Of a stretch of 64,000 nt of DNA, positions 1 through 64,000 are shown in pieces. The notes under the pieces were generated by a model. The model saw nothing but the letters and a program-made list of their open reading frames with translations, did no database searches and was not told where the DNA came from. Where the stretch lies: NCBI GenBank assembly GCA_963727525.1, contig CAVSGO010000007.1:288001-352000 (forward strand). Direction: 5' to 3'. A program made the position numbers and the translations under genes. Source of the DNA: an uncultured bacterium (GTDB lineage: Bacteria > Krumholzibacteriota > Krumholzibacteriia > LZORAL124-64-63). Numbering within the stretch: the stretch's first letter is position 1; each line of letters opens with the position of its first letter.

Positions 1-2456
1 CGGTAGAATCGGTTCGGCCCGGTGTCCAGCGCGAGCGCCTCGGTGAGCGACCGCTGCACAAGGCGCGGATCCTCCGTGTCGCCGGCCACGTTGATCGCCG
101 TCGACGTGTGGATGCGCCCGGACGTGTTGCTGTACGCGTTGTTGTAGAGGACGACAGCGCGGTCTTGTCCGTGGCGATTGGTGTAGGCGAACACATTCTC
201 GTCGACGCCGCCCTCGGGTGTCACGAAGTCGAAGAGCGCGAAGTTCTCGGCGCCGCTGAACAGCCCGCGCTGGTGCAGCAGGGGGGAGATCTCGCGTTCG
301 TGGCGGTGCACCATGTCCATGTCGACGGGTTCGTCCCAGTACGCCCGTCGATACTCCATGCCATACTTCTCGGCGAAGCCCTCGATCTGGCCATGCCCGA
401 ACATGGGCAGGCCCGGCATGGTCGCCATGAGAATGGCCACACCGAAATACTTGTCGCCCTTGCCGAACTGCTCCACGGCGGTGCGCTCGTCGGGGTTGTT
501 CATGAAGTTCACGAAGCGTTGCAGCACGGCGGGGCTGAACGCGAGCACGTTCTTCACCGTCTGCCGGTACTTCCCGTTCTCTTCCATCTTCAGCATGTTC
601 ATGAACGCACTGTTGTACACACGATGCATGCCGAGGGTGCGCACGAAGTAGCCCTCCATGAGCCAGAAGGCTTCGGCCAGCAGCAACGTGTCGGGTACCT
701 CGGCGGCCACCCGGTCGACGACCTCGCGCCAGAACTCCTTTGGCATGTGCGCGAGGAAGTCCTCGCGGCTCATGCCGTGCTCGGCGCGGGAGGGGATGGC
801 GCCCGCATCGCCGGGCGCGGGAAACCACAGACGCTGGAAGTGCTTGCGGGCCAGGGTCATGGCTGCGTCGAAGCGGATGATCGGGAACCTGCGGGCGACG
901 TGCAGGATGGTCTGGATCACGGCCTCGCGCACGTCGGCGCGGGTGAAGTCGAGTTGGGCCGTGTCGTTCCAGGGCATGCTCGTGCCGTCGTTGCCGTGGT
1001 AGATGTAGCGGTTCTCGCCGTTGCGGGTGTCGCGCCGCTCGAACACGACGGCCGCGTCGGTGCGATGCCAGTAGCCCTCCTCGATGCGAACCTCGACGTC
1101 GGAGTGATCGCAGAGATCGCCGCCGGTGAAGCGGTACGCGGGGAACGGTGGTCGCGGCGACTGCAGGAACCAGTCGGGATGCTCGATCACCCAGCGCGAG
1201 TCGATGCCCATGTGATTGGGCACCATGTCGCTCGCGAGCCTGATGCCGCGCTGCCAGGCGCGCTCGCGCAGGTTCGCGTACGCTTCGTCACCGCCGAGAT
1301 CGTCGGCGATGCGGTACTCGTCGAGGGAGTAGGCCGAGGCCACGGCTTCGGGGTTGCCCTGGTACTGCTTGATCTTGCGCGAGGCCTCCGAACGCTGCCA
1401 CAGACCGATCAGCCACAGCCCGGTGAAGCCCCAGGCGGCGAGGCGGTCGAGCTCCTCGTCGGGGATGTCGGCGAGCGTGCGCACCGGGCGGCCGTGCCGC
1501 TTCGAGAGCTGATCGAGCCATACGTAGGTGCTCTTGGCGATGAGCACGACGTTGCTCATCCAGTCGGCGTCGCGGCTGAACGCGGCCGGTTCGGCGAACG
1601 ACCCGGCCTCGGAGCCGCCGAAGGTGAGCACCGGCGGCGGGCCGTATTCGGGGGCGCGGTGCAGATCCATCTCGCGCATCAGGTCGCGCGCGAGATCGAT
1701 TCGCGCCAGCATCTCCGGCGGCAAGATGGCGGCCCAGTGCGCGCGGATGAAGGCGAGCTGTCCCTCGAGGCTGTCGGGGCTGGCCAGGATCGGCGCTCGC
1801 AGCGTGTGGAACAGCGTCTTGCCGCTCACGCCCGAGGGTTCCTCGCGATCGAAGAATTCCTCGAAGCTGACGACCACCGGTACGTAGCCCGCGCGCCGCT
1901 GCAGCTCCTCGTCGTCGAACAGCTCGCGCAGGGGGCGGGTCGCGGGATTGCGCATCATCAGGTAGAGCAGGATCGACTCCACCGCCACGCGCCCGGACAC
2001 GCCCAGCACAGCCTCTCCGTCCACCAGCCAGGCGTCGCGCGGCTTGAGCCCCGCGGCCACGGTTCCCGGGGGAAAGAGCTGGACGAACTCGGGAAACAGG
2101 CGGTCCACCGTCGCCTCGCCCACCCGCTGGCGGGCCCAGGCCAGGACGCGGGTGATGGCGTCCGGGCGTTCGTGGATGCAGTAGTGCAGCGCCATGAAGC
2201 GCATGGCGTCGTTCAGGACGCCGAGCGACAGCAGCTGTTCGGCGTGGATCGGCACGAAGGTGCGCCCCGTGGACGGCGGCCGCTCGTTGAAACGATCGGC
2301 GAGTCGCCGCACCGCATATCGGATGTTGTCAGGCCCGAAAGGCAGCTCGTGCGCCAGCAGACGGACGATCGTGAACTCGTCCCAGCCCCGCTGCGATAGC
2401 TGGAATCCGAAGGGAAAGTAGGCATTGACGAGATCGCGCAGACTCGAAGGCGGCAC
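1..2456 (-). CDS. Alpha-amylase family (GH13) glycoside hydrolase, 3' end runs off the window
   Basis: Manually translated minus frame (absent from the ORF track) is open to the window edge. Motifs LWLIGLWQRS, SDMVPNHMG, IRFDAAMTL, LLAEAFW, FMNNPDE. Probable GTG start at 2456 after GAAAGG. Confidence 0.85.
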   Translation of the reverse strand, partial: MPPSSLRDLVNAYFPFGFQLSQRGWDEFTIVRLLAHELPFGPDNIRYAVRRLADRFNERPPSTGRTFVPIHAEQLLSLGVLNDAMRFMALHYCIHERPDAITRVLAWARQRVGEATVDRLFPEFVQLFPPGTVAAGLKPRDAWLVDGEAVLGVSGRVAVESILLYLMMRNPATRPLRELFDDEELQRRAGYVPVVVSFEEFFDREEPSGVSGKTLFHTLRAPILASPDSLEGQLAFIRAHWAAILPPEMLARIDLARDLMREMDLHRAPEYGPPPVLTFGGSEAGSFAEPAAFSRDADWMSNVVLIAKSTYVWLDQLSKRHGRPVRTLADIPDEELDRLAAWGFTGLWLIGLWQRSEASRKIKQYQGNPEAVASAYSLDEYRIADDLGGDEAYANLRERAWQRGIRLASDMVPNHMGIDSRWVIEHPDWFLQSPRPPFPAYRFTGGDLCDHSDVEVRIEEGYWHRTDAAVVFERRDTRNGENRYIYHGNDGTSMPWNDTAQLDFTRADVREAVIQTILHVARRFPIIRFDAAMTLARKHFQRLWFPAPGDAGAIPSRAEHGMSREDFLAHMPKEFWREVVDRVAAEVPDTLLLAEAFWLMEGYFVRTLGMHRVYNSAFMNMLKMEENGKYRQTVKNVLAFSPAVLQRFVNFMNNPDERTAVEQFGKGDKYFGVAILMATMPGLPMFGHGQIEGFAEKYGMEYRRAYWDEPVDMDMVHRHEREISPLLHQRGLFSGAENFALFDFVTPEGGVDENVFAYTNRHGQDRAVVLYNNAYSNTSGRIHTSTAINVAGDTEDPRLVQRSLTEALALDTGPNRFY

Positions 2457-2665
2457 GGTGGACCTTTCGACATGGTATGCAAGTGCACGGGAGCCTCTCC
2501 TTACCAGTCTAACCCAGGAAGCCGGGGCGTAAAGGCGAACAGCGGTATCTAGGTTGGCAGGACGGGGAATCCCGGGTTGGGCAACCGGCCCCCGACGTGG
2601 TAAATTCGAGGCGGACGACGGATCCCGAGAGGTTCGATCTCAATGCCGGGAAAGCGGAGGACGCG

Positions 2666-4450
2666 ATGCCTTGCAACGATATGGCCAAGAAGAATCTCAT
2701 CGCCCAGTGGGCCTTCGACACGCGCCCGATCCTGGGCCGATTCCACCTGTGGCTCGAGGACGTCGAGGTCGAATGGATTTCCGGGGATGGTTCCCGCGAG
2801 CTGCGGGACGTGATCTCCTTCGTGGGCGGGGCCATGGAGCGGCTGTTCATGATGACGGCGTGTGTCACGGCCCTGGGCACCCGGCTCTTCGGCCGTTACG
2901 GCGAGGGCAAGGGGCTCGACAAGCAAGGGCTCAACCGGGTCAAGAAGGACGCCGACGCGATCTCGGCCTACGTCATGAGCGAGTGCCTGTGGTACCTCAC
3001 GCGCAATCTCCCCGAGAACCACGCGGTGATGGTGTGCCTCGGCGAGGGCCTCATGCCCAAGGCCGGCGAGACGCCCGAGATGGGCAGCAATCCCATGCTC
3101 GGCTTCGGTCGCATCTATGCCCGCCCCGAGGTCGCCAAGTTCCTCGACCGGCAGGTCCAGAAGCTCATCAACAACCATGACTCGTGGCAGGATTTCCAGA
3201 GCCGCATCGACCAGGCCGGCATCACCATCTGGGGTGCGGCGATCGACACGCTCGAGAACACGAGCCGCTTCGCGACGGGCGCGACCACGGGCCCGCTGGC
3301 GGTATTGCACGTCTTCGACCAGCCTCTCTCGGTGACCAAACCCTACGAGGGCTACATGGGCAATCTCATCCTGCCGCGCGCCGTGTCGGACGCGGCTGCC
3401 CACGAGTCGCTCCTGATCGACTTCCACACGCCGCGGGAGAAGGTGCTCCACGCCTGCCAGAAGGCCTGGCCCGACCTGCAGCCCCGGAATGTCCACGTGT
3501 GGACCCTGGGCGGCAAGAGCCGTGCCGACCGTATCGGCGACCTCTGGCGGGAGTGGCAGGACGTGGGCGTGCACGTGGCGGAGGACGGCTGGACGCTTCC
3601 CAGCGGTCAGGGCCTCTTCAACGAGTCTGGCACCTACTCGCCCACCCAGATCGTGCGCACCTGGCTCGACGGCGACGGCACGCGCCACCTCTTCCTCGTC
3701 GATGGCTATGCCGCCTCGGCCGAGGCCATGCAGGCGGCGAGCCTGGCGCCGTGCCACGACATCGACGTCTATCTCGCGGTCTTCAGCTCGTCGTTCAAGC
3801 TGCCGTTCCGCAAGGAGGCCGAGGTGATGCAGCTCGACCCGGCGAGCCCCGACTTCGCCACCAAGCTCGGGGACATCCTCGGCGAGCCTGTGGATGCGGC
3901 GACGGAGAAGACCTTCAAGGGGTACATCCACGAGGTCGTCGACGCGAACATCCCCCTCAACAAGCGCTACCTTACCGCCGACGACTTCCTGCCCCGCAAA
4001 CGCTGGGACGTGATGGCCCTCTCGGGTTTCATGCTCGACGACCCCTACGTCGGGGCGCCGGGTGTGCTGCGCGTGGATGACGACACCTACAAGGTCACCG
4101 TCCGGCTGTCCACGCCCCGCGGCATCAAGCGCGTGACCCTCACCCTGCGCTTCATGGAGCCGCCGGAGGTGCGCCGCCTGGTCTGCAATCCACTCCTGAA
4201 CCGCTTCCTCAAGGGGGAGGACTACGAGGAACGGCCAGTGAAGATCTCGGACAGCGGACGTATTCGCAACGAGTTGCAGACGCTCTGTTCCGAAGCGCTC
4301 GAGCATTTCGGCGAGAGCGGGGTTCGGGTGCGGTTCGATCGCATCCCGGCCGACGTGATCAGCCCGGCCGACCAGAAGCGGCTGCAGCAGATCCTGCGCT
4401 GGTACAAGGCCAATCACCCCATCTGGTTCAGCTGGCTCGATCTGGCCTGA
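2666..4450 (+). CDS. Divergent, extended GlpX-like (class II FBPase / metal-dependent sugar phosphatase fold) protein
   Basis: GGAGG RBS before ATG 2666. Motifs KKDADA, CLGEGL...PML, AIDTLENT..FATG, YMGNL occur in the order of GlpX motifs. Confidence 0.5.
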   Translation: MPCNDMAKKNLIAQWAFDTRPILGRFHLWLEDVEVEWISGDGSRELRDVISFVGGAMERLFMMTACVTALGTRLFGRYGEGKGLDKQGLNRVKKDADAISAYVMSECLWYLTRNLPENHAVMVCLGEGLMPKAGETPEMGSNPMLGFGRIYARPEVAKFLDRQVQKLINNHDSWQDFQSRIDQAGITIWGAAIDTLENTSRFATGATTGPLAVLHVFDQPLSVTKPYEGYMGNLILPRAVSDAAAHESLLIDFHTPREKVLHACQKAWPDLQPRNVHVWTLGGKSRADRIGDLWREWQDVGVHVAEDGWTLPSGQGLFNESGTYSPTQIVRTWLDGDGTRHLFLVDGYAASAEAMQAASLAPCHDIDVYLAVFSSSFKLPFRKEAEVMQLDPASPDFATKLGDILGEPVDAATEKTFKGYIHEVVDANIPLNKRYLTADDFLPRKRWDVMALSGFMLDDPYVGAPGVLRVDDDTYKVTVRLSTPRGIKRVTLTLRFMEPPEVRRLVCNPLLNRFLKGEDYEERPVKISDSGRIRNELQTLCSEALEHFGESGVRVRFDRIPADVISPADQKRLQQILRWYKANHPIWFSWLDLA

Positions 4451-4471
4451 CCCTGCCTTTCACCCCGATTA

Positions 4472-4507
4472 TGGAGCGCCCTGGGATTCTTGGCACAGGG
4501 CGCTCCA
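4472..4507 (+). terminator. Stem-loop downstream of the GlpX-like gene
   Basis: 12-bp inverted repeat TGGAGCGCCCTG/CAGGGCGCTCCA about 20 nt after the stop; no clear U-tract. Confidence 0.5.
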
Positions 4508-4725
4508 CTCATCAGTGCCAGCGTCGATCTCAAGTCCGCACCGCCGCTGACCTCGCCGCCGCGACCTCGACATGCGGGCCCAGGAACTGGCGTCGGCCGC
4601 AGCGGACCTCGTCCTGCCCCTGGGAGAGCAGGGGCAGGCGGTAGGCAGAGATGCACGCGATAGCATCGACAGGTTGTGCGAGCTCTGCTACGCTTGTCCC
4701 GGTACGCTTGTCGCGGAGGTTCCAC

Positions 4726-5097
4726 ATGCCGCACTGCATTCTCGAGTTCTCGGACAACGTGGTCGATCGGCCGGATCTGCGCGCGGTTCTGGCCGCGATC
4801 CACGACGGTCTCATGTCCACCGGCATGTTCGTGTCGGGCGACATCAAGTGCCGGGCGATCGAGCACCGCGCTTACGTGGTGGGCGACGGAGCTGCCGATC
4901 GTACGTTCGTGACTCTCGATATCCAGGTGCTGTCCGGCAAGACCGACGATGCCAAGGCGGGTCTCGCCGAGCAGGCGTTGGCGGTACTCGAGCGATTCTA
5001 TCCGCATACGCTCGCAGAGTCCCGGTGCAGCCTCACGGTGCAGGTCACCGACATCCATGCTCCGAGCTACCGGCGTACGCGGACATATGAGTCCTGA
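4726..5097 (+). CDS. 5-carboxymethyl-2-hydroxymuconate isomerase (tautomerase) family protein
   Basis: GGAGG RBS, N-terminal MPHCILEFS with catalytic Pro-1, DIKCRA, typical size of about 120 aa. Confidence 0.85.
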   Translation: MPHCILEFSDNVVDRPDLRAVLAAIHDGLMSTGMFVSGDIKCRAIEHRAYVVGDGAADRTFVTLDIQVLSGKTDDAKAGLAEQALAVLERFYPHTLAESRCSLTVQVTDIHAPSYRRTRTYES

Positions 5098-5112
5098 CAG
5101 GAGGGATTCGCC

Positions 5113-5256
5113 ATGGTCACGGGCCATTGCGCACTCTGCGGTGCCACGAGGGAGATGGACGAGCTCACGACCTGCCAGGGGTGTGGCCGCAAGTACTGCA
5201 AGGAATGCAAGAGCACCACGACCATGCTGAACTACTGCCAGGACTGTTCGCCATGA
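5113..5256 (+). CDS. 47-aa Cys-rich microprotein with four CxxC motifs (putative zinc finger)
   Basis: AGGAGGG RBS; MVTGHCALCGATREMDELTTCQGCGRKYCKECKSTTTMLNYCQDCSP; below the ORF-track cutoff. Confidence 0.7.
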   Translation: MVTGHCALCGATREMDELTTCQGCGRKYCKECKSTTTMLNYCQDCSP

Positions 5257-5262
5257 CCGCTG

Positions 5263-5736
5263 TCACGGCTGGTGGATGAGCTCGACCACCGTCTGCAGAC
5301 CATCCACGTCGACCTGCGCGAACGCCGACTCTCGGTCACCGTCGACGTCGAGTACGGCGACGATACCGCCATCCCGGTCGCGCACGGGCACCACGACCTC
5401 GCTGCGCGAACGGCTGTCGCAGGCCACGTGACCGGGAAATGCGTGCACGTCGGGCACGAGCACGGGCTCGCCACGTTGCACCGCGGCCCAGCACACGCCC
5501 TGCGGTCCCGACAGCACGGCGCAGGCCAGTGGCCCCTGGTAGGGGCCGACGACGAGCCTCTCGCCCTGCACGCGGTAGAATCCGGTCCAGAAGAAGTAGG
5601 GAAACTTGTGGTGCAGGAGCGCGGCCGCCGTCGCCATGCGGGCGATGGGATCGGCCGTCTTCTGGTAGAGCTCAGCGAGCTGGGTCGCCACGCGCTCGTA
5701 ACGGTCGGCGAGCTGGATTGCGGATGCCGTGGCCAT
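5263..5736 (-). CDS. GAF-domain protein, free methionine-R-sulfoxide reductase (fRMsr/MsrC)-like
   Basis: WTGFY, LVVGPYQG..AC, GVC, VPDVHAFPGHVACD..SRSEVVVP, VLDVD; GGAGGAG RBS. Confidence 0.85.
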   Translation of the reverse strand: MATASAIQLADRYERVATQLAELYQKTADPIARMATAAALLHHKFPYFFWTGFYRVQGERLVVGPYQGPLACAVLSGPQGVCWAAVQRGEPVLVPDVHAFPGHVACDSRSRSEVVVPVRDRDGGIVAVLDVDGDRESAFAQVDVDGLQTVVELIHQP

Positions 5737-5891
5737 CATCTCCTCCGGGGCTGCGGCCGCCGATGCGGTCAGCCGTCCTGCCAAGGTACACATGAGGGCG
5801 CGCGCCGCGAGGTCGGGGCAGACATGAGGCCGATCCCCAGGTATCATCATGTGGGTCAGCCGCAACGTCACCCGTCAGCCCGGAGGCAGAC

Positions 5892-6401
5892 ATGGACGCC
5901 CTCGAGGCCCTTTTCACGCGGCGCAGCGTGCGCCAGTATACTGCCGAGCCCGTCAGCGACGAGCACGTGGAGACCTTGCTGAGAGCCGCCATGGCGGCGC
6001 CGTCGGCCGGCAACCAGCAGGTCTGGGAGCTGGTCGTGATCGACGACCGCCGGTTGCTGGATGCGATCCCGACGGTGCACCCTTACGCGCGCATGTGCAC
6101 CGAGGCGCCCCTGGCCATTGTCGTATGCGCCGATCCGGCGCGCGAGCGCTACGCCGGTTTCTGGGTGCAGGACTGCGCAGCCTCGGCGCAGAACGTCCTC
6201 ATCGCTGCGCATGCGCTGGGGCTGGGCGCGGTGTGGCTGGGGATCGATCCCCAGGGCGATCGCGCCGATGCGATTCGCGCATTGCTCGGGCTGCCTGAAC
6301 ACATCGAACCGCTGGCGATCGTGGCCATCGGCCATCCGCGCCTGCAGCCCGCACCCGAGGACCGTTACGATCTGCACAAGACACACCACAACGGCTGGTA
6401 G
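5892..6401 (+). CDS. Nitroreductase family protein
   Basis: RRSVRQY, AAPSAGNQQ, QDC..AQNVLIAAHALGLGAVW. Confidence 0.92.
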   Translation: MDALEALFTRRSVRQYTAEPVSDEHVETLLRAAMAAPSAGNQQVWELVVIDDRRLLDAIPTVHPYARMCTEAPLAIVVCADPARERYAGFWVQDCAASAQNVLIAAHALGLGAVWLGIDPQGDRADAIRALLGLPEHIEPLAIVAIGHPRLQPAPEDRYDLHKTHHNGW

Positions 6402-6419
6402 CGCGCCCGGGCGCACCGA

Positions 6420-8303
6420 TCATGGCGCCGGCACCACGACGATAGGCGCGGCGTTCTGGTGCAGGGCCAGCGTGAGCATGGCGCGCAGTGCCGGGTAATC
6501 GTCAGGTTCCCAGCGGCCCGCGTCCAGCGAGAGCGAGCGGCGTACCGTCAAACCGTGCGCCGAACGCTCGCTGACCAGGTCGTACTTGCCGCGCGGACAG
6601 GTGGCTGATGCGCTGCGCGGCGCCGCGTCCACCATCAGGTTCTCGGGCAACCTGAGGGTTAGCGCGACCTCCTCGGCGTACGTCTCGTCGGCGAAGAGCG
6701 CGGTGGTACGCGCGGGTTGTTCGGCGTGGAATCCCGCCGGCAGGCGATCGAGTACGCCTGCCGGGGACAGCGGCAGGAGATAGATGGTCACGCCGCCGGT
6801 CGGTACCGCGAGGCGTGCGGCGCGGGCGTGCAGGCGCAGGTGGACCTCCCGGGGCGTGTCGCGACGCACGTCGAGGTCGGTGACCTCCGGTTCGACACCA
6901 AATCCGGCAGCCCAGGCGTGCGCGATTTCGTCGGCGGTTCCCAGACCCTCGCGCAGACCCCCAGTGAGCGTGAGGTCGATCTCGGCGGTCACGCCACCAT
7001 CGTCGCCCACGGTGATGGTGCCGGCAAGCCGACCGTGGGCACTGCCGGCGGGGACCGTCCACGTCCTGATGCCACCGCCTGCCTCGAGGAAGAGGCCCGT
7101 GCGTCCCGCGAGGTCGCAGGGGCCGGACCAGGGCGCATCCTTCTCGGGGGCGAGCCACCAGTTGTCCCCGTCCAGGGGAAAGACGAGGCGCGGGGTGACG
7201 AGCTGACTCAACGCGGCCACGTCCTTGGCCGGTTCGCGGGCCCGCGTGAAGAGGCCGAGCTCCGGCTGCAGGCCGGCCGCGCGCAGGAGCGCGAGCGCGA
7301 GGCACGCCTGCTCGATCGGCGTGGCGACAGCGGAGGCGTACACGTCGGCCACGGGGCGCGGCGCGCGCGACCACGTGCCCGTCGGCAACGCGATGCGGTG
7401 CACGCCCTCGTGCACGAGGGTGACGATGCGGCGCACCGTATCCTCTCTCGTGAGATCCTCACCCTCGGCGAGCCAGTCCCGCAGGTCGTCGCCGAGGTCG
7501 GCCGTGGCTGCCTCGACGGCGGTGCGCAGGGCGCCGGCAGCGTCGCGCCAGTCGTGCGTCCGGGCCACCACGATGCGCGCCAGCACGTCGCCGCGGGGGG
7601 CCTCGTCGCCCGTGGTCGGCACGGCGGGCAGATCGCGAAGATGCCAGACGCGGGAGCCGCCATCGTCGGACGTCGCCAGGCTCAGGCCTTCGCCATGCAG
7701 GAACGACGCCGCCACGTCGGCCGGCGTCACCCGCGCCGTGACCTTGCACACCGGCCAGCGGCCCTGCAACGCGACAACCGCCCCGGCGGGGCATGCCCCC
7801 GGGGCGCGGTCGCGGACCTCGTAGTCGAGATCGAGCACGCAACCCTCTTCGGTGCCCACGTGCGAGATCACCATCTCGCGCAGGTCGAGGAACGGTGCCG
7901 CCGCGGCGACCGCGTCGGGAGTGACCTCGTTGAAGGCATTGTCCGGGCTCGGGACCGCGGTGCCGTCGGCCATGAACGTGCGGCAGGTGTGGATGACGAG
8001 ATCCTGGCGGGTGCGGTCCCAGTCGACGCGCACGTCGCTGAGATTGCGCATTGCCCACTGCGTCTGCAGGCGGGTGACGACATGGTCGCGCCGCGTCAGC
8101 CGGCCGTCAGGCGCGAATGCGAGATCGATCTCGCGCCAGAGCACGACGGCGTCGGCGTCCGCGTAGGCGCTCGTCGGAGGCGCGGCAGCGATGAGGGCGG
8201 GCACGTCCAGGCCGGCGGCCAGCGCCGGTGCGCCGACGATGGGCACCAGCCAGAGGATCGCGAGGACGAGGATCAGGCAACGGAGGTCGCATCGCCGGGC
8301 CAT
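6420..8303 (-). CDS. Secreted DUF3857/transglutaminase-like protein, probably non-catalytic
   Basis: Signal peptide, DUF3857-like N-terminus (YADADAVVL), transglutaminase region lacking the GxCKD Cys (ATPIEQA); 1 nt from its upstream paralog. Confidence 0.7.
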   Translation of the reverse strand: MARRCDLRCLILVLAILWLVPIVGAPALAAGLDVPALIAAAPPTSAYADADAVVLWREIDLAFAPDGRLTRRDHVVTRLQTQWAMRNLSDVRVDWDRTRQDLVIHTCRTFMADGTAVPSPDNAFNEVTPDAVAAAAPFLDLREMVISHVGTEEGCVLDLDYEVRDRAPGACPAGAVVALQGRWPVCKVTARVTPADVAASFLHGEGLSLATSDDGGSRVWHLRDLPAVPTTGDEAPRGDVLARIVVARTHDWRDAAGALRTAVEAATADLGDDLRDWLAEGEDLTREDTVRRIVTLVHEGVHRIALPTGTWSRAPRPVADVYASAVATPIEQACLALALLRAAGLQPELGLFTRAREPAKDVAALSQLVTPRLVFPLDGDNWWLAPEKDAPWSGPCDLAGRTGLFLEAGGGIRTWTVPAGSAHGRLAGTITVGDDGGVTAEIDLTLTGGLREGLGTADEIAHAWAAGFGVEPEVTDLDVRRDTPREVHLRLHARAARLAVPTGGVTIYLLPLSPAGVLDRLPAGFHAEQPARTTALFADETYAEEVALTLRLPENLMVDAAPRSASATCPRGKYDLVSERSAHGLTVRRSLSLDAGRWEPDDYPALRAMLTLALHQNAAPIVVVPAP

Positions 8304-8304
8304 G

Positions 8305-10320
8305 TCAGGCCCCCTTTCGCCGCGCCACGAGCCGTGTCGAGGCGGCGTCCGCGAAGGCGGTCACGGCTGCGCGAAACAGGAGCCAGTCAGCCGCCGGGAC
8401 GACGCGCCGCGCCACCTGCATCGTGCCGCGCACACGCATCGTCTTGCCGTCGGGCTCGGCGCGCAGGTGGCAGCTCGCGATGTCGCCGGAGTGGCCCGCC
8501 AGCCACGTCGGGGCGCGGTCGGGGGCGTCGGTATCGGTCGTGAAGCCGCGCGGCACGCGAATGTCCTCATCGAGGGTGACGGCCTGGGCCATCCAGAGGA
8601 AGACCGGCGTGGTCCGCGTCTCGTCGTCGACGTCGGCGCGCGCGCCGGCCAGGCGCACGACGCCACCATAATCGGTCGTCGCCAGGGTCGCGGCCGGCGA
8701 ACACCAGGTGACCGTGCGGTCGCCGACGGTGGCGTACCCGGGCACGCGGACCTCGAGGTCCAGATCCATGGCGTGGTCGAAGTCGAGCGGATCACCGGCC
8801 CGCCACGACACCAGCTCGGCTCCGGCGCCGAGGCTGGCGCACCATGACCGTAGCCGCGACTCGACCTGATCGCGCGGCGTCTCGCCGATCGCGCGCCGCA
8901 GCCGCGTGTCGGCCGCGCCGTTGGGCCGCAGTGCCACGCGGGCGCGCAGCGTGCCGTCGGACGCGAGGTCACCGTGCAACGTCAGGGCCACCGCGTTGTC
9001 GTCGGCCGTGAAGGCGCGGATGCTCGCCAGTTCCTCGCCCGTGGGCGTGCCGACGACGTAATCCTGTTCGCCCTCCATGCGGGACCAGGCGAAGCGGCTG
9101 AAGGGGATCCAGGTGGGGTCGAGCATCTCCCACGTTCCGTCGGCCTTCTTCCAGGCGCCGACGCAGTGATTGAACTGGTCGGCGGGAGTGTGTTCCACGC
9201 GGGCGCCGGCCATGGTCATCGCTGGGTAGACCTCGTAGCCCGCCGTGCGGCACAGGGTGATCGCCATGCCGGCGATGTCCTTGCACACACCGCTGCGCTC
9301 GCGCAGGATCATGGGACCCGGGTGCAGGGTGTAGCCCTCGCCCTCGCCCATGTTCAGGCCGCAGTAGCGAATGTTCTGCGCGGCCCAGTGGTTGAGCGCG
9401 GCGACTTTCGCCTCGTCGGACTTCAGGCCGTGAGTAATGTCGGTGACGAGGGCGCGGATCTCCGGCGTGGCGTCGAATTGGCGGGCGTTGGCCTCCCAGA
9501 ACCAGCGGCTCTTCGCGGGCCAGTCGGCGACCGTGGTCATCACCACCTTCGGCGCCGTGTCCCGCGCGTTGGCGCCGCGCCACTCGTGGGGGAGCGGCGG
9601 ACAGTCCTGCTTCCAGAAGCGGTAAGTGAAGTGGTCGACGTCGAAGGTGGATTCGCTGAAGACCTCGCCGCCCACGACCTGGTACTGCAGCGGCCTCGTG
9701 CGCGGGAGGCGCACCGTCACCGTCTTCTCGCGCATGGGGACGTTGCTCTGGAAGAGCTGCACGTCGTACCAGTGGCCGCGCATGGGGGGGATGTAGCGGC
9801 TATCGTCATCGGCCTGGGATTCGCCCAGGTACGCGATCATGTACCCCTTGCGGTACGTCTCCAGTTCCACCGCATCGCCCACCGCCAGGCGCGGCAGCTG
9901 GAGCACCCGCATGCGCGCGCCCCAGTAGATCATGTGAGCCGGCTGCGACACGTCCACCGCCCGCGCCGGATCGACGTCTTCCCAGGTACCGTCGGCCCGG
10001 TGCACGCGCACCGTGCGGATCTCGATGAGCTGCGTCGCGGGGTCGTAGTCGAAGCGCTGGGTCCCTGTGGCGACGGCCCCGGCCCGGGTCAGGACCTTGA
10101 TCACCACGCGGTTGTCGACATGGGCCAGACCGCTCTCCTCGACGTCGCTCGTCGTGCGGTCGAGGACGGTGACGGTGGCGGCGTCCGGGTAGTCGTCGGT
10201 GGTCCCGGCTTCCGCGACGAGGGTGGCCACCGTGGCGGGGTCGAGCGGGAGGGCCCTCGCGGGCAACCCGCACAGCACGGCGAGCCCCGCGGCCGCGATG
10301 GTGTGGTGCAGCGAAACCAT
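8305..10320 (-). CDS. Secreted DUF3857 + transglutaminase-like domain protein
   Basis: Signal peptide; YPDAATVTVLD; NIRY, GVCKD, FNHC, LDPT (Cys-His-Asp triad). Confidence 0.85.
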   Translation of the reverse strand: MVSLHHTIAAAGLAVLCGLPARALPLDPATVATLVAEAGTTDDYPDAATVTVLDRTTSDVEESGLAHVDNRVVIKVLTRAGAVATGTQRFDYDPATQLIEIRTVRVHRADGTWEDVDPARAVDVSQPAHMIYWGARMRVLQLPRLAVGDAVELETYRKGYMIAYLGESQADDDSRYIPPMRGHWYDVQLFQSNVPMREKTVTVRLPRTRPLQYQVVGGEVFSESTFDVDHFTYRFWKQDCPPLPHEWRGANARDTAPKVVMTTVADWPAKSRWFWEANARQFDATPEIRALVTDITHGLKSDEAKVAALNHWAAQNIRYCGLNMGEGEGYTLHPGPMILRERSGVCKDIAGMAITLCRTAGYEVYPAMTMAGARVEHTPADQFNHCVGAWKKADGTWEMLDPTWIPFSRFAWSRMEGEQDYVVGTPTGEELASIRAFTADDNAVALTLHGDLASDGTLRARVALRPNGAADTRLRRAIGETPRDQVESRLRSWCASLGAGAELVSWRAGDPLDFDHAMDLDLEVRVPGYATVGDRTVTWCSPAATLATTDYGGVVRLAGARADVDDETRTTPVFLWMAQAVTLDEDIRVPRGFTTDTDAPDRAPTWLAGHSGDIASCHLRAEPDGKTMRVRGTMQVARRVVPAADWLLFRAAVTAFADAASTRLVARRKGA

Positions 10321-10547
10321 GAGTCCTCCACTGGCAACGGGTTATGCCGTCGGGGGCGAGGCGGCGGGCAGCGTCGGCGTTATGGCCAATATGGCACGCA
10401 TGGCCCGGCAGCGGCAAGCGCCGGCTGCCCTGGAAACCAGTAGTTTTGTTATCTTGTTTAACTTCATGCGTTTTGCCGCAATATGGACATCATATATCAG
10501 CAAAACACATGAGACATTAAAATAAACCCCCCAGACGACTGCCGTTC

Positions 10548-10556
10548 TGGTATAAT
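10548..10556 (+). promoter_or_regulatory. Extended -10 promoter element
   Basis: TGgTATAAT in an AT-rich intergenic region about 40 nt upstream of the C25 peptidase. Confidence 0.55.
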
Positions 10557-10594
10557 CTTTCGCGTTCGGCAACCCGAGCCAGGAGCGACGATCC

Positions 10595-12931
10595 ATGCAG
10601 CGACAGCGAATACTCGGCCGTGTGCATCTGGCTCTCATCCTCGCGGGCGTCTGGACCTGGTCGGCGGCCTCGGCACAGGCGCGCTGGGAGCCGCTCGCCG
10701 GCGGCGATGGCGCAAGCCGGCCGCATATCAGCGTCGTTGCGCAGACGGCCACGGCGGTCACGGTCGAAGTGACGGTGCCCGGTGTCGAGCTTCGCGACGC
10801 TGGCAGCGGCAGTGCGCGCTACGTCGAGGCTCTGGTGCCTGGTTGCGCCCCGCTGCAGGTGGCCGAGCATCCCGAGGTTCCATTGCTGCCCGTCTCGCTG
10901 GCGATCGCCGGGCAGGGCCACGTGGCCCTGGAGGTGATCGAGGTCGAGACACGCGTGCTGACGACGGCGCCGATCCTGCCGTCGCTCGGCCAGGTGCCCC
11001 GCGACATCGATCCCTCCTCGTTGACGCGGCGCGAGGGCGACGTGTACCGCGATGGTGGCATCTGGCCCCTGGCTGCAGCCACGCTCGGGCAGCCCTACAT
11101 CGTACGGGACGCGCGGGGCGTGACCGTACAGGTGGCTCCCGTACGCTGGGACGCGGTGCACGGCCAGATCATTGCCATGCGGCGCATCGTGCTGCGCGTG
11201 ACCACCCGTGGCGTCGACGGCGTGAACGCGCTGCCGGCCGCCAAGGCGGCGTCCGACGGGTTCTTCCGCAGCGTGACCTCGCGACTCTTCGCCAATGCTT
11301 CCGTCACGGCGCGCGACGATGGCAAGGCCCAGGGCGATCCCGATCCCACGGCCTCCGCGCGCATGATCGTGGTGTGTGGCGACGCGCTCGCGAGCGCCAC
11401 CCAGCCATTCGTCACCTGGAAGCGGCAGCGCGGCATGGACGTGCAGCTGGTGCGCATGAGCGACATCGGTGGCACGGCCGGCGACCTGTACTACGCGGTC
11501 AACCACTGGTTCACGGAGCCGGCCGGACTGGGCTACCTGGTGCTCGTCGGCGACGTCGAGCAGGTGCCGACTCAGACCGGGACCATCCAGGGCGCCGACG
11601 GTGATCAGATCTACGCCCTGCAGGCGGGCAGCGATCTCTTTCCGGATTTCCTCGTCTCGCGCATCTCGGCCCGCAACGCCACCGAGGTGCAGGTGCAGGT
11701 CGCCAAGATCGTCGCCTACGAACGCGATCCCGAGATCGGTGGCGACTGGTACGGCCGCGCCGTGGGTATTGCCAGCGATGAGGGCACCCCGGCCGATTAC
11801 GAGCGCGCCGACCTGCTGCGCGACGATCTGCTGGGTTACGGTTACAGCGACGTCAGCCGCATCTATCAGAGCTTCGGCGGCACCACGGCCCAGATCACGG
11901 CCGATGTGAATGCCGGCGTGGGCGTGATCAACTACATCGGCCATGGCGCGGCCGCCGGATGGCTGAGCGTGCCGTTCGGGGCGAGCCAGGTGCACGCCCT
12001 CGACAACGTGGGCAAGCTGCCCTGGATCATCGACGTGTCCTGCACCACGGGCGACTTCTCGCTGCCCGAGTGCTTCGCCGAGGCGTGGATGCGGTCCGGT
12101 ACGCCATCGGCGCCCACCGGTGCCGTGGGCATCGTGGCGGCGTCGGCCTCGGCGCCCTGGGTGCCGCCCTGCGTGATGCAGTCGGCGATGATCGACCGCC
12201 TCACGTCTTCGGCATCCACCGCCGGCGAATCGATGGAACTTGGCGCTCTGTTCGCCGTGGGCCTGGCCAAGGTTCTCACCGTCTATGACGGGCTGACCGT
12301 GGCGCAGCAGATGGTCGAGGAATACAACCTGCTGGGCGACTGCTCCCTGCAGCTGCGCACGCGGGCGCCGCAGACGCTCGCCGTGGACCGTCCGGCCACG
12401 CTGCTGCCCGGCGCCACGGCGCTGAGCGTGCGTGTCGTCGGCACGCTGTCGACCACGGTCACGCTGACGTCCGGCGCCGAACTGCTCGGCGTCGCGGCCA
12501 CCGGGACGGACGGCCGCGCCACTCTCACGCTGAGCCGTGCCATCTTGGAGGACGAGACGACCACGCTCACCGTCACCGGGGCCGAGTGTGCGCCTTACCT
12601 GGCGACGTTACCGACGGCGACGCAGACCGTGCCCGTCGACGACCTGTCGCCCGCCGTATCGCGTATCGTGGGCAACTACCCGAACCCCTGCAATCCGCAC
12701 ACCACAGTGGCGTTCGCCACGGCGGGGGTGGGCCAGGTGGATCTGCGTATCTATGACCTCCACGGCAGGCTCGTGAGTGAACTGGTGCACGAGACGCTAC
12801 CGGCGGGCGACCACGAGGTGGCCTGGAATGGTGCGGACACGACGGGGCGGCTCGTCGCCTCGGGCTCGTATCTCGCTCGACTCGTGGCCGGTGGCGAGAC
12901 GAGCGTCCGGTCGCTGATGCTCGTGCGCTGA
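10595..12931 (+). CDS. C25 (gingipain-like) cysteine peptidase with propeptide and FlgD-Ig/T9SS-like C-terminal domain
   Basis: Signal peptide; WKRQRG, LVLVGD, INYIGHG (His), DVSCTTG (Cys), YNLLGD; C-terminal NYPNPCNP..IYDLHGRLV..WNG..SGSYLARL. Confidence 0.9.
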   Translation: MQRQRILGRVHLALILAGVWTWSAASAQARWEPLAGGDGASRPHISVVAQTATAVTVEVTVPGVELRDAGSGSARYVEALVPGCAPLQVAEHPEVPLLPVSLAIAGQGHVALEVIEVETRVLTTAPILPSLGQVPRDIDPSSLTRREGDVYRDGGIWPLAAATLGQPYIVRDARGVTVQVAPVRWDAVHGQIIAMRRIVLRVTTRGVDGVNALPAAKAASDGFFRSVTSRLFANASVTARDDGKAQGDPDPTASARMIVVCGDALASATQPFVTWKRQRGMDVQLVRMSDIGGTAGDLYYAVNHWFTEPAGLGYLVLVGDVEQVPTQTGTIQGADGDQIYALQAGSDLFPDFLVSRISARNATEVQVQVAKIVAYERDPEIGGDWYGRAVGIASDEGTPADYERADLLRDDLLGYGYSDVSRIYQSFGGTTAQITADVNAGVGVINYIGHGAAAGWLSVPFGASQVHALDNVGKLPWIIDVSCTTGDFSLPECFAEAWMRSGTPSAPTGAVGIVAASASAPWVPPCVMQSAMIDRLTSSASTAGESMELGALFAVGLAKVLTVYDGLTVAQQMVEEYNLLGDCSLQLRTRAPQTLAVDRPATLLPGATALSVRVVGTLSTTVTLTSGAELLGVAATGTDGRATLTLSRAILEDETTTLTVTGAECAPYLATLPTATQTVPVDDLSPAVSRIVGNYPNPCNPHTTVAFATAGVGQVDLRIYDLHGRLVSELVHETLPAGDHEVAWNGADTTGRLVASGSYLARLVAGGETSVRSLMLVR

Positions 12932-13050
12932 ATCGTCGCCGACGATGTGGTACGGAAATGGCCCGGGCGTGTGCCCGGGCCGGTTTCCGTCCGGCCCGGA
13001 TCGGCCTATCATGGCCGAGAGATGTCCGGCCGCGTCGAGGAGGTTGATCC

Positions 13051-14586
13051 GTGTCCATGCGCCGTCTGCGCCCCTGGTGGTTCGTCTTCGTCATCGTTCT
13101 TGCCCTTGCTCTGGTCGTTGCGGCGCTGTCGCCCACCTGCATCGTGGCGGCCGTCGTCGATCTCGGTCCCATCCCCGCGACCGAACAGAACGTGCAGGGC
13201 GATCGTCTCCCGCTGGCGACGGATCACGGTTTCCTGTCAACGCAGGAAGACGGTCCTTGCCTGACGGCGTCCCAGCGCGCGGCCATCGTGGCCGATCTCG
13301 CGGCCTCGCGCGCCGCGCTGCAGGCGGCGGGCGTGCTGCCGCCCGTATTCGATCGGACGCAAACGGTCACCCTGCAATGGCCGTTGCAGGCGGCGCCATG
13401 GGTGATGGACCCCGGCGTGCACGGGATCTCGAACTACGTCGACCATGATCCGAGCTACCCGGATCAGCTGCTCGACTACGCGTGCGGCGCGCGCACCTAC
13501 GACCAGGCGAACGGCTACAACCATGCGGGCACCGACTACTTCATGTGGCCCTTTCCGTGGCACAAGATGATCGACCAGGACGTTGCGATCGTGGCGGCCG
13601 CGCCCGGCTTCATCATCCTGAAGTACGACGGGAATTTCGATCGGAGCTGCGGCCTGAATGGTGGGCTCTGGAATGCCGTCTATGTGCAGCACGCCGACGG
13701 GTCTGTGGCGTGGTACGGACACATGAAAGCGGGATCGCTCACCAGCAAGCCCGTGGGGTCCACCGTCGAGGCGGGGGAGTACCTCGGCTCCGTGGGCAGC
13801 TCGGGCAACAGCACGGGCCCGCACCTGCACCTCGAGTTGCACGACGGCAGCGGCAACCTCGTCGATCCTTATCTGGGCCCGTGCAACGCCCTGGACGGCG
13901 AGAGCCGGTGGGCCCAGCAACGGCCCTACGATGATTCCGCCATCAACGCGCTACGCACGCACGATGCGCCACCCGAATGGCCCGACTGTCCCGAGCCGGC
14001 GATCACGCACGAGCAGGATCGGTTCCTCGCCGGCGATCTCGTCTACTTCGCGGCCTACTACCGCGATCAGCTCGCCGGACAGTTGACCCAGTTCGCGGTG
14101 CTGCGTCCGGACGGCTCGACCTGGCGCGCCTGGAGCGGCGGGATGTCGTCGCCAGACCACTACGCCGCGAGCTACTGGTGGTGGAACTGGGTACTGCCCC
14201 CGACGGGGCCCGACGGCTGGTGGACATTCCGCGCCACGTTCGAGGGTCAGACGGTGGAGCATCGTTTCGCGGTCGGTGAGAGCACCCCGGTCCCCGATAC
14301 GTCTCCGGCAGGGCTCACGCTCGCGGCTCCCCACCCCAACCCGGCGAATCCGCGCACGGAGGTCCGCTACACGTTGCCGGCGCCGGGTGCGGTGTGGCTC
14401 TCCGTTTACGATGTGCGCGGTCGCCGTCTCCGGGAGTTGACGCTCGGCGTCCAGGTGCCGGGCGACCACGCCGTGACCTGGGATGGTTGCGATGCCGCCG
14501 GCCGCGATCTGCCGTCGGGCACGTACCTCCTGCGCCTGCAGACCGAAGCCGGCTCCCTCACCCGCAAGGTCCAGCTCGCGCGCTGA
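13051..14586 (+). CDS. M23 family metallopeptidase with FlgD-Ig C-terminal domain
   Basis: GAGGAGG RBS; HAGTD (HxxxD), YGHM, GSSGNSTGPHLHLE; C-terminal PHPNPANP..WDG..SGTYLLRL. Confidence 0.88.
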   Translation: MSMRRLRPWWFVFVIVLALALVVAALSPTCIVAAVVDLGPIPATEQNVQGDRLPLATDHGFLSTQEDGPCLTASQRAAIVADLAASRAALQAAGVLPPVFDRTQTVTLQWPLQAAPWVMDPGVHGISNYVDHDPSYPDQLLDYACGARTYDQANGYNHAGTDYFMWPFPWHKMIDQDVAIVAAAPGFIILKYDGNFDRSCGLNGGLWNAVYVQHADGSVAWYGHMKAGSLTSKPVGSTVEAGEYLGSVGSSGNSTGPHLHLELHDGSGNLVDPYLGPCNALDGESRWAQQRPYDDSAINALRTHDAPPEWPDCPEPAITHEQDRFLAGDLVYFAAYYRDQLAGQLTQFAVLRPDGSTWRAWSGGMSSPDHYAASYWWWNWVLPPTGPDGWWTFRATFEGQTVEHRFAVGESTPVPDTSPAGLTLAAPHPNPANPRTEVRYTLPAPGAVWLSVYDVRGRRLRELTLGVQVPGDHAVTWDGCDAAGRDLPSGTYLLRLQTEAGSLTRKVQLAR

Positions 14587-14697
14587 CGGGCGCCGCATTG
14601 CACGCCTGGCCGAAATCCGCTACTCTGCCCGCGGCGGATACGCTCGCGGGCGTGCGCCGCCGCTTGCCCTCGATCACCGGAGCCAGGAATCATCACC

Positions 14698-16662
14698 ATG
14701 CCGCCTCACGCGCCGCTGTTCACGCCGTTCGCCACGCACCCGGAAACGCTCGCCATCACGCCGGAACTCGTGACGCGTTACGCCCTGCCCCGCTGGGCGG
14801 CGAACTTCGCGCTCGGCACGGCCGGCTACCGGGACCTGCTCGATCCTGACGACCTCTTCAATCCCGAGGTCCCCTTCAACGGCGTGACCATCGCCATCCT
14901 GCTCACGGCGCGGGCGCAGCTCGCCCTCGAGCACGGACTCGCGCAGCTCCATGTGGGCGGAGAGGTGCGGCCCCACACGCAGGAGTTCATCGACCTGGCC
15001 GCGCGCATCTATGCCGCGCACGGCATCACCGTGCACCTGCGGCCGCAGGGTGAGCGCACGACGCCGATCTGGCTCTCCAGCTTCGGCGTGTTCCACGACG
15101 AGTTGGACGGCGGCGAGAACTTCACGGCGAGCCACAGCCAGAGCTACAAGGGCGGCTGGAAACCGATGGACGCCGCCGGTGGGCAACTCCTGGCGATGGC
15201 CGGCCTCATCGCCGACCGCGTGCGCGCCCTCGTGCAGCAGGCCCAGACGGGCGGCATGACGATCGAGCTGGCCGCCGCGGATGACGCGCGGATCCGCCGC
15301 GACTTCGACCCCGTCACGCCCTACGTGCGCGCGCTGGAGCAGGTCGTGCCGCGCGAACTGATCGCCGAGATCCCGGCAGCAGCGGCGGCGGGGTTTCGCG
15401 CCACCTTCTGCACCGAGGGCGGGAGCATGGCGGCCACGGCCGGGCGCGTCTTCGCGGAGCTGGACCTCGCCATGGCCCCCGACGGCGCCATCAGCTTCAC
15501 CCATGCCGAGGAAGACGAGAACTACCATGGGATCGGCGTGGTCGATGGCGTGAACTACGGCGTCGACCCCGGCAAGTGGCAGATCTACAAGCACGTCGGC
15601 GCGCAGGCCATGCTGCGTGAGAACACGTGCCACATCTTCTTCATCTGGGATCCCGACGGTGATCGTTTCAACATGGTGACGCCGGCGCCGGTGGAGGTCG
15701 CGGACGCGGCCGCAGCCGCCGGGCTCGAGGTCGAGCCGCTCGACGCCACCCGCTGTGTGGTCTACTTCAAGCCCAACCAGATCTACTTCATGCTCACCGG
15801 CGTGCGCCTCGACGCGCTCGCCGCCAACGGCGAGCTGGAGGACCACGACTGGATCGTCGCCACGACCTATCCCACCAGCCGCAGCATCGGCGAGCTGGCC
15901 GAGGCCTACGCCGAGCGCCACGACGTGTCGCTGGCGACCTTTCGCACCCCGGTGGGTTTCAAGCACTTCGCGGCCCTGGTCGGCAACCTCGAGGACCAGC
16001 TCGCCGACGACACCGACCCCTGCACCGCCACCGACGTCACCGGCGAGACCACCGCGTTCGGCGCCGACCCTCGCCTGCTCATCATGGCCGAGGAGAGCGG
16101 CGGCGCCGCCATGGGCCCGGGCGAGCCGATGGCCTGCCGCGGTGGGGAGCAGACGAGCCTCGCGCCCAAGGAAAAGGATGGCATGCAGATCGGCGTGCTT
16201 GCCCTGGGCCTCGCCGCGCGCCTGCACCGCGAGGGTGGCAGCTTCGCGAGCTACTACCTCCACCTGCTCGAGACCTACGACATCGGCTGGCGATTCTATG
16301 AGCGCCGCGACGTGACACTCTTCGACGAATCCCTCCAGGGCGACGCGCGGGCCGCGGCCCAGGCCGCCGGCAACCGGCGCAAGCACGCCACGGTGGCGTT
16401 CTTCGCGAACCTGGAAGATCGCAAGCCGCAAGACGTGGTCGACACGTTGCAGTCCCGCCTGCCAGCGGGCACCACACTCCCGTCCGTGCAGCGCTGCTTC
16501 CACGCGGGCGACGGCACGCTGATCGAGATGGACGGCGTCTGGTTCGAGCTGCGCGCCAGCGGCACCGACGCCGTCCTGCGGTATTACCTGGAAGGCCGCG
16601 ACCGGGCCGGTGTGAGCGCCCTGAACGAGGCCTTCACCAACCTGCGCATCGACGAGGCCTGA
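14698..16662 (+). CDS. Alpha-D-phosphohexomutase (PGM/PMM) family protein, divergent
   Basis: GTAGYR, TASHS (phospho-Ser loop), DPDGDR (metal loop), TPVGFKH, EESGG, RASGT. Confidence 0.85.
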   Translation: MPPHAPLFTPFATHPETLAITPELVTRYALPRWAANFALGTAGYRDLLDPDDLFNPEVPFNGVTIAILLTARAQLALEHGLAQLHVGGEVRPHTQEFIDLAARIYAAHGITVHLRPQGERTTPIWLSSFGVFHDELDGGENFTASHSQSYKGGWKPMDAAGGQLLAMAGLIADRVRALVQQAQTGGMTIELAAADDARIRRDFDPVTPYVRALEQVVPRELIAEIPAAAAAGFRATFCTEGGSMAATAGRVFAELDLAMAPDGAISFTHAEEDENYHGIGVVDGVNYGVDPGKWQIYKHVGAQAMLRENTCHIFFIWDPDGDRFNMVTPAPVEVADAAAAAGLEVEPLDATRCVVYFKPNQIYFMLTGVRLDALAANGELEDHDWIVATTYPTSRSIGELAEAYAERHDVSLATFRTPVGFKHFAALVGNLEDQLADDTDPCTATDVTGETTAFGADPRLLIMAEESGGAAMGPGEPMACRGGEQTSLAPKEKDGMQIGVLALGLAARLHREGGSFASYYLHLLETYDIGWRFYERRDVTLFDESLQGDARAAAQAAGNRRKHATVAFFANLEDRKPQDVVDTLQSRLPAGTTLPSVQRCFHAGDGTLIEMDGVWFELRASGTDAVLRYYLEGRDRAGVSALNEAFTNLRIDEA

Positions 16663-16671
16663 GGAGACACG

Positions 16672-16940
16672 ATGACCGACCGCCCCTTTCGCAAGCTGAC
16701 CGTCTACAGCTCGACCTACTGCCCGGACTGTACTCAGGCCAAGCGATTCCTGGCCGAGCACAGCATCGATTACGAGGTGATCGAGATCGACCGCGACCCC
16801 GACGCCGCCACGCGTCTGGAGCAGCAGACCGGCAAGCGCGGCGTACCCTACTTCGTGCTCGACGACGAGCAATGGGTGCGTGCCTACATCCCACGCCAGG
16901 GATTCGACCGCAGTGGCATGGCCGAGCTGCTGGGGCTCGC

Positions 16941-16944
<4 letters not shown>
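16672..16944 (+). CDS. Glutaredoxin family protein
   Basis: YCPDC, AKRFL, TGKRGVP; GAGGAG RBS. Confidence 0.9.
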
Positions 16945-18143
<1,199 letters not shown>

Positions 18144-18371
18144 TCCCGATTGCGACGCTGGTGCCGGCACCGCTGGCTGGCGGGCCCACGCGGTGCTTGG
18201 CAGCCGGCCCCCCGATCACGGACCGCCGGATCCTGTCATCCGGCCTCGGTGTTACCACCCGCCTCTCGACGCCCCCGTGGTGGATTCGAGCTTCATCGGC
18301 AGCGGAACCTGCCGAAGTTCAGGGAGAAGTCCCGAGTCTTTGTCCAGGTCCCGGAGTCGAGGTCGCCAGTC

Positions 18372-19172
18372 ATGGAACAGCCCGTTGCCACCCAGCCCCG
18401 TATCAAGCGCGCGGCATACGAACGAGAGCTGAAACGGCTGCAGGCCGAACTCGTGAAGTTGCAGTACTGGATCAAGGCGCGTGGCCTGCGTGTGGCGGTG
18501 CTCTTCGAGGGGCGCGACGCCGCTGGCAAGGGGGGTGCGATCACCCGCATCACCGAGTGCCTGAGTCCCCGCATCTGCCGCGTCGTCGCCCTCGGGACGC
18601 CTACCGAGCGCGAGTGCAGCCAGTGGTATTTCCAGCGCTACGCCTCGCACCTGCCAGCCGGCGGTGAGATGGTCCTCTTTGACCGCAGCTGGTACAATCG
18701 GGCAGGCGTCGAACATGTGATGGGCTTCTGCACCGCGGGCGATTACACCGAGTTCCTACGCTCCTGTCCGGAGTTCGAACGCATGCTCGTGCGGTCGGGC
18801 TTGTCGCTCGTGAAGTACTGGTTCTCGGTGAGCGACGAGGAGCAGGAGCGGCGGTTCCAGGCGCGGATCCTCGACCCTCGCAAGCGCTGGAAACTGAGCC
18901 CGATGGACCTCGAGTCACGCGACCACTGGGTAGAGTACTCCATGGCGAAGGACGCCATGTTCCGCCACACGGATCTGAAGCAGGCCCCCTGGTATGTCGT
19001 GAATGGAGAAGACAAGCGGCGGGCGCGGCTGAACTGCATCAGCCATCTCCTGAGTCTCTTTCCTTACGAGGACCTCACGCCGGCGCCGATCGATCTGCCG
19101 CCACGTCAAGAGCAGCGCGACTACGTGCGACCACCCCTGACGGATCAGACGTTCGTACCAGAGACCTACTAG
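18372..19172 (+). CDS. ppk2: Polyphosphate kinase 2
   Basis: FEGRDAAGKGG, QWYFQRY, FDRSWYNRAGVE, KRWKLSPMD, KRRARLNCI. Confidence 0.95.
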   Translation: MEQPVATQPRIKRAAYERELKRLQAELVKLQYWIKARGLRVAVLFEGRDAAGKGGAITRITECLSPRICRVVALGTPTERECSQWYFQRYASHLPAGGEMVLFDRSWYNRAGVEHVMGFCTAGDYTEFLRSCPEFERMLVRSGLSLVKYWFSVSDEEQERRFQARILDPRKRWKLSPMDLESRDHWVEYSMAKDAMFRHTDLKQAPWYVVNGEDKRRARLNCISHLLSLFPYEDLTPAPIDLPPRQEQRDYVRPPLTDQTFVPETY

Positions 19173-19321
19173 CTCGCCGTTCCCGGAGCGACGCCGGGTA
19201 CAGGCGTACTCGTAGGACTGACCGCTCCGCAACGGCGCCGGATCGACCCAGACCCTGATGTCCGCGTAGATTGGCATGGGATCGCATTCGACACTACCGA
19301 CAAGCGAATTTGATCGGGACG

Positions 19322-19549
19322 CTACCTCCGAAGATCCTCGAGTAGGCGCTCGTATTCGTCCTTGCTGATCTCGCCACGGGCGTAGCGCTGCTTGAGGATC
19401 GTCTCGGGGGATTCGCCGGGGAAGTCCCGGTCACGCGACCCCGACAGCTTCACGAGCCGGTAGACCAGCACCACAGCGACCACCAGCACCACGATCCAGA
19501 TGATTCCCATGAGTCCGCCTCCACCGAAACCACCCATGTTGCCGAACAC
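19322..19549 (-). CDS. Small SHOCT-domain membrane protein
   Basis: Gly-rich N-terminus, TM helix, ILKQRYARGEISKDEYE; AGGAGG RBS before GTG. Confidence 0.85.
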   Translation of the reverse strand: MFGNMGGFGGGGLMGIIWIVVLVVAVVLVYRLVKLSGSRDRDFPGESPETILKQRYARGEISKDEYERLLEDLRR

Positions 19550-19583
19550 GGGTCGTCACCTCCTATCACCGCGCCGGGCGCCG

Positions 19584-19959
19584 TCAGGGCGTCGGCGGGC
19601 ACGTCTCGAGGTAGAAGTACGCCGCGGCGATCTCCTCGTCGGTGAGGTAAGGCAGGGCAGGCATCGATTGTCCTCCCATGGTCAACATCATCCGCGACGA
19701 ACCGTAGTGAACCTGCTGGCGAACGTTGCTGAGAGAGAGTTTGCGCGGCATGCTCGCCAGCGACGGTATGACACCGCGCATCATCGCCATGTTCCCGCCG
19801 CCGGGGTCGTCGCGCCACTGCCGCTTTCATCCTGGCCCAGACGACGTCCGGGAACTCCGTCTTCGTCTGCGCCTGGGCCTGGGTTGCACCGAGCAGAATC
19901 GAGGATGTGAGGACTATTGCAGCCGCCGTCCCGTTCCGTCCCCGCGGGGTAAGAACCAA
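19584..19959 (-). pseudogene. Possible degraded cytochrome c-like gene
   Basis: Signal-peptide-like segment in one frame and a cytochrome c-like C-terminus (MPALPYLTDEEIAAAYFYL) in another; no intact CxxCH. Confidence 0.35.
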
Positions 19960-20561
19960 GTGGACTCGAAGGAGTATCAGGTACCTACCGCCGGCAAGTG
20001 GAGTCTGGCGACACCATCGAAGCGGGTGCGACGTCTCGTCACCTGCGTACGGGACCAGCGCCAGGCCGAGACCAGAGACACGATGTCGCCGGCTACCGCG
20101 GTGACCACCAGCGTGAGTATCGAGTCCGAAGCCGACGCTGCGGCGCCGATCGCCAGCACAGCTAGCCGATCGTGGAAGACTTCTTCACGTGGTTGCATCA
20201 TTCACAGGCGAAAAAGGCATTGTTGCCGAGCGGACTCTTTGCCAGGGTCTCAGTGTACGCCTTGGTGTGCCAGTCGGCGTTGACGATGTTCCTTGAGGAT
20301 CGGGGGTACCGTTGGATACGAACCACCTGGAGCCCCAGACCCGTTCGATCGCGGTGAGCCGGAAGAACTGGCTGTCCTGTTGGACGGAGATCGGAGCGAA
20401 GTCCGTGGGAGTCGCTTAGATCCTGGCCACGATCCGTGTGCTGCAAGGCGTGGAGCCGTATACGTATCTGGTGGAGTGCTGAAGCGGTTGGACACGACCG
20501 ACGCACACCGAAAGCTCACGATCCCCATTACCCATCCCGCGACGCCCGGTCCCCAACACAA

Positions 20562-20640
20562 GCCGGGGGGCTCTGTCGGTGGGTGAGATGGCGCCTCATT
20601 CCATGCGAAGCCACCTCACCCACCGACAGAGCCCCCCGGC
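20562..20640 (-). terminator. Long perfect hairpin after the last selenoprotein paralog
   Basis: 26-bp perfect inverted repeat 20562-20587 / 20615-20640, 22 nt past the stop at 20663; weak TTGTGTT tail. Confidence 0.65.
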
Positions 20641-20662
20641 GCTCTGCGCCATCCCGCAGCGT

Positions 20663-22666
20663 CTATTTGACGAGAGTCATCTTTCTCGTCAGCGTCTGCG
20701 CGTCCGTCGCCAGGCGATACACGTAGGTGCCAGAGGCGGCGGCAAGACCCGAGTCGGTCCGGCCGTCCCACACCACGGCGTGATCGCCCGATGCCATCGG
20801 CTCGTTGATCAGAGTGCGTACCATGTGGCCCTGCAGGTCGAAGACCTCCAGGCGCACCGGGCCGCGCTGGTCGAGCACGAAGGCGATCTTCGTGGACGGG
20901 TTGAAGGGGTTGGGCTGGTTCTGGGCGAGCGTCAGCGGGCGCGGCGCTTCGTCCTGGACCGGCGTCGAACCACCGGGGATCAACCAGTCGAGGCTGTTCT
21001 GCATGACGGCGTCGCGACTCGCGGCATCGGCGATGCCTTCCAGGCCGAAGCCGAGGAACACGATCTTGAAGCCGTTCATGTCGGTGCGCGAGCCGGCAAC
21101 GCGATCATTCGCGTAGTCGAAGATCGGCACGGCATCCGAGTAGTAGGTCTGGAACCAGTCGGGGTCGGACTGGTTGTTGGCGCCGTCGCCACCGGTGAGC
21201 TCGAAGGCGAGTCCGTCACCGATGGCATCGTCCGCCACACCCACGACCGAAGTACTGCCGGAGTTGCCACCGCGGAGGCGAATCCGGGTCTTGTTCTGGA
21301 ACCAGGTATTGAGGCCGTCGGCGTAGAGCGCCTCGGCGAGGTCCTGGCCCGACCAGAGCATGCGGCCGCCGGCGCCGAGGTAGGCGTCGATGGCGTCGCG
21401 GTCTTCGGCGTTGAAGCCGGGGTTCGCGTTGCCGCAGGCCCACACGACGGCGTCGAACATGCCGAGCGACGCCGCGTCGACCGTGGTCAGCGAACGGTTC
21501 CAGATCGTCACCGTCCGCCCGGCCGCGGTGATGGCCGGTTCGAAGTAGTCGGCGGCATAGCCCGCGTCGGCATCGTCGGCGATGAGCAGCACGTCGCGGC
21601 CGCCGGGCACCGCGAGGAAGCTCGCGGAGGCCACGGTCGCCTGGGCGCCCTGGCTATGCACGTTCAGCGTCACGGTGCCGTAGTCCGCGTCGGCCGCGTC
21701 CGTGGTCACCACGAGCTGCGTCGTGCCGAAGCTGGGGATCGGCACCGTCACGCTGGTGCCGTCCACACCATCGTGCGTGAAGTGGGCCGACCAGCCGGTC
21801 GGAAGCTGCGACGTGTCCAGCGTGATGTCGTAGACGTCGTCTTCCAGACCGAAGTTGGTGACGGTGGCCGTGCCGAAGACCAGCGGTCCGCCGGTCGCGA
21901 CGGCCTGCTGCTGTCCGTCAACGGCAACGCCGCCGGCGAACGGCAGGCTGCGGCTGTTGCCGCTGTTGTAGATGAACTTGTCGGTGTCGCGCTGTACCCA
22001 GACGATCGCTTGCATGTTCGCCGGGTTCCAGTCACCCATGACGAAGGGCAGCGTGACCGTCTGGATGTCGCCGATGTTCTGGGCCGTCAGCGGCGTGCCG
22101 GTGGCGTTGGGAAGCATGTCGCGCAGCACGTGTTCGAACGTGCGCGGTGCGTAGTAGAGGTCGCTCTCGACGATCGCGACACGCAGGTACGTGTTGGCGA
22201 TACTCGCAAGGTTCTCTCCGACGATCTCCACCTGCGCCGTCACGGAGGCGTTCCCGGGGGTGAAACTGTAGGCCTCCACCGTCACCGAGACCGGCGTGGT
22301 GTTTGTCCAGTGGTTCTCGATCACCGGGAAGTAGAGATGCCCGTCCATGGCGTCCGTACCGGCTCCGACGATGTGGTAGAACCCATCGAAGTAGAGGTCG
22401 GGGATGCCGCTCATGCTGTAATAGCTCTGACGCTGATCCGATTCCGGACAGCTCAGACCACCGCTCGATGCGAGGTAGTTGATGTAATTGAACTGGGTCG
22501 GTTGGTAGGTGTCCTCGCACACGGCGAGTCCCGCTTCAGCGTTGGGGCAGTACACTCACCAGGTGGCGGCGCCCAGCTCGGCCAAGACCGTGCGGGGCAC
22601 CTGGGCGTTGGCGACGGCGCTCGTCATCAAGACGCCGAACACCAGCAGCGACAGCATGCGCTTCAT
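20663..22666 (-). CDS. Putative secreted selenoprotein C: Omp28-like thioredoxin fold (UxxC) + Ig-like + alpha/beta domain + FlgD-Ig CTD, 667 aa
   Basis: GGAGG RBS, ATG 22666, MKRMLSLLVFGVLMTSAVANAQVPRTVLAELGAATW, in-frame TGA 22558-22556, then VYCPNAEAG continuing 630 codons. Confidence 0.88.
22514..22528 (-). promoter_or_regulatory. Candidate bacterial SECIS hairpin (paralog C)
   Basis: CTCGC-CGTGT-GCGAG; loop starts 33 nt after the UGA. Confidence 0.55.
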
Positions 22667-22720
22667 GGTTTTCCTCCGGAGGGTTGGCAGCTTCGAACAT
22701 GCCCGCGGGCATATGCTTCG

Positions 22721-22729
22721 ACGATAGCA
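22721..22729 (-). promoter_or_regulatory. Extended -10 element (paralog C)
   Basis: TGcTATCGT about 55 nt upstream of the ATG, at the same relative position as in paralogs A and B. Confidence 0.4.
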
Positions 22730-22811
22730 CATGCTCCTCGAGTATACCAGTGTAACCTGATGGGAATTGATGTTTTAAAACGGTTCTCATGATCAGGATG
22801 CCTGCCTGTGG

Positions 22812-22841
22812 CACGGCCTCCCACCGGAGCGGGAGGCCGTG
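22812..22841 (-). terminator. Hairpin after paralog B
   Basis: 11-bp inverted repeat CACGGCCTCCC/GGGAGGCCGTG, similar to the hairpin at 25011-25042. Confidence 0.6.
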
Positions 22842-22860
22842 ACGTCGGCACGAGGATGCC

Positions 22861-24870
22861 CTATTTCACCAGGGTCATCTTCCTCGTCAGCGATTGCGTG
22901 TCGGTCTGCAGGCGGTACACATAGGTGCCGGAAGCGGCGCTTGGACCGTTATCGGTCCGGCCGTCCCACACCACGGTGTGGTCACCCGCGTCCATAGCTT
23001 CGCTGGCCAGCGTACGCACCAGGCGGCCCTGCAGGTCGAAGACCTCCAGCCGCACGGGACTCCGCTGGTCGAGAACGAAGGCGATCTTGGTCGACGGGTT
23101 GAAGGGATTGGGCTGGTTCTGGGCGAGCGCCAGGGGTTTCGGGGCCTGGTCCTCGACCGGCGTCGACGTGGTGCCGATCAGCCAGTCGAGGCTGCTGTCC
23201 ATGACGCTGTTGCGGTCCGCCTGGTCGGCGATGCCCTCGAGGCCGAAGGCCAGGAACACCAGCTTGTAGCCCGTGATCTCGATGCGGCTGCCTGCCAGCG
23301 CGCCGGTGCCATACTGGAATACCGGGATGGCGTCGGCGGTCAGTGTCTCGATCACGTCGGGGTCGCTCTGATTGTTGGCGCCGTCGCCGCCGTTCAGGGT
23401 GAACGCGAGCCCGTCGCCGATGGGATCGTCGGCCACGCCGGTGATGGCAAGGTTGCCGGAATTGCCGCTGACGACTCGGCAGCGGGTCTTGAATTGCATC
23501 CAGAGGTTGGCCGAGCCACCTTCGGCCTGCAGGTCCTGGGCGATGTCCTGACCCGTGATGAGGATCTTGCCGCCGGCCGTGAGGTAAGTGTCGATCGCGG
23601 CGCGATCGGCCGCCTCGAGACCGGGATTGGTGCCGCCGCAGGCCCACACGACCGCGTCGAAGTGACTCAGCACACTGCCGTCGAGCGCCGTCAGGTTGCG
23701 GTCCCACACGGAGTACGTGCGGGCCGACGCGCCGACCGCGGGACCGACGAAGTCGGTGGCGATGTTGTCCAGGCCGTCATCGGCGACCAGGAGCACGGTC
23801 TTGGTACCCGACACTGCGACGAAGTCGAGGGAGGCGACGTTGGAACCCGCTCCCTGGCTGGCGATGTTCAGCGTGACCTGTCCGCTTTGGTCGTCGGCCG
23901 CGTCGATCGTCACGACGAGGTCAAGGCTGTTGAAGCTGGCGAGCGGCAGCGTCATGCTCGTGGCGTCGGCGCCGTCGTGCGTGAAGTGCGCGTCCCAGCC
24001 GGCCGGAAGGCTGCCCAGTTCCAGGCTGATGTCGTAAACATCGTCCTCGAGGCCCAGGTTCGTGACCGTGGTGTTGCCGAAGGCTACCGGGCCGCCCTCG
24101 GAGACTGCCTGCTGCGCGCCATCGATGGCCACGCCGGCCGCGAAGGGCACCATGAGGCTGTTGCCGCTGTTGTAGATGAACTTGTCGGAGTCGCGCTGCA
24201 CCCAGACGATGATCTCCAGGTTCGCGCTGTTCCAGGCGCCCATGGTGAACGGCAGGGTGAACTCTTGCGTCTCGCCGCTGTTCTGGATGGTCAACGGCGT
24301 GCCCGTTGCGCTCGGCAGCATGTCGCGCAGTACGTGCTCGTACGTCGAACCGCCATACACGACATCGTTCTCGATGATCGCCGCGCGCACGTAGGTGTTC
24401 GCGGTGCTCGTGAGACTGCCGTCGATGAGTTCCACGCGCACGGTCGCGTACGCGTTGCCGGGCGCGAAGCTGAAGTCCGTCACGGCGACCGCAACGGGTG
24501 TGGAGTTGGTCCAGTGATCCTCGATGATCGGGACGTAGATGTGTCCGTCCTGGGCATCGGACCCGGCTCCGACAAGGTGGTAGTAGCCGTCGAAGAACAG
24601 GTCGGGAATGCCGCCCATCCCGTAATAGCTCATGCGCTGGTCCGATTCCGGGACGCTCAGGCCACCCGAGGAGGCCATGTAGACGATGTAGTTGAACTGT
24701 GTCGGATAGTAGGTGTCCCCGCACACGGCGAGGCCCGCTTCAGCGTTGGGGCAGTACACTCACCAGGTGGCTGCGCCGAGCTCGGCCAGCACCGTGCGTG
24801 GCACCTGGGCAGTAGCGACGGCACTGATCAGAAGCAGGCTGACCGCCACCAGCGATAGCAATCGCTTCAT
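22861..24870 (-). CDS. Putative secreted selenoprotein B: Omp28-like thioredoxin fold (UxxC) + FlgD-Ig CTD, 669 aa
   Basis: GGAGG RBS, ATG 24870, MKRLLSLVAVSLLLISAVATAQVPRTVLAELGAATW, in-frame TGA 24762-24760, then VYCPNAEAG continuing 632 codons. Confidence 0.88.
24717..24733 (-). promoter_or_regulatory. Candidate bacterial SECIS hairpin (paralog B)
   Basis: CCTCGC-CGTGT-GCGGGG with a U-G wobble; same loop and spacing from the UGA as in the other paralogs. Confidence 0.55.
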
Positions 24871-24922
24871 GGTTTTCCTCCGGAGGTTGGCAGCTTTGAA
24901 CGATGCCCGTAGGCGTCTGGTG

Positions 24923-24952
24923 ATTTTAGCATGATCTTTATGGAGAATCCAA
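24923..24952 (-). promoter_or_regulatory. Putative sigma70-type promoter (paralog B)
   Basis: TTGGAT-18 nt-TAAAAT with TG extension (TGcTAAAAT). Confidence 0.5.
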
Positions 24953-25007
24953 GTTCAACTTTCGGTTGCTCAAATAAAGAAACAATACTCATTATCTTTT
25001 GACAACG

Positions 25008-25042
25008 AAAATCCGGCCCCCCACCAGAGTGGGAGGCCGGAT
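25008..25042 (-). terminator. Intrinsic terminator after paralog A
   Basis: Minus strand ATCCGGCCTCCCAC-TCTG-GTGGGGGGCCGGAT followed by TTTC. Confidence 0.7.
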
Positions 25043-25069
25043 CGTACGACAAGGGCTCGCAGCGTGTAT

Positions 25070-27085
25070 CTACTTGACCATCAACATCTTCCGTGTCAGA
25101 CGCTGGTTGCCCGCATCCAGGCGATACACGTACGTGCCCGACGCGGCCTGCTGACCGGCGTCAGTGAGACCGTTCCAGACCACGGCGTGGTCACCGGCCG
25201 CCATCGCCTCGCCTGCCAGCAGCGTGCGTACGAGGCGGCCCTGCAGATCGAAGACCTGTAGGCTCACCGGTCCGCGCTGGTTGAGCGCGAAGGCGATCTT
25301 GGTCATCGGGTTGAACGGGTTGGGCTGGTTCTGGGCGAGTGCCAGGGCCTTCGGGGCCTGGTCCTCGACCGGTGTCGACGTGGTGCCGATCAGCCAGTCC
25401 AGCGAGTTGTGCATGACCATGTCACGATCGGCCTGACTGGAGATGCCCTCGAAGCCGAAAGCCAGGAACACCAGCTTGTATCCCGAGATCTCGATCCGGC
25501 TGCCGGCCAGTGAGCCATCGCCGTAGTGGAACACGGGAATGGCGTCGGCCGTCAGCGTCTCGATGACATCCGGGTCGGTCTGGTCGTTGGCGCCGTCGCC
25601 ACCGTTGAGCGTGAAGCTCAGACCATCGCCGATCACATCGCCCGACTCACCGTCGATCTGGAAGTTGTTCGAGTTGCCGTTGAGGAACCGGCAGCGAGTC
25701 TTGAACTGCATCCAGAGGCTGGCCGAACTGCCCTCGGCGGCGAGGTCCTGGGCCACGTCCTGTCCCGTGATCAGGAGGCTGCCGCCGGCGGCGAGATAGG
25801 TGTCGAGTGCTGCGCGGTCGGTGTCGCGCAGACCGGGATTGGTACTGCCGCATTCCCAGATGACGGCATCGTAGTCCGTCAAGACGTTGCCATCGACCGG
25901 ACCCAGCGACCGTTCCCAGGTCGCGTAGGACTTGCCGGCGGACATGATGGCGGGGCCGAAGTACGGATCGGTGAGTCCGGCACCGTCATCGTCGGCGACC
26001 ACCAGCAGATCGGTGCCGCCGGCGAGGCCGGCGAAGGTCAGCGTCTTCACGACTTCCTGACCGGCCTGGCTGAACACCGTGAGGTCGGTACGGCCGGAGC
26101 CGCTCGCGCCCGGCATCATCGTCACGACGAGGTCTGTGCTCGTGAACGGATCCAGTGTCACCGTCGTGCTCGTGCCGTCGACACCGTCATGCGTGAAGTG
26201 GGCGCTCCAGCCCGCGGGCAGCGACGACGTATCGAGCGAGATGTCGTAGGTGTCCTGCTCGGTACCCACATTCACGATGCTCGTCGTGCCGAACACGATG
26301 GGATCGGAACCCTGCGCGATGACCTGCTGGGGACCGTTCACCGCGGCCTGCACCGAGTAGGGGCCGACCTCGCTGTTGCTGCTGTTGTAGATGAACTTGT
26401 CGGTGTCACGCTGCACGAACACGATCGCGTTCATGTTGGTAGCATTCCACGTGCCCATCGTGAACGGCAGGTGCAGGGTCTGCTCCTCGCCGTCGTTCTG
26501 GATCGTCAGTGGCGTGCCGGCCGCATTGGGCAGCATCTTGCGGCAGATGTGGGTGTAGTACTCGTGTCCACCGTACGTGAGGTCGTCCTCGATCAGGACG
26601 ACGCGGATGTACGTGCTGGCGTTGCTCGCCAGGTCGCCGAAGAGCTTCACCTTCACATCGACGAATGCGTCGGTGTGGTCGAACGACCAGTCCGTCACTG
26701 CGCACGCGACCGGTGTGGTGTTGAGGAAGTGGTTGTCGATGATCGGGATATAGGTGTGCCCGTCGACTTCACCGGATCCGGCGCCCACGACCTGCTGGTA
26801 ACCGTCCCACCGCAGGGTGGGGAAGCCGGTCACGCCGTAGTAACCGATGCGCGTCTGCGAGTCCGGGTTGTTGAGCCCGCCGGAGTTGTCCTCGTAGCAG
26901 ACGTACTTGAACTGGGAGTCTTCATAGAGGCCGTCGCACACGGCGAGGCCCGCATAAGCGTTGGGGCAGTACACTCACCAGGTGGCCGAGGCCATCTCGC
27001 AAAGCACCGTCCGGGGCACCTGGGCCGACGCCACAGCGCCGCACAGCAGAATGCCGAGCGCAACGGTAGTAGCCAGTCGCTTCAT
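25070..27085 (-). CDS. Putative secreted selenoprotein A: Omp28-like thioredoxin fold (UxxC) + FlgD-Ig CTD, 671 aa
   Basis: GGAGG RBS, ATG 27085, MKRLATTVALGILLCGAVASAQVPRTVLCEMASATW, in-frame TGA 26977-26975, then VYCPNAYAG; YGVTGFPT cis-Pro motif; FVQRDTDKFIYN. Confidence 0.88.
26929..26950 (-). promoter_or_regulatory. Candidate bacterial SECIS hairpin (paralog A)
   Basis: GGCC-TCGC-CGTGT-GCGA-C-GGCC (8 bp with one bulge); same loop and spacing from the UGA. Confidence 0.55.
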
Positions 27086-27131
27086 GGTAACCTCCAGGGG
27101 TTCGCGACTTCGAAATTCGAGACCGCTACCG

Positions 27132-27160
27132 ATTTTATCAGGTATCCCTGTGGGGGGCAA
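27132..27160 (-). promoter_or_regulatory. Putative sigma70-type promoter (paralog A)
   Basis: TTGCCC-17 nt-TAAAAT with TG extension (TGaTAAAAT). Confidence 0.55.
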
Positions 27161-27238
27161 GGGGTGAATCCCGTAAACTGTTGTGATGCAGTAAATTCAA
27201 AAACAGGAGAAATTCGCAGTTTTACCCACTTCGGCGTC

Positions 27239-27269
27239 AAAAACGGCCCCGGCTGGAGCCCGGGGCCGT
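27239..27269 (-). terminator. Intrinsic terminator after the TlpA-DUF6029-like gene
   Basis: Minus strand ACGGCCCCGG-loop-CCGGGGCCGT followed by TTTT. Confidence 0.75.
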
Positions 27270-27295
27270 CGGCTTGCGCCGCGCGCGGTCGGCGC

Positions 27296-29281
27296 TCAGT
27301 AGCGGAATACCCCGAAGCATTCCACGCCCTCGAACGCCGGCTCGAACTTGCAGACGCCGCCCGAGCACAGGTAGCCCGCCTGGCGCTTGCCGAACCACAC
27401 GTTCAGGCTGCCGCCGTCGTCGAGGGTGTAGCTCACCTGGCCGGCGGGGAAGCTGCTGCCCTGCACCTCGCCCGAGCCGAGCTGGGCGTCGAACTTGTTG
27501 TTGGTCTCGAGGATCGCGTCGAAGGCCCAGTGGGGCGCGATCTCGTGCTCCAGCTTGTACCACTGCTGGTCGTACTTGCCCAGCACGCCCAGGCGCACAT
27601 GTTGCTGCTCGGCCTGCAGCGTCCAGCTGCGGACGGCGCTCTGGTACCAGGTGAGTTCGCCGATCACGGTCTGGCGGATCGCATCCTCACTATCGCGATA
27701 GCCGAATCCGGCGCGGAACCGGAAGTCGCCGAGGCGCTCCTGTTCGAGGTGGCCGTAGATCTCCTCGAAGAGATGCTCGTTCGCGTGGTTGGCGATGCGG
27801 CTCGCATTCGCGAGGGCGTTCCAGCCGTGGGGGCCGGTGTAATTGGCTTCCACCTGCCAGCCCTTCTCATCGTCGGGATCGAGGTTGTGCGGCGCGCGGT
27901 TCAGCAGCGTGTAGATGTGCTCGCGCACCAGGGCGGGCGGACGGTTGAGCGGCTGCTTGCCGTCGGCGCGCTTGATCACCGAAAAGTCACGGTAGTCGCT
28001 GTGTTCCACCGAGAGGCTGACCGGTCCTGTGTACAGGTTCAGATTGCCGTAGTAGGCCTTCCCCGGGGCCTTGTCGAGCGTGGTGGGATCGACGTCGAAA
28101 CCGGTCTTGTGACCGTACTCGAAGTAGGCGTCGCCCTTGCCGAAGAAGAGGCTGGCGCGGCCCGAGGCCACCCACTCGCGCTTGATGTCATCATGCGAGG
28201 GGAGCAGCGACGGCTCGTAGGTCAGGGCCGTGCCTCCCACCTTGAACGCCCATGGCAGTCCGAGCGCCCCGGCGAGCGGCACGTCGAAGGCCGCATCGAG
28301 GCCGCGCACGTCGACGTCGGCGATCTCCGCGCCACTGGTGGCATCGAGCACGCTGGCGGTGCCGGTGGTGCCCGAAAAGACCTGCATGTCGGCGGGGCCG
28401 GCCTGGCCGCGCACGTAGATGCCGTCGAGGCTCGTGTCGACGCGGATGTTGCGATCCTCGTAGCTGTTGAAGACGATGCCGCGGCCGAACATGCCGTAGA
28501 ACTGGCCCACCCGCACGAACGCGTCGCCATTGTTGTACTCGAAGAAGCGGTGGACGATCTTGTTGCGCCGGTTGCCCTCCTCGCTCGGCGCCTGGTGGTC
28601 GAGCAGGATGCCGGTGCGGAAGTCGCCGAAGAGGTACACGACGTCGAGCCAGTTCTCCACCTGCTCCTCGTCGGAGCTGGTGTCGTACTTGTACTTGAAC
28701 TGATCGCGCACGCTGAGCGCATCGCGCCAGTCCACGCCGCCGGTGCCCGCGGAGGCGGCGAGCGGCTCGGTCGGCTGCGTGAGCAGCGTCTCCAGCGCGA
28801 GCCGCACCTCTTCCTCGTCGCCGTCCTTGTAGCCGATGTGGCGGAACGCTTCGGCGCCATTCGCGTCGAATACGACCACGAAGGGAATCATGCCGCCGAT
28901 CTGCATGATCTGCTGCACGTCGCCCGCCGTGTCGAGGGCCACGATCACGTCGTCGTAGCCGCGCGACTGCACGTAGGGCTGCACCTTCGCCACGCTCTTG
29001 CTGTTGTCGATGTTCACGGCGATGAATGTGGCCTTGCTCGCGTACTCGCCGGCGAGCCGATTCATCTGCGGTAGTTCCTTGAGGCACGGGTTGCACCACA
29101 GCGCCCAGAACGACACGACCACCGGCCCCTGGGCCAGTTGCTCGCGCAGGTTCACCGTGCCGCCGCTGGCGGTGGGCAGGGTCCAGTCGGTGCTCAGGTA
29201 ATCGACGGCGGCCGCCGGCAAGGCGGCGCCGGCGAGAATGAGCAGGGCGAGGAATTGCAAAGCCCGGCGGTGGACCACCAT
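27296..29281 (-). CDS. TlpA-like disulfide reductase fused to a DUF6029-like outer-membrane beta-barrel
   Basis: Signal peptide; SFWALWCNPCLKELP; barrel region VGQFYGMFGRGIVFNSYEDRNIRVDTSLDG; C-terminal CSGGVCKFEPAFEG...FRY; AAGGAG RBS. Confidence 0.8.
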   Translation of the reverse strand: MVVHRRALQFLALLILAGAALPAAAVDYLSTDWTLPTASGGTVNLREQLAQGPVVVSFWALWCNPCLKELPQMNRLAGEYASKATFIAVNIDNSKSVAKVQPYVQSRGYDDVIVALDTAGDVQQIMQIGGMIPFVVVFDANGAEAFRHIGYKDGDEEEVRLALETLLTQPTEPLAASAGTGGVDWRDALSVRDQFKYKYDTSSDEEQVENWLDVVYLFGDFRTGILLDHQAPSEEGNRRNKIVHRFFEYNNGDAFVRVGQFYGMFGRGIVFNSYEDRNIRVDTSLDGIYVRGQAGPADMQVFSGTTGTASVLDATSGAEIADVDVRGLDAAFDVPLAGALGLPWAFKVGGTALTYEPSLLPSHDDIKREWVASGRASLFFGKGDAYFEYGHKTGFDVDPTTLDKAPGKAYYGNLNLYTGPVSLSVEHSDYRDFSVIKRADGKQPLNRPPALVREHIYTLLNRAPHNLDPDDEKGWQVEANYTGPHGWNALANASRIANHANEHLFEEIYGHLEQERLGDFRFRAGFGYRDSEDAIRQTVIGELTWYQSAVRSWTLQAEQQHVRLGVLGKYDQQWYKLEHEIAPHWAFDAILETNNKFDAQLGSGEVQGSSFPAGQVSYTLDDGGSLNVWFGKRQAGYLCSGGVCKFEPAFEGVECFGVFRY

Positions 29282-29396
29282 GGTTGCTCCTTCGGCGCGG
29301 CGCGTGACGGGAGGGGCGACCGCCTCACGCGGTTTCGCCCCGTCTCCCGGGCCGGATCGGCACCGGGGGACGGGGCGCTGGGATGGTTCTCGGGTC

Positions 29397-30533
29397 CTAC
29401 TTGACGAGCGACATCTTCACTGTCTGGGTCTGCGCGCCGACCTGGACCTTTGCCAGGTACACGCCCGTGCCCAGGGGATCGCCCGCGCCGTCGCGGCCGT
29501 CCCAGCTCACGCTCTGGCTGCCCGGGGCGACGAGCCCGGCATCGAGCGTGCGCACCTTCTGACCGCGCACGTCGTAGATGTCGATCGCTGCCGGCAGGGC
29601 ATGGTCGCCACCCACAGCGAAGCGGATCTCCGTGCGCGGATTGAACGGGTTCGGCGTTGCCTGCACCCCGCTCAGCAGCGGCTGCGCCATGTCTTCCACG
29701 CCCACGAGGCCTTCGGTGGACACGTAGTACGTGTACGATCCCACGACGGCACCATCGGTATTGCTGGCGATGTTCAGCGTCATCGAACCTGCACCCGTGG
29801 TGAAGAGGGGTGTGAAGTCGAGGTCGAAGTCGAGGAAGCCGCCGCTCGCGACGACACCAGTGACGGGCACGGTGAAGTCGGTCTGCGACGGCGGGTAGCA
29901 GATGCCGTCGTAGCACACGGTCGCGCTCCAGTCCAACGGCATGTCGCGAGTCACGGTCAGCGTGTAGCTGTCGTCCTGCATGCCCGTATTGAAGAGCGCG
30001 GTGTGGAAGCGCACGACTTCACCGTTGTTCGCCGGCAGTATGTTGGCGCCGGGGGCGAACGTGAAGGCCACGGGTGCGTCGCTCAGGGGAAGCACGGTGT
30101 ACGTCACATGCTCGTCGTAGCTCGGGTCGCTATTACTCGTGATGTTGATCGTGTAGGTTCCCGGTCCCTCGGTCACCAGCGTCGTGATGTCGAGATCGAC
30201 CTCAGTGGTTTCGCCCGGCGCGAGCGTACCGGTCTCGGGCACGATGAAGTCGACCAGGTCCGGCGTGTAGCAGACGCCGCCGTAGCATACGCTGAGGGTC
30301 CAGTCGTCGGGAATGTCCTTGGTGACTGTCAGGTGGAAGGTGTCGGCGTTCTCGCCGGTATTCGTGAGTTGCGCGATCACCTGATAGTACGAGAAGATCG
30401 GCATCACCACCGTGGTGGGGCCTGGGTTGTACTGGAGACCGTGGGGTGCTGCCAGGGCGGGGCCGGCGGTGAGGGCCAGCATGAGGCCGCCGGCCAGGCT
30501 ACAGAGGCAAGCGAGCTTGCGCAGGGTCGACAT
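29397..30533 (-). CDS. Secreted protein with two Ig-like repeats (each W..xVCYxGxCY) and FlgD-Ig CTD
   Basis: Signal peptide; repeats DWTLSVCYGGVCYTP and DWSATVCYDGICYPP; PNPFNP..WDGRD..GVYL. Confidence 0.8.
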   Translation of the reverse strand: MSTLRKLACLCSLAGGLMLALTAGPALAAPHGLQYNPGPTTVVMPIFSYYQVIAQLTNTGENADTFHLTVTKDIPDDWTLSVCYGGVCYTPDLVDFIVPETGTLAPGETTEVDLDITTLVTEGPGTYTINITSNSDPSYDEHVTYTVLPLSDAPVAFTFAPGANILPANNGEVVRFHTALFNTGMQDDSYTLTVTRDMPLDWSATVCYDGICYPPSQTDFTVPVTGVVASGGFLDFDLDFTPLFTTGAGSMTLNIASNTDGAVVGSYTYYVSTEGLVGVEDMAQPLLSGVQATPNPFNPRTEIRFAVGGDHALPAAIDIYDVRGQKVRTLDAGLVAPGSQSVSWDGRDGAGDPLGTGVYLAKVQVGAQTQTVKMSLVK

Positions 30534-30536
30534 GAG

Positions 30537-31817
30537 TTACCTCCCGGAATGCAGGGGTGGAGGGGGGGACGTGGCGGCGCGCGCGGTGTTCGTCAGCGTA
30601 GAACCGGCCTGGACCACGACTTTATCACTGGTGCGCTGGACGAAGGCCACCAAGGCCTTGCCATGCGGCGTCAAGATCGAGACGGGGTTGGTGGTGGGAT
30701 CGGGTTCGACGAGGGTGACAGAATAGTCGTGCAGTCCGGCCGCGAGCGCGCCCAGGTTCATCGAGGCCACGACGTGATCGCGGACGACGTTGTGGAACGT
30801 GCTGACGCCCTGATACACGGCCGCCGTCTCGACCTCCTCGTAGGTCAGGACGACACTCAGCGAGTAGCCGGTGAGATCGACGTCGGCAGGCAGATCGAGC
30901 GTGACGGTGGCGTCGACATTGAGATCGCTGAAATCGGGCGTCGGGATGATGATCGCGAAATCGGCGTCCCCGCTCTCCGCGACGATGCTGCTTTGCATCG
31001 CGGTGACGCCCGGCGGGGTGCCATAGGCACCGGCCAGAGCGCCATCGATGAAGAGCGACGGGTGGTTGAAGGAACCAGCCGGATTGTAGTACGCCATGCG
31101 CGCGTCCATCACCTGCTGCGACGTCCAGTAGAAGGGATCGGCGGGTGTGGGCACGTCTCCCACCCATTTCACGTAGATGACCTGGTCGGCGCCGTAGCCC
31201 GGTTGGCTCTGCAAGTACTCCACGTTGGCGTTGAAGGCCGGACAGCCGGTGCAGTGTACGTTGGAGAATCCCTCGAACAGCACGATGCGTGCGATGGCGA
31301 GCGAGGTAAGGGCGAAGTCGGCGGTGGCCGTCTCTTCGGCCACGACCGACACCTCCCGCGACTCCGGGTCGACGTCGAATCCATCCAGGACCACCGACAC
31401 CATGTGATCGCCCGGCAACAGGTCGGTGAAGGTGTGGGGCGTGAGGAACCCGCTATCGGTGCCGTCGAGCATGATCGCGGCGCCGGCCGGCGTCGACGTG
31501 ACGGTGAGGCCGCCCACGTGCGCGGCGAGCGTGAAGTCCGCACCTGCCGTGCCCCCGTAGGGGACGGTGACGGTGCGCTGGGCCGGGATCGGTGTGTGGT
31601 CTGCGAGTTCGACCGCGATATTGTACGTGCCACCTTCAACGTCAGTGAAGGTATGGGGAGTCACGTACGCGGTCACGGCGCCGTCGAGGCGGATGGCGGC
31701 CCCGGAAGGATCGGACGTGACCGTGAGGTCGCCAGGGGCCGGGGCTTCGCGGCCGCAGGCGGCCACGAGTACCAGCGTGACGAGGACGATGGCGAGAGCA
31801 GAGTGGCGGACGCGCAA
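30537..31817 (-). CDS. Lipoprotein with two PEGA domains and an Omp28-like CxxC thioredoxin-fold domain
   Basis: GGAGG then TTG 31817; lipobox VAAC; PEGA repeats VTSDPSGAAIRLDG / VTSTPAGAAIMLDG; RIVLFEGFSNVHCTGCP; HNVVRD; VAFVQ. Confidence 0.8.
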   Translation of the reverse strand: MRVRHSALAIVLVTLVLVAACGREAPAPGDLTVTSDPSGAAIRLDGAVTAYVTPHTFTDVEGGTYNIAVELADHTPIPAQRTVTVPYGGTAGADFTLAAHVGGLTVTSTPAGAAIMLDGTDSGFLTPHTFTDLLPGDHMVSVVLDGFDVDPESREVSVVAEETATADFALTSLAIARIVLFEGFSNVHCTGCPAFNANVEYLQSQPGYGADQVIYVKWVGDVPTPADPFYWTSQQVMDARMAYYNPAGSFNHPSLFIDGALAGAYGTPPGVTAMQSSIVAESGDADFAIIIPTPDFSDLNVDATVTLDLPADVDLTGYSLSVVLTYEEVETAAVYQGVSTFHNVVRDHVVASMNLGALAAGLHDYSVTLVEPDPTTNPVSILTPHGKALVAFVQRTSDKVVVQAGSTLTNTARAATSPPPPLHSGR

Positions 31818-32193
31818 CGCGTAACCCTCCGGGGTTGAGGATGAGGGTGGGGGCGCTTGCGAAATCATGCGGCACACGACGAAAGCCCAGTATACTATCC
31901 GGAGCTCATGCGAGTCAAATCGTTATGCCGATCGAACCGGTCCGGTCGTGATATTCGCGACTGTACCGTGCACGGGTCGCCTCCCCGCCGCGGGTTCTCT
32001 TCCCAGTCCCGAAATGATCAAATATCAATCACGGGTCTGGAATTAATCCTATAAAAATCCTGATAACATTAAAAATTTTAGTTGTTCAATATTCAACAAG
32101 GTGCTCTCGTGTGCTATCCTGAATGCTGGTTTTCGCAACTCGATTGCCCCGTGCGGAGCGTGCGGGGCCCGTACCCAGTGAAAGGAACCGAGA

Positions 32194-35100
32194 ATGCGCT
32201 TGCGATATTCCCTCGCGGCCATGCTGGTGCTCGTCCTGGCGGCCGGGACGGCGCTGGCCGGTACCCACAGTATTCCCGTATCCGGCGACCATGCTCAGCT
32301 CACGCTGGCGAACGAGAGCCCCACGGCTCTGCGGTATCACATCGAGGTAGGCACCCTCGAGGCCATGGATGTCGCGACCAAGGGTGGCGACTTCACGCGC
32401 CTGCTCATTCCCGGTTTCCACAGCTCCCAGGTCGACGGCGCTCCCGAGCTGCCGATGATGAATCGGCTGATCAGCGTGCCCTTCGGCGCCACGGCACGGG
32501 TCGAGATGACCAACGTGCAGACGCGCACGGTCAAGCTGGCGGACTTCGGCGTCACCAGTGCGCTCATGCCGCACCAGCCGAGCCTGGCGAAGAACCAGGA
32601 TCCGGCGACGGTGCCGTTCCTGTACGACGCGGCGGCCTACGCGCAGACCAAGGTCGAGCGTCCGCTCGCGCAGGTCGTGTCCCAGGGCCGGCTGCGCGCC
32701 ATGGATATCGCGCGCCTGGAGATCTCGCCGGTGCGGTACCTGCCGGCCAGTGGTGAGCTGGAAGTGGTCTCGAGCTTCGACCTCGCGGTCGATTTCGACG
32801 GCGCCGATCAGGCTGCCGGCGAGGCGCTGCGCGCCAGCACGTACAGCCCCTTCTTCCAGGGCCTGTACACCATGGTCGACGGCAACCGGACCTTCCAGGA
32901 CGACTACCCCGACCGTGTGGGTGACGTCGTCACGATGGTCATCGTCACGCCGCCCGAGTTCGAGGCCATGCTGGCCGACTACATCGCCTGGAAGACCGAG
33001 CGCGGATTCCGCGTGGTCGTGGGCGTCATCGGCTCCGGCGAGGTGGGCTCCACCACGACGAGCATCCGGACCTACGTGCAGGGCCTGTACAACAACGCCA
33101 CGCCCGAGCTGCCGGCGCCGAGCTTCGTGCTCTTCGTCGGCGACGTGGCCCAGTGCCCGACGTTCCAGGAGTCCGGCGACGCGACCGACCGCCCGTACTG
33201 CGCGGTCGACGCCGACCTGATGCCCGACATGTACTACGGCCGCATGTCGGCCACGAATCCGTCGCAGCTGCAGGCGCAGCTCGACAAGACCATGATGTAC
33301 GAGACCTACTCGATGCCGGATCCCGGCTACCTGGATGAGGTGACGATGATCGCCGGCGTCGACGGGTCCTACGGCCCGGTGTGGGCGAACGGCCAGATCA
33401 ACTACGGCACGTCCACGTACTTCAACGAGGCGCACGGCATCCTGAGCCATACCTACCTCTATCCCGAGTCGGGCAGCGCCGAGGCTCAGATCATCCAGAA
33501 CCTGAACGACGGCGTGGCCTACATCAACTACACGGCGCACGGCAGCGAAACGGGCTGGTACGATCCGGCCCTGACCCAGGCCAACGTCAACTCGTTGACC
33601 AACGCGGGCAAGTACTGCCTCGCGGTCGGCAACTGCTGCCTCACCTCGACCTACGACTACGGCGAGTGCCTCGGCGAGACGTTCCTGCGCGCTCCCAACA
33701 AGGGCGCCGTCGGCTACATCGGCGGTTCCAACTCCACGTACTGGGACGAGGACTACTGGTGGGGCGTCGGCTACACCTCCAGCATCATCGTCAACCCCAC
33801 GTACGCGGGCACGCACCTCGGCGCCTACGACGGCATCTTCCATGAGCACGGCGAGGCGCAGGATGGCTGGTACGTGACCAACGACGCCATCGTGTTCGCC
33901 GGCAACCTCGCCGTGACTGAGGCGGGCTCGAGCCGTATCACGTACTACTGGAATATCTACAATCTGCTGGGCGACCCGTCGCTGTCCACGTGGATCGGCA
34001 TGCCGGACGTGAACCCGGTGACGTACCCGCAGACCGTGTTCGTCGGCACGCCGACCTTCACGATCACCGGCGCCAACGGCACCTACGTCGGCCTGACCCA
34101 GGACGGCGTGCTGGTGGGCAGCGGCACCATCCCCGAGAGCGGCAGCCTCGACATCGCGTACACCCAGGTACTCACGCCCGGTGTGCCCCTGAAGCTGGTC
34201 GCCATGGCGCAGTTCATGGAACCGGTCATCACCGAACTGAACGTGATCGTGCCGGCCACCGTCACGATCAACCCGATGACGATCGACGCCAACACGCCGA
34301 CCGCCATCACCGTCACTGTGATGGACGCCGGCGGCGTGGTGCCGCAGCAGGGCATCAACGTCTGGGCCGAGGGTCTCGAGTATACGACCACTCCGGTGAT
34401 GACGAACGCCAGCGGCGTGGCCGTGATCAACGTCAACTATCCGTACGGCCCGACGCTGGATATCGTCGGCCAGGATCCAAGCGAGACCTACCGGCTGTTC
34501 ACGGAGCAGGTCGCGGTCAACGCCCAGGCGCTGACGAATCCCGACCTCACCGTGACCACTGCGATCGGTCTCGACGATGCCTTCCCGCTGAACCTGCCCG
34601 GCACGCTGCACGCGAGCGTCGGCCAGACCGGCTACACGCTGTACGCGCTCATGCCGGATGGCTCGGTGCTGAGCAGCGCCACGTCGACCCTCACGGCCAC
34701 GGCCACCGAGCCGGGCCAGGTGACGGGTATCATCGCGCGCAGCGGCTACGACCTGTATAGCGAGGCATTCGATGTGATCGAGGCCTACGGCACCGTGAGC
34801 GGCACAGTCACCACCGGCGGCTCCCCGCTGACCGGCGTCACCGTGCATATGTTCGATGGCGCCAATGAGGTCTTCGCGGCCACGACGAACGGCAGCGGCG
34901 TCTATACCGCGCCCGAGGACATTCTCGTCGCCAACTACACCATCGTGGTGGATCACTTCGGCTATCTGCACTTCGAGCAGGGCGTGTTCGTGAATTATGG
35001 CGCGAACACGTTCGATATCGCGCTCACGGCGGCCCCTTCGGGTACCCTGAGCGGCCACGTGTACGACTCCGTGTCGTTGGATCCGCTCGAGGGCGCCACG

Positions 35101-36945
35101 GTGCAGGTGTACCGCGCGGACGACGGCAGCCTGTACACCACCGCGACCTGCGACGCGTCGGGTGCGTACATGTCTAGCGTCCTGCCGTACTTCACCTACA
35201 ACATCCGCGTGCGTGCGTGGCATCACGTGCCGGTGACGGCCGAGGTCGTCGTCACCGAAGCGAGCACGGAGAAGGACTGGCTGCTCGATCCCACGATGGG
35301 CGACCTGGTGCTCATCGACGACGGCGCCAAGTCGGCGTTCGTCGAGGCGAAGATCGACGGCAAGGACCAGCAGATGGTCGCGCCCGAGTACACCCGCGAC
35401 GGTGGCAAGAGCGCCACCGAACTGGCGGCCGATCTGGAGGACCTGGGCTACTTCGTCACCATGGAGGACGCGGCGTCCGTCGATCCGGCCACGTTCGAGA
35501 ATTACGACCTGGTCATCCTGACCTGCGGCGACAACACGACCACGCTGGCCAACGCGGCACTGAAGACTGGCCTCGTGCAGTTCGCCCAGCAGGGTGGGCA
35601 CATCCTGCTCGAGGGCGGCGAACTGGGCTACAACCAGTATGCCGATGCCAGCTTCGCCACCTGGGTCCTGCACTCCAACGACTGGAACCACGACTCGGCC
35701 GGCACCATCCAGATCGGTGCCTCGAGCCACGCCGTGGCGACGATCCCCAACGACCTGACCAACACCACGATCGATCTCAATTACGTCGGCTACGGCGACA
35801 GCGACGGCATGGTGCCCCTGGCGGATGCGACGGCGGTGGCCGTGTGGACATCGTATGCCACCGAGGCCAGCATCATCGCCTACGATCCGAATCCGGCGCC
35901 CAATGGTGGCCAGATCGTCTACTTCTGCTTCAATTACGCGGCGGCGGGCGCCGAGCGCGTGCAACTGCTCGAGAACGCAGTGATCTATCTGCTGACGCCG
36001 GAAGCCGGCACCTGCAGCGTGAGCGGCCACGCCACGCTGTCCGGCCAGAGCGACGCCAGCGGCATCACCGTGCGGGCCATCCCCAACGGCGGCGTCGTCA
36101 CGACGGGTGCCGACGGTGCCTACACCCTCGAGGGTCTGTTCGCGGGCCCGTACACCATCGTGGCCTCGAAGGACGGCTGGTCGTCCGATTCGGCGACTGT
36201 GTCACTGGGCGACAACGAGCACCTCACAGGTGTCGACTTCACGCTCACGCCCACGGCGACGACCGACTACTGCACACAGCCGGCCTCGCCGATCAACGAC
36301 AATCAGACCACGACAAGCGTCATGCCGATTGCCGACACGGGCACGGTGTCCGAGATCGCCGTGTACGTGGACATCACGCACACCTACATCGGCGACCTCA
36401 TCGTCACGCTGACCGCGCCCGATGGTACGGCCGTCATGCTGCACAATCGCAGCGGCGGCACCACCGATGACATCCTCGGCTGGTATCCCGACGACATCAC
36501 GCCGGCGGGCGACCTGGCCTCGATGATCGGGTGCCCCGTGGCTGGCGACTGGACGCTCACGGTGAGCGACAACGCCGGCGGTGATACCGGCACGCTCAAC
36601 GAATGGTGCGTGCGCATCACCCACGGCACCGGCGGGGCCACCGCCGTGGCCGACGACGCCATGCCGGCGGCGTTCCACGCCTACGCCAACTATCCGAACC
36701 CGTTCAACCCGATGACGGCGATCAAGTTCGATCTGCCTCACGCGTCCCATGTGCGCCTGCACGTGTACGACCTCGCCGGCCGTCTGGTGAAGACGCTGGT
36801 GAACGAGGACCGCGCGGCTGCATCGCATACCGTGGTGTGGAACGGCACGGACGACACCGGTCACCGTGTCGCGAGCGGCATCTACTACTACCGCCTCAGC
36901 ACCGACACCGACCACGCCATCGGCAAGATGACCTTGGTCAAGTAA
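32194..36945 (+). CDS. Large C25 (gingipain-like) peptidase with carboxypeptidase-regulatory-like repeats, P-domain and FlgD-Ig CTD
   Basis: Signal peptide and propeptide; WKTERG, INYTAHG, VGNCCLT, YNLLGDP; P-domain VDITHTYIGDL..GDWTLTVSD; NYPNPFNP. Confidence 0.92.
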   Translation: MRLRYSLAAMLVLVLAAGTALAGTHSIPVSGDHAQLTLANESPTALRYHIEVGTLEAMDVATKGGDFTRLLIPGFHSSQVDGAPELPMMNRLISVPFGATARVEMTNVQTRTVKLADFGVTSALMPHQPSLAKNQDPATVPFLYDAAAYAQTKVERPLAQVVSQGRLRAMDIARLEISPVRYLPASGELEVVSSFDLAVDFDGADQAAGEALRASTYSPFFQGLYTMVDGNRTFQDDYPDRVGDVVTMVIVTPPEFEAMLADYIAWKTERGFRVVVGVIGSGEVGSTTTSIRTYVQGLYNNATPELPAPSFVLFVGDVAQCPTFQESGDATDRPYCAVDADLMPDMYYGRMSATNPSQLQAQLDKTMMYETYSMPDPGYLDEVTMIAGVDGSYGPVWANGQINYGTSTYFNEAHGILSHTYLYPESGSAEAQIIQNLNDGVAYINYTAHGSETGWYDPALTQANVNSLTNAGKYCLAVGNCCLTSTYDYGECLGETFLRAPNKGAVGYIGGSNSTYWDEDYWWGVGYTSSIIVNPTYAGTHLGAYDGIFHEHGEAQDGWYVTNDAIVFAGNLAVTEAGSSRITYYWNIYNLLGDPSLSTWIGMPDVNPVTYPQTVFVGTPTFTITGANGTYVGLTQDGVLVGSGTIPESGSLDIAYTQVLTPGVPLKLVAMAQFMEPVITELNVIVPATVTINPMTIDANTPTAITVTVMDAGGVVPQQGINVWAEGLEYTTTPVMTNASGVAVINVNYPYGPTLDIVGQDPSETYRLFTEQVAVNAQALTNPDLTVTTAIGLDDAFPLNLPGTLHASVGQTGYTLYALMPDGSVLSSATSTLTATATEPGQVTGIIARSGYDLYSEAFDVIEAYGTVSGTVTTGGSPLTGVTVHMFDGANEVFAATTNGSGVYTAPEDILVANYTIVVDHFGYLHFEQGVFVNYGANTFDIALTAAPSGTLSGHVYDSVSLDPLEGATVQVYRADDGSLYTTATCDASGAYMSSVLPYFTYNIRVRAWHHVPVTAEVVVTEASTEKDWLLDPTMGDLVLIDDGAKSAFVEAKIDGKDQQMVAPEYTRDGGKSATELAADLEDLGYFVTMEDAASVDPATFENYDLVILTCGDNTTTLANAALKTGLVQFAQQGGHILLEGGELGYNQYADASFATWVLHSNDWNHDSAGTIQIGASSHAVATIPNDLTNTTIDLNYVGYGDSDGMVPLADATAVAVWTSYATEASIIAYDPNPAPNGGQIVYFCFNYAAAGAERVQLLENAVIYLLTPEAGTCSVSGHATLSGQSDASGITVRAIPNGGVVTTGADGAYTLEGLFAGPYTIVASKDGWSSDSATVSLGDNEHLTGVDFTLTPTATTDYCTQPASPINDNQTTTSVMPIADTGTVSEIAVYVDITHTYIGDLIVTLTAPDGTAVMLHNRSGGTTDDILGWYPDDITPAGDLASMIGCPVAGDWTLTVSDNAGGDTGTLNEWCVRITHGTGGATAVADDAMPAAFHAYANYPNPFNPMTAIKFDLPHASHVRLHVYDLAGRLVKTLVNEDRAAASHTVVWNGTDDTGHRVASGIYYYRLSTDTDHAIGKMTLVK

Positions 36946-36967
36946 CCGGCCGCGCAATCGGTACGGA

Positions 36968-36999
36968 ACGTGCGGGGAGCCCTGTGGCTCCCCGCACGT
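36968..36999 (+). terminator. Terminator-like hairpin
   Basis: 14-bp inverted repeat ACGTGCGGGGAGCC/GGCTCCCCGCACGT after the C25 stop. Confidence 0.65.
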
Positions 37000-37136
37000 G
37001 TTCGAATCCAGAAAGTCGATATTCATAAATCAGATGATTTTGTTCTTTTATGGCGAGCCGTGGCCGTGGCACCATTCCCGGCGAAACGCCGGCAGAGGGA
37101 GACGCCGGTACGCACCCGCAACGGAAGGCCACGCCG

Positions 37137-37691
37137 ATGACCCCCCGACTCCTCGACCACCCGTTCTACCGCGCCTGGATCGACGGCACCGTCACTCCCG
37201 CGCAGCTTGCCGATTACCACGCGTCGTATGCCCAGTTCATCGACGCGATCCCGCGCTACTGGCAGCGGGTTGTCGACGCACTCGACCGCGACAGCCCCGT
37301 GGGGGCCGCCATCGTGGACGAGGAGAGGCAGCACATCGCCCTCTGGGAGCGCTGGCGTACGGGGTTGCCGGAAACGTCGCGTCCGCACGGCATGGACGAT
37401 ATCTGCGAGCATTTCGACGCATTGCCGCCGGCCGCCCTGCTCGGCGCGCTCCATGCATTCGAGGTCCAGCAACCCGAGGTCGCACTTACCAAGCGGGAAG
37501 GTCTGATACGCTGGTACGGCTGCGCGGAGGCCGATGTCACCTATTTCGATGCTCACCTCGCCGAGGAGCCGCATCTGGAGTACGGCCGCGATCTCGCCGC
37601 GCGACTCGTCTCGCACGAGGAGTTCGAGGCGGGCTTCGCCAGAAGCGCCGAGGTGCTCTTCACGAGCCTCGATCGCTTCCTGGACACCTGA
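37137..37691 (+). CDS. Heme-oxygenase-like diiron protein (CADD/PqqC/TenA superfamily)
   Basis: LLDHPFYRAW..G, EE..H..LW, AFE.Q.PEVA.TK.EGL..YG, YF..H..EE.H. Confidence 0.75.
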   Translation: MTPRLLDHPFYRAWIDGTVTPAQLADYHASYAQFIDAIPRYWQRVVDALDRDSPVGAAIVDEERQHIALWERWRTGLPETSRPHGMDDICEHFDALPPAALLGALHAFEVQQPEVALTKREGLIRWYGCAEADVTYFDAHLAEEPHLEYGRDLAARLVSHEEFEAGFARSAEVLFTSLDRFLDT

Positions 37692-37799
37692 TGTCGCCAA
37701 GCGGTGTCACCGCGGCGCTCTTTGTCACGCCAGCGTGACGTCCGGCGCGAGCCTTTCGCGCGTAAATCCCGTCGCAACTGGATTTTGCAGCATCGGATC

Positions 37800-37808
37800 T
37801 GCTATAAT
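37800..37808 (+). promoter_or_regulatory. Extended -10 promoter element
   Basis: TGcTATAAT about 75 nt upstream of the M14 peptidase. Confidence 0.55.
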
Positions 37809-37882
37809 TGAAGACGGAAAAACCGCGGGCACCTCGGTGCCCGCAGCGCCTCGCCGACTCGTGACCCGGAGGACGTTCCACG

Positions 37883-40444
37883 ATGATGTCGCGCTCGATC
37901 CGCCTGCCGCTCGCGCTGGTTCTGCTGGCCCTGCTCTGCGGCGTCGCCGCCGCCGCCGACCTTGCCATCCCGGTCGATCGTGATGGCCTACCCCAGTGGG
38001 TCCCGGCACAATGGAACGATTTCCCCGTACGGCTCACCGTCGCCACGCGCGAGGACCTCGACGCTCTGCTGGCGCGCGTCCCCATCGCGAGCTTCTCGCG
38101 TGAGCAGGTCTCCACCGTGCACACGACGCCCAAGGATCTGCACATCGTATTCCAGCCGCGCGTGACGGCGAGCGAGTTCGACGCGCTCGTGGCGGCCGGG
38201 TACGCCCCGGTGAAGGTGCGTGATCTCGATCGTGAGGGCCGCGAGGACGCGGAGCAGGTGTGGGCGCAGATGGCGCGCGAGGGCAAGTCGGCTGCGCTCG
38301 ACACGTACCCGCTCACGTACTACCCGACCAACGATCAGATCGGCACCATGCTGCAGACGCTGGCGTCAACCTATCCCGACAAGGCTGCCTACTTCACCTG
38401 GGGGCAGTCGGTCGCCGGGCGCACGCTCCACGGCATCCACATCACGGACAACGTGATGACGGCCGAAGCCGAGCCCGAGGTGCGTATCAGCTCGAGCATG
38501 CACGGCGACGAGGTCGTCGGCCTGGTCTTGACGCTCGACTTCGCCTACTACCTGCTGGAAAACTACGGTCAGGCTGGTCACGAGGATGTCACCAACCTCG
38601 TCGACAACTACGACATCACGCTCATGCCGTCGTACAACCCGGACGGCACGGCCCTCGACCAGCGCTACAACCAGAACGGTGTCGACCTCAATCGCAACTT
38701 TCCGCTGCCGGCCGGGACCGATCCGATCCAGGAGCTGGAAAACGTCAACTTCATGAACTTCTGCAACGCCCGCCACGCGGTGCTCAGCGAGAACTACCAC
38801 GGCGGTTCGCTGGTCGTGAACTACCCCTGGGACTACACGTACACGCTTGCGCCCGACGATGCCGCCCTCATTCAGATGTCCCTCGAGTACAGCACCTACA
38901 ACCTGCCCATGTACAACGGCGCCTTCGATCACGGCATCACCAACGGCGCTGCCTGGTACGTCGTCTACGGATCGTTGCAAGACTGGTGCTACGACCAGAC
39001 CGACGACATCAACGTCACGATCGAGGTCTCGAACACCAAGTGGCCCTCCGCGGGCACGCTGGCCGGATTCTGGAACGACAACCGCGAGAGCCTCATGCAC
39101 TGGGTGAAGTCGGCGCGCTATGGCGTGAACGGCGTCGTCACCGCCGCCGACACCGGCCTGCCGCTGGCCGCCACCGTCACCGTGAACGGGATCTCCACCG
39201 AGGTGCACACCGATCCCGCCGCCGGCGACTACTACAAGCTGCTTCCCACGGGCACGTATACGATCACCTACGAGGCGACAGGCTACGTTCCGCAAACGCT
39301 CACGGGTGTCGCCACCACCTGGGGCACACCGACCGTGCAGGACGTGGTGATGCAGCCGCTGGCGCAGGGCCTCGTCAGCGGCACCGTGACCGATCCCAGC
39401 GGTCAGGGTCTGGATGCGCTGATCGAGATCAGGAGCTGGCCGCAGGGCGAGTTGGTCGACTCCGTCAGCAGCGACGCCGCCAGCGGCGGTGCCTTCTCCA
39501 CGTCGCTCTTCTACGGAGACTACACGTTCACCGCGAGCGCGCCCGACCACTTCACCGAATCGCAACAGGTGACGATCGGCGCCACGCCGGCCACCGTAGA
39601 CTTCGTGCTCGGCGGCATGGTCACGAGCTACCCCGTGGTGGAAGACTTCGAGTCGGGCCCGGGCGCCTTCACCGGCGACTGGTTCGTCACCGACACCACG
39701 GGCCACAACAGCACCCACAGCATGACGGACAGCGAGGGCAATTACGCCAGCAGCACCACCACGTACTGCAATCTCGAAACGAGCGTGAACCTGGTGGGCG
39801 TGATGGACCCAGCCGTCAGTTTCTACGCGAAGTGGAGCATCGAGAACAACTGGGACGCCGTGTTCTTCGAGATCTCCACGGACGGCGGCTCCGCCTGGAC
39901 CGCGCTCGCCACCACGTACACGAACGCCGCCAGCGGCCAGGGCGCACAGCTTCCTGCCGGCACGCCCTGCTTCGATGGCAGCCAGGCCAACTGGGTCTAC
40001 AACGTGGTCGACCTGACGCCTTACATCGGCGAGTCTGACGTCAGCTTCCGGTTCCGCCTGTCCTCGGACACCAGCATCAATTACGACGGCTTCTACTTCG
40101 ACGACTTCCAGATCAAGATCGTCACCGAGACCGGTGGCGAGACCCCGGTCTCCGACACGCCGATCGCCATCGCGGCCGACGTTGCGGCCTATCCGAACCC
40201 ATTCAATCCTCAGACCACGCTCAAGTTCATGAACCCGCGCGCCGGCCACGTCCAGCTGGCGATCTTCGACCTGCAGGGCCGCCACATGCGGTCCCTCGTG
40301 GACGGCGAATTTGCCGCCGGCACCCACGACGTGACGTGGGACGGCCGCGGCGACGACGGACGACCGGCCGGCAGCGGGATCTACCTCGCGCGCCTGAAGG
40401 CCGACGATTCCTCCGCCAGTGCCAAGCTGATGCTCGTGAAGTGA
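37883..40444 (+). CDS. M14 zinc carboxypeptidase with regulatory-like domains and FlgD-Ig CTD
   Basis: Signal peptide; MHGDE, NPDG, DLNRNFP, NYHGG, NYPWD, GSLQDW; AYPNPFNP. Confidence 0.92.
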   Translation: MMSRSIRLPLALVLLALLCGVAAAADLAIPVDRDGLPQWVPAQWNDFPVRLTVATREDLDALLARVPIASFSREQVSTVHTTPKDLHIVFQPRVTASEFDALVAAGYAPVKVRDLDREGREDAEQVWAQMAREGKSAALDTYPLTYYPTNDQIGTMLQTLASTYPDKAAYFTWGQSVAGRTLHGIHITDNVMTAEAEPEVRISSSMHGDEVVGLVLTLDFAYYLLENYGQAGHEDVTNLVDNYDITLMPSYNPDGTALDQRYNQNGVDLNRNFPLPAGTDPIQELENVNFMNFCNARHAVLSENYHGGSLVVNYPWDYTYTLAPDDAALIQMSLEYSTYNLPMYNGAFDHGITNGAAWYVVYGSLQDWCYDQTDDINVTIEVSNTKWPSAGTLAGFWNDNRESLMHWVKSARYGVNGVVTAADTGLPLAATVTVNGISTEVHTDPAAGDYYKLLPTGTYTITYEATGYVPQTLTGVATTWGTPTVQDVVMQPLAQGLVSGTVTDPSGQGLDALIEIRSWPQGELVDSVSSDAASGGAFSTSLFYGDYTFTASAPDHFTESQQVTIGATPATVDFVLGGMVTSYPVVEDFESGPGAFTGDWFVTDTTGHNSTHSMTDSEGNYASSTTTYCNLETSVNLVGVMDPAVSFYAKWSIENNWDAVFFEISTDGGSAWTALATTYTNAASGQGAQLPAGTPCFDGSQANWVYNVVDLTPYIGESDVSFRFRLSSDTSINYDGFYFDDFQIKIVTETGGETPVSDTPIAIAADVAAYPNPFNPQTTLKFMNPRAGHVQLAIFDLQGRHMRSLVDGEFAAGTHDVTWDGRGDDGRPAGSGIYLARLKADDSSASAKLMLVK

Positions 40445-40461
40445 CAACTTGACGGCGCGCA

Positions 40462-40496
40462 GAGGCCCGGCAGCCACCCTCCGACTGCCGGGCCTC
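40462..40496 (+). terminator. Hairpin after the M14 peptidase
   Basis: 12-bp inverted repeat GAGGCCCGGCAG/CTGCCGGGCCTC. Confidence 0.55.
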
Positions 40497-40534
40497 GTCT
40501 CGTCACCGACATTCGACACGCCACCCACACACAA

Positions 40535-40587
40535 CGCGACCCGCACCTCACGCCACCATCGAAAGGTGGCGCACGGTGCGGGTCGCG
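40535..40587 (-). terminator. Long hairpin after the convergent small gene
   Basis: 13-bp and 7-bp stems separated by a 3x3 internal loop. Confidence 0.5.
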
Positions 40588-40605
40588 AATCGTCGATCGC
40601 GGACG

Positions 40606-40926
40606 CTAGTTCGTGAGGTTCATCGCCCGGCGCAAACGGCGCTTCAGGCGATGGATCTTACGCCGCTCGAACCGCAGCTTGGCGGGGTCCTTGGCCTCAA
40701 GAGCGGCATCGCGCGCCTGCTTGTGGCTCCGGATCTTCGCCTTCACCGCCGTCTTGTCGAGTCCCTCGATCACCTTGTGCGGCTTCTCGATCCCCATCAA
40801 CTGCGCGAGTTCCTCGACGAGCTGATCCTTCTTCCAGGAAAGCACGCCTTGAACCTGCGGCGCCTTCTCCTTCATCATGTCGCGGAGATCTGCCACCCGC
40901 TTCTTCTGCAACTCATGCCAGTCCAC
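40606..40926 (-). CDS. Small basic hypothetical protein (Rho N-terminal-like helical start)
   Basis: GGAGG RBS before GTG; ELQKKRVADLR...KKDQLVEEL; Lys/Arg-rich; host-like codon usage. Confidence 0.7.
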   Translation of the reverse strand: MDWHELQKKRVADLRDMMKEKAPQVQGVLSWKKDQLVEELAQLMGIEKPHKVIEGLDKTAVKAKIRSHKQARDAALEAKDPAKLRFERRKIHRLKRRLRRAMNLTN

Positions 40927-41144
40927 GCATCATCCTCCCACACACAAAGAGACGACTGCCCCGGCCCGGTCCCAGGGCAGAGAATCGACGCCCCATTGTC
41001 GTCAATTCGCCGCGGGATGTCAACCTGCCGGCCCGGTCATGCGGCCGAGACGAGCGCCGATACCCCTCTTCCGCGCCGCCCATCCGCCTCACATCACGGA
41101 CCAGACAAGTTGAGAATTTCGCGTCATTTGTCGCCTCTCAACGC

Positions 41145-42179
41145 CTAGCCCGGCTCGATCCGCCCCTCTCGCTCGTGCCAGAACCGATGGCAGCGGCTGC
41201 AAAGGGTGATCAGATTCTCGGGTCGATTGGGGCCCCCCTGGCCTCGCGGCACGATGTGATGCACTTCGAGAAAGTGCGCCGCGTCACACCCAGGCGTGGC
41301 GCACCGATATCGGTCGCGCGCAAGCACCGCTGCCCGGATCTTCGGCGGAATCGTGGCGCGATTTGGCGCCCATGTGCCATCGCGGACCCGGGCATCGCAG
41401 ACCGTTGCGGCCGCGTCATTCGGAGAGAGGCGCTTCTCACCGTGACTGGTGACAGCCGCGGCAGCCTCGCACGTCGGACACTGCCGGACGATGATCTGGA
41501 CCGGCGGCCGCCCCGTAGCCGTGGTGCCGGCACCAATGGCCTCATCCCCGGTCCCCCCGGCCAGCGCCGCCAGGGCGGCGAGCAGGATCTCCTCACGCGT
41601 TGTCTCGCTCAATACGTGCCGCCGTTTGCGCACCTTCTCGATCAGCGCTTCGAACCGCGCGAGCTGGATCCCGTCGAGCCTGAAGCTGACCGTCGTGGGC
41701 GGATCCTCCTGCGGCCGCGCCTCTGGTGCCGGCACCATTGCGAGCTGGGCGGCGGGCGATTTCACCCTCTTCGCCCGGGCCTTCCTGACCTCGACGGCGA
41801 GCTCGCGGCGCCCGAGCCGACTCGCCTTCTCGACCCAATTAGTCTCCGTGGCCGGCGTAGCGACCGCCCCGACCTGCTGGGCCTTCGTCCAGCCGATCGA
41901 ACCATCAGCGACAGCGGCACGCAGTCGGGGAAGGCGTTCGAGATCGTCTGCGAGGCGTCTGAATCGGAAGTAGCGATCGCGTGAGAACCCGAGGGACTGG
42001 GTGGCATAGAGTTCCAGGGATGGCTGGCCGAGGTCGCGGTATAGCCGCCTCTGTGCGACCTCAGCGAACCAGAGGACAGCGCACTGCTGAGCCTGTTCGC
42101 AGACCTCGAGTGCTGCGCGAAGCGCATGGTCGACCGACTCGGCGGCAAGGCCGGGGGTGAAGGCCGGGAGCTGGGGCAT
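41145..42179 (-). CDS. HNH endonuclease with long N-terminal (DUF222-like) region
   Basis: C-terminal VLARDRYRCATPGC..LEVHHIVPRGQGG.N..ENLITLCSRCH. Confidence 0.85.
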   Translation of the reverse strand: MPQLPAFTPGLAAESVDHALRAALEVCEQAQQCAVLWFAEVAQRRLYRDLGQPSLELYATQSLGFSRDRYFRFRRLADDLERLPRLRAAVADGSIGWTKAQQVGAVATPATETNWVEKASRLGRRELAVEVRKARAKRVKSPAAQLAMVPAPEARPQEDPPTTVSFRLDGIQLARFEALIEKVRKRRHVLSETTREEILLAALAALAGGTGDEAIGAGTTATGRPPVQIIVRQCPTCEAAAAVTSHGEKRLSPNDAAATVCDARVRDGTWAPNRATIPPKIRAAVLARDRYRCATPGCDAAHFLEVHHIVPRGQGGPNRPENLITLCSRCHRFWHEREGRIEPG

Positions 42180-42426
42180 GGCGGAGTGGGCGCTTTCTGG
42201 GAGGAAAGGGGTAGCGAAAATATAGCGAAACAAAACTGCGGGGCGCAAGTGGATAACCCAATAATTGTTGAGCAATTAAGCTCTCATATCTACGGGTGTG
42301 CCTATTGGGGAAATATTGTGCCGTCGCACGAATTCCGGTCGTTTTCGGTAGCCGATAACTATGAAATTCGGTTAGAATCCTGCAATCGAGGATGTGGATC
42401 CCACCTCGAGACACGGGGAGCCTCCC

Positions 42427-42743
42427 ATGAAGACCCGAAGCTGTCGTCTGTTTCTTGGCTACGGTAGCTGCGTTGCTTTGGTACTTCGTCCCGATATGCC
42501 TATGGTGCTGGCTATCAAGCAGACCAATCAGTCGAAGGCAATCCTGTCCCCGGTGATCCTTTAGGTGGCGTTCAGGATGCCCTAAGTGGTGGCGGTGGGC
42601 CGAATGGCGACAATCCAGTGTTTGTCATAGTTATTGGACCTTCCGAGTGCGTTCGTGGGCTTCACCACTCTGCTCCGTGGATCGTACTTGATAAAGCCGA
42701 TCTTCGGATTGTCGCGGTTCAGCTGCGCGGTGAAGTGCATTAA
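42427..42743 (+). pseudogene. Small secreted protein / peptide precursor, interrupted by two apparent single-base insertions
   Basis: GGGGAG RBS and ATG 42427. Removing one base near 42439 and one near 42497 gives MKTRAVVCFLATVAALLWYFVPIAYG-AGYQADQSVEGNPVPGDPLGG...GEVH*, whose TAA overlaps the next ATG. Confidence 0.5.
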
Positions 42744-45235
42744 TGTATCACATCGTGCACCTACATCTAAGTGGCATGCAGACAATGAATGAGCTTCGTA
42801 GAAACGCGGAAACCCTCGATAAAGCAGTCGATCCTCAGGTCTTCGATGAGGCGAAGTCTTGTTTTGAAACGGAGAATTCCAAGACAGTCTGGCAATATTG
42901 TGGCGCAACTCCTTTCCGGATCCCAATCCACAATCGCTTTAGCGGGTATTTGTGTTCGCGATTGTTGGGTCTAGCTGGCGTGGAATCATGCAAAAGCTCG
43001 GTAGATATGATGAGTGTACGGAGTTGTTGGACTGGCTCGCAAAACAATTGGACGATGACGTAACGTTATTTGAGATCGAGCTAATTCGTGGTTGGGTCCA
43101 ATTTTGTAGATGCGGGTACGAGCTGCTAGAGTCGGAATTTTCAGACAAGATTTCGCAAGCGGTTGAGTCTTGGCATCCGAGGCTGGCAGATCTTTTATTC
43201 ATACGTGCAAATGCCCGGATGATGTTAGACCGACGCGCAGATGCCAAATTCGACTGCGAAGTTGGCTACCAGATATCCCGAATTCAGGCGAAGCGTCACG
43301 ACTCCGCAAAGTTTGCTAATCTACTTGGTATCCTGGAAGTTTATCAGGGTTTTTACATGCGGGCAGTCGAGTGGTTCGAGGAAGCATATCGTCTTAATCT
43401 TGAACTCAATATATTCGCGCGACTGTGGGATGAATTGCTTAAATATAGGTGTTGCATGCTATAAAGCCGGATATCTCGACAAATCAGTTGACCACTTGGA
43501 CAGGGCACTCGCGTATTTTACGGATTTTGCAATTCCAATCAGTCTCACCCGCACCCACATCGCCCTTGGCAACGTCCACCGCCTCCTGGAAGACCACACC
43601 ACCGCCCGCAAACATCTGACTCAGGCCTACACGCTGGCGGCGGAGTTGAAGGTGCCGCGCGAGGAGTGTCTGGCGCTCGAATTCCTTGGCGACGTCTATC
43701 GCGATGAGGGCAAGCCGGAGGAGGCGCGGCGTTACTACGCGCGCGGGATGGCGATCGCGCAGGAGATCGCGCCCAGGGGTGACCTGGTGATGGAGTTGCG
43801 GCGTCGGGAGGGCGAGTGTCTGACGCTGGAGGGCAAGGTGGCGGCGGCGTTGCCGGTGCTGAACGAGGCGCGCAAGCATGCGGCGCGGCTGGGGGATCGT
43901 TACGAGGAAGGGGTGACGCTGCGTTGCCTGGCGCAGGCGATGCAGGCGATCGGCGATGTGCGCAACGCGCAGCGTTACGCGGAGGAGGCGTGCGATCTGC
44001 TGGGGGCGATCGAGGCGCGGCTGGAGCATCTGTCGGCGCGGTTGGTGGCGGGTCAGGCGTTGATCGCGCGCAGTAGCGACGTCAAGGAGGAGGTGGCGCC
44101 GCGGGATCTGCTGGATGCGGCCTGGGAGCATGGTGTGGCGGCGCAGGCGCTGAGCCGTGAGGTGGGGATCGCGTCGTGGTCGTCATCGGTGCAGCGGATG
44201 CAGTCGCGGATCGCGAAGCGGCGGATGGAGGAGACGCGTTACGCGGTGCGGCGCGTGCAGAGCAAGGACGATCGCTACGAGGCGCGGGACGTGATCGTGG
44301 CGCAGTCGCGTTCGATGCAGGAGGTGCTGCAGGCAGTCGAGGCGTTTGCTCCGTACGACGAGCCGGTGCTGGTGATCGGGGAGACGGGGACGGGCAAGGA
44401 AGTGATCGCGCGGCGCTTGCATGAGCTGAGTCCGCGGCAGGGGAAGCCGTTCGTGGCGGTGAACATGACGGCGGTGCCGACGACGATGTTCGAGCGTGAG
44501 TTCTTCGGCCACGTGCGGGGTGCGTTCAGCGGGGCGGAGATGGACCGGACGGGCTACGCGGCGGAGGCAGATGGGGGGACGCTGTTCCTGGACGAGGTCG
44601 GGGACATGCCGTCGGAGGTGCAGGCGAAGCTGCTGCGGTTGCTGCAGGACGGATCTTACAACGTGCTCGGGGATCCGGACACGCGGTATGCGGATCTGCG
44701 GGTGATCGCGGCGACGAACCTGGATCTCGAGGAGGCGGTGGCTCAGGGGAAGTTCCGGGAAGACCTTTTCTACAGGTTACGGATCCTGGAGATCCACCTG
44801 GCGCCGTTGCGGAAGCGGCCCGAGGACGTGTTGCCGCTGCTGGAGCACTTTCTGAGCGAGGCTGTGGGGCGGAAGGTGGCGGCGACGGATTACTTCAGCA
44901 CGCAGAGCCTGGGCCTGCTGCAGCGTTACCCGTGGGCAGGGAATGCGCGCGAGGTGGCGTTGATCGCGCGTCGGGCGGCGATCAGCCAGAAGGTGCTGGG
45001 CGTGGTGGACGTGGAACTGGGCAGCGGTCGCGACGCGTTGGTGCTGGCGGGTCCGGGTCGTCAGGCGAAAGCGGCGGCGGGATCGTCGGGCGCGGGGGAG
45101 GTCGCGGAGCTGTCGCGGGCGCGGTTGCTGCTGGCGCTGGAGGAAGCGGGAGGCAATCGGGCGGAGGCGGCGCGGCGGCTGGGGATCTCGCGGGCGGCGC
45201 TGTACCGGCGGCTGGAGAGATTCGGTTTCGACTAG
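42743..45235 (+). CDS. TPR-containing sigma-54-dependent transcriptional activator (two frameshifts in the low-GC N-terminal part)
   Basis: Three consecutive ORF pieces (42743, 42952 and 43241 frames) join into a TPR array; GETGTGKE, GAFSGA, LFLDEVG, FREDLFYRL, WAGNARE, Fis-type HTH. Exact start uncertain. Confidence 0.8.
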
Positions 45236-46455
45236 CCATCGTTGGCCATGGCCGCTCCGGCGATGGCGCCGCCGGTCCAGGCGGCCTGCAGATTGAAACC
45301 TCCCGTGATGCCATCGATATCGAGGATCTCGCCGGCGAAGTAGAGGCCGGCTACGCGTTTGCTCTCCATGCAGCGCAGGTCGACCTCGGTGAGCGTTACG
45401 CCGCCGCAGGTGACGAACTCGTCCTTGTTCAGGCTCTTTCCCGTCACGGCGAAGCGTGCGTCGTGGATCTGTGTGGCAAGGGCGCGGGTCTCCACCTTCG
45501 TCAATTCGGTCCAGATGCGATCGGGCGCGATCCCGGCGGCGCTGGTGAGCCGTTCCCAGAGTCGGCGGGGGACGCCGATCGCCGGTCCCCCGGCGACCTT
45601 CTTGCGCGGGTGCTCCTGTCGGGCCTGGGCGATGGCGGAGGCGAGGTCGTCGGGATGGAGGTCGGGCGCCCAGTCGATCGCGATCTCGAACAGGTAATCG
45701 CGCATGGCGAGTTCGCGCGCTCCCCAGGCCGAGAGTTTGAGCACGCCAGGGCCACTGATGCCCCAGTGTGTGACGAGCACCGGGCCCTGCTGGCGCAGGC
45801 TCTTGATGCCGGTCACGGCGACGACCGCGTCGGGCACGCTGACGCCCGCCAGGTCGGCGAGTCGCGGGTCGTCGATGCGAAACGTGAAGAGAGAGGGCAC
45901 GGGATCGATGATCGCGTGGCCAAGCGCGCGCACGAGCGTTTCGCCGCCGCCGGCGCGCATGCCGCCGGATGCCACGAGCAGTCGGTCGCCGTGAACGGTC
46001 GCCCCGGACTCGAGGGTGACGACGAAGCCGTCGTCGTCGCGTCGCACCGAGGTGGCTCCGCAGCGCAGGCGCAGCTCCACGCCGGCCGCCTCGGCGGCGC
46101 CGAGGAGGGCGTCGATGACTGTCTGCGACGAGTCGGTGGTGGGGAACATGCGACCGTCGGACTCGGTCTTCAGGGGCACGCCGTGCTCCGCGAACCAGGC
46201 GACCGTCTGGGGCACGTGCCAGCGACTGAAGGGGCCGCGCAGCTCGCGGCCGCCACGCGGATAGCTCGCGACGAGGATGCGGGGGTCGTGGCAGTCGTGA
46301 GTGACGTTGCAGCGTCCGCCGCCCGAGATGGCCACCTTGGTCAGCGGTCGCGGTCCCTTCTCGAGTACCACGACCTGGGCGCCGTGCTGCGCGGCGTGGA
46401 TAGCGGCGAAGGTGCCGGCGGCGCCGGCGCCGATGACGACGATCCGTCGGGCCAT
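45232..46455 (-). CDS. HI0933/BaiN family flavoprotein
   Basis: IGAGAAG, KVAISGGGRCNVT, GRMFP, THWGISGP, VTCGGV, GEILDIDGITGGFNLQAAW. Confidence 0.92.
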   Translation of the reverse strand: MARRIVVIGAGAAGTFAAIHAAQHGAQVVVLEKGPRPLTKVAISGGGRCNVTHDCHDPRILVASYPRGGRELRGPFSRWHVPQTVAWFAEHGVPLKTESDGRMFPTTDSSQTVIDALLGAAEAAGVELRLRCGATSVRRDDDGFVVTLESGATVHGDRLLVASGGMRAGGGETLVRALGHAIIDPVPSLFTFRIDDPRLADLAGVSVPDAVVAVTGIKSLRQQGPVLVTHWGISGPGVLKLSAWGARELAMRDYLFEIAIDWAPDLHPDDLASAIAQARQEHPRKKVAGGPAIGVPRRLWERLTSAAGIAPDRIWTELTKVETRALATQIHDARFAVTGKSLNKDEFVTCGGVTLTEVDLRCMESKRVAGLYFAGEILDIDGITGGFNLQAAWTGGAIAGAAMANDG

Positions 46456-46457
46456 GC

Positions 46458-47297
46458 TCACACTTGCCTCCGCGCGCCAACCGTGAGCGCGACGATGTAG
46501 ATGATGGCGGCCACGAGAATGGTCGCCGCACCAGTCGGGAGGTCCCAGCGATAACTCGCCGCCAGGCCGACCGTGGTGGCCACGGCGCAGATGACGACTG
46601 CGCCAGCCATCATGGTGCCGAGTCGGGAAGTGAATCGGCCGGCGGCCGCGGCCGGCAAGGTGAGCAGGGCGATGGCCATGACGATGCCGACGACGTATAC
46701 CAGGCTCACGACCGTGAGCGCCACCAGCACGAGGAGTAACGTATGCCATAGACCGACGTGCAGTCCGCGCAGTGCCGCGAATTCCTCGTCGAACGCGACG
46801 GCGAGCAGCGGCTGGGCGAAGATCGCGGTGATGCCGAGCACGAGTGCATCGAGGACCAGGAGCACGCCGAGCGCGCGCCCATCGACCATCACGATGTTTC
46901 CGAAGAGGTAGCTCATGAGATCGGACTTGTAGCCGGGCGTGCGAAAGAGGAAGAGCACGCCTATGGCCATGCCAACGGCCCAGAGCGCGGAGATGATGGT
47001 GTCCTCGCGATCCGTGCCGCGGGCGCGAGCCCAGCCGAGGATCAGGGCCGCGACGATCGCGGCGGCCACCGCCCCGTGCAAGGGATGCAGCCCGGTCCAG
47101 CCCTGCGTCACGTGCAGGTAATATGCGGCGCCCATTCCGCCGAGGATGGTGTGGGCGAGGCTTCCGGCAACGGCCGTGATGCGACGGGTGACCACGAAGG
47201 TGCCGATCACGCCGCAGGCGAGGCTGGCCGCGAGTCCGGCCAGGAGGGCCTGGCGCAGGAAAGCGTAATGACGCAGCGCGTCCAGGAAATCAGGCAT
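46458..47297 (-). CDS. znuB: Zn/Mn ABC transporter permease
   Basis: Hydrophobic; SLAHTILGG, LMSYLFGNI, FDEEFA, LPTGA. Confidence 0.88.
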   Translation of the reverse strand: MPDFLDALRHYAFLRQALLAGLAASLACGVIGTFVVTRRITAVAGSLAHTILGGMGAAYYLHVTQGWTGLHPLHGAVAAAIVAALILGWARARGTDREDTIISALWAVGMAIGVLFLFRTPGYKSDLMSYLFGNIVMVDGRALGVLLVLDALVLGITAIFAQPLLAVAFDEEFAALRGLHVGLWHTLLLVLVALTVVSLVYVVGIVMAIALLTLPAAAAGRFTSRLGTMMAGAVVICAVATTVGLAASYRWDLPTGAATILVAAIIYIVALTVGARRQV

Positions 47298-48057
47298 CGG
47301 AATCCCCGGTCGGTGGCGGGCAGGTGTCGTGGTCATGGCGCACGAGCACCATCCCATCCATGCCGGGAAAGTAGTCAGCCAGCTCGCCGCCGATTTCGCT
47401 CGTCGCGGGTTTGTGCACGTGGCCGTCGTGGACGCATACGACCTGACGAACGTGGCGCGACACGACGCTCACGTCGTGCGAGACCACCATGATCGTCAGG
47501 TGGGCGTTGAGCTGGGACAGCAGTTCGTAGAGCTCGCGCGTCGCGGCGGGGTCGAGCCCGGCCGTGGGTTCGTCCAGGAGCAGCAGCTCGGGCTCGGTGG
47601 CGAGCGCGCGCGCGATGAGCACACGCTGCCGCTGACCGCCGGAGAGGGCGGCGAAGGGGCGCTCGGCGAGGTCGGCGGCTTCGACGGCCGCGAGCGTACG
47701 CATGGCGGCGTCGCGGTCGCGGGCCGAGGGTGGGCCCAGCGGTGGGCGCGGTCCGAGGCGTCCCAGCATGACGACCTGGCGCACCGTGATGGGAAATGCG
47801 TGATCGAGGCGCGACTGCTGGGGCAGGTAGCCCACGCGCGGACGCGCCCTTGCCGGTCGCTCGCCGAGTACGCGCACATCGCCGGCCGTGGGTGCGAGCA
47901 GCCCGAGCACGAGCTTGAGGATCGTGGTCTTGCCGCTGCCGTTGGGACCGATGAGCGCGGCGAAGCCGCCGGTGGGCACCGTCAGCATGACGTCATGAAG
48001 AACGGACGTGCGCCCGTAACCGAAAGCCACCCCCTGCAGGCTCACGGCCGCGCTCAT
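47290..48057 (-). CDS. znuC: Zn/Mn ABC transporter ATP-binding protein
   Basis: GPNGSGKT, LSGGQRQR, LLDEP, VSHD. Confidence 0.9.
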   Translation of the reverse strand: MSAAVSLQGVAFGYGRTSVLHDVMLTVPTGGFAALIGPNGSGKTTILKLVLGLLAPTAGDVRVLGERPARARPRVGYLPQQSRLDHAFPITVRQVVMLGRLGPRPPLGPPSARDRDAAMRTLAAVEAADLAERPFAALSGGQRQRVLIARALATEPELLLLDEPTAGLDPAATRELYELLSQLNAHLTIMVVSHDVSVVSRHVRQVVCVHDGHVHKPATSEIGGELADYFPGMDGMVLVRHDHDTCPPPTGDSDA

Positions 48058-48905
48058 GGCGCCTCCTTCGCGAGCCCCCGCGCGATCGCAGCGGCGATCC
48101 GGCGCAGGTTGGCGACCACGTCACGCGCGAGCGGATCGACCGTGATCACCTCCAGGTCGGCATCTTCGGCCACGGTGCGGGCCGACGTGGCCGCGAACTG
48201 GGGTTGCACGAAGATCGCCCGCGCGCCCTGGCGGCGCACAGTTGCGAGCACCGACGCCAGATGGCGCGGACTCGGCTCGAGGCCACCGGTCTCGATCGGC
48301 AGTTCGTGCAGACCATAGTCGCGGCACAGGTAGGCGAACGCCGGATGAAAGACGACGAGTGTGCGTCCCTGCACCGGCGCGAGCTGTACGCGTAGCTCGC
48401 GATCGACGGCGACGAGCGAATCGCGTACGGCAAGGCCGCGCTCGCGGTAGGTGTCGGCGTGCGCAGGGTCGAGCCGGGTGAGCGTGGCTGCAATCGTGGC
48501 TGCCTGGTGCGCGCACGGGAGCGGACTCAGCCAGATGTGAGGATCGGCTTCGCCGTGCGCATGGTCGTCATCGGTGATCAGCGTGCAGCCCTCCCGCAGA
48601 TCGACGACTTCGAGATTGGGAAACAGCCGCGCGATCCGTCCGGCCAGCGTGTTTTCCATGGGCACGCCCGCGCGCAGCCAGACGCGAGCGCCCTGGAGGG
48701 CGGTCAGCTCGCGGGGCGTGGGGTCGTAGGTCTGTGGCGACTGCCCCGGCCCGACCAGGACGTGGACGTCGACGAGATCACCACCGATCGCCGCCGCCAG
48801 GCCCGCGTGGGGCAGGATGCTGACGATCACGGGCAGGGGCGCCGCCGAGGCGGTGCCCGCGAGGGCAGCGGTCATCACGAACGCGATGAGCGCATGGCGG
48901 ACCAT
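48054..48905 (-). CDS. znuA: Zn/Mn ABC transporter substrate-binding protein
   Basis: Signal peptide; HAHGEADPHIWLSP, FHPAFAY. Confidence 0.9.
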   Translation of the reverse strand: MVRHALIAFVMTAALAGTASAAPLPVIVSILPHAGLAAAIGGDLVDVHVLVGPGQSPQTYDPTPRELTALQGARVWLRAGVPMENTLAGRIARLFPNLEVVDLREGCTLITDDDHAHGEADPHIWLSPLPCAHQAATIAATLTRLDPAHADTYRERGLAVRDSLVAVDRELRVQLAPVQGRTLVVFHPAFAYLCRDYGLHELPIETGGLEPSPRHLASVLATVRRQGARAIFVQPQFAATSARTVAEDADLEVITVDPLARDVVANLRRIAAAIARGLAKEAP

Positions 48906-48908
48906 CGT

Positions 48909-49343
48909 TCAGTCTCCCTCCCGGCAGCGATCGCAGCGACCGCGCACCTGCACCTCGACCTCGCCGCGGCGTAGCGCACGCGGATCCCGGCGTGTCCCGT
49001 GCAGCGCCACCGTGGCCGCCGGCAGACACTGCACGGTGCCGCAAGCGGTGCAGACGAAGTGCGGGTGCGAGCTTGACCCGTGAGAGGTCCGGCTGTCCTC
49101 GAATCGCCAGAGGCGGTCGCCCAGCTCGGTGCGCCGGGCCAGTCCGACCCGGACGAGATCACAGAGATTCCGGTAGAGGGTCGCGCGGTCGAAGCTGCGA
49201 CCACGGAGGGCTGCCGTGACTTCGGGATGGGAGAGCGGCACGGCGCGCTCGCGCAGCAGGGCGAGCACGGCGAGTCGCGGGGCCGTGATGCGCAGGCCGG
49301 CGTGGTGGAGATCACGGCGCAGATCGGTGGCGTCGACCGCCAT
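48909..49343 (-). CDS. Fur family regulator, probably Zur
   Basis: GLRITAPR, ATLYRNL, HPHFVCTACG, C-terminal CDRC; first gene of the znu operon. Confidence 0.9.
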   Translation of the reverse strand: MAVDATDLRRDLHHAGLRITAPRLAVLALLRERAVPLSHPEVTAALRGRSFDRATLYRNLCDLVRVGLARRTELGDRLWRFEDSRTSHGSSSHPHFVCTACGTVQCLPAATVALHGTRRDPRALRRGEVEVQVRGRCDRCREGD

Positions 49344-49381
49344 GGATACGCTCCTCGCGGATGAAGGCCGGGGCCAAGCTA

Positions 49382-49405
49382 ACGCAATCCTGTTGCAATT
49401 GCAAC
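49382..49405. promoter_or_regulatory. Candidate Zur/Fur-family operator
   Basis: ACGCAATCCTGTTGCAA dyad overlapping a perfect 14-bp palindrome GTTGCAATTGCAAC, about 40 nt upstream of the Fur-family gene. Confidence 0.55.
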
Positions 49406-49447
49406 GGCGCAGTTGCCGGATCGCGGCGGGACGATCACTCTAGGATC

Positions 49448-50635
49448 ATGGCGAGACTTGCCGAATTCCTCTCCCTGCTCTCCCTGCAACTCGCTGCAGG
49501 TCTGGTCGGACTGGGCGTGCTGCGGTTCGCGCTGCCCGCGTGGTGGAGACGCCGCGGTGTGCGCCGCATGGCGCTGGGCGTGCTGACGATCGATCTGCTG
49601 TTGCCGCTCGCCTGGTTCGTCCTCGCGCGCGATGGGACGGCCCAGATCGCCGACGGACTCGTGCCGCTCCTTATTCTCCTCTTTGCGGGGCAGGGGGCGC
49701 TGGCCATCGGCCTGGCGCTCGTGGCCCTGCTGAAGGCGGCCTCGCGGCGCCCGCTGGGTGCGAACGCGCCGGCTCATCCCGGCCGGCGGCGCTTCCTGCT
49801 GGGGGCGGCCGCCGCCGCGGTTCCGGTGGCGGCGGCGTCGGTGTGCGGGGCGGGCGTCGCGGAGGCGGGACAGGTCGCCCGTCTTCGCTTGCGCACGGTG
49901 CGCCTCCCGCGTCTGCCGGCGGCGCTTGAGGGGATGCGCATCCTGCACATCTCCGACGTCCATCTCTGGACTCTCGTGCACGTGGACGATCTGGCGCGCG
50001 CGCTGGACCAGGTGACGCCGGGCGACGCAGACCTCGTGTGCGTGACCGGTGATCTGGCCGACGACTTCACGCAGCTACCGGACGCGCTGGAGCGAATCGC
50101 GGCACTTGCGCCGCCGCTGGGATGCTTCGCGAGCCTTGGCAATCACGAGCACGCGCGGGGTCTCGAGAAATGTCTGCCCATCTTCGCGGCAGGACCCGTC
50201 TCGCTGCTGAGGACCGCTGGACGGCATTTGCGATGGCGGGATACGGACCTCTCTCTGCTCGGTATCGACGATCCGCGCGCGAATGTGCACCAGAGCCGGG
50301 CGGATTTCTACAAGCAGCAAGTGGCCAGCGTGATGGCGCCCGTTCCGGCGGATACTTTCACCATCCTCATGAGCCATCGCCCGCCCGGTTTCGACGAGGC
50401 GGCGCGGCACGGCATCGATCTCACGCTCTCCGGCCACACGCACGGTGGGCAGGCCGCTTTGTTCGGGCACTCGATCCTGGAAGTCACGAGCCCGGAGAAG
50501 TACCCATGGGGCGTGTACCGGCTGGGCGAGAGCGTGCTACACGTCACCTGCGGGGCGGGGCAGTGGTTTCCTTTCCGCCTGGGATGTCCTGCGGAACTCG
50601 TGATGCTGGAGTTGCGACGAGGCGAGCCGGCCTGA
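49448..50635 (+). CDS. Membrane-anchored metallophosphoesterase (YkuE/YaeI-like)
   Basis: N-terminal TM helices; SDVH, TGDLAD, LGNHE, LSGHTHGGQ. Confidence 0.9.
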   Translation: MARLAEFLSLLSLQLAAGLVGLGVLRFALPAWWRRRGVRRMALGVLTIDLLLPLAWFVLARDGTAQIADGLVPLLILLFAGQGALAIGLALVALLKAASRRPLGANAPAHPGRRRFLLGAAAAAVPVAAASVCGAGVAEAGQVARLRLRTVRLPRLPAALEGMRILHISDVHLWTLVHVDDLARALDQVTPGDADLVCVTGDLADDFTQLPDALERIAALAPPLGCFASLGNHEHARGLEKCLPIFAAGPVSLLRTAGRHLRWRDTDLSLLGIDDPRANVHQSRADFYKQQVASVMAPVPADTFTILMSHRPPGFDEAARHGIDLTLSGHTHGGQAALFGHSILEVTSPEKYPWGVYRLGESVLHVTCGAGQWFPFRLGCPAELVMLELRRGEPA

Positions 50636-50740
50636 CCGACGCCCCGGGCCTTGCCAGGATGCGGCCAACACGCCAACTTTGCAGGGACCATCGGATTCGC
50701 CCCCGGCGGCCTCACCTTGCTTGCGAGGAGCGTGATCAAC

Positions 50741-52903
50741 ATGAGCGAGCCACTCCCGGACGGCGTTCCGGTCGCCGCGCTCGGCCTGCGCGAAGATTTT
50801 CTGGTCCCTACTCTCGAGCAATGGCATGCGGAGTGCGTGAAGCTCCTCAAGGGAGTGCCTTTCGAGAAGAAGATGGTCACCCCGACCTACGAGGGGATCA
50901 CACTGCAGCCGCTCTACACGGCGGCCGATACGGCCTCCCTCGAAGCGACCGGCGGGATGCCCGGGGCGCGGCCCTTCCTGCGCGGAACCCGTCCGCTGGG
51001 TTATCGTCAGCAACCCTGGCAGGTGGCACAGGAGCTGCCGTATCCGGCCTACGAGGACTTCAACGACGCGCTGCGGCATGATCTGGCGCGCGGGCAGGAC
51101 ACGGTCGTGCTGGTCATTGACGCCGCGGGCCAGGCCGGGCTCGATCCCGACCAGGCGCCGGCGGCGAAGGTGGGGCACGGGGGTACGTCGGTAGCGTCGC
51201 TGCGCGGGCTGCGCAAGGCCCTCGAGAGGATCGACCTGGCCGCGCACCCGGTGCATATCGAGTCGGGTTCCGCGGCGCTGACGTACGCCGCGCTCCTCGT
51301 CGCCCTGGCGCGGGAACGCGGCCTCGATCCGCGGCGCCTGCGCGGAAGCGTGGGCCTTGATCCGCTCGGCGGTCTCGCCCAGCTCGGACAGCTCCCACTC
51401 GCGCTCGTGCGCGCCTACGATGAACTGGGTTTGCTGACGCGCTGGGCCGCGGACCACGCTCCGGATCTGCGCACGGTGGCTGCGTATGGCCACCCGTATC
51501 ACGATGCGGGCGCCAGCGCCGTCCAGGAGCTGGCCTTCACGCTGGCGGCAGCCGTGAATCACCTTCGCGAGCTCGAGGAGCGGGGCGTTGCAGTCGAGAC
51601 CGCGGCGCCGCGGATTCTCTGCGGATTCTCCGTGGGTACGCACTTCTTCATGGAGATCGCCAAGCTACGCGCCGCGCGCGTGCTGTGGTCGCGGATCATC
51701 GGTGCGTGCGGCGGCGAGGAGTACGCGCAGGCGCTCAGCCTGCACGCACGCACGAGCCGCTTCGGACAGACCGTTTGCGATCCGCACGTGAACATCGTGC
51801 GGGGCACGACCGAGGCCATGGCCGCGATACTGGGCGGGGTGGACAGCTTGCACGTCGCGCCGTTCGATGAGGCGCTGGGACTGCCCGACGCCTTCAGCCG
51901 GCGTCTCGCGCGCAACACGCACACCATCCTGCGCGAGGAGAGCCATCTCGACCTGGTGGTCGATCCCGCCGGCGGTACCTGGTACGTCGAGGCCTTGACG
52001 GCGCAGGTCGCGTCAGCGGCATGGGCACTCTTCCAGGAGGTCGAGACCCGTGGCGGACTGGTGGCGGCGTTGAAGAGCGGCTGGGTGCAATCGGAGATCG
52101 GACGCACGGCGCAGGCGCGACGCGAACACCTCGCGTGCCGCAAGGACGTGCTCGTGGGCACCACCAAATATGCGAATCCCCAGGAGCGCCCGTGCGTCGG
52201 CGGCAGTTTCGACCACACCGCATTCCATGCGCAGCGGTCGCGCACGCTGCAAGCCATGCGCACGCGCAGCGAGCACGCGGAGAGCGACGCCGTGCTGCGC
52301 AAGCTCGACGCCATCCTCGCCAGCCAGCCGGCAGGCATGTTCGACGCCATCGTGGATGCGGCGGCCCAGGGCGCGACCGTGGGGGAGCTGTGCGTCACGT
52401 TCCGGCATGACGCCGATCCGCAGATGCAGGTGGTTCCGCTGCGTCCTTTGCGCGCTGCGGAGCCGTTCGAAACGTTGCGTTTGGCGGTGCAGGCGTATGC
52501 CGCACAGCAGCCGGCGGCGACACGAGTGTTCTGTGCCAATCTCGGGGATGTCGCGCGGTACATGACCCGTCTCGACTTCGTGAAGGGGTTCTTCCAGACG
52601 GGCGGCTTCACCGTCGTCGCCGACCGCACGTTCCAGGCGCCGGCGGAGGCGGCCGCGGCGGCGAAGGACGACGGCGCGGCCACGGCTGTGATCGTGGGCC
52701 TCGACGAGACGTACGCGGAGTTGGCGGCCGACACTGCCCACGCACTCAAGGCTGCCGGTATCGCTACCGTGGTCCTGGCTGGACAGCCGGGGGCGATAGG
52801 GGACGTTCTGCGGGGCGCCGGTGTGGACGATTTCATCCATGTGCGTTCCGACATCCTGACCACGCTGCAGCACCTGGCCACGAGCAAGGGGGTGGCGATG
52901 TGA
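50741..52903 (+). CDS. mutA: Methylmalonyl-CoA mutase small (beta) subunit
   Basis: [39 protein letters not shown]; lacks DxHxxG; overlaps mutB start. Confidence 0.88.
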
Positions 52904-55083
52904 GCCGCATTCCGGATTTCCGCAAGATCGCCCTCACCGCGACACCTTACGGCAATCGCGACTCGTGGGAAGCCCAGGTGCGCGGCCTGACCGGTCACGA
53001 CGCGGCGGCGCTCGCCTGGCGGACCCACGAGCAGATCGACGTGGCACCGCTGTATACTGCCGACGACCTCGAGAACCTCGAGCACCTCGGATACCTCTCC
53101 GGCATTCCCCCGTTCCTGCGTGGCCCTTACGCGACGATGTATCTCGTGCGGCCCTGGACGGTACGCCAGTACGCAGGTTTCTCCACGGCCGAGGAGAGCA
53201 ACGCGTTCTACCGGCGCAACCTCGCAGCGGGACAGAAGGGACTGTCGGTGGCCTTCGACCTGGCCACCCATCGCGGCTACGACAGCGACCACCCGCGTGT
53301 GGCGGGCGACGTGGGCATGGCCGGTGTGGCCATCGACTCGATCCTCGACATGAAGGCGCTCTTCGACGGGATCCCGCTCGATCAGATGTCGGTGTCGATG
53401 ACGATGAACGGCGCCGTGCTGCCGGTGATGGCCTTCTACATCGTGGCTGCTCTCGAGCAAAGTGCGAGCCTCGCTCAGCTCCAGGGGACGATCCAGAACG
53501 ATATCCTCAAGGAGTACATGGTTCGCAACACGTACATTTACCCGCCTGAATTCTCGATGCGCATCATCGGCGACATCTTTGCGTTCACCTCGCAGCACAT
53601 GCCGAAGTTCAACTCGATCTCGATCTCCGGCTACCACATGCAGGAGGCCGGGGCATCGGCCGATCTCGAACTGGCCTACACGCTGGCCGATGGCGTGCAA
53701 TACGTGCGGACGGGCGTGGCGGCCGGGCTGCCCGTGGATGCGTTCGCGCCCCGCCTGAGCTTTTTCTGGGGCGAGGGCATGAATTACTTCATGGAGATCG
53801 CCAAGCTACGGGCCGGACGCGTGCTCTGGGCGAAGCTGATGCGCGAGTTCTCGCCGCAGGATCCGCGGTCGCTCGCGCTGCGCACACACTCGCAGACCAG
53901 CGGCTGGTCGCTCGCTGAACAGGATCCATTCAACAACGTGATCCGCACCTGCGTGGAGGCGATGGCGGCGGCCCTGGGCCACACGCAGTCTCTGCACACC
54001 AATGCGCTCGACGAGGCCATCGCCTTGCCCACCGACTTCTCCGCGCGCATCGCACGTAACACGCAGCTTTACCTTCAGGACGAGACGCGGATATGCAGCG
54101 TCGTCGATCCCTGGGGCGGCAGCTTCTACCTGGAGTCGCTCACCGCGGCGCTGATGCGCCGGGCGTGGGTCCACATCCAGGAGGTGGAGCAGCTGGGCGG
54201 TATGGCGCAGGCCATCGGCAGCGGTTTGCCCAAACTTCGCATCGAGGAGGCATCGGCCCGGCGCCAGGCCCGCATCGACAGCGGCCAGGAGACGATTGTC
54301 GGCGTCAACAGGTACCGGCTCGACCGCGAGGAACCCCTGGAGATCCTCGAGGTGGACAACACGGAGGTGCGGCGCCAGCAAATCGAGCGACTGGAGCGGC
54401 TCAAGCGCGAACGCGACGGCGACGCAGTGGCGGCCGCCCTGGCGGCCCTGACGCGTGGCGCCGCGACGGGCGACGGCAACCTGCTCGCCCTCGCGATCGA
54501 TGCGGCCAGGGCGCGGGCCTCTCTTGGCGAGATCAGCGATGCCCTCGAAACGGTGGTGGGACGCCACAAGGCGGAGGTCAGGACCATCAGCGGAGTGTAC
54601 AGCGCCGAGTACGGCGACGGTGCGGGGATGCGCGAGGTGCGCGCGCTGGTCGAGCGCTTCACTGCGCACGAGGGCCGACGCCCGCGCATCATGATCGCGA
54701 AGATGGGGCAAGACGGACATGACCGCGGGGCCAAGGTCGTGGCCACGGCCTACGCCGATCTTGGCTTCGACGTCGATGTCGGCCCGCTCTTCCAGACACC
54801 GCAAGAGACCGCGCGGCAGGCCGTGGAGAACGACGTGCACGTGGTCGGCATGTCCTCGCTGGCAGCGGGGCACAAGACGCTGCTGCCGCAACTCGTGGAC
54901 GAGCTACGCGCCCTCGGGCGTGACGACATTATGGTCGTGGTGGGCGGCGTGATTCCCACCCAGGACTACGAATTCCTGCGCGAGCACGGTGCTGCGGCCA
55001 TCTTCGGACCGGGCACGGTGATCCCGCAGGCGGCGCGCACGATCCTCGAGGATTTGCTGCGGCGCCTGGACCTGGAACGCTGA
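52900..55083 (+). CDS. mutB: Methylmalonyl-CoA mutase large subunit (B12-binding)
   Basis: [41 protein letters not shown]. Confidence 0.96.
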
Positions 55084-55224
55084 CGGCTCGATGTGTTCGC
55101 GATGCGGTGGGAGGATGGCGGAATTCTTGCGCTGGAGCTTCGACGTCGCGTCATGGTAGTTTGAGCAGCAACAGATCCGGCCTCGATCATACGGGGTCGG
55201 CGATTCGCATCGAGGACACGCGCG

Positions 55225-58200
55225 ATGTCACGCTCATCAATCTTGCCGCTACTGCTGGCCGCGCTCCTCGTCACCTGTGCTTCGACAGCCGGGGCTCGTA
55301 CCTACCCCTTCCGACATTTCTCCGAGCGCAATGGCATCCCCGGCAGTTCGGTCACCGGTATCGCTCAGGACACGAGCGGATGCATCTGGTTCGCCACCCG
55401 TGCCGGCCTCGTGCGGTATGATGGCACCGACTGGCAGACCCAGGGGACGGAGGCTGGTCTGCTGGCCGCCTGGCAGAGCGATGTCGCTGTGGACGATCGC
55501 GGCGGACTCTGGTCCATCGCGCTGAACACGCCGTTGCGTCTGTCCCACGAGGTTGGGGGACGCTGGGAGGTCATCGCCCGACCGGACGACGTGCACCTGG
55601 GGGGCGAGGCGTCCCAGCTGGCCCTGGGGCGCGATCCTGCCGGCGCCGTCACGGCGGCCGTGCTGGTGCGGGCGAGCCTGGTCGCGGTGTGGTCGGCGGG
55701 AGCCTGGCGGATCTGCGATCTCGGTGCCCTGAACGCCACGGTGTATGGCCTCAACTGGTTTGCCGAGTCCCTGTATATCGCAACCTCGCAGGGGTTGTTC
55801 CGCTTGCCGGATCCAGTGAATGTGGCGGAACTCGCTCCTGTGACCACGGCCCCGCCCGGACCCGTCTATGCCACCGCCATCGACAGGACACGCGGCGTGC
55901 TACGCGTCATCGGCGAGGGCTGGCTCGGTTCGCTCACACCGGACGGCTTCACGCTGGATGACCACGTTCCCGCGTTGCGATTCGATTCGGTTCCCGTTCC
56001 CATCTCCGCGGCGGTCGACGATCTCGGCGGCATCTACTGCGGCGGTATGCCCGAGGTGTTCTACTATCACCCCATCGTCGGTGTGGAGTCGCTGTCGCGC
56101 GCCAGCGGCATGATCGCCAACGGACTCTCCGACGTGCTCGTGGATCGTGAAGGTCAGGTCTGGCTCGCGAGTCGTCGAGGCGTGTCGCGTCTGTCGAGCC
56201 GGCAACTCGTGTGCCTCAACGCGGCCGACGGTCTGCTGGGCGACGAGGTGTCCTCGGTCCTGCGCCGGCATGACGGCACTCTGGTGCTTGGACACGACGA
56301 CGGCGTCACCATCATGACACCGGAGCCGCAGAGCGTCATGCTCGTGCGGGATCCCGAGACGTTCCGGCGTGTGATCGATCTGCACGAGGATCTGGACGGC
56401 GCGATCTGGGCGGCGATGGACCGCAGCGGGCTGGCGCGGATCGCGCCTGACCACTCCGTCCGCTGGTTCACGGCGTCCGAGGGTGTGCCGGGCGCTGTCT
56501 ACGCCATCGCCACCGATCCGGCCGGGCGATTCTGGGTGGGGACGTCCGAGGGGCTCTTCCAGCGCACCGGCGAGGCATTCATGCCGGTGACGTTGCGTCA
56601 CGGTATGTTGCCGGACGAGCCCAGCATCCGGCGCCTGGTTGTGGCCCGCGATGGGTCCCTCTACGCGGCCACCGTACGCGACGGCATCTTCAGGTTCGCC
56701 GACGGCGAGGTTACGCAATGGCAGAACCTCCCGTACGACACCAATGACGGCACGTATGCCATCGTCGAGACGCCCGATGGGGAGCGGCTGGTCGGCACCG
56801 AGTCGGGTCTCTGCCGGCTTACCGGCGGAAGGCTCGCCCCACTCGAAGCGCCGGAGCCGGTGATCACGCGGCCGGTCTACTCCCTCGCTTGGGGGCCGGC
56901 GGGACATCTGTGGATCGGTACGAACGCCGGTGTCTACGAGTGGGATCACCAGCAGTTGCGTCACCTCGGCGTGACAGACGGCATCTGCGGCTGGGAGTGC
57001 AACCGCGACGCGCTCCTCTGGGATGGCGAGAGCCGGCTATGGATCGGCACCGATCGCGGCGTCGCCATCTACGATCCCCGGCTGGCGCGAGTGCCGTCTG
57101 TTCCCCTTCCCCTGTGGATTGCGGGATATACGGTGGATGGGCAGGAGCGACCGGCGAGCGGTGATCTCTCGCTCTCGGCACGCACGCGGGAGCTGATTGT
57201 CCGCTTCCGGGCACCGGCATTCGCGGACGAATCACGCCTCGAGTTCGCCACGTGTCTGGAGGGATTCGATGCCGATTGGTCGGCGCCCGAGTTGTCGCCG
57301 ACGCGCCAGGTAAGATACACGAACCTCCCGGCGGGCCGTTACCAATTCCGCGTGCAAGCATTCGACGTCGTCGGGAGGCAGAGCCCCGTGGTGTCGTCGG
57401 GCGCCATCGTGGTGAACGAAATCCTGACGCGACGCCCCTGGTTCCGGGTCCTGGTAGGATTCATGTTACTGGGACTGGCCTGGCTCGTCCTGTCCCTGGT
57501 TCAGGGCCGACGCTACGCCCACCGTCTCGCCACAGACGTGCAGGAGCGCACCTCGGCGCTTGCGCGGTCGGAGGCGACTATCCGGACGGAATCGCAACGT
57601 TTTGCGACGGTACTGGACAGCATCTCAGACGGCGTCCTCGCCGTGACGGCCGACGGCGAGATCACTCTCGGTAATCCGGCGGCGGCATCGTTGCTGGGTT
57701 GTAAGGCAGAAGACCTGACAGGGCGAAAGCTCGCAGACCTGCTTCCGGGCACACACGAGGTTGTGACCACCGCGCTGGCGGAATGCGCCAGGCGTGAAGG
57801 CGGCACGTGGGCGACGCGGGCTCACTGCGAGGCCCGGAGCGAAGTACCCGGCGATATCGGGCGCGACCTCGAATGTTCCGTGTCCGCGCTGACGACACCC
57901 ACCGGGCCCGGCGCGATGGTGCTGGCGTTTCGCGACGTCACCGAGCGGCGCCGGCTCGAGCAAGAGCAGATCCGGGCGCAGAAGCTGGAGTCGCTCGGCG
58001 TACTCGCCGGCGGCATCGCGCACGACTTCAACAACTTGCTGACGGTGACGCTCGGCAACCTTTCCCTCCTCGATCTGGCGTGTCGCGACGATCAGCGATC
58101 CCATCTCGAGCAGATGCGGATGGCGTCCGAGCGCGCCCAGCGTCTCACCGGCCAGCTCCTCACCTTCGCGCGTGGCGGTGCCCCCCAGAAGCGGTTGACG

Positions 58201-59058
58201 GATCTGCGCGCCCTGCTCGATGAAGTCGCGACCCTGGCGCTGGCGGGAACCGACCTGCAGTTCACGTTCGACCTCGAGGCGGACCTCTGGGACGCCGAGA
58301 TCGATCGGGGGCAGTTCGAACAGGTCCTGACCAACCTCCTGATCAACGCCCGCCAGGCTCTCCTGTCCGGCGGGCATATCTGGCTGGTGGCCCGCAACGT
58401 GGGCGATGACGACGGGCGGCGATTCGTCGAGATCACCGTGCGGGATGACGGCTGCGGCATCGCAACTGACCATCTCGAGCGCATCTTCGAGCCTTACTAC
58501 ACGACGAAGGCCCAGGGTTCGGGGCTGGGACTCGCGATCTGCCACTCGATCATCGCGCGCCATGGCGGGAGCATTGCCGTCGAGTCCGTGGCGGATCACG
58601 GCGCGGCGTTCACGCTGCGCATCCCGGCCAGCGAGCAGCGCGCGCGTTCCATCACGGCGCAAGCGACACCGCAGGGCAGGGAGGGGGTGCGAGTCCTCGT
58701 CCTCGACGACGAGCCCGCCGTGCGCGAACTCCTGGTGCACATGCTCGGGCGCCTCGGCCATGGCGCGGTCGCGGTCGCCGACGGTACGGATGCCGTGGCG
58801 AGCTATGACGAAGCGATGACCGTCGGGCAGCCGTTCTCCGCGGTGATCATGGACCTGACGATCCCCGGGGGCATGGGCGGCGTCGAGGCGTTCGCGCGAT
58901 TGCGGGAACGCGACTTCGGCGTCCGTGCGATCGTGGCGAGCGGCTACTCGCACGATCCGGTCCTGGCGGAGTATTCCCACCACGGATTCAAGGCGGCGCT
59001 CACCAAACCCTTCGACCTCGGCGCCCTCGCCGCGGCTCTCGACTCCGCGCTGGCGTAG
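55225..59058 (+). CDS. Hybrid sensor histidine kinase (beta-propeller + Y_Y_Y, TM, PAS, HisKA, HATPase, receiver)
   Basis: Propeller repeats, [45 protein letters not shown]. Confidence 0.92.
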   Translation: MSRSSILPLLLAALLVTCASTAGARTYPFRHFSERNGIPGSSVTGIAQDTSGCIWFATRAGLVRYDGTDWQTQGTEAGLLAAWQSDVAVDDRGGLWSIALNTPLRLSHEVGGRWEVIARPDDVHLGGEASQLALGRDPAGAVTAAVLVRASLVAVWSAGAWRICDLGALNATVYGLNWFAESLYIATSQGLFRLPDPVNVAELAPVTTAPPGPVYATAIDRTRGVLRVIGEGWLGSLTPDGFTLDDHVPALRFDSVPVPISAAVDDLGGIYCGGMPEVFYYHPIVGVESLSRASGMIANGLSDVLVDREGQVWLASRRGVSRLSSRQLVCLNAADGLLGDEVSSVLRRHDGTLVLGHDDGVTIMTPEPQSVMLVRDPETFRRVIDLHEDLDGAIWAAMDRSGLARIAPDHSVRWFTASEGVPGAVYAIATDPAGRFWVGTSEGLFQRTGEAFMPVTLRHGMLPDEPSIRRLVVARDGSLYAATVRDGIFRFADGEVTQWQNLPYDTNDGTYAIVETPDGERLVGTESGLCRLTGGRLAPLEAPEPVITRPVYSLAWGPAGHLWIGTNAGVYEWDHQQLRHLGVTDGICGWECNRDALLWDGESRLWIGTDRGVAIYDPRLARVPSVPLPLWIAGYTVDGQERPASGDLSLSARTRELIVRFRAPAFADESRLEFATCLEGFDADWSAPELSPTRQVRYTNLPAGRYQFRVQAFDVVGRQSPVVSSGAIVVNEILTRRPWFRVLVGFMLLGLAWLVLSLVQGRRYAHRLATDVQERTSALARSEATIRTESQRFATVLDSISDGVLAVTADGEITLGNPAAASLLGCKAEDLTGRKLADLLPGTHEVVTTALAECARREGGTWATRAHCEARSEVPGDIGRDLECSVSALTTPTGPGAMVLAFRDVTERRRLEQEQIRAQKLESLGVLAGGIAHDFNNLLTVTLGNLSLLDLACRDDQRSHLEQMRMASERAQRLTGQLLTFARGGAPQKRLTDLRALLDEVATLALAGTDLQFTFDLEADLWDAEIDRGQFEQVLTNLLINARQALLSGGHIWLVARNVGDDDGRRFVEITVRDDGCGIATDHLERIFEPYYTTKAQGSGLGLAICHSIIARHGGSIAVESVADHGAAFTLRIPASEQRARSITAQATPQGREGVRVLVLDDEPAVRELLVHMLGRLGHGAVAVADGTDAVASYDEAMTVGQPFSAVIMDLTIPGGMGGVEAFARLRERDFGVRAIVASGYSHDPVLAEYSHHGFKAALTKPFDLGALAAALDSALA

Positions 59059-59076
59059 GCGCCGATCACCGCGGGC

Positions 59077-59550
59077 TCAGAAGAATGTCCACCCGATCGT
59101 GGTTTTCAGATCGGGGCTGTCGGCGATGCCGAGCTTGATCTCGAGGAACAGCCGGTCGCCGTTGCCGATACCCTTTTCCACGCCACCGAGCAGATTGAGG
59201 CCGGTCTGCATGTCCGTGTCGCTGTGACCCCGCACACCCGCATCCCACTTGTACCAATTGAGGCCCACGCCGCCGCCGGCGTAGGGATGCCACACGTCCC
59301 AGTGGCGGGAGAATTGGCAGGCAACCTCGAAATTCAGAGCCGTCACCATGACGTTGTCGCCGAAACCGACCTCGAGGTTCGGCTGGAAGCGGACATGACG
59401 CGACACGGCGCCGAAGTCGCGGTGGATGCCGATATGGACCTGGTCGGGAGAAAAGGTCAGACCGCCGCGTGGACCCCAACCACCGGCGCTGGCCGTCGCT
59501 GCGGTACCCAGTATGGTGATAAAGAAACACGTCAATAGCGAACGCAGCAT
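59077..59550 (-). CDS. Small outer-membrane beta-barrel protein
   Basis: Signal peptide; PYAGGGVG; alternating strands; C-terminal aromatic GWTF. Confidence 0.75.
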   Translation of the reverse strand: MLRSLLTCFFITILGTAATASAGGWGPRGGLTFSPDQVHIGIHRDFGAVSRHVRFQPNLEVGFGDNVMVTALNFEVACQFSRHWDVWHPYAGGGVGLNWYKWDAGVRGHSDTDMQTGLNLLGGVEKGIGNGDRLFLEIKLGIADSPDLKTTIGWTFF

Positions 59551-59761
59551 GAGAGCGCCTTTCGTCAGTCGTGCGTGGCCCTGGTGTCCGTTATCCCCGG
59601 CCTTGCTTCTCGGGCAAGAAAGTGCCGTTCCAACGATTCGACAAGACGGCGCCGGTACGAATGACACGGGCGCGGTGGCTGATACGGCCATCCGGTTCTA
59701 GAATGACATTCGTGGAGCCCGGATCGGGCCGGAACGTGATCGCATCCTTGATCGAGGAGCA

Positions 59762-60484
59762 GTGACGATGCGCACATGGCTTGTCGTGGTAGTGTTGGTC
59801 GGCGGGGTCGTGGTCGCCACGGGGGCCGGCGTCGGCCCGGCATGCGCCGACGAATTCATCGAGACGTTCGATGCCGGTAGCAACGCCGGCGGCTGGACCT
59901 ACGGGGCGCCCACGGAAGGCATCGCGACGAGCGGCGGCCATCCCGGGGCATATCTCCACGCTTCGGGCCTCGACACCTACGCGCCGTACCTGCATACGGG
60001 TGCCGGTGCCTCGTCCATCTTCACGGGCGACTACCATTCGATGCATGTGACGAGTATCGGCGTGGATCTCGAGACCATCGCTGTCGATTTCTCGGCCGAC
60101 GAACGCGAATGCACGCCCATGTTGCGCAGCGACAACGGCACGCCCGACGACGACCAGGACGACTGGGCGGCCTACTATCTGGGTCCATACATCCCGGTGC
60201 CGGGCGACGGCTGGGCCGCGTACGACTTCACGATCCCCTGGGACGCGACGAGCTGGCCAAGCGGCTGGAGCTGGGTCGCGCTCGGCCCCGGGGCGCCGGC
60301 CTCGCCGGACTGGGCCGTGCTCATGAACGATGTGACCCAGGTCGGGTTCTTCTACGGCAACCCGGAATACTTCTTCATCTTCCAGATGTGGGAGCTGGGC
60401 GCGGACAATCTGCGCATCACGGCTGACAACACCGTCGTCGTGCAGTCTCGCGATTGGGGTGCGGTGAAGAGCCTGTTCCGCTGA
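59762..60484 (+). CDS. Secreted beta-sandwich protein with C-terminal WGAVKSLFR motif
   Basis: GAGGAG RBS; signal peptide; ends [15 protein letters not shown]. Confidence 0.75.
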
Positions 60485-60557
60485 TCTGATCGGGAACCGG
60501 GGCGACGGTCTCGTGTTTCCTGCTCGTTGCCCCGCCCGGGTTCCCTTGGAGGCTGAC

Positions 60558-61091
60558 ATGAAACGCATCGTCCTGGCCGTGAGCGTGCTCGCTGTGGTGG
60601 GAGCGCTCGCCGCTGTCCGGCAGGAGAATCCCGACCACGCGAAGGACCCGGTCAAGCAGGAGGATTCCCCGGTGACATACAATCCTCTTACGTCTGCCGA
60701 GGCGCACGTGATCCTCGACAAGGGGACCGAGGCGCCTTTCTCCGGCGAGTACGAAGACAACACCTCCGCCGGCACCTACATCTGTCGTCGCTGCAACGCC
60801 CCGCTCTATCGCTCCGAGGACAAGTTCAACGCCCACTGCGGCTGGCCTGCCTTCGACGATGAGATTCCCGGCGCCGTGACGCGCCATCGCGATCGTGATG
60901 GCATCCGGACCGAGATCCTCTGCGCCAACTGCGGCGCGCACCTGGGCCACGTGTTCGAGGGCGAGCATTTCACGGCGAAGAACACGCGTCACTGCGTGAA
61001 TTCGGTCTCGATGGTCTTCGTGCCGAAGGGGCAGGAGCTCCCACCGGTGATCCATGCGGACGCGCAGAACGCCGACGCGTCCCGTGAGTAG
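60558..61091 (+). CDS. msrB: Peptide methionine-R-sulfoxide reductase with N-terminal export signal
   Basis: [44 protein letters not shown]. Confidence 0.92.
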
Positions 61092-61785
61092 CGTGTCTCT
61101 GCTGGCGCGGCGCTGGCTGGTCCGGCTCATGCCGCTCCTGCTTTGCGCCGCGCCTGCGCGCGCACTGCTTCCCGTATCCGACCAGCCTCTGCGCACCGTG
61201 TTCCTCGTACGTCATGGCGAGTACGCCCACACCGACGATTGCGATCCGGCAGTGGAATGCTCGCTGGTAGCGCTGGGCCGGCAGCAGACGCGGCTGGCGG
61301 CGGCGCGGCTCGACGCCATGCCGGTGCGGTTCACCTCCTTGCAGGCGAGCACGCTGGCCCGCGCCCGGGAGACGGCCGCGATCATCGCCGAGCACTTCCC
61401 CGAGCTGACGCTCACGCTTCACGACGACCTTCGCGAGTGCACGCCAACCACGCGGCGCGCCGACATCATGGCCAGCCTGGCCCCGGGCGAGGCCGACTCC
61501 TGCGATTCCCAGCTCGAGGCGCTCGCGCACCGGCTCCTGACGCCGGCCGCCGGGCCCGCCGATGAGAACGACATCGTCGTCTGCCACGGCAACGTCATCC
61601 GGTGGCTTGTCTGTCGGGTACTGGATGTCGATCCCACGGCGTGGCTTGGCATGAGTATCGCCAATGCGAGCCTCACCATCGTGCAGGTTCGCGCGGACGG
61701 ATCGCTCAAGCTGATCGGTTTCGGCGACTCCGGTCACGTCCCGTATCCGATGACCACGTACCCCGGAACCGAGGCGCCGCAGTGA
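61084..61785 (+). CDS. Histidine phosphatase family protein (PGAM5-like)
   Basis: [29 protein letters not shown]; start uncertain. Confidence 0.85.
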
Positions 61786-61794
61786 CAGGCGAGA

Positions 61795-64000
61795 TCACGG
61801 TGCCTTGCGGCGATCGATGGTGTCGCGGACGGCCTTCAGCAGCGCCTCGCGTGCGTACGGTTTCTTGATGATCGCCATGTCGGCGCCGGGGGCGAAGTCG
61901 GCCTGGACGGCGTCCTCGCTGTACCCGCTCGAGAAGAGCACCGGCACGTCGGCGCGGATCGCGCGCATCTGCTCGAAGCTCTCCTGACCGCCCAGCTTGG
62001 GCATCACCACGTCGAGGATCACGAGGCCGAGATCCGCGGCGTGCTGGCGGAAGACCGTCACCGCCTCCTCGCCATCGCGGGCCTCGATCACGCGGTAGCC
62101 GCTGCGCTCGAGCACCACGCGCGTGAGCGCCCGGACCGCGTGGTCGTCCTCGGCCACGAGCACTGTCTCGTTGCCGGCGACGACGGGTTCCGCGACGGCC
62201 GCGTCGCGTCGCTGGGCAGGTCGTTCGCTCACCGGCAGATAGACCGCGAAGGCCGTCCCCCGACCAGGCTCGCTGGTGGCCTTCACCATGCCGTCGTGCT
62301 GGCTGACGATGCCGTACACGGTCGACAGGCCGAGACCCGTGCCGTGGCCCGGCGCCTTGGTGCTGAAGAAGGGCTCGAATATCCGCTGCAGGGTGGCGTT
62401 GTCCATGCCAAGGCCGGAATCTTTCACGCGCAGCAGCACGTACCGGCCGGGTCGGGCCGGGCCCTGGGTTTCGCAGGTCCCCGGGTCGAGCGTCACGGTC
62501 TCGGTGGCGATCGTCAGCACGCCGCCGTCGGGCATCGCGTCGCGGGCATTGACGCAGAGATTCATGAGGATCTGCTCGACCATGCTCACGTCGGCGTGCA
62601 CCGTGGCCAGACCTTCCGCAGGATGGAATTCGAGGCGGATATGCTCGCCGATCACACGCTCGAGCATCGCCAGGAGGCCGCGAATGGTGTCGTTGAGGTC
62701 CAGGTCGACGGGATCGATGAACTGGCGGCGGCTGAAGGCGAGGAGCTGGCTGACGAGTGCGGCCGCCCGGTTGCCGGCCTTCGTGATCTGGTTGATGGCG
62801 GTGCGAACCGGGCTGTTCGGTTCGAGGTCGACCAGCGCCAGCTCCGCGTAGCCGTTGATCACCTGGAGCAAGTTGTTGAAGTCGTGGGCCACGCCACCGG
62901 CGAGCTGTCCGACGGCTTCCATCTTCTGGGCTTGCCGGAGCTGTTCGGAGAGTTGCTCGCGCTCGGTCTCGGCGTTCTTGCGGTCGGTGATGTCCAGATG
63001 GGTGCCACACATGCGTCGGGCGGTGCCGTCGGCGTCGCGCTCGATGACCTTGCCGCGGTCGAGGACCCAGATCCAGCGCCCCGACTTGTGGCGCAAGCGG
63101 TGCTCGGCGGCGTAGAACGGCGTGCGGCCGTTGACGTGGTCGCCGAGCACACGGTCGACCCGTGCGGCGTCCTCGGGATGGATGAGTTGCCGCCAGAAAC
63201 GGCTCGACGGCTCGACCTCGGCGAGTTCATAGCCGAGCATCGCGGCCCAGCGCTCGTCGAACACTGCCTCGTCGGTGTCGATTCGCCAGTCCCACATGCC
63301 GAGCTCCGCCCCGGCGAGGGCGAGCTGGAGACGCTCCTCGTGTATCCGGTGGGCCTGCTCGGCCCGTTCGCGTTCTGTGACGTCGCTGGCGAGGCAGGCG
63401 AACTTCCCGGGCGCCGGGCGGTAGGCGGTGATCTCGAAGCTACGGCCCAGGCCGCGGTGATATTCGACGAAGTGGGTCGGCTCGCCCGTGAGCGCGACGC
63501 GTCCGTACTGCTCGATCCAGCTCACTTCGGTATCCGGCAGGATCTCGCGGACGGTGTGCCCGATGATCGCATCGGCGGTCAATCCTGTCATCTTCTCGAA
63601 GGCGCCGTTGACGGCCAGGAACCGGTAGTCGACCGGTTTTCCCGAGGCGTCGCAGATGATCTCGTGGAGGGCGAAGGCGCCGTGCATCGACTGGAAGAGG
63701 AGTTGGTAGCTGCGTTCCATCTCCTTGCGTGCCGTGATGTCGCGCACGCTGTTGAGCAGGCGCGGCTGACCGCCAACGACCACGGGCCGCACATTGATCT
63801 CCACGAGGATCTCGCGGCCGTCCCGGCGCCGGTGGCGGCGCTCCATGTGCAATCCTTGCTTCGTGGCTTCGCGCAGGAGGGCGGAGACGTCGTCGCGGGA
63901 ACCGTCGGCCGCGACGTGCGCGATCGTGAGTTGCAGGAGGGCCTCCGGCGAGTAGCCGTACAGGGTGCTGGCCGCCGCATTGGCGTCGAGGATCCGGCCG
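61795..64000 (-). CDS. Multi-PAS hybrid sensor histidine kinase, 5' end off the window
   Basis: Frame open to the window edge; PAS repeats, [18 protein letters not shown], receiver LDVVMP. Confidence 0.92.

Follow-up and report, generated by a model that had tools for sequence, protein, structure and literature searches.

Three tandem genes with an in-frame TGA as probable genes for exported selenoproteins with a thioredoxin fold and a predicted type IX sorting domain

Three paralogous genes and their neighbourhood

We analysed a stretch of 64,000 nucleotides (the window) that carries three tandem paralogous genes, each with a single in-frame TGA (Table 1). Translation table 11 yields ORFs of 630, 632 and 634 aa, each beginning at a GTG directly 3' of this TGA, and reading through it extends the frames to 667, 669 and 671 codons. 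The first-pass annotation had described for each paralog a ribosome-binding site, an ATG, a signal peptide ending AxA|QVPR, a TGA at codon 37 and about 630 in-frame codons past it; we recovered all of these features, with the TGA codons where they had been placed. The GGAGG motifs lie 6-7 nt upstream of the ATG in the three genes, the predicted signal peptides end in ANA, ATA or ASA followed by QVPRTVL, and the motif ATW-U-VYCPN is identical in all three. The TGA was said to be kept despite divergence of the signal peptides. This holds: a stretch of about 50 nt that runs from GCCACCTGGTGA to GTGTGCG is almost invariant among the paralogs, whereas the signal-peptide DNA has diverged. Gene callers were expected to truncate such genes, and the public gene calls found for the Sec forms are indeed shortened: all are named hypothetical, and the signal peptide and catalytic residue are missing from every one. 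A search for RNA runs gave none that contains the locus.

Table 1. Features of the locus (positions in the window).
Feature	Position	Strand	Remarks
Paralog 1, selenoprotein gene	20663..22666	minus	667 codons; ATG 22666, stop TAG 20663-20665
Paralog 2, selenoprotein gene	22861..24870	minus	669 codons; ATG 24870, stop TAG
Paralog 3, selenoprotein gene	25070..27085	minus	671 codons; ATG 27085, stop TAG
Paralog 1, Sec37 TGA	22556..22558	minus	W-U-V-Y-C-P; first base 22558
Paralog 2, Sec37 TGA	24760..24762	minus	first base 24762
Paralog 3, Sec37 TGA	26975..26977	minus	first base 26977
Paralog 1, GGAGG ribosome-binding site	22673..22677	minus	motif match
Paralog 2, GGAGG ribosome-binding site	24877-24881	minus	motif match
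Paralog 3, GGAGG ribosome-binding site	27091-27095	minus	motif match
Paralog 1, predicted signal peptide	22604-22666	minus	
Paralog 2, predicted signal peptide	24808..24870	minus	21 codons, ends ATA|Q
Paralog 3, predicted signal peptide	27023-27085	minus	
Paralog 1, candidate SECIS hairpin	22514..22528	minus	CUCGC-CGUGU-GCGAG; 30-44 nt after U of UGA
Paralog 2, candidate SECIS hairpin	24717..24733	minus	
Paralog 3, candidate SECIS hairpin	26928..26951	minus	9+ bp stem, loop CGUGU
Paralog 2, N-terminal module, HBP35/Omp28-like	24157..24807	minus	thioredoxin fold (U16-x-x-C19, invariant P68; mature numbering) + Ig-like sandwich; alignment, model, structure comparison
Paralog 2, alpha/beta domain, class I glutamine-amidotransferase-like fold	23173..23799	minus	mature residues about 337-545
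Paralog 2, FlgD_ig / predicted T9SS type A sorting domain	22864..23091	minus	C-terminal
TlpA/redoxin domain (WCNPC) fused to DUF6029	27296..29281	minus	661 aa, stop TGA; upstream of paralogs, same direction
Exported protein, two CxGxxC repeat domains, T9SS-type CTD	29397..30533	minus	378 aa
PEGA-domain protein with Omp28-like Cys-form domain	30537..31877	minus	HCTGCP on Sec column
Terminator-like hairpin	20562..20640	minus	38-nt arms, -86.8 kcal/mol, without U tract; just past array's last gene

The Sec genes close a conserved cluster that comprises the PEGA/Omp28-like Cys protein, the CTD protein and the TlpA-redoxin-DUF6029 protein. The order Omp28-like (Cys), CTD protein, TlpA-DUF6029 and, where present, Sec forms is kept across the family, and in a Marinimicrobia genome DUF6029 precedes a Cys form, which in turn precedes a Sec form. 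As proposed, the first Cys of the neighbouring Cys-form protein (RIVLFEGFSNVHCTGCP) aligns on the TGA column. The DUF6029 domain is presumed to be an outer-membrane barrel; its gene is split in another genome of the comparison set. The genome also encodes DsbD, and genes for secreted C25, M14 and M23 peptidases are co-located with the selenoprotein genes.

The TGA codon and its decoding

We searched 208 genomes of the same phylum for Omp28-like matches and counted in-frame TGA codons by hand. Exactly one was present in 116 of the 150 matches listed; of the 47 best orthologs among them, 44 have exactly one. The alignment column of the TGA could be read in 30 loci: 28 have U and the remaining two have Cys. 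Cys is likewise the residue in three full-length homologs from the databases (P0053, P0055 and P0057), so that the homologs examined show only TGA or Cys at this position, as expected of a selenocysteine site. The recurrence of a single TGA in 44/47 best orthologs, at the same column in 28/30 loci, is far beyond chance. Upstream of it, residues V2, P3, E9, A13, T14 and W15 are invariant across 27-31 sequences. Elsewhere TGA works as an ordinary stop: it terminates five of the 12 window genes examined, and in several orthologs it directly follows the conserved C-terminus.

The genome encodes the machinery for selenocysteine insertion, with one caveat. An intact selA (462 bits), selD (365 bits), which itself carries a TGA, and tRNA-Sec (70 bits, anticodon TCA) all score above their cut-offs, as does selB (302 bits). 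The last is split in the assembly: its residues 1-460, 461-531 and 538-632 each align in a frame of their own, and the SelB-wing_3 match is present only in a shifted frame. DNA alignment with three intact orthologs revealed two 1-nt deletions, both in the SECIS-binding C-terminal part; one adjoins a G8 homopolymer and the other lies within a GC-rich repeat. Homopolymers and GC-rich repeats are typical places for consensus indel errors. Should the deletions prove genuine, this strain would fail to insert Sec.

A hairpin 27-50 nt after the UGA is a candidate SECIS element with modest support. When the Sec genes were compared with synonymous shuffles at 94 sliding-window positions, the sole strong dip in z fell 7-9 codons past the U; the mean z at this dip is -1.0 to -1.1, with negative values in 83-93% of the 30 Sec genes, and the candidate region is more stable than the shuffles in 25/30. 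Covariation is partial; only two of five measures beat shuffles in this comparison, and the slide by -1 gave the higher covariation score. RNAalifold found no consensus structure on the codon alignment, the Rfam SECIS families gave no match, and the three window copies, when folded singly, did no better than their dinucleotide-shuffled controls (z -0.83, +0.15 and -0.97).

Domains of the predicted products

The N-terminal module is modelled as a thioredoxin fold with UxxC in the catalytic position, which makes redox activity a prediction. In the model (pLDDT 96), a strand at residues 6-12 leads to U16/C19 and a helix at 19-32, i.e. the order is beta1, U-x-x-C, helix 1, and U-V-Y-C caps the N-terminal end of this helix. 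All 31 sequences aligned have P68, which lies immediately N-terminal to the strand 69-72 (beta3) and probably forms the conserved cis-Pro loop of the fold. The nearest solved structure is HBP35 (5y1a; Foldseek E 7e-11; VIA Z 23.7, rmsd 2.3 A over 209 residues). Thioredoxins were retrieved as well, 1fo5 by the family profile (E 7e-6) and 3kcm by Foldseek.

The first-pass annotation had described an Omp28-like protein with a C-terminal sorting domain. The latter is recovered above cut-off in all three paralogs by TIGR04183 (26.8, 33.1 and 30.5 bits; cut-off 23) and FlgD_ig PF13860 (37.7-50.5 bits; cut-off 27). For the Omp28 part, Pfam PF11551 (29.4, 32.5 and 34.5 bits) matches just below its gathering score of 34.9. 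Together with the predicted signal peptides, the C-terminal matches agree with the earlier proposal that the products are exported and probably surface-sorted. We read the C-terminus as a T9SS sorting domain and predict transport by this system. Two of its components are present in the genome: PorU scores 436.5 bits against a cut-off of 420, and the matches to SprA sum to 480 bits (cut-off 200). Adjoining PorU is a PorV-like gene that reaches just 91 bits (cut-off 250). The alpha/beta domain of paralog 2 (23173..23799) had no match in Pfam.

Interpretation and known relatives

The TGA/Cys column and the thioredoxin fold with UxxC strongly support the reading of the three genes as selenoprotein genes, as first proposed, with the split selB as a caveat. 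We consider it about 80% probable that they encode full-length (~670 aa) exported, T9SS-sorted Sec thiol/selenol oxidoreductases, acting as follows. The codon-37 UGA would be decoded as selenocysteine by SelA, SelB, SelD and tRNA-Sec, as the comparative data suggest, probably guided by the hairpin 27-50 nt downstream. The product would be exported via its cleavable signal peptide; the FlgD_ig-type domain would act as the sorting signal and, once recognised by type IX secretion, lead to release or anchoring at the cell surface. In the HBP35/Omp28-like catalytic module, Sec would be the N-terminal attacking residue of U-x-[YF]-C, facing the conserved cis-Pro loop. It would attack a disulfide or other oxidised substrate, with Cys40 resolving the intermediate as a selenenylsulfide. 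Such chemistry would make the paralogs extracytoplasmic thiol/selenol oxidoreductases, whose redox state may be supplied or controlled by the products of the gene cluster (PEGA/Omp28-like Cys, CTD protein and TlpA-DUF6029).

Other explanations of the open frames are less probable. Reassignment of TGA to one of the standard amino acids (Trp or Gly), or sequencing errors, would account for the open frame itself and nothing further; it is contradicted by the TGA stops in window genes and orthologs, by the presence of only Cys besides TGA at the column, and by the recurrence of the codon in three diverged paralogs and dozens of independent assemblies, which makes it exceedingly improbable. The shortened ORFs, starting at the GTG after the TGA or further in, could instead be the real products, with the upstream 36 codons left untranslated in them. 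Gene callers give exactly such ORFs, and HBP35 also yields internally initiated cytoplasmic forms (PMC2907840). Yet the 36 codons carry the ribosome-binding site, ATG, signal peptide and invariant residues, the Cys-form orthologs run continuously through the site, and the product would keep a secretion CTD without a signal peptide while losing half of the CxxC-type motif. We regard this as very unlikely.

The state of selB raises a different question, namely whether these are selenoprotein genes by descent in a locus in early decay, where translation now ends at codon 36 because the two frameshifts inactivated selB. The three frames of this gene and the displaced SelB-wing_3 match fit such decay. 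Against it, the paralogs retain 667-671 unbroken codons, ribosome-binding sites and signal peptides, selD retains its own TGA, the deletions lie at typical sites of consensus error, and a second gene, that for DUF6029, is split in another genome of the set; decay is thus rather improbable. Finally, the proteins may be made as described while the Sec/Cys pair serves mainly for binding or capture of a surface ligand (heme, metal or metalloid). HBP35 is a hemin-binding protein that supports growth when hemin is scarce (PMC2907840), and there is no obvious electron donor outside the cell. This use is unlikely, although somewhat less so than decay, since the U-x-x-C, cis-Pro and fold are those of catalytic thioredoxins and the same two Cys of HBP35 give thioredoxin activity (PMC2907840).

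Within the oxidoreductase reading, the neighbourhood invites a speculative extension, to which we give a low probability: a dedicated envelope-spanning relay in which reducing power from the cytoplasm would pass through DsbD, the TlpA-like domain and the presumed DUF6029 barrel to T9SS-displayed Sec/Cys thioredoxin-fold proteins as its outermost members. The cell would thereby gain an extracellular Se-dependent disulfide reductase, and disulfide-rich proteins would be opened by it together with the C25, M14 and M23 peptidases. To our knowledge, few bacterial selenoproteins are known at or outside the cell surface; a Sec enzyme with a type IX sorting domain would, if confirmed, put selenium redox chemistry there. 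At present these real genes are misannotated, their Sec forms being shortened and named hypothetical. As a result, proteomes and secretome predictions of this candidate phylum (one member is labelled Krumholzibacteria), and apparently of Marinimicrobia too, miss a widespread family. The conserved TlpA-DUF6029 linkage also gives a handle on how redox activity is maintained outside the cytoplasm in thioredoxin-fold proteins of the Omp28/HBP35 type, the uncharacterised GOS_C family among them.

Whether the family had been described was left open in the first-pass annotation. A related UxxC selenoprotein family is known, the 'Omp28-related selenoprotein' NF045500, which corresponds to 'Hypothetical protein GOS_C' (Zhang & Gladyshev 2008, PMC2398784) and is listed as such, with UxxC, in a table of PMC13188914. 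We compared it through its HMM and published description, taking the family motif from these two papers. Of the NCBIfam models, NF045500 matches the N-terminal module best, through its positions 40-279. The paralogs score 31.0, 47.6 and 40.8 bits, far from the cut-off of 200, and membership was rejected on this score; no match passed the cut-off in their own genome or in the 208 phylum genomes (0/208 at E<=1e-20). The two groups have in common an Omp28-like domain, a Trx-like fold, a single Sec in UxxC and Cys-form homologs, and both are uncharacterised as far as these descriptions extend. The NF045500 model spans 377 positions versus ~670 aa in the paralogs, which add an Ig-like domain, a GATase1-like domain and the predicted T9SS CTD. 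The paralogs form a new branch within a selenoprotein group that has received little study, with NF045500/GOS_C as a distant relative. The Omp28 domain (Pfam PF11551; NCBIfam counterpart NF033782, Omp28 family lipoprotein) matches all three at residues about 78-243; the paralogs have a signal peptidase I-type site in place of a lipobox.

Like other periplasmic or secreted Trx-fold UxxC selenoproteins (thioredoxin-, DsbA- and redoxin-like; PMC13188914), the paralogs have Sec for the N-terminal Cys of CxxC, and Cys orthologs exist. They differ from those proteins, as that paper's table presents them, in the T9SS CTD, the multidomain surface-protein architecture, the tandem arrays and the TlpA-DUF6029 linkage. 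The closest characterised parallel is HBP35 of Porphyromonas gingivalis, a CTD-dependent surface protein and type IX secretion cargo whose insulin-reducing activity needs its two Cys (Shoji et al. 2010, PMC2907840). It shares with the paralogs the thioredoxin fold plus beta-sandwich N-terminal module, a mature protein that begins with Gln and has its CxxC-type motif close to that end, and a C-terminal T9SS sorting domain. Surface location and thioredoxin activity, reported for HBP35 (PMC2907840), are predictions for the paralogs. Sequence identity is 16-17%, and HBP35 lacks their second Ig-like domain and GATase1-like domain and has Cys where they have Sec.

Three tandem genes carrying an in-frame TGA

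Under translation table 11, the minus strand holds three ORFs that each begin at a GTG immediately 3' of a TGA, and reading through this codon extends each of them to an upstream ATG. As the first-pass annotation had described, the read-through genes have a GGAGG preceding the ATG, an N-terminus typical of a signal peptide (ending in A-x-A, then QVPRTVL) and a TGA at codon 37. It is the only in-frame TGA in each gene, its context is ATW-U-VYCPN and the stop codon is TAG. The annotation also held that the TGA was kept while the signal peptides diverged, and this is what the three copies show when their DNA is aligned: about 50 nt, from just 5' of the TGA to about 40 nt 3' of it, are nearly invariant and the signal-peptide region has diverged. 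Its alignment of the TGA to the first Cys of a neighbouring protein is borne out by a gene with Cys at that column. Two inverted repeats accompany the array. The repeat directly after the last paralog (38-nt arms, hairpin of -86.8 kcal/mol, z -10) has no U tract and is unique in the window. The weaker one, just 3' of the stop of paralog 2 (20-nt arms, 80% complementary), could act within the array as an internal terminator or a processing site.

Positions of the features discussed (L, extracted locus; G, genome, G000 being the window's own; C after a G number, contig; g3, a genus; CTD, C-terminal T9SS sorting domain)
Feature	Located in	Positions	Detail
Paralog 1	window, minus strand	20663-22666	ORF 630 aa; 667 residues from ATG at 22666
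Paralog 2	window, minus strand	22861-24870	ORF 632 aa; 669 residues from ATG at 24870
Paralog 3	window, minus strand	25070-27085	ORF 634 aa; 671 residues from ATG at 27085
Inverted repeat, strong	window	20562-20640	
Inverted repeat, weaker	window	22803-22850	
378-aa CTD protein	window	29397-30533	two repeats with C-x-G-x-x-C
Gene with Cys at the TGA column	window	30537-31877	
Secreted peptidases with FlgD_ig-type CTD	window	13051-14586; 32194-36945; 37883-40444	
Locus containing selB	L002 (G000 contig 5)	675092-679078	
selD	L010 (G000 contig 8)	225636-226547	one in-frame TGA
Full-length Cys form of the 670-aa architecture	L138 (g3)	1562-3520	
DUF6029 gene in two pieces	L021 (G111:C29)	3-1273 (local)	
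Ig-like sandwich	mature paralog 2 (model)	105-216	
Second sandwich	mature paralog 2 (model)	224-333	
Alpha/beta domain	mature paralog 2 (model)	~337-545	
CTD	mature paralog 2 (model)	573-646	

A six-frame search with the 259-residue N-terminal part found matches in 92 of 208 genomes of the same phylum. By hand count, exactly one in-frame TGA occurs in 116 of the 150 matches listed and none in 34 (26 more matches fall outside this count). The 47 with E ≤ 2e-41 are the orthologues of about 670 aa; a single TGA is present in 44 of these and absent from three. We inspected 30 loci, the window's own included: the TGA stands at the identical column in 28 (ATW-U-x-[YF]-C), and the remaining two read ATW-C-G-Y-C. 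Cys also occupies the Sec column in the full-length database homologues P0053, P0055 and P0057. TGA serves as an ordinary stop as well, ending five of the 12 window genes examined and lying, in several orthologues, directly 3' of the conserved C-terminal ...LVK/LVR. A search of sequencing runs returned no RNA run with the locus; two DNA runs share only 5-7% of sampled words, and their contigs are short pieces of relatives, with the TGA sites outside them.

Comparative work normally takes a Sec/Cys pair in a CxxC-type motif, together with the machinery, as proof of a selenoprotein gene. We consider these to be genuine selenoprotein genes, with a probability of about 0.9 as a statement on the gene family, which supports the original interpretation. 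That the full mechanism operates in the three paralogs is also likely, with slightly less confidence; their function, substrate and electron source we infer.

Decoding machinery and a candidate SECIS

The genes that the first-pass annotation proposed to look for are found in the genome (96.7% complete, 8 contigs), but one of them is split over three frames. They are selA (462 bits), selD (365 bits), tRNA-Sec (70.4 bits; anticodon TCA by ARAGORN) and selB (302 bits). Since selD carries an in-frame TGA of its own, Sec-encoding genes number at least four in this genome. The selB match ends early, with the C-terminal winged helix in another frame; compared with the intact SelB of five relatives (635-645 aa), residues 1-460, 461-531 and 538-632 fall in three different frames. 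DNA alignment places two single-base deletions at local positions ~905-912 and ~1126 of the locus, one beside a G8 run and the other in a GC-rich repeat. Either the assembly has consensus errors at these sites, or the lesions are real and Sec decoding would have been lost recently in this strain. Neither the three paralogs nor selD show decay, which favours an error in selB or a very recent event. An apparent frameshift is present in another assembly of the set, where a DUF6029 gene aligns as two overlapping pieces in different frames.

An Rfam scan of 20000-32000 (E ≤ 10) returned no SECIS family, only several sub-threshold miRNA-like matches on the strong inverted repeat. RNAalifold gave no consensus structure for a 32-sequence codon-anchored alignment, and the three window sequences folded singly were not better than dinucleotide shuffles. 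Three other results point to a recurrent hairpin 27-50 nt 3' of the U of the UGA. Measured against synonymous-codon shuffles (mean z -0.92), its region has the greater stability in 25 of the 30 Sec genes, but not in the two Cys genes. A sliding scan over 94 window positions has one strong dip only, in windows that begin 7-9 codons past U (mean z -0.99, -0.98 and -1.12; negative in 93, 83 and 87% of genes), the next-lowest value being -0.81, upstream of the TGA. For one specified 8-bp helix, 68.8% of cells pair versus 63.1 ± 1.2 in shuffles (0/500 reach it), and the covariation score is 0.186 versus 0.131 (0/500). One of its pairs changes from U-A to C-G in eight sequences. On the other side, pairs with double changes are no more numerous than in shuffles, and the -1 register has a higher covariation score, since clades differ in the register of the upper stem. 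We see in this hairpin a candidate SECIS whose support is modest; its spacing is at the far end of the range allowed by bacterial SECIS models. Another hairpin, 12-29 nt after the UGA, was dropped as a SECIS because the windows covering it (offsets 3-5) are less stable than synonymous shuffles.

Domain architecture, probable type IX sorting and the gene cluster

Mature paralog 2 was modelled with 27 aligned sequences at a mean pLDDT of 87, and its N-terminal 217 residues alone at 96. The N-terminal elements of the model are a strand (6-12), a loop with U16, a helix (19-32, C19 at its start), a strand and a helix; P68, invariant in the alignment, lies immediately before strand 69-72. On this model the N-terminal part is predicted to fold as a thioredoxin, the motif and the Pro loop both occupying catalytic positions. 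Its best match among solved structures is HBP35 of P. gingivalis (Foldseek E 7e-11, TM 0.77; VIA Z 23.7, rmsd 2.3 Å over 209 residues), followed by 2axo and a thioredoxin, and the family profile matches thioredoxin 1fo5 by sequence (E 7e-6). HBP35 is a T9SS-dependent surface protein, and the recombinant protein reduces insulin, an activity abolished by changing its two Cys to Ser (PMC2907840). The alpha/beta domain is similar to class I glutamine-amidotransferase-like domains (Z 14-18), and a Pfam search with it alone found no family. By BLASTP, the C-terminal half has only the CTD in common with the C25 peptidase next to the array.

The suggested profile search places FlgD_ig (PF13860) over cut-off in all three paralogs, in which the T9SS type A sorting domain (TIGR04183) also scores above its own. 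The genome encodes a PorU sortase (436.5 bits) with an adjoining PorV-like gene (91 bits, below cut-off), SprA (480 bits) and DsbD. A CTD of the type seen in the paralogs occurs in at least 50 other ORFs. Secreted peptidases with such a CTD are abundant near the paralogs: an M23 peptidase, a 1583-aa gingipain-like C25 peptidase with propeptide and P-domain, and an M14 carboxypeptidase.

Three genes lie upstream of the paralogs on the same strand: a 661-aa TlpA/redoxin (WCNPC)-DUF6029 fusion, then the 378-aa CTD protein, then a PEGA protein with a Cys-form Omp28-like domain; the C25 peptidase is divergently oriented. One 11-kb locus of genus g15, inspected in full, has the identical gene order, with two Sec genes versus three. 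Of 29 foreign loci, the seven from the nearest relatives have TlpA-DUF6029 at most 1.5 kb upstream of the Sec gene, and two more distant genomes keep the order Omp28-like Cys protein, CTD protein, TlpA-DUF6029 without Sec genes after it. By hand comparison, at least 31 of the 93 DUF6029-bearing genomes have an Omp28-like match on the same contig, no more than ~5 kb away; within the phylum the two occur in the same families only, but relatives are not independent. In genus g3, the full-length Cys form occupies the place of the 378-aa protein, and the cluster members thus resemble rearranged pieces of one protein type. The arrangement recurs in another phylum: in a Marinimicrobia genome (L134/L135, G209 contig 14), a DUF6029-like ORF is followed by an Omp28-like protein in Cys form (360 aa) and this by a Sec form of 603 aa with ATW-U-PYCP, the last two each with a CTD. 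A second Omp28-like selenoprotein family with CTD (~880-890 aa, motif G-U-P-Y-C-P; L136, G164:C3, and L137, G119:C2) is present in the majority of genomes of the same family and is the source of many one-TGA matches listed; none turned up in the window's own genome.

Relation to known selenoprotein families

In a collection of 5.8 billion proteins, 62 relatives were retrieved at E ≤ 1e-10, the close ones of 586-634 aa at 88-94% coverage. They are named hypothetical, 'Omp28-related outer membrane protein' or 'FlgD immunoglobulin-like domain containing protein [Candidatus Krumholzibacteria bacterium]'. The expectation that gene callers truncate these genes holds for the three entries inspected (P0005, P0048 and P0056), which start after the TGA; P0048 is identical to the product of a genome in the same class as the window's. 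A homologue search with the 259-aa N-domain gave two fragments only, and a related-locus search of genome contigs with a single protein gave no match. The same search with an alignment returned mostly unrelated proteins sharing only the CTD and was set aside.

No link of Omp28, HBP35 or type IX secretion to selenocysteine appeared in the literature searched, survey supplements being outside the search. 'Omp28', 'FlgD' and 'T9SS' are absent from the main text of a 2026 review (PMC13188914), and 'Omp28' from BSepDB (PMC13326102); family lists in supplements could include these proteins. The best NCBIfam match is NF045500, 'Omp28-related selenoprotein' (31-48 bits against a cut-off of 200), which a table of the review lists as 'Hypothetical protein GOS_C' with motif UxxC (PMC13188914). 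GOS_C is described in a 2008 ocean-metagenome paper as a Trx-like fold with a conserved UxxC; the paper counts 74 sequences with Sec and 312 with Cys, and names no function (PMC2398784). In five genomes from other phyla there was no true member of NF045500, and sub-threshold Omp28-like matches arose in one Marinimicrobia genome only. At E ≤ 1e-20, NF045500 matches none of the 208 genomes of the phylum, and the window's proteins therefore form a separate, distantly related family. The first-pass annotation had left open whether the family is undescribed: it is separate and has a larger architecture than NF045500/GOS_C, but that related UxxC family was known. The kind, Omp28/GOS_C-type thioredoxin-fold UxxC selenoproteins, is thus already known; in the window it is joined to additional domains and a T9SS sorting signal, triplicated in tandem and attached to a conserved TlpA-DUF6029 cluster.
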